Source: Sphyrna mokarran
Taxonomy: Eukaryota
Assembly (NCBI GenBank): GCA_024679065.1
Contig: JAGIQG010000005.1
Coordinates: forward strand, 60,574,001 to 60,638,000
Direction of reading: 5' to 3'
Length of the DNA stretch: 64,000 nt
The position numbers and the translations under genes were made by a program. The notes under the pieces are model-generated. The model was given only the letters and a program-made list of their open reading frames with translations. It was not told where the DNA came from and made no database searches. The stretch's first letter is position 1. The number at the start of each line of letters is the position of its first letter. Below, in pieces: positions 1 through 64,000 of the stretch.

Positions 1-3000
1 ATTGAATCATCTGTGGACCATTAATTGTTTGCCACTTTCTTCATCACATTGTTTTCCTGTTTGTCCATATACTTATTTTATTTCATGTTTTCTTTCAACA
101 TGTCAATTCTAATTTGACCCAACAAAGTTTAAATTTTGGTTTGTTGCTTTAGGCTTGAAAGTGTTAAGAATCCAAATCTGGATCATCAAAGGGCCAAACT
201 GTTAGTTCCAGATAGTAATTGCTGGTTTTAACATGTGCACAGAACAAAGTGGCATCACCATCTCTGGTATTAATTTTAAACAGAGTGTTTAGCTAACCAC
301 TCTATTTGAAATTAATGCCAGTGATAACAGGGCTGCTTTGTGATGTGCACATATAAGATAAGCAATGACTCAGATTAGATAAGTTTTATTGATCAGAGAG
401 GATCAATTATGTGAACATTAATGTTGCTCAAAAAGAACAAAATAAAAAACCACATCTTTTTGGACCTACAAGACCTCACATTCCATCATCTGGGTAACAT
501 GGTGCATTTTCCAATTTCCTGCCCAACATGTTGCATGACTTACAGGCAACTGTCTAGCTAAATGATTCAAGTTAGTAAATTGGAATAGTCTCCTTGGCTA
601 CAAGCAGCAGGGATGCCCACACTATCCAATTTCCAACCATGGGCCTCAATGGACCTTTGGATCTAATTAAATTCAAATCACTCCATAAGGGGTAAGACTT
701 TTTCAGAATGTATTTCCCATAGAGTTTTAAATAGTGATTTGATTGCTAAATGAAAAGAAGATTTGAATACCCTCTAAATCTGATCTTATATAACTGCAAT
801 GCTAGTTTCAGTTCATCTACCTACACCTATTATATTGTATCATAGTTATGGCAAAAATCCTTAGAACCGATCCAATACAAAGAACACATAAGTTACCCAT
901 TACTTTTGAAATTATCATGTTTAAAACTATACTAAATCAATGTTCACAGGATATTGGAGTGACAACTACCTGTTAATATCTTTTCCTTTCACTCTTCAGT
1001 TTGTGTCTCAAAGCTGCATTCTGAGGTGTATATGAAAACTGGGTTAAATGGATAGCTCTTTGACTGTTAATAATAGTCATTGATTGATCTGCAAATTAAA
1101 ATTCAAAGGATTTGTTCTGGTCATGAATCAGTCACAGAATTAACAGGCTTTTGGATCCCAAATGCTATATTAATGTTGCCAATTAGCATTCAATGCATAC
1201 GTTGTGTAATCAGAGATTTTCTTATTTTGTCATAGTTAACATTCACTTGTGATTTTTGGATATCTGGATGAGAGGGAGTTCAAACACATTTTACCCACTG
1301 CTGTTGTTATTTCACCCCAGTCATCAGTTAACAGGAAATGGAGTGTTGTGGGGTCCTCTTGTGGTAGTGCTGCAACATGACACTGTCATTATTCCATCAT
1401 TTTCCAATAGTGCATTTGGGATTAAAATATATTGAGATTAAAATATTGTCAGTTTCAGCCATTCAAAAAAAAAACAGTGAAATCTGTAAAGTATTCAAAA
1501 TTTCCAAAATTATATTAATCCTCATTATTTCCATTTACATGTCTTTGGTGATTTTTCCACTACACCCAGTCATCACACTGAGAATACATGCATGCACTGA
1601 AAATAGTCACCCATACAACCAGAGTAGAGATTTTTGGAAGCAAAATCCCGATAAACACAGCACAAATGGTGATATTCACCATTGCTGGAGTTTAGAAGAA
1701 ACCCTATGGAAAAGCTGACAGCAGTGACAACTTATTAAATAGACAGGGTAGATTGCACAACCTGACCATATCTTTAATGAAATATTTGATAGCATCCTCT
1801 ATATAAAACCTAATTGTCACAGACTCTCTTTAATATACTAATATCTTTATTTGAATATAGAAATATCATTAATACTTGCAACTGTATTTGTGATGCTGTA
1901 AAATTTACCACAGGGAATTTATTTTATAAAAGAGCTGCAAATCCATTAGTTGACCCTTCAATTGTTGTATTAACAACAATCTCTAAACTTTGAGTTACAG
2001 TGAATTGTTGCTCAATTCTGGATGTTCTGTATATTATTTTAAATTCATGGGTGATTAGTATATAACCATATGTCATGATGGATATGGATTAAGTATAGCC
2101 AAATAATTAAACCATAACAATTCATTACCTGATATATTATGATAGATTTTGTGCTTTTAGGTTACAATTATAAAAAACTAAAATAAGAAATCAATAAATC
2201 CAAAAAATAATAGCCTTCATACTCCCAGCTTACCAACCTATCTCATTATTAGCACTGTTAATATTCTAATCTTGTATCTTAAGTAGCCCTATGCATGGTT
2301 CAAGTGCAGGCAATCTGTAACCAAATTACGAATTGGCTTGTAAGAATGTCTGTGTTTTGCCCTTTCCATAGCCATGTAACTAAAATGAGCCTGTCACTAA
2401 CATACTGTATTCAATGGGGAGGTAACTGTCAGAATGAGAGCAACCACAGAGTAATCCTGCTGCAATAGGAAGTTTGGCACACAAGCAGAAAAAATACTAT
2501 GCAAATATGCTGAGAGTGGCGTGGAGACCCAAATGTGAGGAAAAGAACACATATATACTTCAAGGCCTGATGATGGCACCGATGTTGGATTACTACAATG
2601 AGATTCTCTAGAACGGTCAGTCAATTTTATCTCACTGTTCAAAAGCAACCCATCAACTGAGTATTACTGCCCCTTCTTCCCTTACCTTTTGCATGTAACT
2701 GTTAAGATGTACACATCGATATCCGGCCAGCTTTTTTCTGTGCTTAATGAAAACTGTATTTGGGCACTTGGTAAATATACATACATACACTTACAGTAAT
2801 GCTTTGAAATGTTGTCTCAATGTAGTTACTTCCAACACTGATCTAATAAATTGCGGAACTTAATTTTCAAATCGATTATTGTGAATTTTGAATTTATAAA
2901 AATTGTGCAACAAAAGAATTGCAAGTATTTCTGAATTATTCTCCAGAAAATAAAGATTCGTTTGTTAAACTGTGAGTTCACTAATGTCCTTTAGGGAACA

Positions 3001-3592
3001 AAATCTGCCATCCTTACCTGGTCTGGCTAACATGCGACTCTCGACCTACAGCAATGTGGTTGTCTTTTAAATGCCCTCAAGGACGAGCAACAAATACTGG
3101 CCCAAGCAGCGATGCCCACATCCCATGAACGAGTAAAACAAAAATTCAAAGACCACTACCAACTTCCCAATTTCTCACAATGACTGTTTTCCCATCCATT
3201 ACTAGACTGGGTGGGCTTCATAAATGTGACTCTAGTGTCATATGATCAAAAGCTGAGTTTTAGGAACTCCATCCCTATTACTATAGATCCCATCAGAACC
3301 ATCAGTTGTCAGCCAATATGAGAACCAGGCTTTGGAACTAGTTGCAAATCATGCAGCAGTCAAAGTACTTAAACTATTCCAGCGTCCAAGTTCTCCTTAT
3401 AACAACCTCCTGGATATTTAACTACAAAAGAGCTTGCGGTCTGCAGGGAATCCCTGCAAGACATTCACTTCAACTTTAAATTGTCAAATTCATTCAAATA
3501 AACCACAGGTTTGTGAGGTGACAGACAAGAAATTATAAATCAGAAATGAATTAACTGCAATCTGTAAAAGTGCGTAATCTTTATCTGTATCT

Positions 3593-3622
3593 TGTGTGTG
3601 TGTGTGTGTGTGTGTGCGCGTG
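3593..3622. repeat. (GT)n microsatellite
   Basis: Direct reading. Confidence 0.95.
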
Positions 3623-4766
3623 CACATATAAGACCAAGTGTGTCATGTTGAGTTTATTTCACTTAAGTGTGGGAGAATAAGTAACTTCATTTTAAACTCA
3701 TGAAAGCTTGCGAATTATTTAATTGGAATGCACATTCCAAGACTAAAAAAACACAAACCTCCTCTTTACAAACATATGGAAAAAACAAATACCGCCTGTG
3801 ACGCAAGGATGAGAATTCTAAAATTGATAGGGACTCATTTTTGTCAATCTCTCCTCAATGCCAACATATCCTGATCTTCTGCTCCACCTGCTCCACTCTC
3901 CTATCCCATCATATAATGCATCACACTTCAACCCCACTTCAACTTTAAAGAAGTCATATAGACTTGAAACATTAGCTCTGTTTCTCTCTCCACAGATGCT
4001 GCCAAATCCGTTAAGTGCATCTAACATTTCATACACATTTTCCAGCATTTTGTTTTATTTGATTTCCAGCATCTGCGGTATTTGGCTGATATTTGAGGGA
4101 GCCAATGTAGGTGTGTGAACAAAGGCTAGAAATACTATTATTCCAAGTGCAGTATTTCTGACTCCAACTGATTGAGTTGAACCTTTGCTGCACTATGTTA
4201 ATCCACATAAAGGACCTCACTTTTGCAGTTGGACACAAGGCACACACAGTTTCAGTCAAAGGAATGTGGTTAAGTCTTTTGTCCACTTCCTATCAAGAGG
4301 ACATATCTGAGAGAGTTACCTAGCTACCTACCAACTACACCTCCAATACCTGCAAAGGATAGATTGATAGTTGACAGTTGATGAAAGTCCTATCCGAAGG
4401 AGCCAGTAAGGCTCAAAACAGGACCTGTCTGTACAAATTTGGGATGGGGCCTATTCCTCTACCTGTTGTTGAGGCAGGATTTCCAGAAGTTTGGGGCCAA
4501 GATGTGTAAAATGGAGTGTCCATCTGTGCCCAGAGCTTGAAGAAGTCACTAAATCATCTAATAATTACAGAAATAATAGGAATCTGAAGTTAATTTGTCA
4601 TCAGACGTTTTACTGACACAAATAGACTAGCAACCTCAAATGAGAGTCACCAGTTATGAACCAACTTTTCAGAACGCAACGAAGAAATGAAGAGCCTTGG
4701 CGTCTGGCACCAACTTCAAGATTTCATCTGCTGAAACTGAATCACAGGTGCTGGTGCGATGAACTC

Positions 4767-4878
4767 TTAGGAAGCCTGTCCACATTGTAAGTTTGAAGGT
4801 CTTCCCATGGTTACATAGACATCAATAGGCACATTAGTAATCGTCAGGCAGTGACTCCCATTGCATCTCCTAAGTTGC
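4767..4878 (-). CDS. FAM229B: FAM229B last coding exon: (R)QLRRCNGSHCLTITNVPIDVYVTMGRPSNLQCGQAS*
   Basis: Acceptor ...ttacacag, phase 2, TAA at 4767-4769. Matches the FAM229 motif RQLRRCPGSHCLTITDVPVTVY. Confidence 0.92.
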
Positions 4879-5529
4879 CTGTGTAACATAATCATGGTTG
4901 TTAATACACATTTCTATTCTCACAAAATATTAACTAGTCTAAAGCTTTCTAAGATCCTGTTGGTTAATCTTATAATGAACCTTCATATTGTATTAGGGGT
5001 AAATTAAGGGGAATGCCAAAATTATTTTCTTCGTACTTCATCCTTTATAATTGGTTACAAAGCTTACAACTAAAGGTGAACATATTTCTGTATTTTTAGT
5101 TTCTCAAATTGTTCAGTTTATGTTGGAATGCCTTTATGAAAATAAATTCCAAGAACCTGACATTTTAACATAAAAATGAACAAGAAAACCACTAAAGATT
5201 GAGAAGATTGTTAATCAGAACTGACAAATTATTTCACCTGAATGTGAGAAAAAATAAATTTAAATGAGGATATCAAAAACAAAAGGTGATAAAAATAATA
5301 AAGTACCAATATGGAATTGGTAGAAGAATCATTAGAAAAATTGCTGAGAGGTACAAGGATTTTTATTTTCGTCAGTGTCTGATATGTGTAGAAATCAATC
5401 ACCATTGGCTGCATTTTTCAGTGTCTTGGGATCTCCGTCTTCCTGGTGAAAATGTAGGGGATGTCCCTGTCATGCAGGAAATTCATGACTGTTAGCTGGT
5501 CGATCCAATCAAATAATCAACTAGATGGC

Positions 5530-5870
5530 CAGATCATAAAATCCCTACAGTGCAGAAGGAGGACATTTGGCCCATCAAGTTTGCACCCGACTCTGATAGA
5601 TCATCCCATCCATACCTTATTCTCATAATCCTACCTATTTACCCATAAATGTGTAGATTATCCCCCTAATCTACACATTTTTGGATAATAAGTGGCAACT
5701 TAGCATGGTCAATCACCTAACTTGCACAACTTTGGACTATGGAAAGAAATCGGAGCACATAGACACGGGGTGAATATGAAACTGTGTGGAGGTTACCCAA
5801 GGATAGATCGGAAAATGGATCTCTGGCACTGTGAAACAGCAGCGCTAACCACTTCATCACCATGCTGCCC
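5530..5870 (-). mobile_element. HE1-like tRNA-derived SINE
   Basis: tttggactatggaaagaaatcggagcac...cagcgctaaccact..caccatgctgccc. Confidence 0.75.
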
Positions 5871-7469
5871 ACATGTGCTTATGGATGTTTTATCATCCTA
5901 GGAATGGTGGCCATTCAATTGGCCTATGAATGGGTTGGTCCCTGAGCAATCTCCCAATGTCATTTGATGACTGTCTTATTAGCAAAATATAGCTTAACTG
6001 GTGGTGAGGTCAGCTACCATTCCTACTCCCATCCTCCACCAACCACCTCTCCCCAACTCCATGTCTCACCTCCCCACCCCTCAGAACTTTCTCTTTCCTT
6101 GCTGCCCCTACAAATTGCCCTTGAGGTGGCTATGTTGGGGGAGAGACTTACTTCTGCAGCAGCTTTCATCAATGTTCATCTCTCTGTAATAGTTCTGGAC
6201 TGCCAGGGACAAACATCAACTGCTGCTGGAAGACCATCAACTCAGTGAAAAGTGCTCTTCAATATGCTCGTAACTCATTGGTCTTCGAATGCCAAGAAGT
6301 AAGTTTTCAAAACTAACACAGAAAGGCCATTGACTAAAGCCTTCCCACCAGGATATACTGAGGGATGGAAACCTTTATAAAACCCTTCAACCAGTGAACG
6401 TTTGATGTGAAATGTAAATTTATGTTGTAAATATAACCTGAAAGGGCAAGTGTAGTGAGGCATTTCATGCACAGTACTGAAGGAAATTGATCCATATTGT
6501 ACTTTATGTAACATCAAATTTGAACTGTAACAAATTTTGTGAATAAAAAGGAGAAAATGACCCAATATGAAATGAACACTCCCTTCTCCAGAGGAATATA
6601 TCCTATTTAACTAATCCTTAAGAGTTTAAGTGTAGGTGGTAGAGGGACTCGAAAACATGCTCAGTGCTAACTGCAGTTTAAGCAGTTAAAACTCACTACT
6701 GTTCCTTCCTGTTAAGTGTTTATTTGGGACTTTCTATCCACTACAGTACAAGCTGCAGGGTTATCTGGAGATACCTGAGATAAATCCATACTCTTACTGA
6801 CAAGGATACCATTCGAGATTCAATTCCAGAGTTGGTCTGTTAACAGTAATAACTTTGCAACACCTGATCTGACAGGTTCAGGGATCCAGTTACCAACTCC
6901 AGCATAGAGTGATCTAGTTCCCAACTTCCATTGCCAGACACATCATTTTTTTGCTTCATCTGAAAGAGTCTCCACAAAGGACTTGAAGTAAAAAGGGAGA
7001 ATATTAATTTCAATTATGTGGAAATTATATGGAGAAAAGGGTGAAAGTCTTCCCTGAAAAATAGAGTACAGTTATAACATAAGTTCGGCTGCCTGTTAAC
7101 ACAACAGGTTGAAACAAAGATCCCACTGAAGTATGGTTTCTTCCCTATTTACCACCCAATGCATCGAAGGGTGTGAACTCTTTGGACCCCAGAGGCAGTA
7201 GAATAGCAATTATTATGTCAGACATGCTCTGTAGCCTTCAATGAAGCGGCAGAAACATATTTATTGTTTTTTTTTAGTCCTGAATTTTGAATGTAAGATA
7301 CATTGGCAAACCAAAATAGGGAATGATAAGTCTATGTAAAACCTGAATAGTTTTACAGATGCTGCATTATGGAGGAAGAAACAACTTCCAAAGCTAAACA
7401 GTGAAATACTTAATGGATATTCTTTACATTAATGAGGGATGAACATCAACAAGTTCAATTTATAGGAAC

Positions 7470-7800
7470 ATTTATACAATGCTTTTCACAACCTCAGGGT
7501 GTTGTGCTTTCCCAGCAGTTAGATTGTTTTGAAGTGTAGTTAGTGTTGTATTGCAGGAAAACACAGTAGTCAAATTGCACACAGCAAGGTTTCACAGACA
7601 GCAACAAGATAATCAATCTTAGTCATGTTGGTTGAAGGATAAATATTGGTCATGAAATACCAAGAGAGTCCACCTACTCTTCTTCAAATACCACCATGAG
7701 ATATTTTGTATCCAACTGAGTGAGAAGACTGAGCCTGAGATTAATATCTCATCCAAAAGATAAAATGTTGGAATAAACTGTTACCTCACACAATGGACTT
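7470..7800 (-). mobile_element. Deu-domain SINE, reverse copy
   Basis: ggttgaaggataaatattggtca and tttgaagtgtagttagtgttgtattgcaggaaa. Confidence 0.55.
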
Positions 7801-9109
7801 GAACTTGAAAAGGATAAAGGCTTAATGCCAAAGCATATGGGAAAAAGAACACACAGCTGTGTGGATCCTAAATGTGAAATTTATATGATGAACCAATCTG
7901 AATAGCATATGCCTGTTTTAAGTTTTCATTAAGGTTAATGTTCTTCTATTTCTGATATTCTATTGCTTAAAAACTGCTCAGACAGTACACGTAGTGGCAT
8001 TGTGGTACTTGTCACTGGATTAGTAATGCAGAGACCCAGCAGAGTGCTCTGAGGGGACCTGGGTCTGAATCCCATCACAACACGCAATGAAATTTGCATT
8101 CAATAAAAATCTGGAATTGAAAGACTTAATGATGATCATTATCAATTGCCATAAAAACCTATCTGGTTCACTAATGTCCTTTAGGGCAGGAAATCTGCTG
8201 TCCTTATTCAGTCTGACCTACATGTGACTCCAGACCCACAGTAATGTGGCTGACTCTAAAATGCCTTCAGGGATGGACAGTGCACCTAACTAGCATGTAT
8301 TTTGGACTATGGGAGGAAACTGGAACATTCGGAGAAACTCATACAAACATAGGGAGAACACGCAATGTCTGTACAGACATTGTTCCATGCTGGGAATGGA
8401 ATTCTGCTATTCTGTGCTTTTACTGGGTACTTAATTTGCAAATCTTTAGGAAAATCACTGGGAGGTTAAGGGTGAAGTGATGTTTCATAAAGCTAACAGG
8501 GAAACTGCAGAAATCAACTGGCAACCTGTGGCAATTTGCAATTCATGGGGTTATTTTTTCCACACCATAAGTCGTTGGCTGTTCCTGCATTATTAACACT
8601 GTTTTGTTCAGCCCTACAAGGTGGGATATATCCTTTATATGCCTGCTTTTTGTTCTACTCAGAACTCGGCGATGACACGAGATTCCCAGAAGACGATAGC
8701 AAAAAAAAACTTTAGGGATGTCCCCAAAGCTTTCATGGAGAGGTCAAATAGTCCTGCCAAGCTTTGGGATCCCTAGCTTGTCTTTGACCAAATTGGAACA
8801 GGTTCATTAGGGAAGGCACAAACACAGATATCAGTCCTACTGCCTGCACACTCTAAACATGTTAAATGTAACTACTTAAATACCAAAACCTAGAGGGTGG
8901 TGGGAATCTGGAACTCACTATCTGTAAGAGTAATAGAGGCAGGAATCCTTACAACATTTAAGAAGTACTTTGAAGAGCACTTGGAATGCCATAGCATACA
9001 AGGCTAGAAACCACATGCTGAAAAATGGAATTAGAATTGATTGGTTCTTAATGGCCAGAGTAAGCACGATGGACTGAAGGGGCTCTTTTCATGGTGCAAA
9101 ACTCAATAA

Positions 9110-9425
9110 CTAAACCCCATCACAGGCAGTGCAGTGTGGAAAAATGGCTGCACTGTGAAGAGATGCCTGCATTTGGATGAAACTTTAAACTTTCCTGCTG
9201 ACACTTGCTGCAAACAATTTCGAAGAAGAGTTTTATCCCAGTCCTGGCCAATATTTATTCTCCAATCAATATCATAACAGAATATTATCACACTGCTGAT
9301 TGTGGGATTTTGCTGCTAAGTAGTTACTGTTTCCTGCATTATAATCCACGCCCAGACTTGAAAATCACTGGCTGTCAAGCATTTTGACCTGTCCAGTGGC
9401 TTGACAATCGCTCTATAAACGTAAG
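9110..9425 (+). mobile_element. Deu-domain SINE (SacSINE1/AmnSINE-like)
   Basis: tttcgaagaagag...gtcctggccaatatttattctccaatcaatatca...gattgtgggattttgctg. A reverse copy lies near 7470-7800. Confidence 0.6.
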
Positions 9426-9619
9426 GCTTTTTATGCTTTGGAAAGGAGTTTCCAAGGCACTCTTCCAAGACTTTGGGGGCCGGTCTCGTTGAAAGCGTGT
9501 GCTGGCTGGTTGCAGAGTGCAACTACCAGCCTGAGGCTCTTAGGGGCAGCATCAGCCCAGTGAAGTGAGGAAGTGCTGTCGATGAAAAGCGTGCGGTTGA
9601 TGTACATGCAGTATCTTAC

Positions 9620-9786
9620 CGTCCGTGGCGGGGCGATGGAAATATCTCAGCACAAGCCTCCCAATCCGAGGTGGAGCCCAGGCGCTGCTGCACAGCTCCC
9701 GCTTCACCCTGCCGCTCCCCCGACATCAAACAGTCCCCTGCCTCCAGAAACCTCCGGGACTGCACAGCAGTCAACTCAGCCGTCAT
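9620..9786 (-). CDS. FAM229B: FAM229B first coding exon: MTAELTAVQSRRFLEAGDCLMSGERQGEAGAVQQRLGSTSDWEACAEIFPSPRHG(R)
   Basis: ATG at 9786. RRF-x-EAGD resembles FAM229 RRFPVEGGD. Donor gtaaga in phase 2 joins the 4878 exon in frame (92 aa total). A polypyrimidine tract and AG at 9803-9804 imply an upstream non-coding exon. Confidence 0.85.
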
Positions 9787-10339
9787 AATGTTAACTTCCG
9801 AGCTGAGGAAGAGAGAGGAGCAGTAAGTGTAGAAGAACTACCAACTTCAAGAGCCTAATAAACGATCAAATAGGGTGGCCAGCCCGGAACCCCCAAATAG
9901 TAATGAACGTCAGCAAAGAGTGCAGACATTCAGCGGCTCTGAATGTAAAGGTGTTGTTCCTTCATCAAAACTAGATGGGCCAGCGTCTAATAGAGAAACA
10001 GAAAAACTAAATGGAGGCAGAAAGAAAATACACAACCTCCGAGTTCTGAGGGAGAAAACTGATATCTCAGTAACCGCAGCATCTTCAACCTTCATTCCAG
10101 ATTTCCTGCAGTTTAAATACTTCTTTTGTTAAATATTTAGTAACAAATATACTTATAAAAATCCTTCAGTAAACCCAAAATAACATTAATAAACGGAACT
10201 GTCATTTTTTTACGCTCCGAAAAGCTAAAAAGGTTTGTTCATATACCCAATGAATCGTCTCAGTATTAACTGCCTTGCTTCGTGTGACTGATATATTTGC
10301 GTGAATGTGGAAGATCTGCTCTAAGAATCTAGGTCGTAC

Positions 10340-10580
10340 TGGTTCTATTACCATAAGAGAGTCCTCTCCGTCAATGTACGGGGTTTAATAATGAACAGCC
10401 ACGCCGATGCTCCTGGTTACAGTAATCAGTCTTTGGTTGAAATGTTTCCCTTTTGCGTCGGCGCCGGGAGCACAGCAGCGGCGTCCAGTGTCACAAAGAC
10501 ACTCTGTTGATGCGTTATCGCCAGTAACAGGCCATCAGGTTAACAGGGAGTGACACACAGCAGCACAAACACCGGTGTAT
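10340..10580. promoter_or_regulatory. Small CpG-enriched patch, candidate FAM229B promoter or first non-coding exon
   Basis: Local cluster of CpGs (gcgtcggcgccggg, gcggcgtcc) ~0.6 kb upstream of the FAM229B coding exon. Possible minus-strand donor gtaata near 10350. Confidence 0.35.
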
Positions 10581-10710
10581 GTGTATCTGCCTATACATAT
10601 ACATATATGTATGTATATATGCCTATACATATGTATGTATATCTATACATTTGTATATGTATATGTCCACACATGTATATGTATGTCTACATGTGTGTAT
10701 ATATGTACGT
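10575..10710. repeat. Degenerate (ATAC/ATGT)n alternating purine-pyrimidine low-complexity tract
   Basis: Direct reading. Confidence 0.85.
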
Positions 10711-11070
10711 TTCTTAATATTTAAATGAGCATGTATGTATGTCCTCCTGCACAGCTAGGAGAACCTTTCATCGTCGTTGACAAATACCAATTCACACTCA
10801 CAATTAGCAGAATGGCAGCTGAGAAGCGCAATGAAATTGTATCATCTGACAAACAAGAAAAGGGTGGAAATGATAGCAAAGCCTTGCTAGAACCAACTGA
10901 CTGTTCATCAAAAACACCAATGTACACGTAGGCAGGAAAATTGTATTAGTATCTGTTCAATCAATACCCAACTTTTGTTCTGGGAGTGGAGGGGGCTTAA
11001 TGATAATGTTAATTTATATAGCTTAATTCCTGAATGTCTCAAAATATTGACATATTGTGGTTGTGGTTTA

Positions 11071-11600
11071 CGAACATATGCAGTTAGAGCAGGAGTAGCC
11101 TATTCAGCGCTTCCAGCTTCCTCCGCCATTCAATAGAATTATGCTTGATCCGTTTGTGTTGATTTCCACTTGTGATTCCCTTCCCAATAAAAATCTACCT
11201 CTGCCTTCAAAATGTTTAATAACCCCACTTCCACCACATTCTGAGGCAGAGTTCCAAAGTTGCACAATCATCTGAGAGGGGAAAAAAACTCCTCATTCTA
11301 TCCTTTAAGGGCGACTCGGATTTTAAAACAGTGCTCCCTAGTCCTAGATTCACCCACAAGAGGGAACATCCTGTCAACATCCACCTTGTCAAGATTATTA
11401 AATCAAGCCATCCCTCAATAGTCTAAACTCCAGTGGAAACAAACCCAGTTTGCTAACATTTCCTCTCTCATAAGACAACACACTCATTCCAGGTATCAAT
11501 TTAGTAAATCTCCTCTGAACCTTTCCCAACACATTTACATTCTTCCTTAAGTAAGGAGACCGAAACAGCATTCCACATTCAAGATGTGGGGCAGGATTCT
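11071..11600 (-). mobile_element. Degenerate CR1 LINE 3' fragment
   Basis: ORF remnant PHLECGMLFRSPYLRK..KVQRRFTKLIPGM and CR1 3' UTR. Confidence 0.85.
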
Positions 11601-13699
11601 CCTGTTTAAATGCCCACGCCATCATAACATGCTTTCCAAATGTAAATATAAAAATCCTTTGATAGACACAAAATAATTAGAGTAAAATTAACTATCAACA
11701 TTTTCACAATCCCAAAAGTTAATAGACCCAAGGCTATTGTCCCACTATCAGTTTCTTTGCATTATTTTAATGATATGTTTTGTGAAGTGGAAGATTTGCT
11801 CTAATATTCGATGTTGTTAGTTCTTGGGCTGAGTGTTTCAGGTCGGATTCATCCATCTGAAAAATGTAAGTAAGCTCATCTCGAAGAACCCATTTTTAAA
11901 AGGCACCTCAGTCTACATGGTTAGAGATAGGCCCTCATCCAAAAAATGAAATTGTGATCACTTCCTGCCACTGACTAGGGGAACACCATCAACCCCTTAG
12001 CAAAAAGAGTTTTCTTTTTCCCTCCAGCAACAATAATGGGTACCCCTTCCCACATGATCAGATCCCCCTTACATCCACCCCCACTCAGCCCTTCATTCCC
12101 CTCACTCAGCCCCCTCCACTCTCAGAGCCCCACAACCCTCTCCTCTGACCCCAAATCAGCACCTCCTCTCTCAGACCCCCAGTCAGCCCCATTCTCTTCA
12201 ATCTTCTCTCAGACCATCTACTCAGCCCTACATCACATCCTTCTCAAACCCCCTACCATTTAGGCATGAAGGTGACTCATCTAACCTCTTATCATCCTCC
12301 CTTTCCCCTCAGATTGCCCAGTCACCCCCCCTCCCCTTTAGTCCCCCCATTTATTCCCCTCAATCACCCCACACAGCCCCCTACCACCACTCATCTGAAG
12401 CACAGATTTCCCTTTGTCAGAAGTTGCAAGGATGAGCAACAGCTTCAAAGTCCTTCTGGCAGCAAAAAAGTCAATTTCATAAGGGGATGGGGTGGGAGTG
12501 GAATGGATGGTTCCATTCTACATAGATATGTGCTCAGCTCCAATGTATTCACATAACTTTGATTTGAAGTCTCTGGGGATTCCTAGCAAGCTGAAACATT
12601 TAAAACCCTCTCTATTTTATTGGAAATCTTTGATATCAGTCAATTTCAAAGTGCAGTGCTTTGAAAGAGACTTCCATTCACAGTTTAATGGATTTCTACT
12701 CAGTCTCCAATCAGCTGTATTTATTTACGTTTCCCACACTTCAATGCATCTCAAGTACCTTCATTATTCCTAACAGCAATGTTGACATTGACACTAAGAT
12801 TGATTGACAGGCTTAGAGTTAATTGGCAGAATTCTCCAGCCGTGCTGGTCTAAATGCTGGAACTTCCCGACCCACCGTCAATAGCATTTTACATTCTCTG
12901 CAACTCACTCACTAAAATTCCAGTGGGGGCAAGATGGGAGAATTCCAGCCAATATTTTTAAAGGGAATATGTGGTCTACACCAGAGAAAGAGAGGCTAGA
13001 GTGGGGGGTCTGAACAGGGATCTGAATTGTGGGAGGGGCATTCTCATGTATGTGTGTGTGTGTAGGATAGGAAATGACCCATGATTTGAGTGGTTTGGAA
13101 AAGGACGCTAATTTTCTGAGAGGTTGATGGTATTCCCTTGGAATCCAGCACACTACATTCACACGGGTGATTACCAGCACCAAAACTTACCTGGTGCAGT
13201 CCCCACTGGGGGATGAGAGGTGCATCACAGGGGGCTGGTGAATGCGCCATCAAACCCATTAATTGTAATATTGTGGCAAACATCTTGAGTGATGCTGACA
13301 AGCAATGAAAGGCATCTCATGTCTATGTTTCACACTGTAGTCTTCTTGTAATGCTGAAGATTGACTAAGGATGGTGAAGGATAATTCAAAAATTGAGAAG
13401 TTGAGAAAGGAAAAGCATATATTAATATCGAAAAATATTGAAGCTTGAAAAATGTACACAAGAATATTAGAGTAAGTGATCCATCTATATCATGATCACA
13501 AGTAAAATTTAAGCTGGTTTGCAAGTGTTGGTTAACAGTATTGCAGGAAGCTTTGTGTGTAATCAAATGTTTGCTATGTATTTCCTCATCAAATTCAGAT
13601 ATTGTGTTATTATGAAATATTTTATTCAACAAATTTCTTTTTGTGTTAAATGTTAATGTGCAAATTTGAAACCGGCTGCAGTTTTAAACTTGAGAAATT

Positions 13700-14760
13700 A
13701 TAGGCAGCATTTGACAAGAGTGTTCGTCAAGAAGCTCGGAAAACTGAAGTTAATGGGAATTGGGAAAAATTCGTTGGAGTCGTATCAGCACATATGATCA
13801 TGGTTGTTGGAAGTTAATCGTCTCAGCTCCAGGATCATCCAGGAGCTCCCAGTAGTTTCCTCGGCCTAATCATCTTCAGCTGCTTCATCAATGACCTTCC
13901 TTCCATCATAAGGTCAGAAGTGGGGATGTTTACTGATAATTGTACAATGTTCAGTGCCATTCACAACTGAAGCAGTCTATGCCCAAATGCAATAAGACCT
14001 GGACAATATCCAGGTTAGAGCTGACAAGTGACATTCATTCTACGTGTCAGACAACTGCCATCTCCAATAAGAGAAGATCTAACCATAAATGGCATTACCA
14101 TCGCTGAATCTCCCACTGTCATCATCCCGGATGCTATCATGACCAGAAGACTGAATTGGACTAGTCATAAATACTATAGCTTACAAGAGCATATCCGAAT
14201 CTAGGAATCTTGTTATGAATAACTCACCTCCTGACTCTCCAGAGCCTGTCTACCAATTACAAGGCACAAGTTAGGAATGTGATGAAATACTCACTACTTG
14301 CATGGATGAGTACAACTTCAACACTCATATAGTTTGATAACATGTAGGACAAAGCAGCCCCCTCAATTAGCTTTCCATCTCACAAACATTCACTCCTGCC
14401 ATCACTGACACATAGTGGCAGCAGTGTATATCATCTATAAGAGGCACTGCAGGAACTCACCAAAGCTCCTTAAACAGCATCTTTCAAACCTATGACCACT
14501 ACCATCTCAAAGAACAGATACCACCACTTGGATATTCCCCTCCAAGTCACTCACTACCTTTATTTGGAAATATATCATCACTCTTTCTCTGTCACTGGTT
14601 CAAAATCCCGGGACCCCACCCCCACAACAGCATTGTGGGCATACTACATTACATGAACTGCAGCTGTTCAAAATACAGTTAATCCCTATCTTCTTGAGAG
14701 CAATTAGGGATTTGTAATAAAGATTGGACTAGCCAGCAATGTCCATATCCCATAAGTTAA
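13700..14760 (+). mobile_element. Degenerate non-LTR retrotransposon (CR1/L2 group) 3' part
   Basis: RT remnants (gcagcatttgacaagagtg; ttcagctgcttcatcaatgaccttcc; tttactgataattgtac). The tail is shared with dispersed SINEs in this window. Confidence 0.75.
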
Positions 14761-15039
14761 TTTAAACAATTAAATCTGATATTCACTTTCACCCTGAAAC
14801 GTACTTAAGGTATTGACATTTATTTACGCAAGTTTAGCTTTTAAGCTGTTTGCATTAAGAGGCATTAATTATGGAAATAATATATTACAGTCAGTAGCAT
14901 TTATATTTTTGTGAACTCTGAATGTATTTCATTTCTTTTACAATTCCTGAAGATCTAAACCTACAAAAGAGCTGGTAACGAATGTTGGATCAATTTGGCA
15001 GCTGTCTAATCATTCAACCTCCATAAATTTAAGCTTATC

Positions 15040-15510
15040 CAAAATTCTGATGTGTATTCAAACTTGTATCAAGTTCCATTCACCCATCAACCTTGTGCTT
15101 GCCAACCTACATTGGGAGCCAATCTGACAAGCTATTAATTTTAAAATTCACATACTGGTTTGCATTCCTCTATGGCATCACTCCTTCCTGTCTCTCTATT
15201 CTCCTCCAGCCTTTCAATCTTCTGAAAGCTATGTTTTCCATACTTCTGGCCTTTTGATCATTCCAGATTTTCAACACATCACTATTAGCCTTGCCTTCAG
15301 CTACATACGGCTCTAAGCTTTGAATTCCTTCCTTAAAGCTCTCCCCACTCTTCCTGTGAGATATTCCTTGAAACCTACCCGTTTGACCAAGTTTTATGTC
15401 CTATATCTCTTTATGTGGCTCAATATCAAATTATTTTGATAATGCCTCAGGGGTTCCATGGGAAGTTCCGGCTACCATGAAGATGCTATAAAAATGTAAG
15501 TTGTTGATTA
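15040..15510 (+). mobile_element. L2-like LINE 3' end
   Basis: ttcacccatcaacc..ctacattgg..ttttaaaattc and tail gctataaaaatgtaagttgttg. Confidence 0.6.
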
Positions 15511-16629
15511 TTTTAAAACCAAACACATATCCATTAAAATAAACCACAATATTAAGTGATTTGTGACATTGCCATCAAGAGTTTTATCAGCAGGTTTATG
15601 GAGCACCTCCCTAGTGATGTGTAGCTCAACAGTTAAATTAAAATATAGTTCACCATTCATCCAAACTGAATGCAGCCTTTTAATTCTCTTTCTTGTGGAA
15701 TTTTTACATTATCATCTATACACACAAAAGTAGGGATGGTCACAATATCATCAGTGGAAAAAAGTCCTATATTAAACATCCTATTGACTTTTCTATGAAC
15801 ATTTTAATATTCCACATTATTTTCACACAAAAAAATACAAACTCACTTTTCTTGTAGTCAAATATGTCACCAACGCAAAGACAATTACAGTTTATGTTGA
15901 AGGCAATTATTTTTGAATTGTTGGGAACAGCTGATAAAATTTAGCTGTATATAATTGGCTTGGTATCGGGATTCTACTTTTCAAGGGTACATAATTAAGA
16001 TGTTTGAATATCCATTACGAGTCAGAAGACACTCTTGTCACAATATTTCTCAGATCACATGTGTGTTTTCCTCTTTCAGAATATAGATTAAATATGGAGC
16101 AGAACTATGAGAAACCAAGAAGCATAAAAAAAGTACCAAAGTCTACTTCTTCTTGCCTTTACTTCAAATAATACAGTTCACTATAAAAAGTTAATCTAAG
16201 CAATATGTGGACTAATAATGAAAGGAACCATTTAACATTTTTGTTCACTGTGTTCATACTTGCTCTTTATTGAATCCTATCCAATTTATTCAGTTTGCAG
16301 TAATTTATGGGTAGTTGGGGACAAGCTGGCAAGAAAACCTTTCCCTGCCAACAAGTTATTAGACAAAATGAATTTGGCAGTTGCAATGTACAAAATTACT
16401 CATAAATTGGCAGTAAACTGGAAGAGGCCAAAAAACATTACAGGGTAGTTTGTAGAAATGAAAAGATTCATTAAGGTGTAGTAAATAAAGCTGGAGTAGC
16501 TTAACAGCACTTCACCTTGCTGGGCCTGATTGTTTAAATAGCATGCATTGAAAAAAGGCCATTTTTTAGCATCATCAACCACATTGCAAGACTCACATGA
16601 ACAGGTGCCATATAAGTGCAGAGCTTGTT

Positions 16630-16995
16630 TTTTTTTTAATTCGTTCATGAGACATGGGTATTGCTGGATGGCCAGCACTTATTGACTATCCCTAGTTGCC
16701 TGAGGACAGTTGAGAGTCAACCACATTTCTATAGCTTCGGAGTCACATGTAGGCCACACCAGGTAAGGATAGCAAATTTCCTTTCCTAAAGAACATTAGT
16801 GAACAAGATGGGTTTTTCCTGACAATTGACAACGATTTCATGGTCATCAGTAGATGCTTAATTTCAGAATTTTTTTTGTTATTGAACTCGAATTTCATAA
16901 CCTGCCATGGCGAGATTTGAACCCCGGGTCCACAAAACATTAGCTGAGTTTCTCAATTTATAGAGCAGCGATAATAGCATTAGGCCATCACTCCC
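16630..16995 (-). mobile_element. tRNA-derived SINE of an abundant shark family; other copies at ~2950-3140, 8000-8270, 32340-32670, 45390-45745, 46140-46460, 48290-48575
   Basis: Recurrent core ctggttcactaatgtcctttagggaaggaaatctgc..tccttacctggtctggcct.catgtgactcc and tail gggcaataaatgctggcc. Confidence 0.75.
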
Positions 16996-17062
16996 TCCCC
17001 TGTTTTTACATTGCTGGAGTTCTGACTGAATAAATCTGCCGGAGGCTTTGGTGACTGTTTTG

Positions 17063-18000
17063 TGGAACTCCACATTACTCAAATCTTCGATAGTACAGTC
17101 AGTCATCTGCATGGAAGTGCTGTCAAACCATATAAATTGATCTGACCTAGCAAAGAAGGCATTGATTGCTTAGCAAATTGACTAATCTAATAGAAGTTTT
17201 CTATACTTTCTGGATGATCCCTGTTATATAAACATTATGACCCTGTGGTCATTTAACAGGGATCTTGGCTTCATGACACACTATCTGTAACCCCCGTAAC
17301 TTGCCTGGGTTAGCAAAAAACCTCACTTACTGTGCTGTCTGGAGAAAATACACAATTCTCCAACAATGCTCAGGATTCCCTTCACACACATTGTTCGCCA
17401 TTTTAACACTTGAATAGCAGGTTAGATGTAAGGATTCGCATTCTAATCAGCAATCTCTGACTGTCTGTGCTGATGTGTGCTATTGCAGACCAGAACACTG
17501 CATTTGCCTGAGGAAGACACAGGAGTCAAAAGCTCGCGTTTTTACTATCAAATAAATCGGTTGGATTATAAATTGGTGTTGCTAAATTCTTACTGAGTCA
17601 TTTTCTGTGCCACAGGCAACAAAGCATGCTGTGACGCTTGCTACCTGTTATCATTGCATTAAGAAATAGAGTTTCACAGCTTCACGAATGAAGCACAGCC
17701 TCCAGAGAAAGATCTCTGAAGAACGGTCTTGCTAAATGCAGGTTGAAAGCTATTGCTGGGGACGGGTATTATTAAGCTATGTGTTTTTTCTCTGATGCTG
17801 CCAGATTGATCTCTTTTACATTCCAGCCTCCTAGTGCTCTCCCTCATAAGTCCCCAAAACTTCCTGAAATTGACGTTGCTGTGCTTTTTAGATTGACATC
17901 CAGTGGATTTAGGAACTCATACCCTTGCAAAAACTCAATTATTGATCAGCACCTTCCTACAAAACCTGAAGCTTCGGTCTTTGACTTCCTGGGCAGGATT
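17063..18000 (+). repeat. Left arm of a long inverted duplication (interrupted by a Penelope-like fragment)
   Basis: Reverse complement of 19957-20067, 19427-19576 and 18727-19047 matches 17063-17236 and 17597-18000 collinearly (e.g. gaactccacattactcaaa; gtgctttttagattgacatccagtgga). Confidence 0.9.
17270..17596 (+). mobile_element. Penelope-like retroelement terminal-repeat fragment
   Basis: cctgaggaag...aaagct...aaataaatcggttggat...ggtgttg...ttcttactg, the same family as 28678-28896 and 40003-40120. Confidence 0.65.
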
Positions 18001-18606
18001 GGAATTTGGAACAAATCTTAGTTAAATAAAATTGAGGAGGAGATGGCAAAGCCATTCAGCTTTGAAAACAAAGGAAAACAAATTCCTTCTTTCTCAGGTT
18101 CAGTCACAAACTTCATCAATTCAAGCTCATTAAATGTAGAAGACAGCTTTTTTACTCTTTTGGAACAGTTCACCAAAATTTATAGTATTGTTCAGTCTGT
18201 GGATGTACTATGTCACACATTAACAGGACATAATTTGCAGCCGCCATTTTCCATTCTTAAACATCTTTCATGCTTACTCCAAGTCTGGACTTGTGAAAAT
18301 TATATTGGCAATTGCAAGTTCTGAGGCCATTCCTTCCCATGGATTATAAATAAGTATTGCTCTGTTCCTTTTTATCAATAGGCTGCCAGAGGAGAGCTGT
18401 CTAAAAAAGGTGCTGCTGACGAGGCACAGAAGTTGTTCAACTTGAAAACTGGACTTACCTTCATACTGTAGGAAATGAGTTAGGGGAAAAAAAAATCAGT
18501 GTTCAATGTCAAAATAAAAAGCACGACTCAAATTAGTTACAAATGATGTGGACAGGAAGTCTAGGCAAATGCAATGCCAGTAAATCTCTATGACCATTGA
18601 AAATAG

Positions 18607-18736
18607 GGGCTGGAATTTTCCCATTCCATCTGTCATGGGAATCGTAGAGAGCAGGCAGGGGCAGATTATGAAAAGTCCATTGATCTTGGGTGGGATTTTC
18701 CGGTTTTGGGCCAAATGCAGCCGGAAAATCCTGCCC
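18607..18736. mobile_element. Short MITE-like element with terminal inverted repeats; relatives at ~12825-12955, 24165-24364, 61357-61443
   Basis: Starts gggctggaattttcc and ends ggaaaatcctgccc. Confidence 0.6.
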
Positions 18737-19047
18737 AAGAAGTCAAAGTCTGAAGCTCCAAGTTCCTGTTTTGTAGAAGGGTGCAAATCAATAATTGTGT
18801 TTTTGCAAGGGTAAGAGATTGTGTCAGGTCCTAGGTCCACTGGATGTCAATCTAAAAAGCACAGCAATATAAATTTCAGGAAGTTCTGGAGACCTACAAG
18901 GGAGAACAATAGGAGGTTGGAATGTAAGACAGTTCAACCTGGCAGCATCGGGGAAAAGCTACATATTTTAATAATACCCAACCAGAAATAGCTTTCAACA
19001 TGCGTTTAGCAAGACCGTCCCTCAGAGATCTTTCTTTAGAGGCTGTG

Positions 19048-19426
19048 ATCAAAGAACAAAACAGCACGAGAAATATGCCCTTTGGCCCAATGAGCCCATG
19101 TCACCACCCCGATGTTCCCACCACTACCTGTGATCCCTCTCTACGTTTATAGATCAATGGAATAAAAACCAAATTTAAGCCAATTTAGGGAGAACCAATT
19201 AGCTTAAGAGCACATCTTGGGATGTGGGAGGAAACTGGAGCACCTGGAGAAAATCCACGCAAGCATGGGGAGTATGCGCAAACTCCCACAGACACAGGCC
19301 CAAATTCATGTCACTGAGCTGTCATGTTGCCCATCAAATGGTCCAGGTCAAGCGTACACTAACGATGTGAAGCACTAGGATACTCTCAAAAAAATTCCAA
19401 AATCAGCCCTCTCACGACCCATTGCA
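19048..19426 (-). mobile_element. HE1/V-SINE-like element with 5' extension
   Basis: V-domain-like core (gggagtttgcgcat.ctcccc...ttcctcccacatcccaagatgtg) and CR1-type tail. tgtg is duplicated at the flanks. Confidence 0.75.
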
Positions 19427-19576
19427 TGTGCTTCAATCATGAAGCTGTGGAGCTCTGTTTCTTAATGCAATGATAACTGAATCACAGTATGCTGTGCTGC
19501 TTGTGGCACAGAAAACAACTACAGCTCCCAATGTTTATATGACAGGAAGCTATAGAGAACTTCTGTTAGTCAATTT

Positions 19577-19956
19577 TTTCGAGAGTATCCTAGTGCTTCA
19601 CGTCGTTAGTGTACACTTGACCTGGATCATTTGATGGGCAACACGACAGCTCAGTGACTATTGCTGTGCTGTGCAGATACATGGATTTGGGCCTGTGGCT
19701 GTGGGAGTTTGCGCATTCTCCCCGTGCTTGCGTGGGTTTTCTCCGGGTGCTCCGGTTTCCTCCCACATCCCAAAGATGTGCTCTTGGCTAATTGGCAAAA
19801 CAAATTCTCCTAAATTGTCTCAAATTTGGTTTTTAATCCATAGATCTATAAACACAGACAGGGATCACGGGTAGAGGTGGGAACATCGGGGTGGCGGCGT
19901 GGGCTCGTTGGGCCGAAGGGCCTGTTTCCTGTGCTGTTTTGTTCTTTGTTTTTCGT
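19577..19956 (+). mobile_element. HE1/V-SINE-like element with 5' extension, TSD TCAATTT
   Basis: ggagtttgcgcattctccccgtg...ctccgggtgctccggtttcctcccacatcccaaagatgtg core and gggccgaagggcctgtttcc tail. TCAATTT at 19570-19576 and 19957-19963. Confidence 0.85.
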
Positions 19957-20209
19957 TCAATTTGCTGTGCAATCAATACATTCTTTGCTAGGTCAGATTA
20001 ATTTATACATTTGACAGCACTATCATGTAGATGACTGACTGGGCTATCAAAAGTTTGAGTAATGTGGAGTTCCTCAGATTACTGAGGCCATTGATCACAC
20101 GATGCTCTGACTCTTTTGACAATCCGTAGTCTTTAATTTTCAAAAAAAAAACAGTCAATTATTTGCTGTGTTATGAACACTGTGGATTAATGACCAAGGC
20201 TGCCAGGAT

Positions 20210-20215
20210 TTTATT
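20210..20215 (-). terminator. Candidate polyadenylation signal (AATAAA) of the BSDC1-like gene
   Basis: tttatt on the plus strand ~275 nt downstream of the stop codon. Confidence 0.4.
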
Positions 20216-20488
20216 TCGTATTAGCATTTATCATTGACATTTTGCATTCCTTATTAGGTTTAACTTATGTTCAAAGGCAGACCTTCAATCACCTCATAAA
20301 ACTGTACAATAGAAAAATGATAATCAAGTGTGAAATATCTCACAGAACAACGTAGCCATGTGGTCCATAAACAAGTTATTGTCTCTTTTAACGTAGCACT
20401 CAAAGGCAACAGCTTGTAACACAGTACTCAGTTACTTGTGCTCTTGCAGAACAGATATTGTAGGTAATTGCCTAGATGTGTCAAGAGT

Positions 20489-20533
20489 TCACTTCTGTTC
20501 ACATAGCCAATCATCCCATTCATCGGATTCAAG
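20489..20533 (-). CDS. BSDC1-like exon 11: LESDEWDDWLCEQK*
   Basis: Acceptor ttttcttttccag, TGA at 20489-20491. Matches the BSDC1 C-terminus LEDVEWEDWE. Confidence 0.85.
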   Translation of the reverse strand, partial: LESDEWDDWLCEQK

Positions 20534-20621
20534 CTGGAAAAGAAAAAAAAATGCATTATAATCACTACCTTGCAATGTGTAATGATTGTAGCAGAAAAGC
20601 AATGCAGGACAAGACTAGTAC

Positions 20622-20725
20622 CTCCCCTGAGGCTTCAGCTCGCGATAAAGTCATCTGGATTTCCTCTTCAGTCATGTCCAGATCAAGATCTTCATCCCAG
20701 TTTTCAACAGAATTTGAAATGTTTC
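20622..20725 (-). CDS. BSDC1-like exon 10: (G)NISNSVENWDEDLDLDMTEEEIQMTLSRAEASGE
   Basis: 104 nt, AG/GT bounded. Matches BSDC1 DWEKDFDLDMTEEEVQMALSKVDASGE. Confidence 0.92.
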
Positions 20726-21259
20726 CTACAACAAAAATCATAATAAAACCTGAGTCCAGAAAACACAATTCATTAATCATTGAGAACAGTTACAAATATG
20801 TATATTATAGATTCTTACAGTTTGAACCTATCACTGTTCAAACCCACTGTCACAACTATTATAACTGGAATGTTCTTCAAACTCTAATCTTGTGGTGGCC
20901 AATACATGGTCAGATTCAGTCTTCAAAATCCCATTCTTCAGCTAAATTATCTGAGCTACTTTTTTCTCTTGTTAGACACATTGTTTTTAGTTAATATAAG
21001 CCATAATGATCAGCAATCCTGCTTCTGCCACTGGTGGATTTAGATTAATTAAACATCAACCTTTTCCATCATTAAAGGAGCAACTTATATCAACCAAAAT
21101 AAAACTGCAGTCAACAAGAGAAGGGATAGTGCGGCGAATGTTAGTCTTCAGCGGATACAGAACTGAAAGCAAGAGTTTTGATTGCACTTCCACCCAATGC
21201 CTTAGTTGGGTTCATTTAATGCTTGGGTTTCATTTGAATGTGCATTGCATGTGTGAAGG

Positions 21260-22910
21260 GAATGGTAGCATGGTGGTAATGTTACCAGACTGATATCCCA
21301 GAGGCTCAGATTGACACTCTAGAATAATTCAAATTCCACCATGGCAGCTAGTGGAATTTAAGTTTAATTAATTAATAAATTTGGAGTTGAAAAGCTAGTC
21401 TCAGTAACAGAATATGAAATGATACTGTCATAGAAGTTCATTAATGCCCTCAAATCTGCCTATGTGACCACGTGATGCGTAATTAGCTTTGAGATGGCCT
21501 AGTTACCACTGATTCTAGTTGCTACAGAGAAATTGAAAGGATAAAATACTGACAGACTCTGCAATATTCTGCTCACTAACGTCTGAGGACATGACCAAAA
21601 TTGGAAGAATTTTCAAAACTAGTCAAACAACAATCACACTCACAGAATCATACAATAGAGCCAATATGCTGCCAGAAGTGATAGCATGATGATAACAGTC
21701 AGGACAGAACTGAGAGTCCTCAACATTGATTCTGCACCCAAGGTTTATGGCATCAGGTCAAACACGGGCAAGAACTTTCAGGAGCAATGGCAGTTTAATT
21801 AAGATTTCAAGAGACAGTTCCAAACATAGAATGAGTTGCCGAACTGATGAAACTAGAACATAGGACTTCATGAAGACACAACATGTGATAAACCGAGTTA
21901 AACAATCCCAGAAGCAATAAATCAGACCTAGGCTCTGCAGTCCTGCTACATCCAGACCTGAATGGTGGTGGATAATTAAACAATGCACTGGAGGAGGAAC
22001 TTTCACAAATATTCCCATGTGAGGATGCACATCAAAGCAAAAAAACTCAGCTGAAGCATTTACAGCTATCTTCAGCCAAGTATGCCAGTTGGATGATTCA
22101 AGTCAGGCTCCTGAGGTCATCACCATGATGGAAGCTTGTTGTCAGCCAATTTAATTCACTCCATATGATATCAAAAACTAGCTGAAGGCACTGGAAGGGC
22201 CAAGAGCTATGGGTCTGGATAATATTCCAGCAACAGTACAGAACACTTACAGAAATAATCATGTCAAGCTGTTCCAATACTGATATCTATCCAGCAATGT
22301 GGAAAACTGTCTAGGTCTGTCCAAATCAAATTCAATCTGTCAGCTACCATCCCCTTAGCTTCCTCTCACTAATCAGTACTATAAAGTGGCATTATTCATC
22401 ATCAACCTGCTTACTGGCTAGGAGTTTGGGTTGCACCAGGCCAATTAGCTCAAGGTCTTATTAGGCCCTGAGTCCAAATATGGATAAAAAAATCTAAATT
22501 CTAGAGGTGAGGTACAGAGTGCAGCATCAAAAGAGCTCTAGCAAAATTGAAGTTAATGGAAATCAGAGGTAGAGGGGCACTCACCAATGATTGGAGTCAT
22601 GCCTGGCACAAAAGGAAGGTAATTGTGGTTGTTGGATGTCAATCATCTCAGTCCCAGGGTAATCACTGTAGGAGCTCCACAGCATGGCCTATTTCACCTC
22701 ATGGATGCCCAGTTTTGAGCTGCTAGATTTGTTCTGAACCTGTCTCATTTAGAACCACGGTAGTAACATACAATGCAATGGAGGATAGCCTCAATCTGAA
22801 CAAAGGACTTTGACTCCACAAGGACTCTGCGGTGGTCACTCTTGTTGATATTGTCAAGGACGGATGCATCTGTGATTGATGAGGACGAGGTGAAACAACA
22901 CTCATATTGC
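21260..22910. mobile_element. Fragmented LINE of the same family as 13700-14760
   Basis: Shared motifs (ttggagtcatgcctggcacaaaaggaagg..gtggttgttgga..tcaatcatctcag). Confidence 0.65.
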
Positions 22911-25900
22911 AGGAATGAATAAACAAAGCCTTGAACTTAGGGAAACTTGTAATCTGCAAACTCATGCACGAGTGCAGCTCATGGTTTTCCGTGGGGCAAA
23001 GTGAATAAAATACCCTGTATTTGTTTTAGTAAACTTGCAGCAGTCACTTGCTTAAGACAAATATGACAAGCTGAACAATATCCTCTACAGCAGACTGGAT
23101 GGAGCAGGAGATACAGATGTTAAGGACTGCAGTGACTTTGACTGTAATGGGTAACATGTTTGTTGTAGCAGTGGGTCATAGGAAGTGACAAAACACTGAC
23201 AGTATCCTTTGAGAGTTGTGGCCTCCTTATGTGTTGTCCCATAGAGAAGTGGAGGCACAATGTGTCTATAGTTGCTGGGGGCTGAGAGAGGTGAAAAAAC
23301 ATTCCATCAGCAGGTCCCCTTCTTGCTGTTTTCTCTGCAACTCCGTGCGCTGCTTCAACCTGTTGCAGAAATTCTTTTTCCTTTAGTCAGAACAGAACTG
23401 CTAGAAGGGTACTCATTTTGAAAGAAGTGCGTTACTAGCATCCCTCGAGATTTCACGAAGCCATGTAATCAATACAAGCACATTTAAAAAAAATGAACCA
23501 CTGCAAATTGTGAACAAAATGTCCCCCAAACATTGTCGCATTTTAACTGACAGCAAGTGAATGCCGTTTGAAACTCTCAGTTCCTAATCTGTACAAGAAA
23601 CATAGAAAATTGAAGCAGGAGTAGGCCATTCGGTCCTCAGAGCCTGCTCCACCATTCATCTTGATCATGGCTGATCATCAAATTCAATATCCTGATCCCA
23701 AGATTCTAACCACCTGACTCCCTTTTCAATAGTTTAATTCCACCCCCCCTCTATTTCAGACAACAGCATCAGCCAAAATGAAAGGATCCAAAAACTATTC
23801 CTCCAGCATTGCATTGGCATTCATTTGGTTTTGCAATACTTGTCCCAAATCAACCCATTTACAGGTGTAAATGGGATGGTAATGAGAATGATGACAGGCT
23901 TTTATTCTTCCAAATCACTTTTCTTTCATCTGCTAGAGACTACCACTCTAGTTATTATCCCTTTTCAACACTTTGCCAAGCAATAGTCTTCGTCTCAAAA
24001 TAAACTTGTGACAGTCTTTGATAAGCTCTCGCCACTGAACTATCCTGCTCATTTGCCTGTATCGTGATTTAACCAATGTCATTATATCTGTGTTTAATAT
24101 GCTAAAATTAACTAAATTAACCTAGTCATTTCAATGAAGTGTTCACGTCAACACTTCGATTTCCAGGCCGGATTTTCTGGCCTGCTCCTCGTGTGTTTTC
24201 CGGTGGCAGAGGCAGCTCACCATTAGGGTCTCTTCTGGTCTCATCAATGTTGATGGCTATTTGCAGCGCTCGCTGGCCACATTGCCAGGGAACTTGGTGC
24301 AGGGGTTCACTTTTGGTGGGACTGGAAGATGCCACCGACGGGAAGGGCTGGAAAATCCCAGCTCCAGATAATGATTCACTTAAAGAAAAGCTGCAATCAC
24401 TTTTCAGTCAATAAAAATAAATAAATGGTCTCGAATTTAGTAAAATCAATATAGAGCGATCCAGAGTTCTATATAGTTGTTACATTAAAGTGACTAACAT
24501 CTGATGGCCATTACTTTTGTACTATTAGACAATGTCACAGTGATTAACTCAAAAATCACATAATGTCAAGGTCAAGTGAACAACTGATGTATCTCTACTT
24601 CAGCAATGGAAGATGGAGATCTTAAACTGGTTTTGCCATGTTTAACATAAAGTATCTTAATTAGTGAAAAATAAAACAAATATTATATCAGTATAAACTG
24701 TTGCAGAACTACTGAGAGCATGTTAGATTTTAAAAACATTGGTCCCAGTTTTATCTATGTTCTATCAGACACATTAACAGATTTAAAGTAAACTGGTTAT
24801 TATCTCCACAGCTGGCACAGCTTTCAAAAAATAATTTCAGATGTAAAATTAATATTTTAAATAAACAAATGCAATGGTGAAACTTTGGATCAGTAAATCA
24901 GCGAAGTTGAGCATATTCAACACAGTGACTTTTCTGATTTCACAAAATTTTACAGATAAAATGGATAATAAAACCCTATGTTTTTTTTTGCAGTCTGGTG
25001 GTAGGCAGTTCTATAGTGCAATTGATTTTTGGAAACAGAATGTTAGTTATTTTAGATAAAGTTATGAAAGGCATCATTGTGAAGGTACAAACAGTGCCAG
25101 CTCACAGCAAGAGAAACATGAGCTAGGGGATGAAGCTTAAAGGAGCAACCAGCATTAGAAGGCAAGTATAAAACCTTGACATTACCTCGGGAGTGACAAA
25201 ATCGTAACAAAAGTGAAGCGACAACATGTTTTTAAAAAGCTTATCAGTGAGTCACCAATTTCATGAATAAAAAAAAAGTCATTTAATAAAATAAAAACTC
25301 AAATACTGAAAGCTAGACTAAAAAGGCTTTAGTTATTGAAAGAAAAATATCAGATATTTATTATTATAATATTAGATTAAACACTGGAGTGTCAGCAAAA
25401 TATACACGAATGTAAGATTTAAGAAAAAACTAATACAAAGAGCTCTTTTTTGTGAAGTTACAGTTATAGCATAAATGCAAACAAATCTGGAATCAAGGCT
25501 GTTCTGACCCCAGAGTCAGCAGAAGGAGACCGCATTGCTTAATACCTGATTTACATTACATTTGTTTTTGGCATTAACACACATGCTAAACTTAGAGTAA
25601 CTGCACCATTCAAAAGTCTAATCTCTGGGGAGTTTGTACCCAGGAAGTATCCTAGAAAATCTGTTGCAGGACCTCCTATGAAGTCCTCACATGTCTCCAC
25701 ACAAATTTCCTGGAAAATTCAAACTCCTAATAAGTAAATATCCTGCATTGGGAACCATCCAATATTCCAACTTAATTAAGTGTTAGAAGAATTAAAACCA
25801 CTTCTAACATTTGGATAACTAATTATTAGTTACTAATTAATTCCCCTGAGCAGACCCCACCATCCCCTTCCACCTGGCACTGAACCTCCACCAGTCTGAA

Positions 25901-26339
25901 CCTTCCACCAAGTATACGCTCCCCTTCCCATCCCATGCTGAGTACTAAGCATCCCAAGTATATGCCCCCCTTCCAACTCCATGCCGGGCACTGATAGTGC
26001 AACTGATAGTTGTCACTTAAGTGTCAGGAAATGACCACCACCACCACAAAAGCGATTCAAACCACCTCTTCTTGACATTCAACAGGATCACCAAGTATGT
26101 GCTTGCCACTATGCCCCCACTCCCTCCAACCCTGTCCCTTTCCCCACAAGCACTGAGCAGCCCAAATATACATTCCCCTCCCCACTCTCACCTAGATTAC
26201 CCTTCAGCCATCTGCCACCAGCTCCCAAAACCCAACAATTCCTCATCCCCAATCACCCGCTGTTCCCCATACAACTCGGCTATGCCTTTAGCCCACTCTC
26301 TTGACCCAATTCACCATCTCACCCACGCACACTAAGCTC

Positions 26340-28060
26340 TGGCCCTTTGAATTAAATAAAATCTAGAATAAACAGGATCAAATCAGTAATGGCGACCATA
26401 CAGGTACTGGAATGTAGTACAGTTACATTCAATAACCTCCTACAAGAAAGAAAATCTGCCATCCTCACCCACATACAACTCAAGACTCAGAACAATGTGG
26501 TTGACTCTTAACTGGCCATTGAAACGTTATAGAAAACCACAGAAATAAAGAGCCAGTACTGAAAAGTCAAATAAGGATAAAGCCTGTCAGGTCACTCAGC
26601 ATTGACCAAGGTCCCAGGTAAGACAAACATGTACCTAGGCCAATCGAGCAGGCAACTCCTCTACAATAATATCTGGGGACTTGTGTCAAAGTGGGTGAAC
26701 TATTCCACAGACTAGTCAAGCAACAGCTTGACATAGGGGGCACACTAAATCATTCTGGTCAGCCAACATCATAGACTCCTTCATTCCTTGTCCCATTGGC
26801 AGGACGAATCCACCTGAGGTGGCTGTGGCAGTGTGGCATTCAGTCAGAGAGGAGTGGCCATGAGAGTGCTAAATGATGAATCCAATCACCATAGAGTCTC
26901 ATGGCATCAGGCCCTGGACCTCATTACAGCCATGGTCCAAACAACTGAACTTTAGAAAGGAGGCATGAATGATTGCCCTTGAAATCAAGGCAGCACTTGA
27001 TCATGTGTGTCATCGAAGAGCCCAAGTAGAAGTGAAATCAAATGGACTCAGGAAAAGGACTCTTCAATGGCAGGAGACAAACCTAGTGCAAAGAAAATGA
27101 TTGTGGTTTCTTAAAGGCCAGTTATCACAGGCTGAGAATATCGTTGCAGAGTTTCTCAAAGCAGGCTCCTCGGCCCCATCAACTTCGGCTGCTTCATCAA
27201 TGATCTTGCATTATCATAAATTCAGTAGTGAAAGTGTTGTTGATAACTGCCCTATTCATACTTCCTCAGATAACGAAGCAGACTGCAATGGAAATTCAGC
27301 AGGACTCGGACTTTTGCTGTAATGTGGCACAATTAATAGTTGCCACTTAAGTCTCAGGAAATGACCACCACCACCACCACAAAAGCGATTCAAACCACCT
27401 CTTCTTAATATTCAACAGGATCACCGTTGTTAAAAAAAGGCACTATCAACATTCTAGGCATCATCACTGATCAAAATCTTAGTTGGATCACCCATATGAT
27501 ACCAATACAAGAAAGGTCAAAACTGGAATTCTGCACATCTCCTGACTCCCAAAGCCTTTTCATGATCTACAAGGCTCAAACACTCTCCATTTGAACCAGA
27601 TGAGTGCAGCTCCAACAAATCTCAAGATGCCCGTAATACCTAGGACAAAACAGCTTAATTGGCAACCTACCTACTATATTGAACTTCGTCTTCCTCCACC
27701 ACCAGCACACAGCGGCAGAAGTGTGGAGTATTCCTAAGATTAACTGTAGCAGCTCACCAAGGCCTCTTTGGTAGCAGCTTCCAAACCTGCAGCCTCAACA
27801 CCTAGAACAACAAAGGCAACAGTGCTTGGGAATGAAATTCCCCTTCAAGTTACACACAATCTTAACTTGAAAGTATATTGCTGTCCCTTCATTGCGGCTA
27901 GGTCAAAACTCTCGAACGCTCATCCTGAAAGCACTGTGGCTCTACATATACCAGGTGGACCTGCTGCAGTTTAAGAAGATGGTTCATCAACATGTTCTCA
28001 AAAGTAATTAGGTATGGGCATTAAATGTTGGTCTCATCAGTCATGCCTGCATCCCACAGA
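26340..28060 (+). mobile_element. Fragmented LINE of the same family as 13700-14760
   Basis: Shared motifs (gaaatcaaggcagcacttga, ctgcttcatcaatga, tail gggcattaaatgttggtc..gcatcccac). Confidence 0.7.
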
Positions 28061-28677
28061 TGAATATAATTTTATCCCATACTTAACTGCAACCAATTAT
28101 CTTATTAGGTTTAATTATAGATTACCTACTAGCAACTGTATCACAACACAATCCATCTTGGGAGGTTCAGACTGGAGGGTCTGAATCACCACTAACATAC
28201 ATATTTCCCTGAAACAGGAAATTTGAAAAGTGATAGACATAGATTGACAGAAAAAGTATGACTTAAAAAGGGAATCTAAGCTAAACATAAAACTTTTTAA
28301 TTTAAACAGATTCTTGCAAGTGCTAAACTAAAGATAGTGAGTACGATTCTTCCCCAAAAATTCTAAGTGTCGAATTTGCATAAAATCTGGAGTAAATCCT
28401 ATAGGTGCTTTCAATGGGAGTTTCAAAATGAATCTCCTATATGCTGTGCACTGCAGCATGCCTCAGCATGATTCATGTGAAAAACCAGGGAGCGGTGCCT
28501 ATTCCCATTGGAGAGGCCTGCAGCATAGCGCTGAGGCGCCAGTGTGTATGTACTAATCTGTCAGTGCCGAGACCTGCGCCTGCACAGTGGCCCCTGTCTG
28601 CCAGCGTCCTGATCGCTGGCCAGCCCCACAACCCCTACATTGCTGGCCGTGCGATCCCTCTATGGCCTGATCGTTGG

Positions 28678-28896
28678 TACAGTAAGAAATCTGACAACAC
28701 CAGGTTTAAATCCAGCCGATTTATTTGATAGTAAACTCACAAGCTTTCGACCCTCTGGCTTTCGTCAGGTGAAGGCCAGAGGATTGAAAGCTTGTGAGTT
28801 TACTATTAAATAAATCGGTTGGATTTAAACCTGGCGTTGTCAGACTTCTTACTGTGTTTACCCCAGTCCAACGCCGGCATCTCCACATCATGACTA
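28678..28896. mobile_element. Penelope-like inverted terminal-repeat element forming a ~175 nt hairpin, 11-nt TSD
   Basis: Arms 28679-28763 and 28771-28855 are near-perfect reverse complements. CTGATCGTTGG is duplicated at 28667-28677 and 28897-28907. Confidence 0.8.
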
Positions 28897-29603
28897 CTGA
28901 TCGTTGGCCCAGGCCAGCCTCGACTCCATCTCCTTAATCGCAGATCTGATCTCCCGATTTCTGAGCCAAAACTGATGACACCAGAAACCCGGTGCTAGGA
29001 GACGCATGGAGGCTAAGGTCTATGGTGCCCAGTGGGAAGCAACACAGCAGGATGCGAAAATTACCCCCGATTTTTCTAAAATGATGTTCAAACACCAGAA
29101 ATTTAGCAGCAAATTAAAAATTTTTTAAATGTTCTGAATTACTCAACGAACCAAGGCAAAGAAAGAATAGACTCATCATAATTTCAATTTATGGCTTGTG
29201 CTAAGTTTAATCATTTCAGCCAGATTGCCAGCAGTGTTAACACAACTGGTCTTAGCTGTCCCAAGTTAGAGAGAGGAAAATTAACCATAGTTTTCATTCC
29301 TGGTTGCAGTCCAGGAACCAATACTACAAGTAAGCTTGTGAAAAATATGCTGAACACATGCTAGAATTTTCCGTGAAGTCTAACTGTCACCAGTCTGCTG
29401 ATACTGAATGACAAAATGCAAATTTGAAGAATGGTCGCTTGTGATAGGTACCACAGAATGACTGCACCTATCAATCTGAACTGAAACAAGCAGCTACAAA
29501 CTTCAGCAGGGGTAAGATTGCTGGAAAAAGACAAAGAATTAAAAAAAACAAAACTATTTGACAAATGGTCAAGTTAATATATAATTTGAAATAAAACACT
29601 CAC

Positions 29604-30095
29604 CATTTTCACCCTTAAAAGAAGATTCATCAATATTAGAATTTAATTCTACTGTTGCATTTTGAGCAGTGTCAGACTGTAAATGGATTCTCTCATGATC
29701 GCTTAGCTCAGGAGTGGATATGGGCTCCTCTTCAAAACCTAGAGTGTCCTCACCAATACTTATACCTTCATCTGCAAATAGTTTGTAACATAATTCTTCT
29801 TTTAAAACACTTTTGTTTTCATGCTTCCCCTGGACTTCCAAAAATGGTTCCAACATTTGGATAATTTCTCCTGCTGGAGGTTTATATACAATTCCTTTTT
29901 TGTCCACGACAGAAAGCAACGCAACTGGGTGCGTTTCATTGGATGTGCTTTCGGAAAGACTTGCTCCTAAGCCAGTTTCCTCCACTTTGTTGTTTCCTGG
30001 TTGTTCAAGTGTTCTGCCATGCATGTTGCTAGTTATGTTTAGATTGTTGGGTCTAAAAGTAGCAGTCAAGGATATACTTGTGTCATCCCACTCAT
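29604..30095 (-). CDS. BSDC1-like exon 9 (large acidic, low-complexity exon)
   Basis: 492 nt open frame (ORF track 29569..30105), acceptor gtcttcag, donor gtgagt, phase 1-1. Weak similarity to BSDC1 (ELNS motif, LCYKLF vs LSQKLL). Confidence 0.85.
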
Positions 30096-30217
30096 CTGAA
30101 GACAAAAAGATGAAACAGAAACTATTTTAAATTACTTAGATCATTATACTATTCTATGTACACAAGATCACTTAAATAAATCTCCACAATGGAGCAAGGA
30201 GTTCTAAGTATCTGTAC

Positions 30218-30299
30218 CTTCATCATCTTCCCATTTAAGATCCTCAGAGTGTGTGCTTTGTTCTGCCCTTTCTTTTAAAGCTTGTCTCCTAGATTCCTC
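30218..30299 (-). CDS. BSDC1-like exon 8: EESRRQALKERAEQSTHSEDLKWEDDE
   Basis: AG/GT bounded, 82 nt. Matches BSDC1 EQARRDALKQRAEQS..WEEEE. Confidence 0.92.
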
Positions 30300-33262
30300 C
30301 TAAACAAAAATTGCAATAAATAATGTGTATTAGTTTGTAATTCTGATTTAATTTTAATATTTCCTCTTTCTTTATCTCATTCACTTCTTCCCTGTTACCT
30401 GCTGAATTTGTCTATTTTTGTTATTATCTAACTGTTACATGTTTATACATTATTTTTTATTGCAAGTTACATTGCAATTCAGCCTTTGGACCGTGCAATT
30501 ATTATATGAATAACTGGTATTTCCATTATTTATTACCATGCCCCTTTACATACTGTATTCAGACTGTGTTTACATTTTACATTACGTGGCTAGTGTCCCC
30601 AGTGCTGCCTTAGAAATCTTTGAAATCTCTTTCAAATGTAAATTTCAGGTTGATCTGGAGATTCTTTTCTCTTTGCTTTGAATCACTTTGAAGTCATTTG
30701 TTCATATTCAATCCATGAACATTGGATTGACAGCCCCAGTCTATTTTAAAGGAGGAATTTCCACAACCAATCTTGAAAAGCAACAAATGAACAAAAAGCT
30801 CTTTAATGTTCTCTGATTAACAATGTCATCTACTTCAAATGCAGAATTAACTTTGTTTTCATAGCCCTTCACCATACGTTACTTTTACGAGCTTCCTGAT
30901 CAACAGCTGAGTACTTTCCAGAAGAGGGAATAGTTTGGTTTGTTTTTGTAGCACCTTATACTCCATTAACTCTTGAGATACTTCACTTTTTGAGCAGGTA
31001 TTCTTTCTGACTACATTTTCATACTGGTTTTCTTTCTATGGTGAAGTTCCCTCTAGAAAGAGCAGGTGCTCTGCCTGACCAGATTTTTTAAGGGAATATT
31101 TTTTCAAATCTGAAATGCTTCCTAGAAAGCTCATGTGTGCAGTTTGAGTGCAATGTTTAAAGGAGTTTTTTTCTAATTCTTATGCCTGAACAGCCTGCGT
31201 TTAGTGGGAGCCAATTTTAACAAATACAAGCAATTGACACAATTAAAGTCCAAGGGATCCTCAATGAGGACCTTCTCATAGTCACTGCTGAATTCTCTCG
31301 AAAGACATGATGGCCACATCAAGGGGGCTCAGAAGCTGTTGTAGCTCCTGGTAGTCAGGATAAGATATGCCTTGGCATTGCCCCTCTGGGACACAGGCAG
31401 TGCTTGAAGGGGAAAGCTTTTGGCTATCCCAAATTAGGGTGTTGCTCATTTGGGAGGGGTAGCGAGTGCTACTGGGGATGGGGTATGTTGGGGAATGATT
31501 GGGGTAGATGGGTGACCCAACCATTTAGTGATGGGGAATGGGAATGAGTTAGTTGTCTCTCTATGCTGAAGGGTTGGGGGTGATGCCCTTATCTGCTGGG
31601 CAGGGGCGGAATTTGCAAAGTCCTGAGGGGGGTTGGAGGAGGGGGTGGCTGTCACTTTACTCGAAAATTGGAGCATCCTTTTTAAAAGAACCTCAATCTC
31701 AGAGGAACCTGACTTGTATTCCAACATGTGTAAGCCCAACCTCACACAAACCCCATTCCCCTCCAAAAAAAATGATTAGTTGTGGGTGGATTGCAATTGG
31801 GATCGCACGCAAACATGATGCAATTCCCACTTGAGATGATAGTCTTTTTCTTTTGGTGAACTGTGCCCCATAGATCTGAATTAGGTACTTGGTACAATAT
31901 GATCAGAACAACAGTCAGCCCCATTAATAACAGCTGCTAATATTTAATAAGCTAGGAGTCTCAGAAAACTTCCAGTGATAGTCCTGATAAACACAGTATT
32001 CCACTAAACAAATTGTGGCATAGCTGTCTCCTTATTCTCTACTGTGCCATCAGACTTTTAAATGGATCTACCTCGCATTAATTTGATCTTTTTTTATTCT
32101 AGCTATGACTGTAACATTACATTCTACACTCCCTCATTTTCTTTTCTATATACAGTATACTCTGTCTGTACAGCACACAAAAAACAATACTTTTCACTTT
32201 ATACACGTGTCAATAATAAATCAAATCAAATGGTGATTCTGCTATTTCAGTAATTGGCACTAATTGGGGAAGTCACTTAGAAGGTGCACAAGTTTGAAAC
32301 AAGGCAACAACATTCCATCATCCTGAGTGGAATATTTTGTTTTATTTGTTCATGAAGTGTGGACATTGCTGCACTGGCCAGCCTTTACTGCTCATCTCTG
32401 AGGATATTTAACAGTCAACCACATTGCTGGAGTCACACATAGGCGAGACAAGGTAAGAACGACAAATTTCCTTCCCTAAAGGAAACTGGTGAACCAGACA
32501 AGTTTTTATGACAATCAACAATGGGTTCATGATCATGGTTAATCTTTTAATTCCAGATTTTTTATTTCTTAATTCGAATTTTACCATCTGCAATGGTAGA
32601 TTTGAATCAGGGTAACCAGAACATTATCCTGAGTTTCTGGATTACTAGTTCTGTAACAATACCACTGCACCTCTGCCCTACCCAAGAAAAAATATTCTGG
32701 TACCATTTTGCTCATATTATAAGCTTACTCTTCTTAAGGCTATTTTATTATAAAAGACAATCAGCATCACTTGTCTGGAAGTGACATAAATTTATTACAA
32801 ATGCTTTTGCCTACAGAAATCCAATATTCAGTAGAATATTTAGTTAGAACTAACTGCCAACCCAATCCCCAAGTTTCTCCAATAGCACAATTTCACAGCA
32901 ACCCCCATCCTCAAATCCCATTTTCTGGTAAACTTTGTCTCTGCTTTTCTGTCCTCATCCTTTCTTGCTCTTGAAAAAGACGAATCGTAGTACAGCATTT
33001 TCATGAATATTAATCACCTTCCAATAATCAAACTTACTAGGAGTGATCCTCTGTACTAATTAGGCATTTGATCCAGAGGGTGCCACAACCAAACCTGACC
33101 TACTCCTCACCTGCCATTCAAAACAGGGGAATTTACAGCAATTGTTTATTTTCATCTTCCATCCCACCATCGCTACCCAGATATGCTGAAATTAAAGTTA
33201 GTATCCATACTGCACATCTTTATTGTCTTGTCCAGAAAATGTCTATCCATTGCAGTCCTGAC

Positions 33263-33331
33263 CTGATGAAGTTGGTGGACTCTGTAGAAATACCGACACC
33301 AAAAGTCAGCATGAGTGACCTCAGAAGGAAC
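33263..33331 (-). CDS. BSDC1-like exon 7: VPSEVTHADFWCRYFYRVHQLHQ (BSD domain FW motif)
   Basis: 69 nt, AG/GT bounded. Matches BSDC1 VPAAVSHSEFWHRYFYKVHQLEQ. Confidence 0.93.
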
Positions 33332-34016
33332 CTGTTAAAACATTTCAAATAAAAATAGGCAAATCAAACATAAAAAGCTCACATATACAATAAAAGCACA
33401 GTAAAGTTAAAGCACAAAGTGCTATTGATAAAACAATGCTTCTTATGAGTTACATAAAATTAATAGATTTGTCTAAATTAGCATGGCTTAGCTCATTCAC
33501 AAAAATGAGATTGCAAGGTTGATCCTCAAAAGAATAATATTTCAGCCCACTTTTCCAAACCACAACTTTTTAAAAGTTCACAGGAATAATGTGATGAAAG
33601 TAAAATTGTTAGCTCAAACTGAATTTGAATTTTTTTGCAGCAATTTGAAGAAATTGTTTTAGCTTCACAATCCATATTTTTCTTCCAAGAATACAAATGA
33701 ATCTATAGTAAGGTAAAGTCCAAGATGACCATAGGCTGCTCTTGCTTTTGATGGGGAGAGCTGACTAATGGCAATTTTACCTGAAGATTAGGAAACACCT
33801 CAGGAAAAAGGGCAAGGTTGAAAGGCAGGCCTGTATGAATAACCTCAGCCAATACAAGAATTGAACCTGTGCTCTGCATCGTGAACTAACCATCCAGCCA
33901 ACAGAGCGAACTGACTCCTCAAGAGCTGGAAGTGAAATCCATCTTTGCACATGTGTGGTTGCATGCAACATATCTAAGTACTTTAATTCACCAAAAATGT
34001 TTTCTGTTAAATTTAC

Positions 34017-34123
34017 CAGTTTTGCATAAAGATCTCTTATTGATGGACTATTGACCAAGAGATTCGATATTGTACAGTTCTCATCTTCCAAGGTGAAGGT
34101 CAACAGCCAGAAGTTAAATTGAT
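34017..34123 (-). CDS. BSDC1-like exon 6: (D)QFNFWLLTFTLEDENCTISNLLVNSPSIRDLYAKL (BSD domain)
   Basis: Acceptor tctgcag, donor gtaaat, in frame with exons 5 and 7. Matches ISELLVGSPSIRALYTKM. Confidence 0.85.
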
Positions 34124-35511
34124 CTGCAGACATAAAAGGATTCACATAGAATGAGAAAAGAGTGAGCTCATCCAAATAATCACCGAAAACAGGTCAGCTT
34201 TGAAATTCAGTATTTAATTTGCTGGAAAGAACTAAAATAAATTTGAATATTTTGAATGACAGAAAATATTTCCTGCAGGTTACTCACTAATAAGAAGCAC
34301 TGATTTTTTTCATTATGCACATTCAAAGCAAAACTGAGACTGAACCATGAAGGAAGGATATGTAGGGAGACTGAAACCAACAATTTCTGTGTAATCATTA
34401 AATTCTAGGTGAGCAAATCAGGTGAATATCTAAGAAATTGCTTTGCACTGGAGTTAGAAACACAGTGAAAATGACAAATCTTATTTGTTACACAGGCCAC
34501 AAGGAATAACAAATCTGCACATTGTTTTCTAATTACCCTGGATGCATTATTCTGAATCACTAACATTGTTTAATTTTTATTAGGATAGAGAATTGTCTCT
34601 CAGTTCTGGCATGGGAATGATTCCTGCTGACAGCGCTGGCATGGTCTTGGGCTGAATCTTATGCCTCATTGGTAATAAATTTTATGCCTATGAGTTTCAC
34701 GTTCCCTCTGATTTGCCAGCCCCACAACAACCTAACCACTGCAAGAACTGGACAGCTCCATATAAACGGCACACCAGCACTTTCACAATGACTGCAGGGA
34801 ATGGCAAACAAGGCAGCACCTTGCTACTTGGAGGGGGCCCTCACCAGAATGCTGGATGGAGTAAAGGCAGGAACCTCAATCCTGGCTCTCCACCCCTTGG
34901 ATAAAGTGAGAATGAGCAGCAATGTCAGAAGATGAATGATCTTCTTCACTCAGCAGGGTAAGTGAACCACCCCCAGTCTCTCACTTAACCCCCTCGCACA
35001 CTTTTTGCACATCTAATCGCTGTCTTTAACTCAGTAAATGCCAAGGTAGCTAACAACAGGCACCAGCTTTCTCCTTTCCTTGCAAAATCACCATGTTTGC
35101 TTAGTACCTGCTATGTTTCTCACACTCCAGTTCCCATTCAAATCCAATGCATGCCACATCTCATCACCAGCTTAAATGCCAATGCTCCCACCTACACTCT
35201 TCCTCTTTTGTGTCATCACAGGTCAAACTCAACCACAACAGGTGTAAGCGGGCGCACCTAGCTGGTGGAGACATGCCTGAACTGAGAACTCTCACACGTT
35301 CTGAGGAGTGAGCCCTTGACTCACTAGGGAGGAGGAAGAGCGTGCCTATGCTGCTGCTGAAATGAGGACAGCAGAGAAATGTGATGAATTCCTACATGAA
35401 ATAATCTAGTACGTAAAGAGGAATGATGCAATAGTTAAAATATGAAAATCTTTGGAAGAAATTTTGTTTGCAACTCTCCAAATGTCAATTTTACTTTTTG
35501 TTACATCTTAC

Positions 35512-35566
35512 CATCTGGCCTACTGGAGTACGTTGCAGGATCAGTCTGAAGGTTACTGAGACGGAT
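35512..35566 (-). CDS. BSDC1-like exon 5: IRLSNLQTDPATYSSRPD
   Basis: 55 nt, AG/GT bounded. Matches ARLYSLQSDPATYCNEPDG. Confidence 0.92.
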
Positions 35567-35659
35567 CTGTGAAATAAAAAATGGTAGAAGATAGCTGTTT
35601 TGAAAAAATAATTTATCCTTCTACTTCACCTCTATCCATTATCTGACAACACTGTGTAC

Positions 35660-35827
35660 CTTAAAACTATCATATGACTCGCTAATTTGCATTTGAGTAT
35701 CATTTATTGTTTCCACATCAGACGTGATGGATCCTTCTGCTGTAGGTGTAAATGCATCAGAGATAGCTCCAAGCAATTTTGACAGCCCTTTGCTCAATGC
35801 TTGGTCTCCTTCTGTGTGTTCCTCAAC
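35660..35827 (-). CDS. BSDC1-like exon 4: VEEHTEGDQALSKGLSKLLGAISDAFTPTAEGSITSDVETINDTQMQISESYDSFK
   Basis: 168 nt, AG/GT bounded. Matches KKGLSDFLGVISDTFAPS...YD. Confidence 0.9.
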
Positions 35828-36159
35828 CTGGAAGAGAAGAAAAGCACCAAAATAAATCCTCTACACTTCTGCAGTTTGTAAATATCATGGTAATATCTAT
35901 CTCTGGTTTTACTGAACATAGGAGTGGGGGAGAAAATAACAGCTATGTTCAATGAAAATTAAAAATCATATTAGCTCATGAACTTGATGACTGAAAGATG
36001 TTGCATACTTTCCTTTGAAATATGGTTCAATGTATAATGCTTAAATTCACAAATTTGCAGTTACATTATTGCTGGAACATAAATACCAAAACAGCAAAGA
36101 CATTCTACCTTTTGTTATCAGAAATCATTAACTATATTACACTTTATTATCAACATGAA

Positions 36160-38420
36160 ATAAAATGAAGTGCTGGAAAAATACAGCTGATCTGGCAGCA
36201 TCTATGAAGAAAGGAACAGAGTTTCAAATTCTTATGACCCTTCTTCAGAATTACAGAGAGGCAGAAATGTGATGGATTATATACTGTACAAAAGGGATAG
36301 AGCAGCTGGGGCAGATTAGAAGATCAGTGAAAGGTGGATCAGATTGCAGCAAAGATGTGTAAATCGCAAGAGAAGGAAGCACGTAGGGCTGTAGTAGGTG
36401 ATGATAGTGGCATAATGGTAACATATCAGAATGTATTAGTGGAAGAACAAATGTCAGTGCTCAGTGAATACAAAACCAAAGAATAAGTGATTGATGGCAA
36501 AGTGGATGAGAGGAGCAGGAGAACTGAATTGGCTCAAAAAATATTTTGGATATAAAAAAAGGAGATTAAGAGGAAGGAGAAAGATCACAGTCTAAAGTTG
36601 TTGCAACTCAGTATTGAATCCTGAGGGCTGCAACATGCCTCATCAGAAGACAAGATGTTGTTCCACCAGCTTTAGCTGGTCTTTACAGGAGCTTTGCAGC
36701 AGGCCAAAGATGAACATTTGAACAAGCATGAGAGCAAGTTGTTGCATTGAAACGGCAATTGACAAGAAGGTTGGAATTATACCTGCAGGCTGAGTGAAAA
36801 TGTTCTGCATAGCAGTCACCCTAGAACATAGAACATAGAACATTAAAGCACAGAACAGGCCCTTCGGCCTTCGATGTTGCGCCGACCAATATAAAAAGCA
36901 ATGCCCCTCCAAACTAAACCATTCCCTTCTCTTCCATATACTTATCAACTAACCTCTTAAACGCCACCAAACTTGGCGCATCTACAACCGCTGCAGGCAG
37001 GGCATTCCACTCCCGAACCACCCTTTGGGTAAAGAACCTGCATCTGATATCCGTCCTATAACTATCACCCCTTAATTTAAAGCTGTGTCCCCTCGTGCTA
37101 GCTTTTTCCATCCTAGGAAAAAGGCTATCACTGTCCACCCTATCTAAACCTCTAATCATCTTATATGTTTCGATCAGGTCCCCTCTTAGCCTCCTCCTTT
37201 CTAACGAAAACAACCTCAAATCCCTCAGCCTCTCTTCATAAGACCTGCCCTCCATACCAGGCAACATCCTGGTAAACCTCCTCTGTACCCTCTCCAATGC
37301 CTCCACATCTTTCTTATAATGTGGGGACCAGAACTGCACACAATACTCCAAGTGCGGCCGCACTAGAGTTTTGTACAGTTGCAACATGACGTTGCGGCTC
37401 CGAAATTCAATCCCTCTACCAATAAAAGCCAAGACTCCATATGCCTTCCTAACAACCTTCTCGACCTGACTGCCTACTTTCAGGGATCTATGCACATACA
37501 CACCAAGATCCCTCTGTTCATCTAGACTACTAAGAATCCTACCATTTGCCCTATACTCTACACATTTATTATTTCTGCCATAGTGCATTACCTCACACTT
37601 TTCCACATTAAACTCCATTTGCCACCTCTCGGCCCAGCTCTGCAACTTGTCCAAGTCCCTCTGCAAACTATAACACCCCTCTTCACTATCTACCACTCCA
37701 CCGACTTTAGTGTCATCTGCAAATTTACTAATCCCTGTCTGTGGTTAATCTCCACAATGTAGAGAAGACCACATTGAGAACAGTGAATACAATAGACCAA
37801 ATTGAAGGAGGTACAAGTGAAATACTACTTAACCTGACAGAAATGTTTGGGATCTTAAATGGTGATGAGGGAGGAGATTAAGGGACAGGTGTTGCACCTT
37901 ATGCGATTTCATGGGGAGGTGCCATTTAAAGGGAATGGAGTGGTAGGGTGATGGTGAAATGGACTAGGGTGTCATGAAGGAAGTGGTCCATGCAGAATTC
38001 TGACACAGAGAGTGACGTGTTTCATGGTGGCATCATGCTGGAGTTGGTGGAAATCACGGAGGATGATCCTTTGAATGCAGACGCTAGTGTGGTGGGAAAT
38101 GTGAGCAAGGGAGACCCTATCATGGAGGAAAGGAAGGTTTGAGAGCATAAGTGCAGTTTCCTTAATCTTGGTTAAGGAAAAAGGCAGACATGTCAGAAAT
38201 ACCATTTTCCAAGGTGGCATCATTGGAATTGATGCGATAGAGATGGAGAAACTTGGAGAATGGGATGGATTCCTTATAAGAAGCAGAGCGTGAGGAGGTG
38301 CACTCAAGGTAGCTGTGGGAATCAGTGAGCTTGTATTTCTCTTGTCACAAATGCTGTCAAACATGCTGTTATTTCCAGCACGTTATGTTTTTATTTCAGA
38401 TTTCCCACATCCGCATATTC
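36160..38420 (-). mobile_element. Old Penelope-like element remnant (GIY-YIG region) split by the CR1 insertion
   Basis: Minus strand near 37740-37830 reads FTCTSFNLVYCIHCSQCGLLYIVE and resumes GDCYAEH after the CR1, matching the PLE endonuclease NLVYCIxCxxCGLLYIGET..RLGDRFAEH pattern. Confidence 0.7.
36823..37732 (-). mobile_element. Young 5'-truncated CR1 LINE (RT C-terminus intact)
   Basis: Uninterrupted frame ISKFADDTK...LQRDLDKLQSWAERWQMEFNVEKC...YKTLVRPHLEYCVQFWSP (ORF 36914..37696), with a (CTATGTT)n tail. Confidence 0.95.
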
Positions 38421-38732
38421 TGCTTTCAGTGTAACTGGATTAGTTTTCCACTGAAATCGCAGCATGACTAAAATTGCTGTCATGCAAAGATCATAAATAA
38501 GAGCTTTTTTTTATAATATGTATATATTATTCAGTGCATTCACACATCCCATTATAGATATGTTTATCAATATTGAAACAAAATAAACAGAAGCATGATC
38601 CTTAGAGGAATTTAATGCTTCTACCAGAACTTGCTTACACTTCCTTACAAGAAAAAAAGTAAATTTATTAACAGATATGCAATCAGAAACTTGGTATGTA
38701 CAGTGTAAGTTATAAATAGGCTACAAACTCAC

Positions 38733-38849
38733 ATTAAGTTTCTCTTTGAATGCTAAAGCTGTGGCTGCAATGGTAGTCACAGTGTCATGTTGGATAACCT
38801 GAGTGAATTCAGCCAGATCATGTGTCAAAAATTCCACAGCTTTTGCAGA
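38733..38849 (-). CDS. BSDC1-like exon 3: SAKAVEFLTHDLAEFTQVIQHDTVTTIAATALAFKEKLN
   Basis: 117 nt, acceptor tttgcag, donor gtgagt. Matches SSEALEFMKRDLTEFTQVVQHDTACTIAATASVVKEKL. Confidence 0.93.
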
Positions 38850-40002
38850 CTGCAAATTAAAATGATAAAAAGGATATAGTCTTAATCCTGTTACACACAA
38901 ATGTGAAATCATTGCAGGGAATATAGTAGCTTATACTTAAACAGCTGACACGTGGTATATTGCCGTCATTCGTAATCCAGCAAATAAGTTGGCAATGCCA
39001 TCAAAAAGCCAAAATCTATGAAAATTTTCTCCTTCCTATAACAACATCAGAACTACGATTTCCTTTGGAGACATTTTGTGTGTCTACAGTGCTGGCTTGA
39101 GGCACACAAAATCGCTACACTGAAGTGACTTTCTGATTCAACCTAATTTGCAATGGATGAACTAACTCAAGGGATCAATAATGAGTAGGAAAAAATGCTA
39201 CTGTGAGACTGTTTATATTTGAAAGGAAAGAGGATTTAAAACTATTTCAACAAAACATGATGCTAGCAGTAGTGTGACAATTGATAATTTATAAAAGCAA
39301 ATGCAAAAGAGAATCTTATTCCCCTTCAATAATTCTTGTTTTGTGACCACAAAAGCATAAATAAGATGATAATGTGCAAACAATAATGGCATTTAGTATT
39401 GTAGATTTGACTGTAACACAGATATATATTTAAGGATATTTACCAGGCACTAGGGTGGAGAAATCTAGAATTACTTTATCATGAATGGTACTGCTCAAGC
39501 AGTTATGACACATGGAAATGCCACTTAAAGCTCTTTGATTCTTCAAAAAGATTCTTCAAAACAGTCCAGCTGACAGAGAAATGGGCAATGCAGCAATGCT
39601 AGTCTAAATTGAATGAATGGACTAGAGTTGGAGGAAGGAGAGAATATCCCCCTTTTTTTAAGGTAATAGATGCCAGATTCAAACAGTTGATCAAGGGGGT
39701 ATTCAAAGGAGGGAGCTTAGTGAGGAGGAGTTAGTCCTATCTGCTGAGGGAGGTTAGTTGTATTGCTGGGAGGAGGGTGGTGTATGATGGGAGGCATTGC
39801 ATGATGGCAGATTGTAAGGAGTTGGGCGAGTTTGGTTGTGGAACTATCCAGTTCTTAGACCAGGTTTTCACCTATAACATTCCCTGGATTAGCTTCCAGG
39901 TAAGTTGCATCCCTCTAGCCTAGATATCAAGTTGAGGTGGAGACATTTATGGATTATCCCAGGGAAGTTTAAACTTTAAGGACAAATTCCTATACAAAGA
40001 CT

Positions 40003-40120
40003 AACCTGATGAATGAGCAGTGCTCCGAAAGCTCGTGATTCCAAATAAACCTGTTGGACTTTAACCTGGTGTTGTGACACACTTTTACCATGCCCATCTG
40101 AGCATCTCCACATCATGGCT
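40003..40120 (+). mobile_element. Penelope-like terminal-repeat fragment with hammerhead-like core
   Basis: ctgatgaatgagcagtgctccgaaagctcgtgattccaaataaacctgttggactttaacctggtgttgtga. Confidence 0.75.
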
Positions 40121-40431
40121 ATCTCGGGGAAGTCTAAACTTCCCAGGCAATTCCTACCCAAGGTCTTCCATAGAGGTCCAAGACTCATCAGCCAACCCTA
40201 CACCCCATTTCCAAGAATGTGGAGACATGAAAATTTGGGATTATATTTATCAAAGTAGGTCTGCAATGGAATATAACGGCAGAAATAAATGGAATGGACA
40301 AAGTGTTAGAATCCTTAACAAAATCATTAGCAAATTTAATTGTTAAATATTCTAAAGCAATCTCACGAATTTCAATACCATTTTATTCGGCTTTGCAGAA
40401 AATCGGATTTTTTTTTAAAGAAGCTCCATAC

Positions 40432-40480
40432 CTTGGCTTTGACCGTCGCGATATTGTCTTGAATCCAATGCCTCCACCAT
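40432..40480 (-). CDS. BSDC1-like exon 2: (R)WWRHWIQDNIATVKAK
   Basis: 49 nt, acceptor ttggtag, donor gtatgg. Matches WWRSWLQQSYQAVKEK. Confidence 0.85.
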
Positions 40481-40582
40481 CTACCAAGGGAATCAGGAGA
40501 AATCAGTACAATCTATTTATTTTAAAAAAATAAATTGCCGCTGCTTCGCGTTGCTTCCAGTTTGTAACTGCTGCTTACTTAC

Positions 40583-40593
40583 CTCTCCGCCAT
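40583..40593 (-). CDS. BSDC1-like exon 1 coding part: MAE(R)
   Basis: ATGGCGGAGAG followed by consensus donor gtaagt. BSDC1 starts MAEG. All 11 exons sum to 1299 nt with no internal stop. Confidence 0.85.
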
Positions 40594-41107
40594 TCGAGTG
40601 GTACGAGCGAGTTTACAAGCGTGAGAATGACAGCAGCTTGGACCCAAACAAAGCTTGCGGTCAGAGACAGCCGGTCATCTGGAAGGCGACAAAAAAAACA
40701 ACACATGCAGAGACATGGCATCATTGCCACCGTGGCAAAACTCACTATGCGAATGGTAACGAACACTCGACATTACCTGATTCAGAATCACTTTAATAGA
40801 GACACCAGTTTTTAAGCATTAATCGGCGGGCAGGAGCTCGGACAGAATTGCTGCAATATATTGCAATGAGAATATAAGTGCCTGGAGTGAAGACGCTCTG
40901 ATGGATGGAAACTGCAGACACACCGCGCGCCAGCAGAGCGACGACGTCACACTCTCCTCCACGCCCCCACAGCCACGCCGTCTCCCTGGCAACCTGACGT
41001 CAGACGCAAGCGACGTCTCCGCGCAGGGAAGAGCGCGCGAGCGCGCGGAGTTGGTAGAGCCTGGCGGGGAATGGAACCCGCGGGAAACCATAGCAACCGG
41101 ATACAGG
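40594..41107. promoter_or_regulatory. CpG-rich bidirectional promoter shared by BSDC1-like (-) and TUBE1 (+), with X-box (RFX) and CRE motifs
   Basis: Start codons are 514 nt apart and divergent, with dense CpGs. X-box GTCTCCCTGGCAAC at 40980-40993, CRE TGACGTCA at 40995-41002, second X-box-like GAAACCATAGCAAC at 41084-41097. Confidence 0.75.
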
Positions 41108-41132
41108 ATGACCCAGTCTGTGCTGGTGCAAG
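41108..41132 (+). CDS. TUBE1: Epsilon-tubulin exon 1: MTQSVLVQ(V)
   Basis: ATG at 41108, donor gtaaag. TUBE1 N-terminus is MTQSVVVQVGQCGNQ. Confidence 0.93.
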
Positions 41133-41194
41133 GTAAAGAGGCGGCCCAGTGCTCAGTGCCTGATCTGTCCAGTTTGTTTTCGACAGCAACTTCC

Positions 41195-41420
41195 TTACTT
41201 TCTCCCCGTGTCTGCATGGGTTTCCTCCGGGTGCTTCGGTTTCTGCTCTCGCCAGAGATGTGCGGGTTAGGTGCATTGACCATGCTCGATTGTCCTTTAG
41301 TGTCAGCGGGATTAGAAGAGTAAATATGTGAACCGTAGGGTCTGGCTGGCTTTGTGATGGGCGCGGCTTCGAAGGACTGAATGCCCCCTCCCCACTTCTG
41401 CACTGCAGGGATTCTGTGTT
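41195..41420 (+). mobile_element. HE1-like SINE fragment in TUBE1 intron 1
   Basis: ttctccccgtgtctgcatgggtttcctccgggtgcttcggtttc...gcactgcagggattct. Confidence 0.75.
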
Positions 41421-43039
41421 TTTTATATAGAGTGGCTCAGTGGTTCATAAGACGATAAGATATTGGAGCAGAATTAGGCCACTCAGTCATTCAATCATGG
41501 CTGATATTTTTCTCGTCCCCATTTTTTTGCCTTTTCATGTTGTCTGTCAACCCAGTGCCAGGCACCTGGGTACAATTTTTTGGCCATACTCGCCCAAAAT
41601 GGGGAAATCCTGCCTGAGGTCAATAGATCATTGTATGTCTACATCCCCCCCCCCTCCCCAGCTATGATTACTGTGGCAGGGATAGGATAATTCTCCCCAT
41701 CTTTCTGCACGGGACCCCTTTTCCTGGGGCACCAACTAAACATGACCAATTGCCCCCAGCAACTCAAAGATGCTGTTCACTGCGACTAGCTGTGACTGTG
41801 AAACTGTCAGTGTTCTTTTTCAATACCCCTCCACGGTGGTTAGCAACATCAGCAATCTGCATGTGCAGATTTAAAGCAGAAATGCAGAAGTTGCAGTTAG
41901 TGGTTCTGCGTTCCACCCCCATGAGGTGCTTTGTTTATGTTTTATTTATTATTTATTGATTTATTTATCATTCTCATGTATTGGGATACAGACCTTGTGA
42001 GCTATGGAGACAAAATATACTGTTCATGTTTTTATTAATTCAAAGGGTGTGGGCTTTGCTGGTTAGGCTGACATTTATTTTCCATCCCTAAGTTCTCCCG
42101 GACTGCGGTCAGTTAGAAATCACTGTACTGATCAGAACTTTTATTCTCATGCCATTGCTGTAGTGTGCTGGTGAATACTAAAAGCATTTTGTCATGGGAG
42201 GGAGTCAATAAAGTGCGCAGTAATCACCTGCATGTAAGTCAGTTGCAGTGGAAATGGGTGCATTTGGCCAGTCTCAGCGACCCCAACTGTACACATCTGT
42301 TCTCAGTGGCTTACCAAGTTAAGATGGTTGGCTGATTAATGTTTACATCAGTCCCACTGCAAAAACCCTTGAAAAAGTTATACTTCATTATGTGAAGTGT
42401 AATTTGGTTTTATTGCTGAAAAATCTCTCTGGCTCTTGAATTTTTTTTAATTTGTGGCATGTCAAAGATTTTCTATCAGTTGATAAAGTATTGTTATTTT
42501 TAAAAATATATTTTCAATAAGTTTACGATATTTCTGCCTTAATTCCATGTATGTGTTCCAACAACTTATTTCACTGTGTAAAATTTAATTGAAAGTTTTA
42601 GTTCTTGGTTTCACCTCTGTGAGAATATTTGTGTGACTGGCTGCTTTCCTATTGCAGATATTATTGTTATTGGATGTGTGGAGATCCCTTTGACCTGACA
42701 TACAATTCAAACTAAAGTTAGGGAAGGGGAAACCAATGCCACAAAAATCTGAGACCTTTGTGGACACTGACTGCTTTCTTTAAGGTCATTGGGGAGAGAA
42801 TGTTGCCACTTTGACTGTGAAATTGGGCCAATGTATTAAACCTCATGTAAGGAATAGATGCTATTTATCTCAGACTGCTGAGAGCAAAAGTACATTGATG
42901 ATCATTATGAAAGAACTAAAGAACACTGGGAAGAGAGACTATTTCCGACCTAAGAAAATAATCATATTTGAAATAAGTAGGAAGAAGACAAGTTTTGGCA
43001 GCTACTTTAATTTCATATAAAATAATGAAATCAATTGAG

Positions 43040-43400
43040 AAAAGTCATCTTGAAGTTTATTTCTAGCAGACATCATGGATTTAAAAGAAGATCCTGTCAG
43101 TTTAAATTCCTTGAAGAAATGGCAATCCAAGTCAACTGGTAAATTCTACAACATTGTGCAATTAAACTTCCAAGCAATAGCTGATAAAATTTTGCATGAA
43201 AATTTCTTAAGCTCAAAGCTTTGTGGATGTAGACAAAACAATGTACATAGACAAGAAAATAGAAGGTTAGAAAACTTGTCCGTATCAAGTTTAAGGAGAG
43301 ATCTTGAGTAAGGTGTCCCAGAGTTCAGTAAGAGGATCATTGCTGCTTGCAATGTTTATCAGTGACGTGACTCCAGAAACTCAGCTCAAGTTGATCAAAT
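43040..43400 (+). mobile_element. Old CR1 RT fragment
   Basis: aaatttgcagatgatactaaact (KFADDTK) and ggtgtcccagag. Confidence 0.6.
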
Positions 43401-44670
43401 TTGCAGATGATACTAAACTTCTGTATTTAGTTCTGGTTATCAAAAAACAGGAAAGAGTCGAACATGACAGGTCATAGTGAGTAGGTCACGGAGGTCGATG
43501 CCCAGTGCCGTATTTTAAAACCTGGATTGGGGACCTTATACCCTGAATAATTCTAGGTCCTAATCCTATGTTGAACTGTATCAGTCTGGCAACACTACTT
43601 TCAAATGTAAGTGGGCTGATTCAACCCAATTCGAGGCACTGAACATTTCCAGGAGGTGGGAGCTGCCCATCTGCACATGAAAGGATCAGGAAGATAAAAA
43701 TTACGCAAAGCGACCATGAACATTAACTTGATTCTGCGCATGTCAATCCTTCAAATTCCACAAAAAAACACAGATGGAATTAAATTGTATTTTGCTCCAT
43801 GATGCCCCTAACAGCTGTATGCTGACTGCTTGACACCAGTAGTGCACCAGGTTGGTTTCATTCAGAAGAAAGATTCTGTTCCAGACAGCTCCCTCAACAG
43901 GTTCCTTCAGGTTAAGGGGCTATTAATTACCGGCAAGCAAGTTTCCCAATATTCTACCTCCTGTAGATCCTTTGAAAATTGCAATCTGTAGTGGGAATGC
44001 AATGTTCAAATCCTGGAACATTTCACTTAAACTAGCAAAAACCACGTGATCTCATTCCAGGGTCCTCCAGGTGTGCAGTGGGTTTGAACAAGAGAATAGC
44101 AGTCAGAATACATCTTCTCAGTTAATTCTATTTACAGTTGCCTTCTACTGGCTGACCTCCGACTAGACATTATGCATTAAGCGTGAAGTAATCACTAAAC
44201 CCTTAAGTATATTGCTATTAATTTATTTGGACAACACTGGCATGTGACCAATGGTATAGTTTAAGTTTAACTGGGTAGATTTTGGCTTATTTTATATATT
44301 CTAAAGCTGTTTCTCGTTTGGATGATGTCTTGTCATATGCCAGTGAAGCTAAGAGTTTTATCACCAGACCACTATATGTAGCATTAGATGCAGTTGTTAA
44401 CGTTATTGTCCTTGGATAGATCTCGAAGTTGAAGAATCTTACAATTTTGGTCACTTTTATTAAGTAAAGTAATATTGACATAAAATTCAGTTCAAAGTAA
44501 TATCTGTTACTTGACAGAATCTAAGAAACCGGTTGATCTTTTTTCTTTCCTTCTGTTCCTCCCCATTCATCGTTCAGAATAAGCGTAGATTGCTAAGGAA
44601 TCAAAATAAAACTTCTTATTGGTGTTTTATATTTTTGCAATTGGTAACGTTATGTTTTCATTCTTTTTAG

Positions 44671-44744
44671 TTGGCCAATGTGGCAATCAAGTTGGCTGCA
44701 GATTTTGGGATTTGGTTTTACGAGAACATGCAAATGTGAATAAG
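44671..44744 (+). CDS. TUBE1: Epsilon-tubulin exon 2: (V)GQCGNQVGCRFWDLVLREHANVNK
   Basis: AG/GT bounded, tubulin GQCGNQ motif. Confidence 0.96.
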
Positions 44745-45205
44745 GTAAATAATGAGGAATACTTATGATTTACTAAGTTTAAAAATTGATATAAGCTTCC
44801 TCATCACTTGGGTGATGTGTAGGGGGTACCTGGAACCCAGGGGGACTATACCCAAATATGACCTGAAACTTTCAAAGAGGAGGGAGAAAATATTGGCAAA
44901 CAATATAGATTATTCAAATAATGGAAGCTTTGAAGTGTTGGCATGATTTGGTAGGTTGTAAGTTCATAAATTAAATACTTGTTCTATTCTCGAATGGTTT
45001 TGAACAAATCAGGCATCATATTCTTCCTGACCTTGCTACCTCTACTTTAATATAAATGCCCTTTATTGATCAAGGTTTGTAGACAATTTTCAGTACTCTG
45101 AAGAAGGAGTTTGATAGATTTTATAATAGATATGTTGGACTTTGCTGCCAGTATCATTGTGAAGTGCCTTCAGTAGAAAAATGACTAATTCTTTTTCTAA
45201 TTTAG

Positions 45206-45258
45206 AAAGGAATCTATGATGAAGCACTCAGTAACTTTTTTAGAAATGTGGATACAAG
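45206..45258 (+). CDS. TUBE1: Epsilon-tubulin exon 3: KGIYDEALSNFFRNVDT(R)
   Basis: AG/GT bounded, in frame, matches TUBE1. Confidence 0.95.
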
Positions 45259-45835
45259 GTAAGCAATTTAATTTTAAATAAAGCTCTTCAAACTAAAAAT
45301 ATTACGAAATCCATAACATTTTCTTGCCTTGGAGATTTAAAATAAACTTCAAATTATACAGATCAAGGGCTATATAAAAGAGAATAGGTAATACAGTGGT
45401 AGTATCTTTGGAATGGTGATCCAAAGACCCAGGCTAATGTTCTGGGAACTCAGGGTCAAATCCCACCATGGATTTTGAATTTTATGTTATTTAAAAAAAC
45501 CTGGAATTTAAAATGTCTAATGATGACTTTGAAACCATTGTTGACTGCCACCCATTTGGTTCATTGATGTCCTTTGGAAAGGAAACTTGCTGTCCTTGTC
45601 TGCCCTGCAGATCCACAGCTGATTCTTAAATACTGTCTGAAATGGTTGCACCTCAGGACTGCAGCTGTTCAAGAAGGCAGCTCACTACCAATGAGTGATG
45701 GGCAATAAATGCTGGCCTAGCCAGTGATGCCCACATCAAAATGAATTTTTAAAAATCATAAATCGTAAATTTTTTTGTTCTCTTGTTTAATTTTCTTCAG
45801 GGTGACTTATTCAAAAGCAATTCATTATTTTGCAG

Positions 45836-45896
45836 ATCTACCAACGGAGATGATATAAATCTTTCCAAAGGAACAATTAGATCTCTTAAAGCTCGG
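45836..45896 (+). CDS. TUBE1: Epsilon-tubulin exon 4: STNGDDINLSKGTIRSLKAR
   Basis: Acceptor tttgcag, donor gtaaat. SKG-I-SLKAR conserved. Confidence 0.9.
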
Positions 45897-46540
45897 GTAA
45901 ATAATTATATCAGTAATTTAACTTGGCAGCTAAAGACTAAATTTCTTATTATACTGCAAGTATTTCTGGATATATGATTAATCTTGTGAAGGAATTTTTC
46001 TGCAGTCGAGAATAGGATGCAATGAATAGACACTTGTAGAAGTTCTATTAATGATTCTGTTTTGAACTGGCAGTAGTTGTTATTTTGCAGTTTGAATTTT
46101 ACCTTACCCTTTGCAATGGTTTAACATCATCAGATCACAGGGCAGATGATGTCCTGGTAGTATTATCACTACACTGTTAAACCAGAAACTCATTTAATGT
46201 TCAGGAGACCCAGCTTCGAATCCCGCCACAGCAGAACTTACTGATGACTATGAAATCATTGTTGGTTGTCAGAAAAACCCATCTGGTACATTATTGTCCT
46301 TTAGATAAGGAAATCTGCTGTCCTTACCTGGTTTGGCTTGCATGCAACTCCCGATCCCAGCAATGTGGTTGACTCTCAACTGCCCTCTGAACAAGGGCCA
46401 CTAGGAATGGGGAATAAATGCTGACCAGCCAGCACCCCTATGTCCCATGAATAAATGAACAAAAAGTTGGATCTGAATAGCTTAAATAAAAATATGTGTG
46501 GAAATGGAATTTCCTGTATATATATTTTCTTATCTTCTAG

Positions 46541-46656
46541 GCAGTACTTATTGATATGGAAGAAGGTGTTGTTAATGAACTACTCCAGGGTCCACTGAGG
46601 GATGTTTTTGACAGTAAACAACTTATAACAGATGTATCTGGTTCTGGTAATAATTG
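46541..46656 (+). CDS. TUBE1: Epsilon-tubulin exon 5: AVLIDMEEGVVNELLQGPLRDVFDSKQLITDVSGSGNN(W)
   Basis: AG/GT bounded, tubulin GSGNNW motif. Confidence 0.96.
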
Positions 46657-48043
46657 GTGAGATTTGCAAATATAAGAAAATATCTACGTAACAGTTATTT
46701 CAGTGTGTCCGAAAGCATCTTCCTTGCCTAACGTCAAATTATATTTTCCACGTTCCTAATGTTTTTGACTGTATGATTTACATGGTTAATTCTTTGAATA
46801 GGAATTTTTTGTATATTTCTATTACATTTAGATTTTACCTAATTCATATATTTCTGTTCTTTTGTCCTGACCTAGTATAAATAGTATTAAAATAATATTC
46901 TAGTTCATTTTATGTGCATTATTTAATACTTAAGTACTTTAACAAGGTTCTCCCTCTCAATCTTCCCTCTTGTCTAGACTTGCCTAATTTCTTCTGGTAA
47001 CTTTTGGTATTTACATACACTCATTTTTATTGTTCTGTATATTTTCCCAATACACATCCTTGATGAGAAATGGGGGCCAAAATTGTAATAGTTTGGTTTA
47101 AGCCTCACTAAATAAAACTTCAGCACAACATCTATAAACCTTTCTGACTTGTTTACCATTTTAAATTACCCCCCACCTTGTCTCAATGTTGAAGCTGACT
47201 AAACTAAAAACAGAAAATTCTGGAACCATACAGCAGATCTAGCAGTATATAGGAAGACAAAAACAGGATAAATGGTTGATAACCTTACAGATCACCAGCC
47301 TGAAATATCCTTTGTTTCCACAGTTGCTGCCAGACCTACTATGCATTAGCGATATTTTCTGTTTTAACTTCTGATTTCCAATATCTGCATGAAATTTGCA
47401 TTCGCATTAAGGTTGAACACAACTTATCTGCTGTTGCTCCCAGATCTGTCAAAGTTTACTGATGCTGCTTTTTGAATTTTTGTTTAGGCAGGAAAAAAGA
47501 GTTGTATTTTATGATTTTGATATAATATTTATCAAGTACTAACTGATTATTTATTTTCCCATTGTCAACATTTTATATGTTCAGGAGGTACTTCAATAAT
47601 TCAGAGAAAACAAACTAAAATCATTAGTTCAGTATTACGGACTTGTTACAAATATTTTTGTTGCATTTAATGTTGACCTCAAAATTTAATGGTCAGATAT
47701 TTTATAAACGGGTAGACTTTGAAAACCTATGCATTGAATTTTCTCTTGGTTACAAAAAATATGTCAAAAGAAAACATATAACCTTAAAATATCTAGGAAT
47801 CTAAAGTACTGGTCAATAAACAATATGAATTAAATTAATAATCTTGACTTAAATCACTTGTCCAGATAATCACAAGAATCGTAGTGCCTATCTAAGCCGC
47901 TGCGTTCTCTGGAGGTATGGCCGTCCATGCAATTTCCTGCCCCTCCCATCAGAACTTGCCAGTGGGGAGTGTAACATTCCTATGTTTTACTGAAGTGCAT
48001 AATTCTGGCAGTTCATATATACTTTCTGACTTTTTTCCCATAG

Positions 48044-48165
48044 GGCTGTTGGACATAAACAGTATGGTTGTCAATACCGTGACCAAATTCTCAATGTATT
48101 CCGAAGAACAGCTGAACATTGTGATTCTTTACAATGTTTTTTTTTAATCCACTCAATGGGTGGAG
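48044..48165 (+). CDS. TUBE1: Epsilon-tubulin exon 6: AVGHKQYGCQYRDQILNVFRRTAEHCDSLQCFFLIHSMGG(G)
   Basis: AG/GT bounded, first half of the GGGTGSG tubulin signature. Confidence 0.96.
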
Positions 48166-48639
48166 GTGAGTAGTAACTTTTTACAAAGCCTTTAGCAGAT
48201 TGTCTACTCCTTTCTTAAATTGATTGAATTAAATTTTTAATATCTGAACTTACTGAAGAAATCAAGTGGGTAGAGCAATGTCGGTATCATTATCAAGGTC
48301 AACATTTGTTGCCCATCCCTTGAACTGAATGGCTTGCATCGCCATTTTTATGGGTCTGGAATCTCATTTAGGCAAGACCAGGTAAAAACAGCAGATTTTT
48401 TTCCTAATATGACAATAGTGAACAGATGGTTTTTATGACAATTGATTACAGTTTCATGGTCACCATTACTGAGACCAGCTTTCAATTCCAGATTTTTTAA
48501 TTGAATATAAATTCTACCAACCTATGACCCCAGGGCATTTGCCTAGGCCTCCAAATTATTAGCCCAGTGACATTCTTCTTTGCCGTGAATAGATAGTCGA
48601 ATAAGTGTTTTTACACACATCAGATACAAGTATCTACTG

Positions 48640-49560
48640 GTGACATAGGAACAAGAATAGTCTATTCAGCCGTCGGACCTGTGCCAACCTTTGGTTAAAT
48701 CATGGCTAATCTGTAACCTGATTTCATTAAGTTACCCTCGCTCCCACCCATTGATAACATTTCTTGTCAAAAGATGTATCTATTTTCATATTGGAAATAT
48801 CAATTAATGCAGAATTCGCAGCCATATGGGGGAGCAAATTCCATTTTCACCACTCTTTGTGTGAAAATTTTCTTCTCAATTTCATGCTTGAATGGCTTAT
48901 CTCTAATTTCAAATGGTCCTTTTTTGTTCTAAATTGCACCAAAGAAAATAATTTACTTGAATTGAACCTATTGAACTCTTTCAGCCTTTTAAATATTTTG
49001 ATGAAATCACCCTTCATCCTTCTAATCTCAAAGGATTACAAATCACGTATGTCACTTGTGCTCATGATTGAACTCTTTGAGCCTGGTGATCCTCCCTGTG
49101 TCTTTCTCAAGTGGTGCAGTATCAAAAACTGAATTCAGTTCTCCAGATTGCAACTCAGCAAGGTTCTGTATCTCTGAAGCATCGCCTAACTTTGTATTTA
49201 AACCCCTGAGACAAAATATAGCATTATACCAGCCTTTTTGATTGCATTTTGTACATTTGAACTTGTTTTAATGATTTATGTACGTGGGCATCCAAATCTC
49301 TTTGCTGTTTCCTAATCCCTGAACTCTCACCGTTAGAGAAATGTTCAGATTTGTCTTTTTTAGGCCCAAAGTGGATGACCTGTCATTCTCCCACTTTAAA
49401 CTGTACCTGCCATATTTTTCCCTACTCATTGTCTATGACCTTTTGTAAATTCTTAGTCTCATCCACATAATTTTTCAGCTGAAGAATTTTTCTTCATTCG
49501 TGTCATTGATGTATATGATGAAATGCTGAAGCCCCAGTTTGGATCCAACTAGAAAATATT
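48640..49560 (-). mobile_element. Degenerate CR1 LINE fragment
   Basis: CR1 3' UTR (ataggaacaagaatagtctattcagcc) followed by reverse RT remnants (gtatcaaaaactgaattcagttctccag). Confidence 0.7.
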
Positions 49561-49715
49561 CTTTTTATCTCTAATCTCTATTTTTTTGTCTCCCAGTCTA
49601 TCTGCAAATATATACCGCAGTTATTCACCCATTTCCCCTATTGCATCTTGGATATTTTGTTTTGAGCGTAGTGACAGAAATATTTTCTAATTTGAGATAT
49701 AAAATTGTTTCTTAG

Positions 49716-49903
49716 GGACTGGTTCTGGGCTGGGTACCTTTGTGCTGAGCCTTTTAGAGGATGAGTTTCCAGAAGTCTACAGATTTGTTACTTCTATCTA
49801 CCCTTCTGCTGAGGATGATGTAATCACTTCACCATATAACAGTGTTCTGGCCATGAAAGAGCTGACTGAGCATGCTGATTGTGTTTTACCTATTGAAAAC
49901 CAG
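49716..49903 (+). CDS. TUBE1: Epsilon-tubulin exon 7: TGSGLGTFVLSLLEDEFPEVYRFVTSIYPSAEDDVITSPYNSVLAMKELTEHADCVLPIENQ
   Basis: AG/GT bounded, completes GGGTGSG. ORF track 49742..49984. Confidence 0.97.
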
Positions 49904-49959
49904 GTATGCATAATAATCTTTTGGACTCATCTTTCAAGCATAAAGTTATTTATAAACAA

Positions 49960-50650
49960 TTTGCATTTAAGTAACATCTTTTAAGTAGGAAAATATGCCA
50001 ATAAGCTTCATGGGGGTGTGAGCCAGCAAAAATTGTCCCTGAAACAGACCAAATTCAGACAAGTGAATTAAAAACTTGGTTGAAGGTATAGGCTTTAAGG
50101 AGCATCTCAAACGAAGTGAGAAATGGACAAGTTTCCTGAGAGAAATCCAAAGCTGAGGGCTGAGACAACTTAGAGCATAGACACCAATGGAAGGAAAACA
50201 AGAATGGGGCAAATCTGAGGCAAAAGTGGAAGAAACATAAGAGTTGTTGAAGGTTCACCAAGCTGGAAGACATTACAAATACAGTGAGGGGCAAGGTTAT
50301 AGTTACCTTGAACCTAAATGCAAACTTTAATTTGAGGCATTTGTGAACAAGCTGCTGTAGGCAACCAGGAGAGTAATGGAACAGTCCAAAATAGCAATAA
50401 CAAAAATATAGAGGAGAATTTTAGCTATAGGGGTGCATAGGGAGCAGGAAATAAGTCATGTTATGGAGGTGGAAGTTGGTTATTGTTGTGATGGAAAGGA
50501 TTATGGGGACAGAGGTCCAGGTGATGGCTATATCGAATACAAAAATTATGTTCCTGCTTCAGTGGGAGAAGGAGCCTGTGGTGAGGGAGAATGAGTGTTT
50601 TGAATAGGAGTTATAGATGATGACTTTGGCCTTCCTAATTTTTAATTTGA
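49960..50650 (-). mobile_element. L2-like LINE fragment
   Basis: gtaggttttaaggagcatctcaa-type 3' region in reverse orientation. Confidence 0.55.
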
Positions 50651-51253
50651 AAATTCAAACTGGATGTCAAAAAAGCAACTAATGACTTGGTGTAGTTTTT
50701 TATTACATGGAATATTTAACTTGTTAATTGTGCAATTATCTGACTTCAAATTAACTAAATAAATGCAGTAAATGTTTTGTTCAAACAAAATATAACGACG
50801 AGGCAAAAATGAACTCTGGTAGTAAAAGAGTTTATTTAAAGAAGAAAAATTATACAGTACTTTAACAACTCAAAATAGACTTTAGAACTTCAAATGACTG
50901 ATCAGGTCACTAAAGTAGCAAATTTGCCCAACAGTTCCTCTTTGATACTAATTCTTTCAAATTTTCCCTTAGGAGCATTCAATATATAATTAGCTAGTCT
51001 TTTAGAGACATTACAATCCCCTAAATTACCAATATCTCAGATCTTGTTTGTTTAATTTCATAGTTGGTTAATTTGGTTTTGCTTTGTTTTACTTGGAATT
51101 TGACAACACACATTCATTATCCTTTTAAAGGGACAAATTTTTTCACTGTCTTTTTGTTATTTGACTTTGCACAGATATCTGTTGTCCATTTCAGTCAAGG
51201 TTTATGCTGAACTTAGCACAAAATATTTGATTTGATGACTATCCATGTTTTAC

Positions 51254-51346
51254 CTTTGGGAGAAGTGAGGTGTCTTTTGGGATAGGTAAAGTGCTCTTTT
51301 CCATTGGTAAGGTGCTGTTTGGGAGAGGTGAGCTGCCTTTTGGGAA
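51254..51346. repeat. Degenerate ~21-nt tandem repeat (~4 copies)
   Basis: Units like tttgggagaagtgaggtgtct / tttgggataggtaaagtgctc / tttgggagaggtgagctgcct. Confidence 0.6.
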
Positions 51347-54300
51347 ATGTTAAAAATAGACATAAATGTACATTAAAAGTGGATAAACTTATTAGATCTG
51401 TCAAGCTTATTGAATCTATTAAGGGAACTATAAAAAATCTGCCCTTTAAATATTTGGATATCATCGTTATTGAATTAGTGCTATATCGCTGTCACAATGG
51501 GCTGTCTTCAGTTCACAATTTACTTGATAGCCTCAGTGCTTATACAGTATTTGAAGTGGGCCTATGAATACGAGTGCTTGTTGAAATAAGGAATTAAGTG
51601 GTTGAAGTAAGTTAAATGTAATGAGTGGAGTTTTATCAATGGGTATTCTTTTAAATAGTTAATTAATCAATAAGTACTTAGGACTTTATCTTTTTTCCTA
51701 CCAGCATAGATCCAGAGGTTGGCCCATGGTGGGTACTGAATGGGTTTGCATAGGGAATGTAAAGGCAAGGGTTGTGGGTAGGGGAGCATGTATTGGGATT
51801 ATTTGGTAATATTGCAGAAGGGCTATAGAGGACTGTGGGAGTGGGTGGTGGCAGAGGTTAGCATGGAGGGTATGATGAGGCCATGCAAGATTGGATAAGG
51901 GACATGAGATGGCATGATATGGATGGGACATGGGGAGTGTATGGGGATTTTAAGGCTGTTTTTTGCTTTATTGTTCATTTTTGAAATTGGGGCAAAGTGC
52001 ATGGTCAGTATTGAGAGTGGCTTTTTGTTCAGCCTGCCTCTGCACCCAGTAATCCCTGTGCTGCCTCTGAACTGTTTCTGGGGTTTATAGGCATGATTCC
52101 CATTATACCTGCTGTCTGCAATGCAAATTTGACCAAGTAGGGCAGTTTCTCAGGAGTGGAGTTTGTGGAACAGGAAGTTCTGCCAACTCTGCATTCCCCA
52201 CACATGAGCAAAAATTCAAACATTGTTACTTAGAATCATTTATTTTACTCACAGCATTTATTATTGATTTTGATTGTTGAACTTTGTTTATGAACATTTT
52301 TAACTATATCCAGTGATAGCCTTGTCTCTGAATGATGTAGTTTGCATCTTTTGTGTGAATGGCATTGCAAAATATTGCTCATCTCTTTGTTGTTATTATC
52401 AAAACAATAGTATTTTTCATCATATTTGATTTTGACTTGTATTTTAGAATGTATATAGTGGCAAACTAACAAGTATTGCTAAAGTTTCTGAACTCAAAAT
52501 AATCCGTGAATTAAATCCACATCTCTTGTACTTAAATTAATATGAAAGACAGAACTGATCAAACTGAAAAGATTGGAAATATCTAAGTCAGGCAGCAGGT
52601 GTGAAGACTGAAACAAAGGGCTGAATTTTATAGCTTCTTCCCTGCTTCCATATATGAAGGTGAAGGGTTGTTTGTAAATCACAGCTGCTGGTTTTCCCGT
52701 TGTTTTCCTGCCCTCAATTTGTCTCCCATATTTTGCTGGACACAAAAAGCATCAGGCAGCTGGTCAGCCCTTAAGTGGTCAGTTAATGGCTATTACAGGA
52801 CTGCATTTCACCCCACTGCTATTTTACATGTGCCAATGGAAGGTGGAGGCAAGACATGAGGCCTGGCAGCTTTCATGATCCAGTAGGAATGGGGCAGTAC
52901 CTGTTTTGGGGGGGGTGGTCCCCTGTGCCCACAAGATCCCCAAAATCATTCTTAATTCCCTCCTCCCCCAACAACCACATTACTGGAGTTTGTTGGCCAG
53001 TCCTGTCGAAAATCCCAGATTTACCTTCAAGTCCAGGTCTGCTCCCTCGTTAGTTGCAGTTTCAGATGCTCGTTATAAACTTCAACTGAGATATTTAAGT
53101 TGGTGCCTTAATAGAAAACTATTTTAAATTTTACTATTTCAGAGAATTATGGTCCTTTATATACCTAAATCATTTGTTCAATGCTGTTGAAAGAACAAGC
53201 ATTTGATCTTAACTCTGCATGTTTCCCAAAAACTGGCACAATTTGATTTTTTTTCCCTTACTGTATCTTTAGTGAGCTTTTGTGTAGAGTCATCAGTGTT
53301 TTTGAAATTGAATCATAACATATCAATCAAATTTTCATTAATCAACACAATTGACAATATACTGATCATTCAAACATTTTTTGGGATTAAAAATTTGAAT
53401 CAAGTCATATAAATAAAATGTGAGTTTAATTCAATTTTTTAAAATACTATTAAATAATTTGAATTAAGTCACATTGTATTAAGATGATTCGATTATACCT
53501 GACATGATAAGATGAATTTTCAGGGATAATTTGAAATTCCTCTCTGTTAATCTGCTCTGTTAGAACGGTTTTCCCCATGCCATCAGCTAAACTGTCTGCT
53601 TAGAGCAGTTGTCCACAATTCAAACTGAGTGTGCTAGTATAGTGGTTATGTGACTGGACTAAACCAGACTTTGAACTAACAATCCTGACATGAGCTTAAG
53701 TCATCAAGCTGTTTGAAAATTTGAATTCGGTTTTTTTTTTAACTTGAAAATTAAAAGTGATTCTCAGTGGAAAAATTAAGTTTTGAGGCGTTACTGTAAA
53801 AAAGAAGACCAACTGCTTATCTGGTTCCTGTCTCACTCAACTTGTCTGGCTGATAGTGATTCCACACCCAATAAAGGTGATTCTTCAGTAAAAACAGAAT
53901 GCTAAAAAAGACTCAGCATGGCTAGCAGCATCCGTAGAGAGAAAAATAGAATTAATGTTTCAAATCCGTTTAACTCTGCAGAAGTGTCCAGAGTTTTCTG
54001 TTTTTACTTCATATTTCCAGCATCCATGGTATTTTGCTGTTCTGCAGGGGCCCTCTGAAGTAGCTTACCAAGGAACACAGTAAGGCGTTTATGAATGGGC
54101 AATAAATGTCAGTTTTGGCAGTGACACTGACGTTAATTAAACAAGCAAAGGCTACATTTGAGTCTGATGATCCAAATTACTGTCCTGGCAGCAATTATAT
54201 CCTGACAACTACAGAGCGCTAATAAAGACTACATCTGCTCACTTCCAGTGATAATACATATTTATTTTTAAAATTGCCAGATTTGTATTTCCCAAGACTT

Positions 54301-54954
54301 AGGAAACCTGGCAACTGAAGGGGTGGGGAGGTGGTGGGGAGGCCAGATCAGAAGGTAAATGTCTTCACAGGATTCCTTGTAGGGCAGGAGGAGTAGGGAG
54401 TGCCTTCTCTGACACACCTCAGCTAACCAGCTTCCCTTCTTGATGATTTTCCCCAACTCCTTCCCACAATCCGTTTAGCTCAGTTGGCTGAACAGCTGCT
54501 TAGTGATGCCAACGGCAGAATTAATTCCTGTGCTGGCTAAGATTCATGAAGTCCTACCTTCTCCACCTTGCCTCTTGCTTGAGGTATGGTAATCCTCAGA
54601 TTAAGTCACCACCAGTCAGCTCTCTCCGCTTGAAGGTAAAAAAAGCCTATGCTCATCTGGGAATTTTGCAACTTTACCACAGCCTCAGTTATGTCCAACT
54701 TAGCCACCAACCTCTCCATTCCTGTTCAGCAGCAATCTGGCAGGCTTCCATCCAAGAAATAAAGAAAACAAAATTTAATCAGCTCTTATATCCCACCTTT
54801 TGGCATTTCCTGACTGCTATAAATCTACCCAACTTCCTTATTGTCTCCCAGAAAGATTTAGGCCTGCATCTGTCACTTAAGTAATTCTCTTATGTATGGA
54901 ACTAAATGTTAAAGTGCAGATTCTTTGAACTTTATCTTTTTTTCTTAAAACCAG

Positions 54955-55127
54955 TCCTTGATTGACATTGTCAACAAAATCAATCAGATGGCCAATTCTG
55001 GTAAATTAGCATCTGCCATGAAACTGCAAAGTACACTGATCTCTGGTCAGAGTGAAGTCAAACAGCAGGAAAAACCATTTGATGCTATGAACAATATTGT
55101 AGCTAACTTGCTGCTCAATTTGACCAG
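54955..55127 (+). CDS. TUBE1: Epsilon-tubulin exon 8: SLIDIVNKINQMANSGKLASAMKLQSTLISGQSEVKQQEKPFDAMNNIVANLLLNLT(S)
   Basis: AG/GT bounded, KPFDAMNNIVANLLLNLTS conserved. Confidence 0.95.
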
Positions 55128-55609
55128 GTAGGTGAACATTTATTACATTAATTATAGTCTTTCAACAAGATGTATTGTCCAGATCAATGTAGTTTCCTGG
55201 GTTAGTTTTGACTATGTAAAGTGGTCAGTAAGAAAATTTGTAGATTTTTGACTGCTAAAATTGGCCAGTTTTGTTATTTATTTTTTTCAACTTTCTCAAG
55301 TGATTAAGTGCTAAAGAGCGAGTGTGTGTATCTTGATGTATAAGGCATCCTGACTGTAGAATGGGCTCCATTCTTCATTTGATCTTTTCCAGCCTGACAC
55401 TTTGTATTTTACATATATAGGTAAAGTAGAAGGGCTTCTGTGGATAAATAAAGAGCACTAATACAGAAGACAAGTTAAAAACTAGAAATGTGAGGTTAAG
55501 TGAACAAAGAGTGTATAAGGAGACTGAATTGCAATTCAAAGGGAAATAAGATTTTTCCTAAATAAGGATGTTTCCAAAAAAGGAAGAGACTACTTGCCAG
55601 ATGAAAAAA

Positions 55610-56530
55610 TAGAAAACAGAAGCAGGAATAGGCTATTTGTCCCTTCAAGCCAGTTCTGCCATTCATTTTGATCATGGCTGATCATATTCAATATCCTGAC
55701 CCCGCCTTCCCCCATATCCCTTGAACCCTTTAGTCTTAAGAGCTATACGTAAGTTCTTCTTGAATTTTTGATCATGAATTCCGCAGATTCACGAGTCTGG
55801 ATGAAGAAATTTCTCCTCACCTCAGTCCTAAAAGTTTTCCCCATTATCCTCGAACTATGAGCCTCTGGTTCTGGACTCCCCATTTTTTCTGAATTTATCC
55901 TTTCTAATCCTGTTAGAATTTTATAAGTTCCTATGAGATCCCCTCTCACTCCTCTAAACTCCAATGAGTATAATCCTAACCGAGTTCAGTCTATCCTCAT
56001 ATGACAGACCCTGCTACTTTCTTTGTGAGTGTGAGGGGATGAAAGAGGTCCATATTAAGTGTTATGAGCATACTTTACAAATAAAATCCACATAATCTAT
56101 ATAGTCTGGAACCTCCCACCGTGAAAGCTCTCTATCCACACTTGAATAAAATTTTGTTATCCCAAAATAATTTATGCATTAAGTGTTCACCGGTCTTATT
56201 CATTATTATGGTTGAAAACATACATACAAAGTAGTCTTATTGGCCTAGAGTCCTATGTTCATCTCTTTCATTGCACGATAACAACATAAGAAATAGGAGC
56301 AGGAGTAGGCCATCTAACCCTTCGAATCTGCCCCGCCATTTAATAAGATCATGGCTGATCTGAAGTGGATCAGTTCCATTTTCCCACTTTCTCACCATAA
56401 CCCTTAATTCCCTTGTCTATTAGAAATCTATCCACTCCTGACTTAAATATATTCAGCGAGGTCGTCTCCACCACTTCAACGGGCAAAGAATTCCAGTGAT
56501 TCACCACCCTTTGAATGAAGAAGTTCCTCG
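55610..56530 (-). mobile_element. Two CR1 3' fragments
   Basis: ORF remnants RGDLIGTYKILTGLER and RNFFIQRVVNHWNSLP, with typical 3' UTRs at 55610 and 56285. Confidence 0.85.
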
Positions 56531-57496
56531 TCAACCATGATTTAATATTTGCCACTGAGCAACACTTGTATTACAATTATCTTTTCAAAGGCTGTTGGAA
56601 TTTTATTAGTGGCTCCACTGTCACTTGCTAACTTCCTCAATTTTCTAGGATGTACACCATCCAGACCTGCTGACCTTTATAGTTTTAGTCTCAATAATGT
56701 TTTATCACAGCATAATACTGAAAACTAGGGTTGGATTTCCACAGAGTCAGGGAGACTCTGGACTTTTAAAAGGGTAAACAAGATTTTGATGCAGACATAT
56801 CTAGAATATAGTGCCTGGAAAGGTAGTAGAGGCTGGAAACCTTACTTGAGCCACAAAAAATTAACAGTCCAGCAAATATTTGGTGGAATCTTGTAGAAAT
56901 GAACGGATGGAGAGCCGAAGTCCCCTCCCTTCAAAAAAGGCTTGCCATGTTTTATTCTACTCGGGCACATAACAGACAAGTGGCAGGCCTTCCCTAGGAT
57001 CAGGGTCCTCAGGGATGGATATCCTACCTGCCACAAGTTGGCAGTTTTTCTGTACTCAACAATGCCATTGGTTAGACAGTGATTGCTGGCAGTATTACAT
57101 CCACCTGAAACCTCTGAGAAAAGATTCAAGCACAGAAGAGTGATGATGAGAAGTGGGTTTAGGGTTGAGATAAAAACAAAATCATAAGACATCAAAGCAA
57201 AAGTAGGCCATTGAATTTGCTCTGCCATTTGATGAAGTCATGATTGATCTGATGTGACAATCTCAACTCCACTTTCCTGTCTTATCCACATGCTAATCTT
57301 GCATAAGCAATATGAACAGTAAATTGACCATTGACTCCACTGTCATTGGTTTAATTCTGCACTTGTGTGCTAGTATTGATGCAATGGAATATCTTCTGAT
57401 AAAACAAATGTTTTTTGACCAGCTTTTTAAATAGCCTTACTGTGTATAGATTATTAATTATACTAATTTATTTTAGATTGTTTATTTTATCTGCAG

Positions 57497-57637
57497 TTCT
57501 GCCAGGTTTGAAGGATCCCTCAATATGGATCTCAATGAGATTACTATGAATCTAGTTCCATTTCCAAGGCTTCATTACCTTGTTTCTAGTCTAACTCCTT
57601 TGTACACTCTGGCTGATGTAAACATCCCCACAAGAAG
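57497..57637 (+). CDS. TUBE1: Epsilon-tubulin exon 9: SARFEGSLNMDLNEITMNLVPFPRLHYLVSSLTPLYTLADVNIPTR(R)
   Basis: AG/GT bounded, tubulin NLVPFPRLH motif. Confidence 0.96.
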
Positions 57638-58899
57638 GTAGGGGTTTTACCAGCATTTTTGAGAAAAATTCATATTGCTGAAAAATCATATTGTTCTCTA
57701 TGATTAAGATCAAAGATTGATTGCTTACGTGCAAATAGTGGACGCAGAATGAAAAAGAAGAGCTGACAACTAGGTTTAGGAGATGGGGTCAAATGAGAAA
57801 AGCATTAAAAACGTTCTTATAGCATGATGGGAGGAGGTAAGGGAGTGCCAATGAGGAAATAGCTCAAACTGAAAGAAACGCTGTTAATGCTAGACTTTAG
57901 AGGCCAGATAACAAGGATTAAATCAATGTCTGAGAAACAAAGGGCTTCAAGAAGGGGCGTAAAGATGCATTAAATTACTTGGATAAGGAAGTCTGCAGCC
58001 AAGGAGAACTTTAAAGTTAAAGAAAAAAGTTTTTATTAAACCGAGAGAGCCCAGGGAACCAACTAAACTTGACAAGAATCAAGGTGTTAGAAGTGCAGAA
58101 TTCTGAGTAAGGGCATAGGTAGTAGCAGTGCTCTGAATGAATAGTAATTTATGGAAAGAGGGAAGCTGGCAAGGAGAATTGAAAGATTGAGCTGCGGACA
58201 GGAACCCCTAGAGTGGGGGACAATGTTTGAAAGGTAGAAAGATGCTCCTCAGTGACAGATCTGACGTGAAGAGGGAAATTAACTTCATAAAGAAACTCTT
58301 GTGGTATCAGTTGGTAAGACTTCCCAAGTAAAACAGAAATGCTCAGGAGCTCTCAGGACTTAAGAAGGATGATTTCAAATTTGCAGATCAGTGTGAAAAA
58401 CCTTTGATTTATTCATTCGAGATTTGCTGTCAGATTTCTAAATGAAAATTGTAAAATCAAAAAGAAGGTGGAATGGTAACATTGTACATTCTCGGAAATA
58501 CATATTTTTGGGTGATGTCATCAACTAATGCTCCAGATTACTGTTGCTAATTGCAGTATCTGTTCCACAATCCAGCTTGGATCAGCTACTTCAACACAAA
58601 CAAGCACGCAAATCAATTATTCTTGGCACATCATTAGTGCATTTGTCAGATCATCACTCCAAAGATGTATGGGCTAGGTGGATAGGCCATGCTAAACTGC
58701 CCTTATTTCAGGGGGACTAACTGGGGTAAATGTATGGGATTGTGGGGATAGGGCCTATGTGGGATTGTGGTTGATGCAGACTCGATGGACCGAAAGGCCA
58801 CCTCCTTCAATAAGATTCTATGATAGGGCTTCAGTGATCCTTTTCATTGGATTAACAAGTGAAAAGTGCCTCTGCATTTTAGGAACTCATGATCTCTTG

Positions 58900-60110
58900 A
58901 AGTCCTCCCAAAAATTATTCTGTAAAAGAGTTAGGGGAAAATAGTGTTTAACTAACTTGTTGTAGTTCCTTGATAAGGTTTGATAAGGATAAGGCAGTTG
59001 ATTATGGTGAAACCAAAAGGATTTAATAAAATGCTGCACTACAAACTTGTGAACAAAGTTATTGTTCATGAATAAAAGCAACAGTAGCAATATGGATGCA
59101 AAAATGACTGAGTGACAGGAAACAAAATAGTGTTGAATGATTATTTTTTAGACTGGTGGAATGTTTATAATGGTATTCCCCAGAGGTTAGTGTTCAGATC
59201 TGTGCTCTTCCTGATATGTATTAATCATCTAGACTTCAATGTACAAGGCAAAATTTCCAAATTGAGATGATGCTTAACTTGGAAGTATTACTGTCAAAAG
59301 GACGGAGACAGGTTGGTGGAAAGGAAGGATAAGTGGCAAGTTAAATCTAATGCAGAGAAGTGTGATTCATTTTGAATTCATTTTGTTAGGAAGAATGGAG
59401 AGATGCAATGTGAAATACAGGATACATTGTAGAGAGGGATGCAGGACGCACCTGGGGATATATATAGACAAATCACTGAATGGTGCAGGCCAGGTTGAGG
59501 GCACAGTTAATAAAGAATATTAAATCCTATGTTTTATAAATAGGGACATGGAAGTACAAAACCAATTAAGTTATGATAAACCTGGATAAAATACTGGTTC
59601 AGCCTCAACTGGGTTATTGCATGTAGTTCTCAACATCACACTTAGGGAGGATATGAATGCACTGGAGACAGTATAGAAAAGATTCATGAGAATGATTGCT
59701 GGGATGGGGAACTTCAGTTACCTAGATAAATTGGAGAATCTGTTCTCTTTGGGGAAGAGAAGATTCAGAGAGATTAGATAGATATGTAAAAAAAAATCCT
59801 GAAGAGTCTTAACAGAGTTGATGGGGAAAAACTGTTCTCATTGTTGGAAGAATTGAGAACTGGGAGACACCTATTTAAGATGCTTGACCAAAGATGCAAC
59901 AGCAAGTGAGGAAAAACCTTTTACCTAGTGAATAGTTTAGGTTCTAGAATGAGTGTTATAGAGAAAGGTTCAATCTTGGATTTGAAAAGGATATTGGAGT
60001 ATTAATCTAAAGAGGAAGAAAATGTTGGGCTGTAGGGAAAAGGCAAGTGATTTGCACGAGGTGAATTGCTCTTGTAGAGAGCTACTACAGGCACAACAGG
60101 CCAATGGCAT
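58900..60110 (+). mobile_element. Degenerate CR1 LINE RT region
   Basis: ggtattccccagagg, tttccaaattgagatgatgc, ctggataaaatactggttcagcctcaactggg remnants. Confidence 0.75.
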
Positions 60111-60453
60111 CTTGTAGAGCTCAACTGCTGGTTCAAAAGAAAGGCATCATCAAGGAGTTGGGAGGAAGTAAAACAAGAAAGGATTTTGGAATACTGACTT
60201 TCAATAAAATTTGTCAAAATTTTTAAGAAGAAAATTCTGTATCTACAGGTTAGTAATGTGCTTCTTCTGTCATGGCACATTAACTGTGTTAACTAGCAGT
60301 TCTGATTTTGCGATGTTGTATGGTACTGCTGATTAGAACTCTTCCTACAAGTTTAACACAACTTCTACATAGATATCTTTCTCTTTGTTGGATTTGACAT
60401 GTACTTCATATAATGAACTGTCCTAATCACTCTTTGTCTCTTCATTTAAACAG

Positions 60454-60594
60454 GTTGGATCAAATGTTCACTGATGCTTTTAGTAAGGATCACCAATTGA
60501 TGCATGCTGACCCAAAACGTAACCTGTACCTGGCTTGTGCATTGATGGTCCGGGGAAATGTTCAGATTTCTGATCTTAGAAGAAACATTGAGAG
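60454..60594 (+). CDS. TUBE1: Epsilon-tubulin exon 10: LDQMFTDAFSKDHQLMHADPKRNLYLACALMVRGNVQISDLRRNIE(R)
   Basis: Acceptor aaacag, donor gtttga. ORF track 60413..60634. Confidence 0.95.
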
Positions 60595-60608
60595 GTTTGA
60601 AGGAAATG

Positions 60609-60624
60609 AGTGTGTGTGTGTGTG
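60609..60624. repeat. (GT)n microsatellite just downstream of the TUBE1 exon 10 donor
   Basis: Direct reading. Confidence 0.9.
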
Positions 60625-61845
60625 CACATGCTAAACCACATATTTTGCTGATATTTTATGTTAATTTAGTGTAATGGTTTTTCATTTGAAAGTTGCATGT
60701 ATAAAGATAATTCATCTTTACCCAACATAGTTTTTTTCTAGCAATTGCCAGTTAGTAACTATGCTCTTAGGATATATATTCTTTCATATATTTAAAGCTG
60801 TGTTTTAAATTAAGTTTTTATTTTCTACTGGATTCATAGGTAATAAGTAAATTGTACAGGTGATGATTAGCAGCAGTTTAAAATCAAATGGTGGTTATTT
60901 ATATTTTTCTCTAAATTGGTGCCAGTTTTCACCATTTCTAAAAACTATTGCTGGGTGACCAATTGCTAGGTGCTTGAACACTTTTGATACTTTGCAAAAC
61001 CACCAACTATCCATAACAAGAAGAGACAAGACTGGAGTTTGAAATTCAGATTTACAATAAAACTTTCAACACTTATTAAAAGGAAGTTCTGTATCTACAT
61101 GTTAATGTACTTTTTCTTACAAAAACATCAATGGTTGAAATCTGCCGACCATTTATTACTGTGTGCGCAAAGGAGAATAGCACTAGTACAGCACATGGAC
61201 CTGGCTCATTCATCGATTATTTTGAATAGAGATTTCTGGAGAGTGCAGAGATGATGATCAGTCTGTGACAAATTTTCCCTTCTTATCCTGGGATGTTTGT
61301 TCAAAGACTAAACAAAGACTATTTGTTTCTGAGGTTGGCTAATTGAGTACAGACTTGGGGTAGGATTATCTGGTCCCATCAAAGTCAAAGAACATTTTGT
61401 TAGCTTGCCACAACCACCAGGGTGGGGCTGTAAATCCAGCCCTGGAATTTAATCTTGGATGAACCTGGTTATTGTGATAATGGTTAAATTTACTTTTTCA
61501 AAATATATTAGCTAAATTGAAGCTTTTAGATGTAAAATCATGAGTTAGTTTTTTTTTTCCTAAGCAAGTTTTCAGTTTCAACTGTTCACTCAAAAAGAAG
61601 TTAAATTGTAAACTGCTCAATTAAAAGAAATTAATTAAATTCTGCATATATCTATTATGGTTTTGAAGGAAAAAAATTGCAATCTGTAATCAGGGATGAA
61701 ATATTATGACCTCCTCCATGGCAAGTTTTGTGATTGTGGGGAAAGGGCATTTAATCAGATGGGAGTTGGGAAAATGATGGATGGGGATTCTGACATCTTC
61801 CCACCTTCACCCCAATTAAGTTCATGGTGGAAATACCCATGAACA

Positions 61846-62190
61846 TTGGCAGCAAATAGCATAGTGGTTAGTACTGTTGCTTCACAGCTCCAGGGTTCTG
61901 GGTTTGATTCCCAGCTTGGGTCACTGTGTGGAGTTTGCACATTTTCCTCGTGTCGGCGTGGATTTCCTCGGAGTCCTCCGTTTTCCTCCCACAGTTCAAA
62001 GATGTGCAGGTTAGTTTGATTGGCCATCTAAAATTGCCCTTAGTGTCCTGAGATGAGTAGGTTAGAGGGATTAGTAGGTAAATATGTAGGGATATGGGGG
62101 TACAGGCTGGATGGGATTGTGATCAATGCAGACTCAATGGTCTGAAGGGTCTCTTTTTGTATTGTAGGGTTTCTATGATTCTATGATCTA
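61846..62190 (+). mobile_element. HE1-like tRNA-derived SINE, near full length
   Basis: A/B-box head (tagtggttagtactg...gggtttgattccc), V-domain, and (ttctatga) tail. Confidence 0.85.
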
Positions 62191-62836
62191 TGGCAACCTT
62201 CCCATCCCATAGCCGTTTGAGACCCTCAAATGGGCAATTAAAACTGATTTAAGGGCCTCATCCTGTGCTGCTAATAACCCAGCACTGGGTTGTGGAGGGA
62301 GAGACATGTTCACCACACAAGGATCACAACTAGCAAACTTGGGATCTAGTGGTGATTCTGAGCCCTGAGACAAGTCTTATACCAGTGGCAGATACTGTGT
62401 TCCTGTGGCACTGCCACTCTACAGAGCTGTTATTCTTCCATTTCACAGGTGGGACTTGCTAGGGAGGGCCTGCTGTTGTGTGATTAACTGCCTGAATGGC
62501 ACTTAATATAATGATACTTCCCTAAAACAAGCAACAACAGGGGGCAGCTGCTGGCTTTGCATTGGCAGGCAAGATGCCCACTGTCTCAATTAAATACCAT
62601 CCCAGATACTTAGATGTATTAGAAGGTAGCAAGAAGGACAAAGGCACACTTTCTTAGAAAATTTAGCTTAATAATTGACCATATTTTTATGAATTCTTTC
62701 AATTTTGCCACAACAGTTACTAAGCAGCTTTTTAAAAATGTTATTGCATCAATAGTATCATTGCATATTGATCTCTGTGAAAGTGATATTTCAATCAAGT
62801 AATGAGAGCAAAACATTCTCTTGTTTTTTTCTACAG

Positions 62837-63011
62837 GTTGAAACCTTCTCTTCATTTTGTCTCATGGAATCAGGAAGGTTGGAAAACAAGTCTCTGTTCG
62901 ATACCACCGGTGGGTCACACTCACTCCTTATTGGCACTGGCTAATAACACCTGTGTTAAATCTACCTTCACAGATCTAAAGGATCGATTTGTAAAACTTT
63001 ACAAGAAAAAG
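62837..63011 (+). CDS. TUBE1: Epsilon-tubulin exon 11: LKPSLHFVSWNQEGWKTSLCSIPPVGHTHSLLALANNTCVKSTFTDLKDRFVKLYKKK; final exon lies beyond the window
   Basis: AG/GT bounded. Exons 1-11 total 1269 nt in frame without a stop. Confidence 0.96.
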
Positions 63012-64000
63012 GTAAATTCTGAATAATTCGGATGTCTTGACTGATGGTAACTACTAAACTAGCTGAAAAGCAGTAAAAGATTAGACACTAGTTAATGAAG
63101 TGATTAGCTTCACTGTACCACCTCTCACTCTTTCATCCCTTTACATTGCAGACTAAACAATATCCTCTTGTAGCTTCCTTTTCCCCTATTTTTGTATTGT
63201 CAGCAAATTGTGAAACCTCTCTGTTCAAATCAAAGTCAATAATGTGCATGCATTCTGGGAATTATTGCTTGCTACCTTACTGAGATTGATATCTCGAGAA
63301 ACCCCAAAGCTCAAGTTTCAGGCTTGCTAAAGGAGCACAGGTTTCTCACTACAAAAAGTTGATAATAGTTTAACACAGCTAAATTTTGTTGAGGTGGTAG
63401 TGTGCTGAAAGCAAGGAAACCGATGCCTTAATCATTTTAGGGCACCCTGATTGGAATCTATGACAGTTGGGCAGTTAATGGGCTGCCATGAGGGCTCTCA
63501 TCCCTTTAAGGAGCAAGATCCTACCTTCAAGAGCTGTTGGTCAATCAGAGGGCCAGCAGCTTTTCAGTTCTAGCAGCACCAACGGAGATAGTGGTCACTG
63601 CTGTGATTGCATCCAGCCAGCAGAAGCAGCGTTGACACTGCCCTCAGAATAAGATAGATGGGATTAGAACTGTTAAGGCCGGTTAGGAAGGCATTCTTGA
63701 GAGGAGCTGGGGGCATGTTGTTACAGGCAAAAGGGTGTGTTACTATAGGGCCACTTGTAGGTCTCATTTGGCCTCTGGCTGGGAAGGCTACCCTTCACCT
63801 TTCCTGCCATTGATATTCCACGGTTCAGAAAAATAACTGTCATTCCACCCGAACTTTCTGACTTCCCTAGCTATTTTGTAAGAAACCCACTCCCCGATGG
63901 GCCCAATGATCTGTTGGATGATTTAATTATTTCCATCTATTTCTTGTGAAGAGAAGTATACAATTTACAGCTTGAAATTAGCCTGATTCCAGCCCAATTC

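Follow-up and report, generated by a model that had tools for sequence, protein, structure and literature searches.

The 64,000-nucleotide stretch of Sphyrna mokarran DNA analysed here (the window) carries an intact, 11-exon second BSDC1 gene, which we read, with a probability of roughly 65%, as a product of the second, jawed-vertebrate whole-genome duplication that was likely lost early in bony vertebrates; its protein is predicted to act as a cytosolic vesicle-coat adaptor. This duplication would have yielded two BSDC1 copies, of which the one in the window, here called BSDC1-like, is present in sharks and rays as well as in the elephant shark. That the gene arose by whole-genome duplication is very probable; its assignment to the second round specifically is probable, at a lower level of confidence.

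As the sequence-only reading had proposed, the gene is a stop-free BSD-domain gene on the minus strand. A splicing check joined its 11 exons (1299 nt; Table 1) into 432 residues and a TGA stop with no internal stop codon, all ten introns having GT-AG boundaries, and Pfam recognised the BSD domain (PF03909) from exon 7 alone at 35.4 bits, against a cut-off of 24.6 and 59.2 bits in the nearest ortholog. Ten introns and an open frame rule out a processed copy or a pseudogene. The gene belongs to the BSDC1 family, as homology to BSDC1 extends outside the BSD domain and the intron phases are held in common. Its strong divergence, also proposed before, is evident from an identity of only about 53% to the canonical BSDC1 of the same genome (residues 5-210). 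Spliced transcripts were seen in relatives: in contigs from one relative's sequencing run (X3), exons 3 and 4 adjoin in a contig of 206 nt, and exon 6 is joined directly to exon 7. No RNA of S. mokarran was found; the matching sequencing runs were three small-share runs of relatives, and nothing aligned over 33900-35900 in runs X1 and X2. A 93-residue open stretch at 24129-24407 was considered as an extra exon and discarded, having no Pfam match; the orthologs align without it.

Table 1. The BSDC1-like gene and its neighbours in the window, in window coordinates.
Feature	Position	Strand	Remarks
TUBE1-type tubulin gene	41108..60631	+	End approximate, last exons unmapped; head-to-head neighbour of BSDC1-like gene
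CpG-rich stretch	40900..41099	.	67% G+C, 25 CpG, observed/expected 1.13; between the head-to-head start codons; likely bidirectional promoter
BSDC1-like exon 1, coding part	40583..40593	-	ATG at 40593; orthologs begin alike
BSDC1-like exon 2	40432..40480	-	Encodes Trp-rich N-terminal motif
BSDC1-like exon 3	38733..38849	-	117 nt, as in canonical BSDC1
BSDC1-like exon 4	35660..35827	-	168 nt, as in paralog
BSDC1-like exon 5	35512..35566	-	55 nt, as in paralog
BSDC1-like exon 6	34017..34123	-	First half of BSD domain; 107 nt, 116 in paralog
BSDC1-like exon 7	33263..33331	-	Second half of BSD domain; PF03909, E 1.1e-8
BSDC1-like exon 8	30218..30299	-	Helix, then start of acidic Trp motif
BSDC1-like exon 9	29604..30095	-	Variable acidic linker; the Ser/Thr block conserved in canonical BSDC1 is missing
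BSDC1-like exon 10	20622..20725	-	104 nt, as in paralog; conserved acidic block
BSDC1-like exon 11	20489..20533	-	C-terminal acidic W-x-x-W motif and TGA stop
FAM229 gene	4767..9786	-	Two exons, 9786-9620 and 4878-4767; 92 aa; downstream, same orientation

The neighbours originally named, TUBE1 and FAM229B, correspond to the tubulin and FAM229 genes of Table 1, where the gene names are putative, given from family matches, position and the human gene order rather than from ortholog trees. Outside the window, a laminin-G exon lies to the left and CCN-type exons to the right. No TSSK remnant was found within the 64-kb window (best E 1.3) and no Src-kinase motif (FYN) in the 140 kb to its right; FYN and LCK are poor evidence for a paralogon, because they belong to different Src subfamilies. 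Judging by its composition and position, the CpG-rich stretch is likely a bidirectional promoter, from which both TUBE1 and the BSDC1-like gene would be transcribed.

The main weight of the ohnolog argument is carried by the surrounding synteny block. Shark BSDC1 has 11 matches in the genome, nine on contig C816 and two in the window, which makes exactly two loci, ruling out the window gene as the sole BSDC1; the second locus proposed as a check exists, and it is the more canonical one. On C816 (46.5 Mb), BSDC1 (+) is followed by genes for a TSSK-type kinase (-), FAM229 (+), a MARCKS-family protein (+, 0.83 Mb on) and an HDAC (-); on the window's contig, C1104 (131.9 Mb), the BSD gene (-) is followed by FAM229 (-), a MARCKS-family gene (-, 1.15 Mb on) and an HDAC gene (+). 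All three families searched on both contigs match in order and orientation, the sides and strands of the HDAC genes agreeing with the prediction from the block; the comparison covered the FAM229, MARCKS and HDAC pairs. The BSDC-then-FAM229 orientation of the sequence-only reading is thereby found on both contigs. It is the C816 gene that falls inside the gnathostome BSDC1 clade and beside TSSK/FAM229, like a 1p35-type BSDC1 ortholog, and the window gene does not. Intron phases agree at 10/10 positions between the copies (the first inferred from the frame, as exon 1 of the paralog was not located), and of the eight internal exons compared in full (3-10), six are equally long in both. The silent sites are saturated, with differences at 31 of 44 fourfold-degenerate sites.

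When did the two copies part? Our maximum-likelihood tree comprises 39 rows, selected from 313 proteins by taxon spread and completeness, and 263 columns, after trimming the unalignable linker (window residues 223-387). In it, the new chondrichthyan clade is supported at 100/100 with Callorhinchus basal, and chondrichthyan and bony-vertebrate BSDC1 form a group of their own (94/94). The window gene thus lies outside the gnathostome BSDC1 clade, in a clade that includes the elephant shark copy, which supports the original proposal of an ohnolog from the 6q21 side. The vertebrate clade (98/99) sets the duplication after the divergence of amphioxus. The hoped-for dating by gene tree came out only in part: a duplication older than the split of sharks from bony fishes is favoured, one confined to cartilaginous fishes being marginally disfavoured, but the first and second genome duplications are not separated. 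Three topologies pass the AU test at p 0.38-0.66, namely second-round, first-round and lamprey-sister; the second-round topology, with cyclostomes outside both copies, does so at p 0.55-0.66, on a par with its rivals, and none of the AU tests rejects a bony-vertebrate-sister topology (p 0.07-0.24). Shared changes polarised by lamprey number only 5 versus 3.

In a rather unlikely alternative, the gene is an ohnolog of the first, pan-vertebrate duplication, and its lineage left that of BSDC1 when lampreys and jawed vertebrates had not yet diverged. The unconstrained tree indeed places it outside cyclostomes plus BSDC1, and both its own and the lamprey-sister topology pass the AU test (p 0.38-0.60). 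However, the node that positions the cyclostomes has a support of just 9/59, the fast rate of the gene invites long-branch attraction, and amphioxus-polarised changes count 6 for the second round versus 5. A Ser/Thr block present in lamprey and in 20/21 gnathostome BSDC1 rows, and lost from the BSDC1-like copy, would likewise group lamprey with BSDC1; yet a degraded trace of it persists in the copy, and therefore the block is ancestral. Chromosomal evidence also speaks against a first-round origin. The sizes of the two contigs fit an alpha-beta pairing of a macrochromosome with a small one. In the skate, supplement rows of PMC10115646 assign Tube1 and Hdac2-1 to chromosome 5, whereas chromosome 26 carries Bsdc1-2 and Marcksl1, and its Table 3 equates LER5 or LER8 with 2-alpha and has 'maybe LER26 = KJ_2beta', an assignment its authors thus grade themselves. 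This table tentatively favours the second round. By a published trend, beta segments lose more genes and evolve faster; that here the copy on the large, presumed alpha, chromosome is the fast and lost one runs counter to it.

Orthologs of the window gene occur in at least 20 named cartilaginous fishes, comprising sharks, rays and the elephant shark; the NCBI 'BSD domain-containing protein 1-like' of Mustelus asterias is 90% identical to the window protein over its whole length. None was found among the gar, bowfin, bichir, sturgeon, teleost, coelacanth, reptile, bird and mammal proteins examined, and therefore the loss looks bony-vertebrate-wide. The earlier phrase 'lost in mammals' agrees with the mammal proteins examined, but is too narrow. 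On annotated proteins (the best 120 of 447 matches and the best 150 of 1539 cluster representatives), the loss is likely to have taken place along the stem of the bony vertebrates. Gar BSDC1 (P0044), the top-scoring bony-vertebrate protein, and a Megalops 'BSDC1-like' protein were considered as orthologs, but both group with canonical BSDC1.

It is quite unlikely that the gene, a true ohnolog, is still present without annotation in certain bony vertebrates (lungfish, coelacanth, bichir or amphibians), whether whole or in decay, making the loss later or repeated, a scenario compatible with the same origin of the gene. In its favour, the search covered predicted proteins, the named rows among the 120 of 447 matches listed include no lungfish and no amphibian, and in PMC10115646 ohnologs shared with coelacanth or with ray-finned fishes number 17 and 24, versus 19 found in chondrichthyans only. 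Against it, the 102 other listed proteins favour the canonical profile by at least 138 bits, among the 311 proteins scored, those that are not one of the 42 clade members give the new profile an advantage of 17 bits at most, only three clade members are among the best 150 from 1.84 billion representatives, and a search for short proteins gave two unnamed fragments among 702 candidates.

Very improbable is a duplication limited to cartilaginous fishes that set a BSDC1 copy beside FAM229B, bony vertebrates never having had it. Although the gene was found in chondrichthyans alone among the proteins examined, shares three changes with chondrichthyan BSDC1 and survives the AU tests after fast searches (p 0.14-0.20), which reject no topology at all, thorough searches leave this history at p 0.052 (JTT+G4) and 0.03 (LG+C10), with a bootstrap share below 2%. 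Moreover, two positions fixed in 21/21 and 20/21 gnathostome BSDC1 rows are ancestral in 12/12 rows of the new clade, and the copy with all its introns would have had to insert beside a FAM229 paralog in the ancestral orientation. Selection has hardly relaxed so far that the gene is a duplicate in decay with next to no function: although its clade evolves at about five times the protein rate of BSDC1 in 21/21 species pairs (ratio 3.6-9.5), lacks the Ser/Thr block, and has non-synonymous changes at 3/3 listed differences between exon 6 and that of a relative, it counts named models from elephant shark to rays, retains 63-72% identity in conserved columns across the elephant shark-ray split, its deepest, keeps the 29 of 263 columns that are invariant in all 39 rows, and is spliced in relatives.

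What might such a retained copy do? The function of BSDC1 was listed as unknown in 2020 (PMC7579924). Solved structures gave no match to the BSDC1-like protein (one at E 0.42), and the Atlas clusters found were BSD clusters only. The terminal W-x-x-W is present in 37/39 rows, as far as sea anemone, and the window protein has two acidic Wx(1-6)[W/F] motifs by our own pattern, which is not the exact ELM expression for LIG_deltaCOP1_diTrp_1. That class is the delta-COP di-tryptophan ligand (PMC7145657), and Drosophila FAM114A binds coatomer through a WDDW in an acidic stretch (PMC11441981). By analogy, we predict that the Trp-rich N-terminal helix and the BSD domain would engage a membrane or partner, while the acidic di-Trp motifs would bind the mu-homology domain of delta-COP or a similar coat ear; this is a tenable possibility, falling short of probable. 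The BSDC1-like copy would retain coat binding and escape whatever control the Ser/Thr block may exert in canonical BSDC1. More doubtful is the full scenario, in which 'BSDC2' is the alpha twin of BSDC1 in a predicted family of di-Trp coatomer adaptors, lost a conserved regulatory block, became five times faster and, contrary to the alpha-retention bias, disappeared by deletion in the stem lineage of bony vertebrates, leaving its promoter to FAM229B; the human TUBE1-FAM229B arrangement, which we take to be head-to-head, would then result from the deleted copy's promoter having stayed for FAM229B. If true, acidic di-Trp motifs kept in both copies for more than 400 million years would identify BSDC1 proteins as a family of adaptors that bind coatomer, providing a first testable mechanism for human BSDC1. 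Comparing the twins separates indispensable parts (BSD domain, terminal acidic W-x-x-W) from the dispensable Ser/Thr block and thereby points to a concrete binding test.

The closest known system is canonical BSDC1 itself (C816; vertebrate orthologs P0044-P0145), with which the BSDC1-like gene shares exon plan, intron phases, one BSD domain, a Trp-rich N-terminus, the acidic linker, the C-terminal acidic W-x-x-W and a downstream FAM229 in the same orientation. It differs in having about 50-55% identity in conserved columns, its roughly fivefold rate, a BSD domain start shorter by three residues, in most clade members a short tail past the last tryptophan, and a position head-to-head with TUBE1 with no adjacent TSSK gene. 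SYAP1/Sap47, located near the Golgi (PMC5037158), has the BSD domain in common, and Drosophila FAM114A/CG9590, a coatomer ligand through its WDDW, the acidic di-tryptophan motif (PMC11441981); both are separate families and functional analogies only. As a class, shark-retained duplicates are known: 19/68 differentially kept ohnologs of the little skate, e.g. wnt6b and cspg5, are likewise kept in cartilaginous and absent in bony fishes (PMC10115646), but here the lost, fast copy is on the large, presumed alpha chromosome, adding a case in which acceleration and loss befell that copy and spared the one on the small chromosome. Already known, too, is the automatic NCBI annotation 'BSDC1-like' in many sharks. 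We found no paper treating BSDC1-like as a separate gene, no title on BSDC1 evolution among those listed, nothing on BSDC1 in sharks or on the FAM229B-TUBE1 pairing, and no 'BSD' in the main text of the whale shark paper. The finding is tidy and useful rather than startling, since its class is well known. BSDC1 looks single-copy in bony vertebrates, and the retained twin implies that two copies were likely present in the ancestor of jawed vertebrates. In NCBI/UniRef, the models from sharks, rays and Callorhinchus under the name 'BSD domain-containing protein 1-like' (P0001-P0010, P0037-P0043) are orthologs, 50-90% identical to the window protein and in one clade with it; the label 'BSDC1-like', being automatic, also covers teleost duplicates (Megalops) and invertebrate single copies. 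The Callorhinchus copy is annotated as plain BSDC1, and its orthology is corrected here: it belongs to the BSDC1-like clade.

The 11-exon BSD-domain gene of the window is a real, intact and ancient twin of BSDC1, automatically annotated yet undescribed. Exactly as the sequence-only reading had it, the 11 minus-strand exons, joined by coordinate, give 1299 nt encoding 432 residues and a TGA, free of internal stops, with GT-AG borders in all ten introns; exon 7 matches Pfam BSD over the Pfam cut-off. The second, more canonical BSDC1 anticipated by that reading is present on another contig, C816, beside a TSSK-type kinase and FAM229. Exon 3 as a query has a single other genomic match, on C816, and every one of the 11 genomic matches to a full-length shark BSDC1 lies at one of these two loci. 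Identity to Mustelus BSDC1 is 96% for the C816 gene, and identity to Mustelus 'BSDC1-like' is 90% for the window gene; between the two shark genes it is about 53% over the window protein's first 210 residues. As they share all intron phases and the lengths of exons 3, 4, 5, 7, 8 and 10, and as their fourfold sites are saturated (31/44 differ), the copying took place at the DNA level, long ago. After exon 8, the canonical gene has a GC donor and the window copy GT. Three further BSD-domain exons exceed the Pfam cut-off, two of them weak matches on different contigs that share one profile part; SYAP1 and GTF2H1 are BSD-domain genes expected in the genome.

Features of the window gene, its surroundings and other BSD loci (window positions unless a contig is named)
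Feature	Position	Strand	Remarks
BSDC1-like start codon	40593	-	head-to-head with tubulin gene start codon
Tubulin gene start codon	41108	+	head-to-head with BSDC1-like gene
CpG-rich stretch	40900-41099		between both start codons; 67% G+C; observed/expected 1.13
FAM229 gene, 92 aa, including its CpG-rich stretch	4767-10500	-	downstream of BSDC1-like gene, same orientation; a modestly CpG-rich stretch of its own at about 10.3-10.5 kb
LINE reverse-transcriptase fragment	36917-37744	-	intron 3; 276-aa open stretch
93-codon open stretch	24129-24407	-	intron 9
Duplicated CCN-type cysteine-rich exon	C1104:60659393 and 60661814 (L025:1393-1893, 3814-4272)	-	upstream copy diverges midway
GC donor, canonical BSDC1	C816:1304733		after exon 8
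Further BSD-domain exons	C1437:80162516, C816:6656840, C335:62343694		above Pfam cut-off

The unit of duplication is a block, not a lone gene, as follows from the matching gene order on the two contigs and the placement in skate. Downstream of BSDC1, C816 carries a TSSK-type kinase and then FAM229, a MARCKS-family gene and an HDAC; on C1104, the contig of the window, the last three follow the window gene in the same order. On both contigs FAM229 and the MARCKS-family gene have the orientation of the BSD gene and the HDAC the opposite one, as does the TSSK-type kinase on C816. Genome-wide, exactly two loci of the FAM229 family exceed the cut-off, and the same holds for the MARCKS family; in both cases one locus is on C816 and the other on C1104. 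The skate supplement lists Tube1 and Hdac2-1 on chromosome 5, and Marcksl1 and a gene named Bsdc1-2 on chromosome 26 (PMC10115646). Past the left end of the window there is a laminin-G exon, and past its right end there are CCN-type exons. This order corresponds to the human one, LAMA4-FAM229B-TUBE1-CCN6, in which FAM229B starts head-to-head with TUBE1, at the start position of the shark BSD gene. The window FAM229 has Asn in a conserved cysteine motif where its C816 paralog has Pro, and one cysteine-rich exon of the CCN-type gene is present in two similar copies at a spacing of 2.4 kb.

When did the duplication occur? In a rooted tree (39 rows, 263 columns, JTT+G4), support is 100/100 for the chondrichthyan orthologs of the window gene (the new clade), 94/94 for chondrichthyan plus bony-vertebrate BSDC1, 98/99 for all vertebrate rows together and 9/59 for the cyclostome position. 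In fast constrained searches the AU test rejected no topology. Thorough ones under JTT+G4 and LG+C10 gave, in that order, AU p values of 0.66/0.55 for an origin in the second (jawed-vertebrate) genome duplication, 0.58/0.52 for the first (pan-vertebrate) one, 0.38/0.60 for a lamprey-sister, 0.07/0.24 for a bony-sister and 0.052/0.03 for a chondrichthyan-only topology. Taken alone, the gene tree probably places the duplication before the shark/bony-fish split, and nothing finer. The window gene is likely an ohnolog of the second round, a preference that comes from the chromosomes: second-round pairs are described as typically made up of a large and a small chromosome (PMC8302630), and the two contigs measure 131.9 Mb (C1104) and 46.5 Mb (C816); an A2/KJ2 alpha fusion was named by Simakov et al. 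(PMC7269912), and the skate table has LER5 or LER8 in 2-alpha and LER26 as 'maybe' KJ 2-beta (PMC10115646). The ohnolog proposed from sequence alone agrees with the paralogous block, the position of the new clade outside gnathostome BSDC1 and the marginally low p of the chondrichthyan-only topology in the thorough searches.

Among the best 120 of 447 profile-search matches, the new clade accounts for 18 (17 from named cartilaginous fishes and one cluster containing skates), and cluster members contribute a further three species; both copies occur in the elephant shark (P0043, new; P0107, canonical). The remaining 102, among them proteins of gar, bowfin, bichir, reedfish, sturgeon, teleosts, coelacanth, reptiles, birds and mammals, favour the canonical over the new profile by at least 138 bits, with profiles built from some of the scored rows themselves. 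An index-free search of 50% representatives added BSDC1 proteins of lamprey, hagfish, amphioxus, sea urchin and cnidarian origin, and the best 150 of 1539, all annotated proteins, held no bony-vertebrate member of the new clade. Loss by bony vertebrates as a whole is likely; the proposed loss in mammals was then too narrow, as the listed proteins hold no ortholog from any other bony vertebrates either. Records for many species in NCBI and UniRef label the gene 'BSDC1-like', and in the skate annotation the name Bsdc1-2 implies that there is a second copy; our literature search on BSDC1, its duplicate names and neighbour genes found no paper on it. The class of ohnologs retained only in chondrichthyans, 19 by the little skate paper's count (PMC10115646), is already known; BSDC1 may be among these 19.

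The new copy diverged faster than BSDC1 in 21/21 species pairs (median 5.0-fold, range 3.6-9.5). It retains the core of the BSD domain together with two acidic tryptophan motifs. The terminal W-x-x-W occurs in 37/39 tree rows, 114/120 listed homologs (the best 120 of 447) and 62/76 distant representatives. Ahead of the last acidic segment, a Ser/Thr-rich block is found in 20 of 21 gnathostome BSDC1 rows and in lamprey, as a variant in hagfish, and in none of 12 new-clade rows, where a short degraded trace persists, clearest in elephant shark. The same block is partly eroded in a second, fast-evolving BSDC1 of the teleost Megalops cyprinoides (P0154/P0306), probably derived from the teleost duplication.

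The acidic tryptophan motifs of the window protein would bind a vesicle coat, which makes a cytosolic adaptor a possible, rather than probable, function; comparable motifs are also ligands of AP-2 and AP-1/GGA ears, and acidic tryptophan motifs have further partners. This prediction draws on the reported binding of such motifs by the delta-COP mu-homology domain (PMC7145657), on the identical WDDW motif of Drosophila FAM114A, described as recruiting coatomer (PMC11441981), and on SYAP1, which has the BSD domain in common with the BSDC1 family and is reported near the Golgi (PMC5037158). The function of BSDC1 itself has been described as unknown (PMC7579924).

No RNA run is on record for the shark DNA; splicing is seen in contigs of relatives, in which the gene is expressed. 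In a 526-nt contig of run X3, from a relative, exon 6 is followed without a gap by the beginning of exon 7, and exon 9 comes 149 letters on, a distance close to that of exons 7 and 8 combined; in a 206-nt contig of the same run exons 3 and 4 adjoin. The whole 429-aa skate ortholog is encoded in Logan contigs of 1.6-2.4 kb, which requires splicing if the skate gene is structured like the window gene. From these contigs we infer expression in Sphyrna mokarran itself. The open stretch in intron 9 has no Pfam match and is absent from ortholog proteins; the LINE fragment in intron 3, whose RVT_1 match is weak and below cut-off, is a very high-copy repeat in relatives' sequencing runs.
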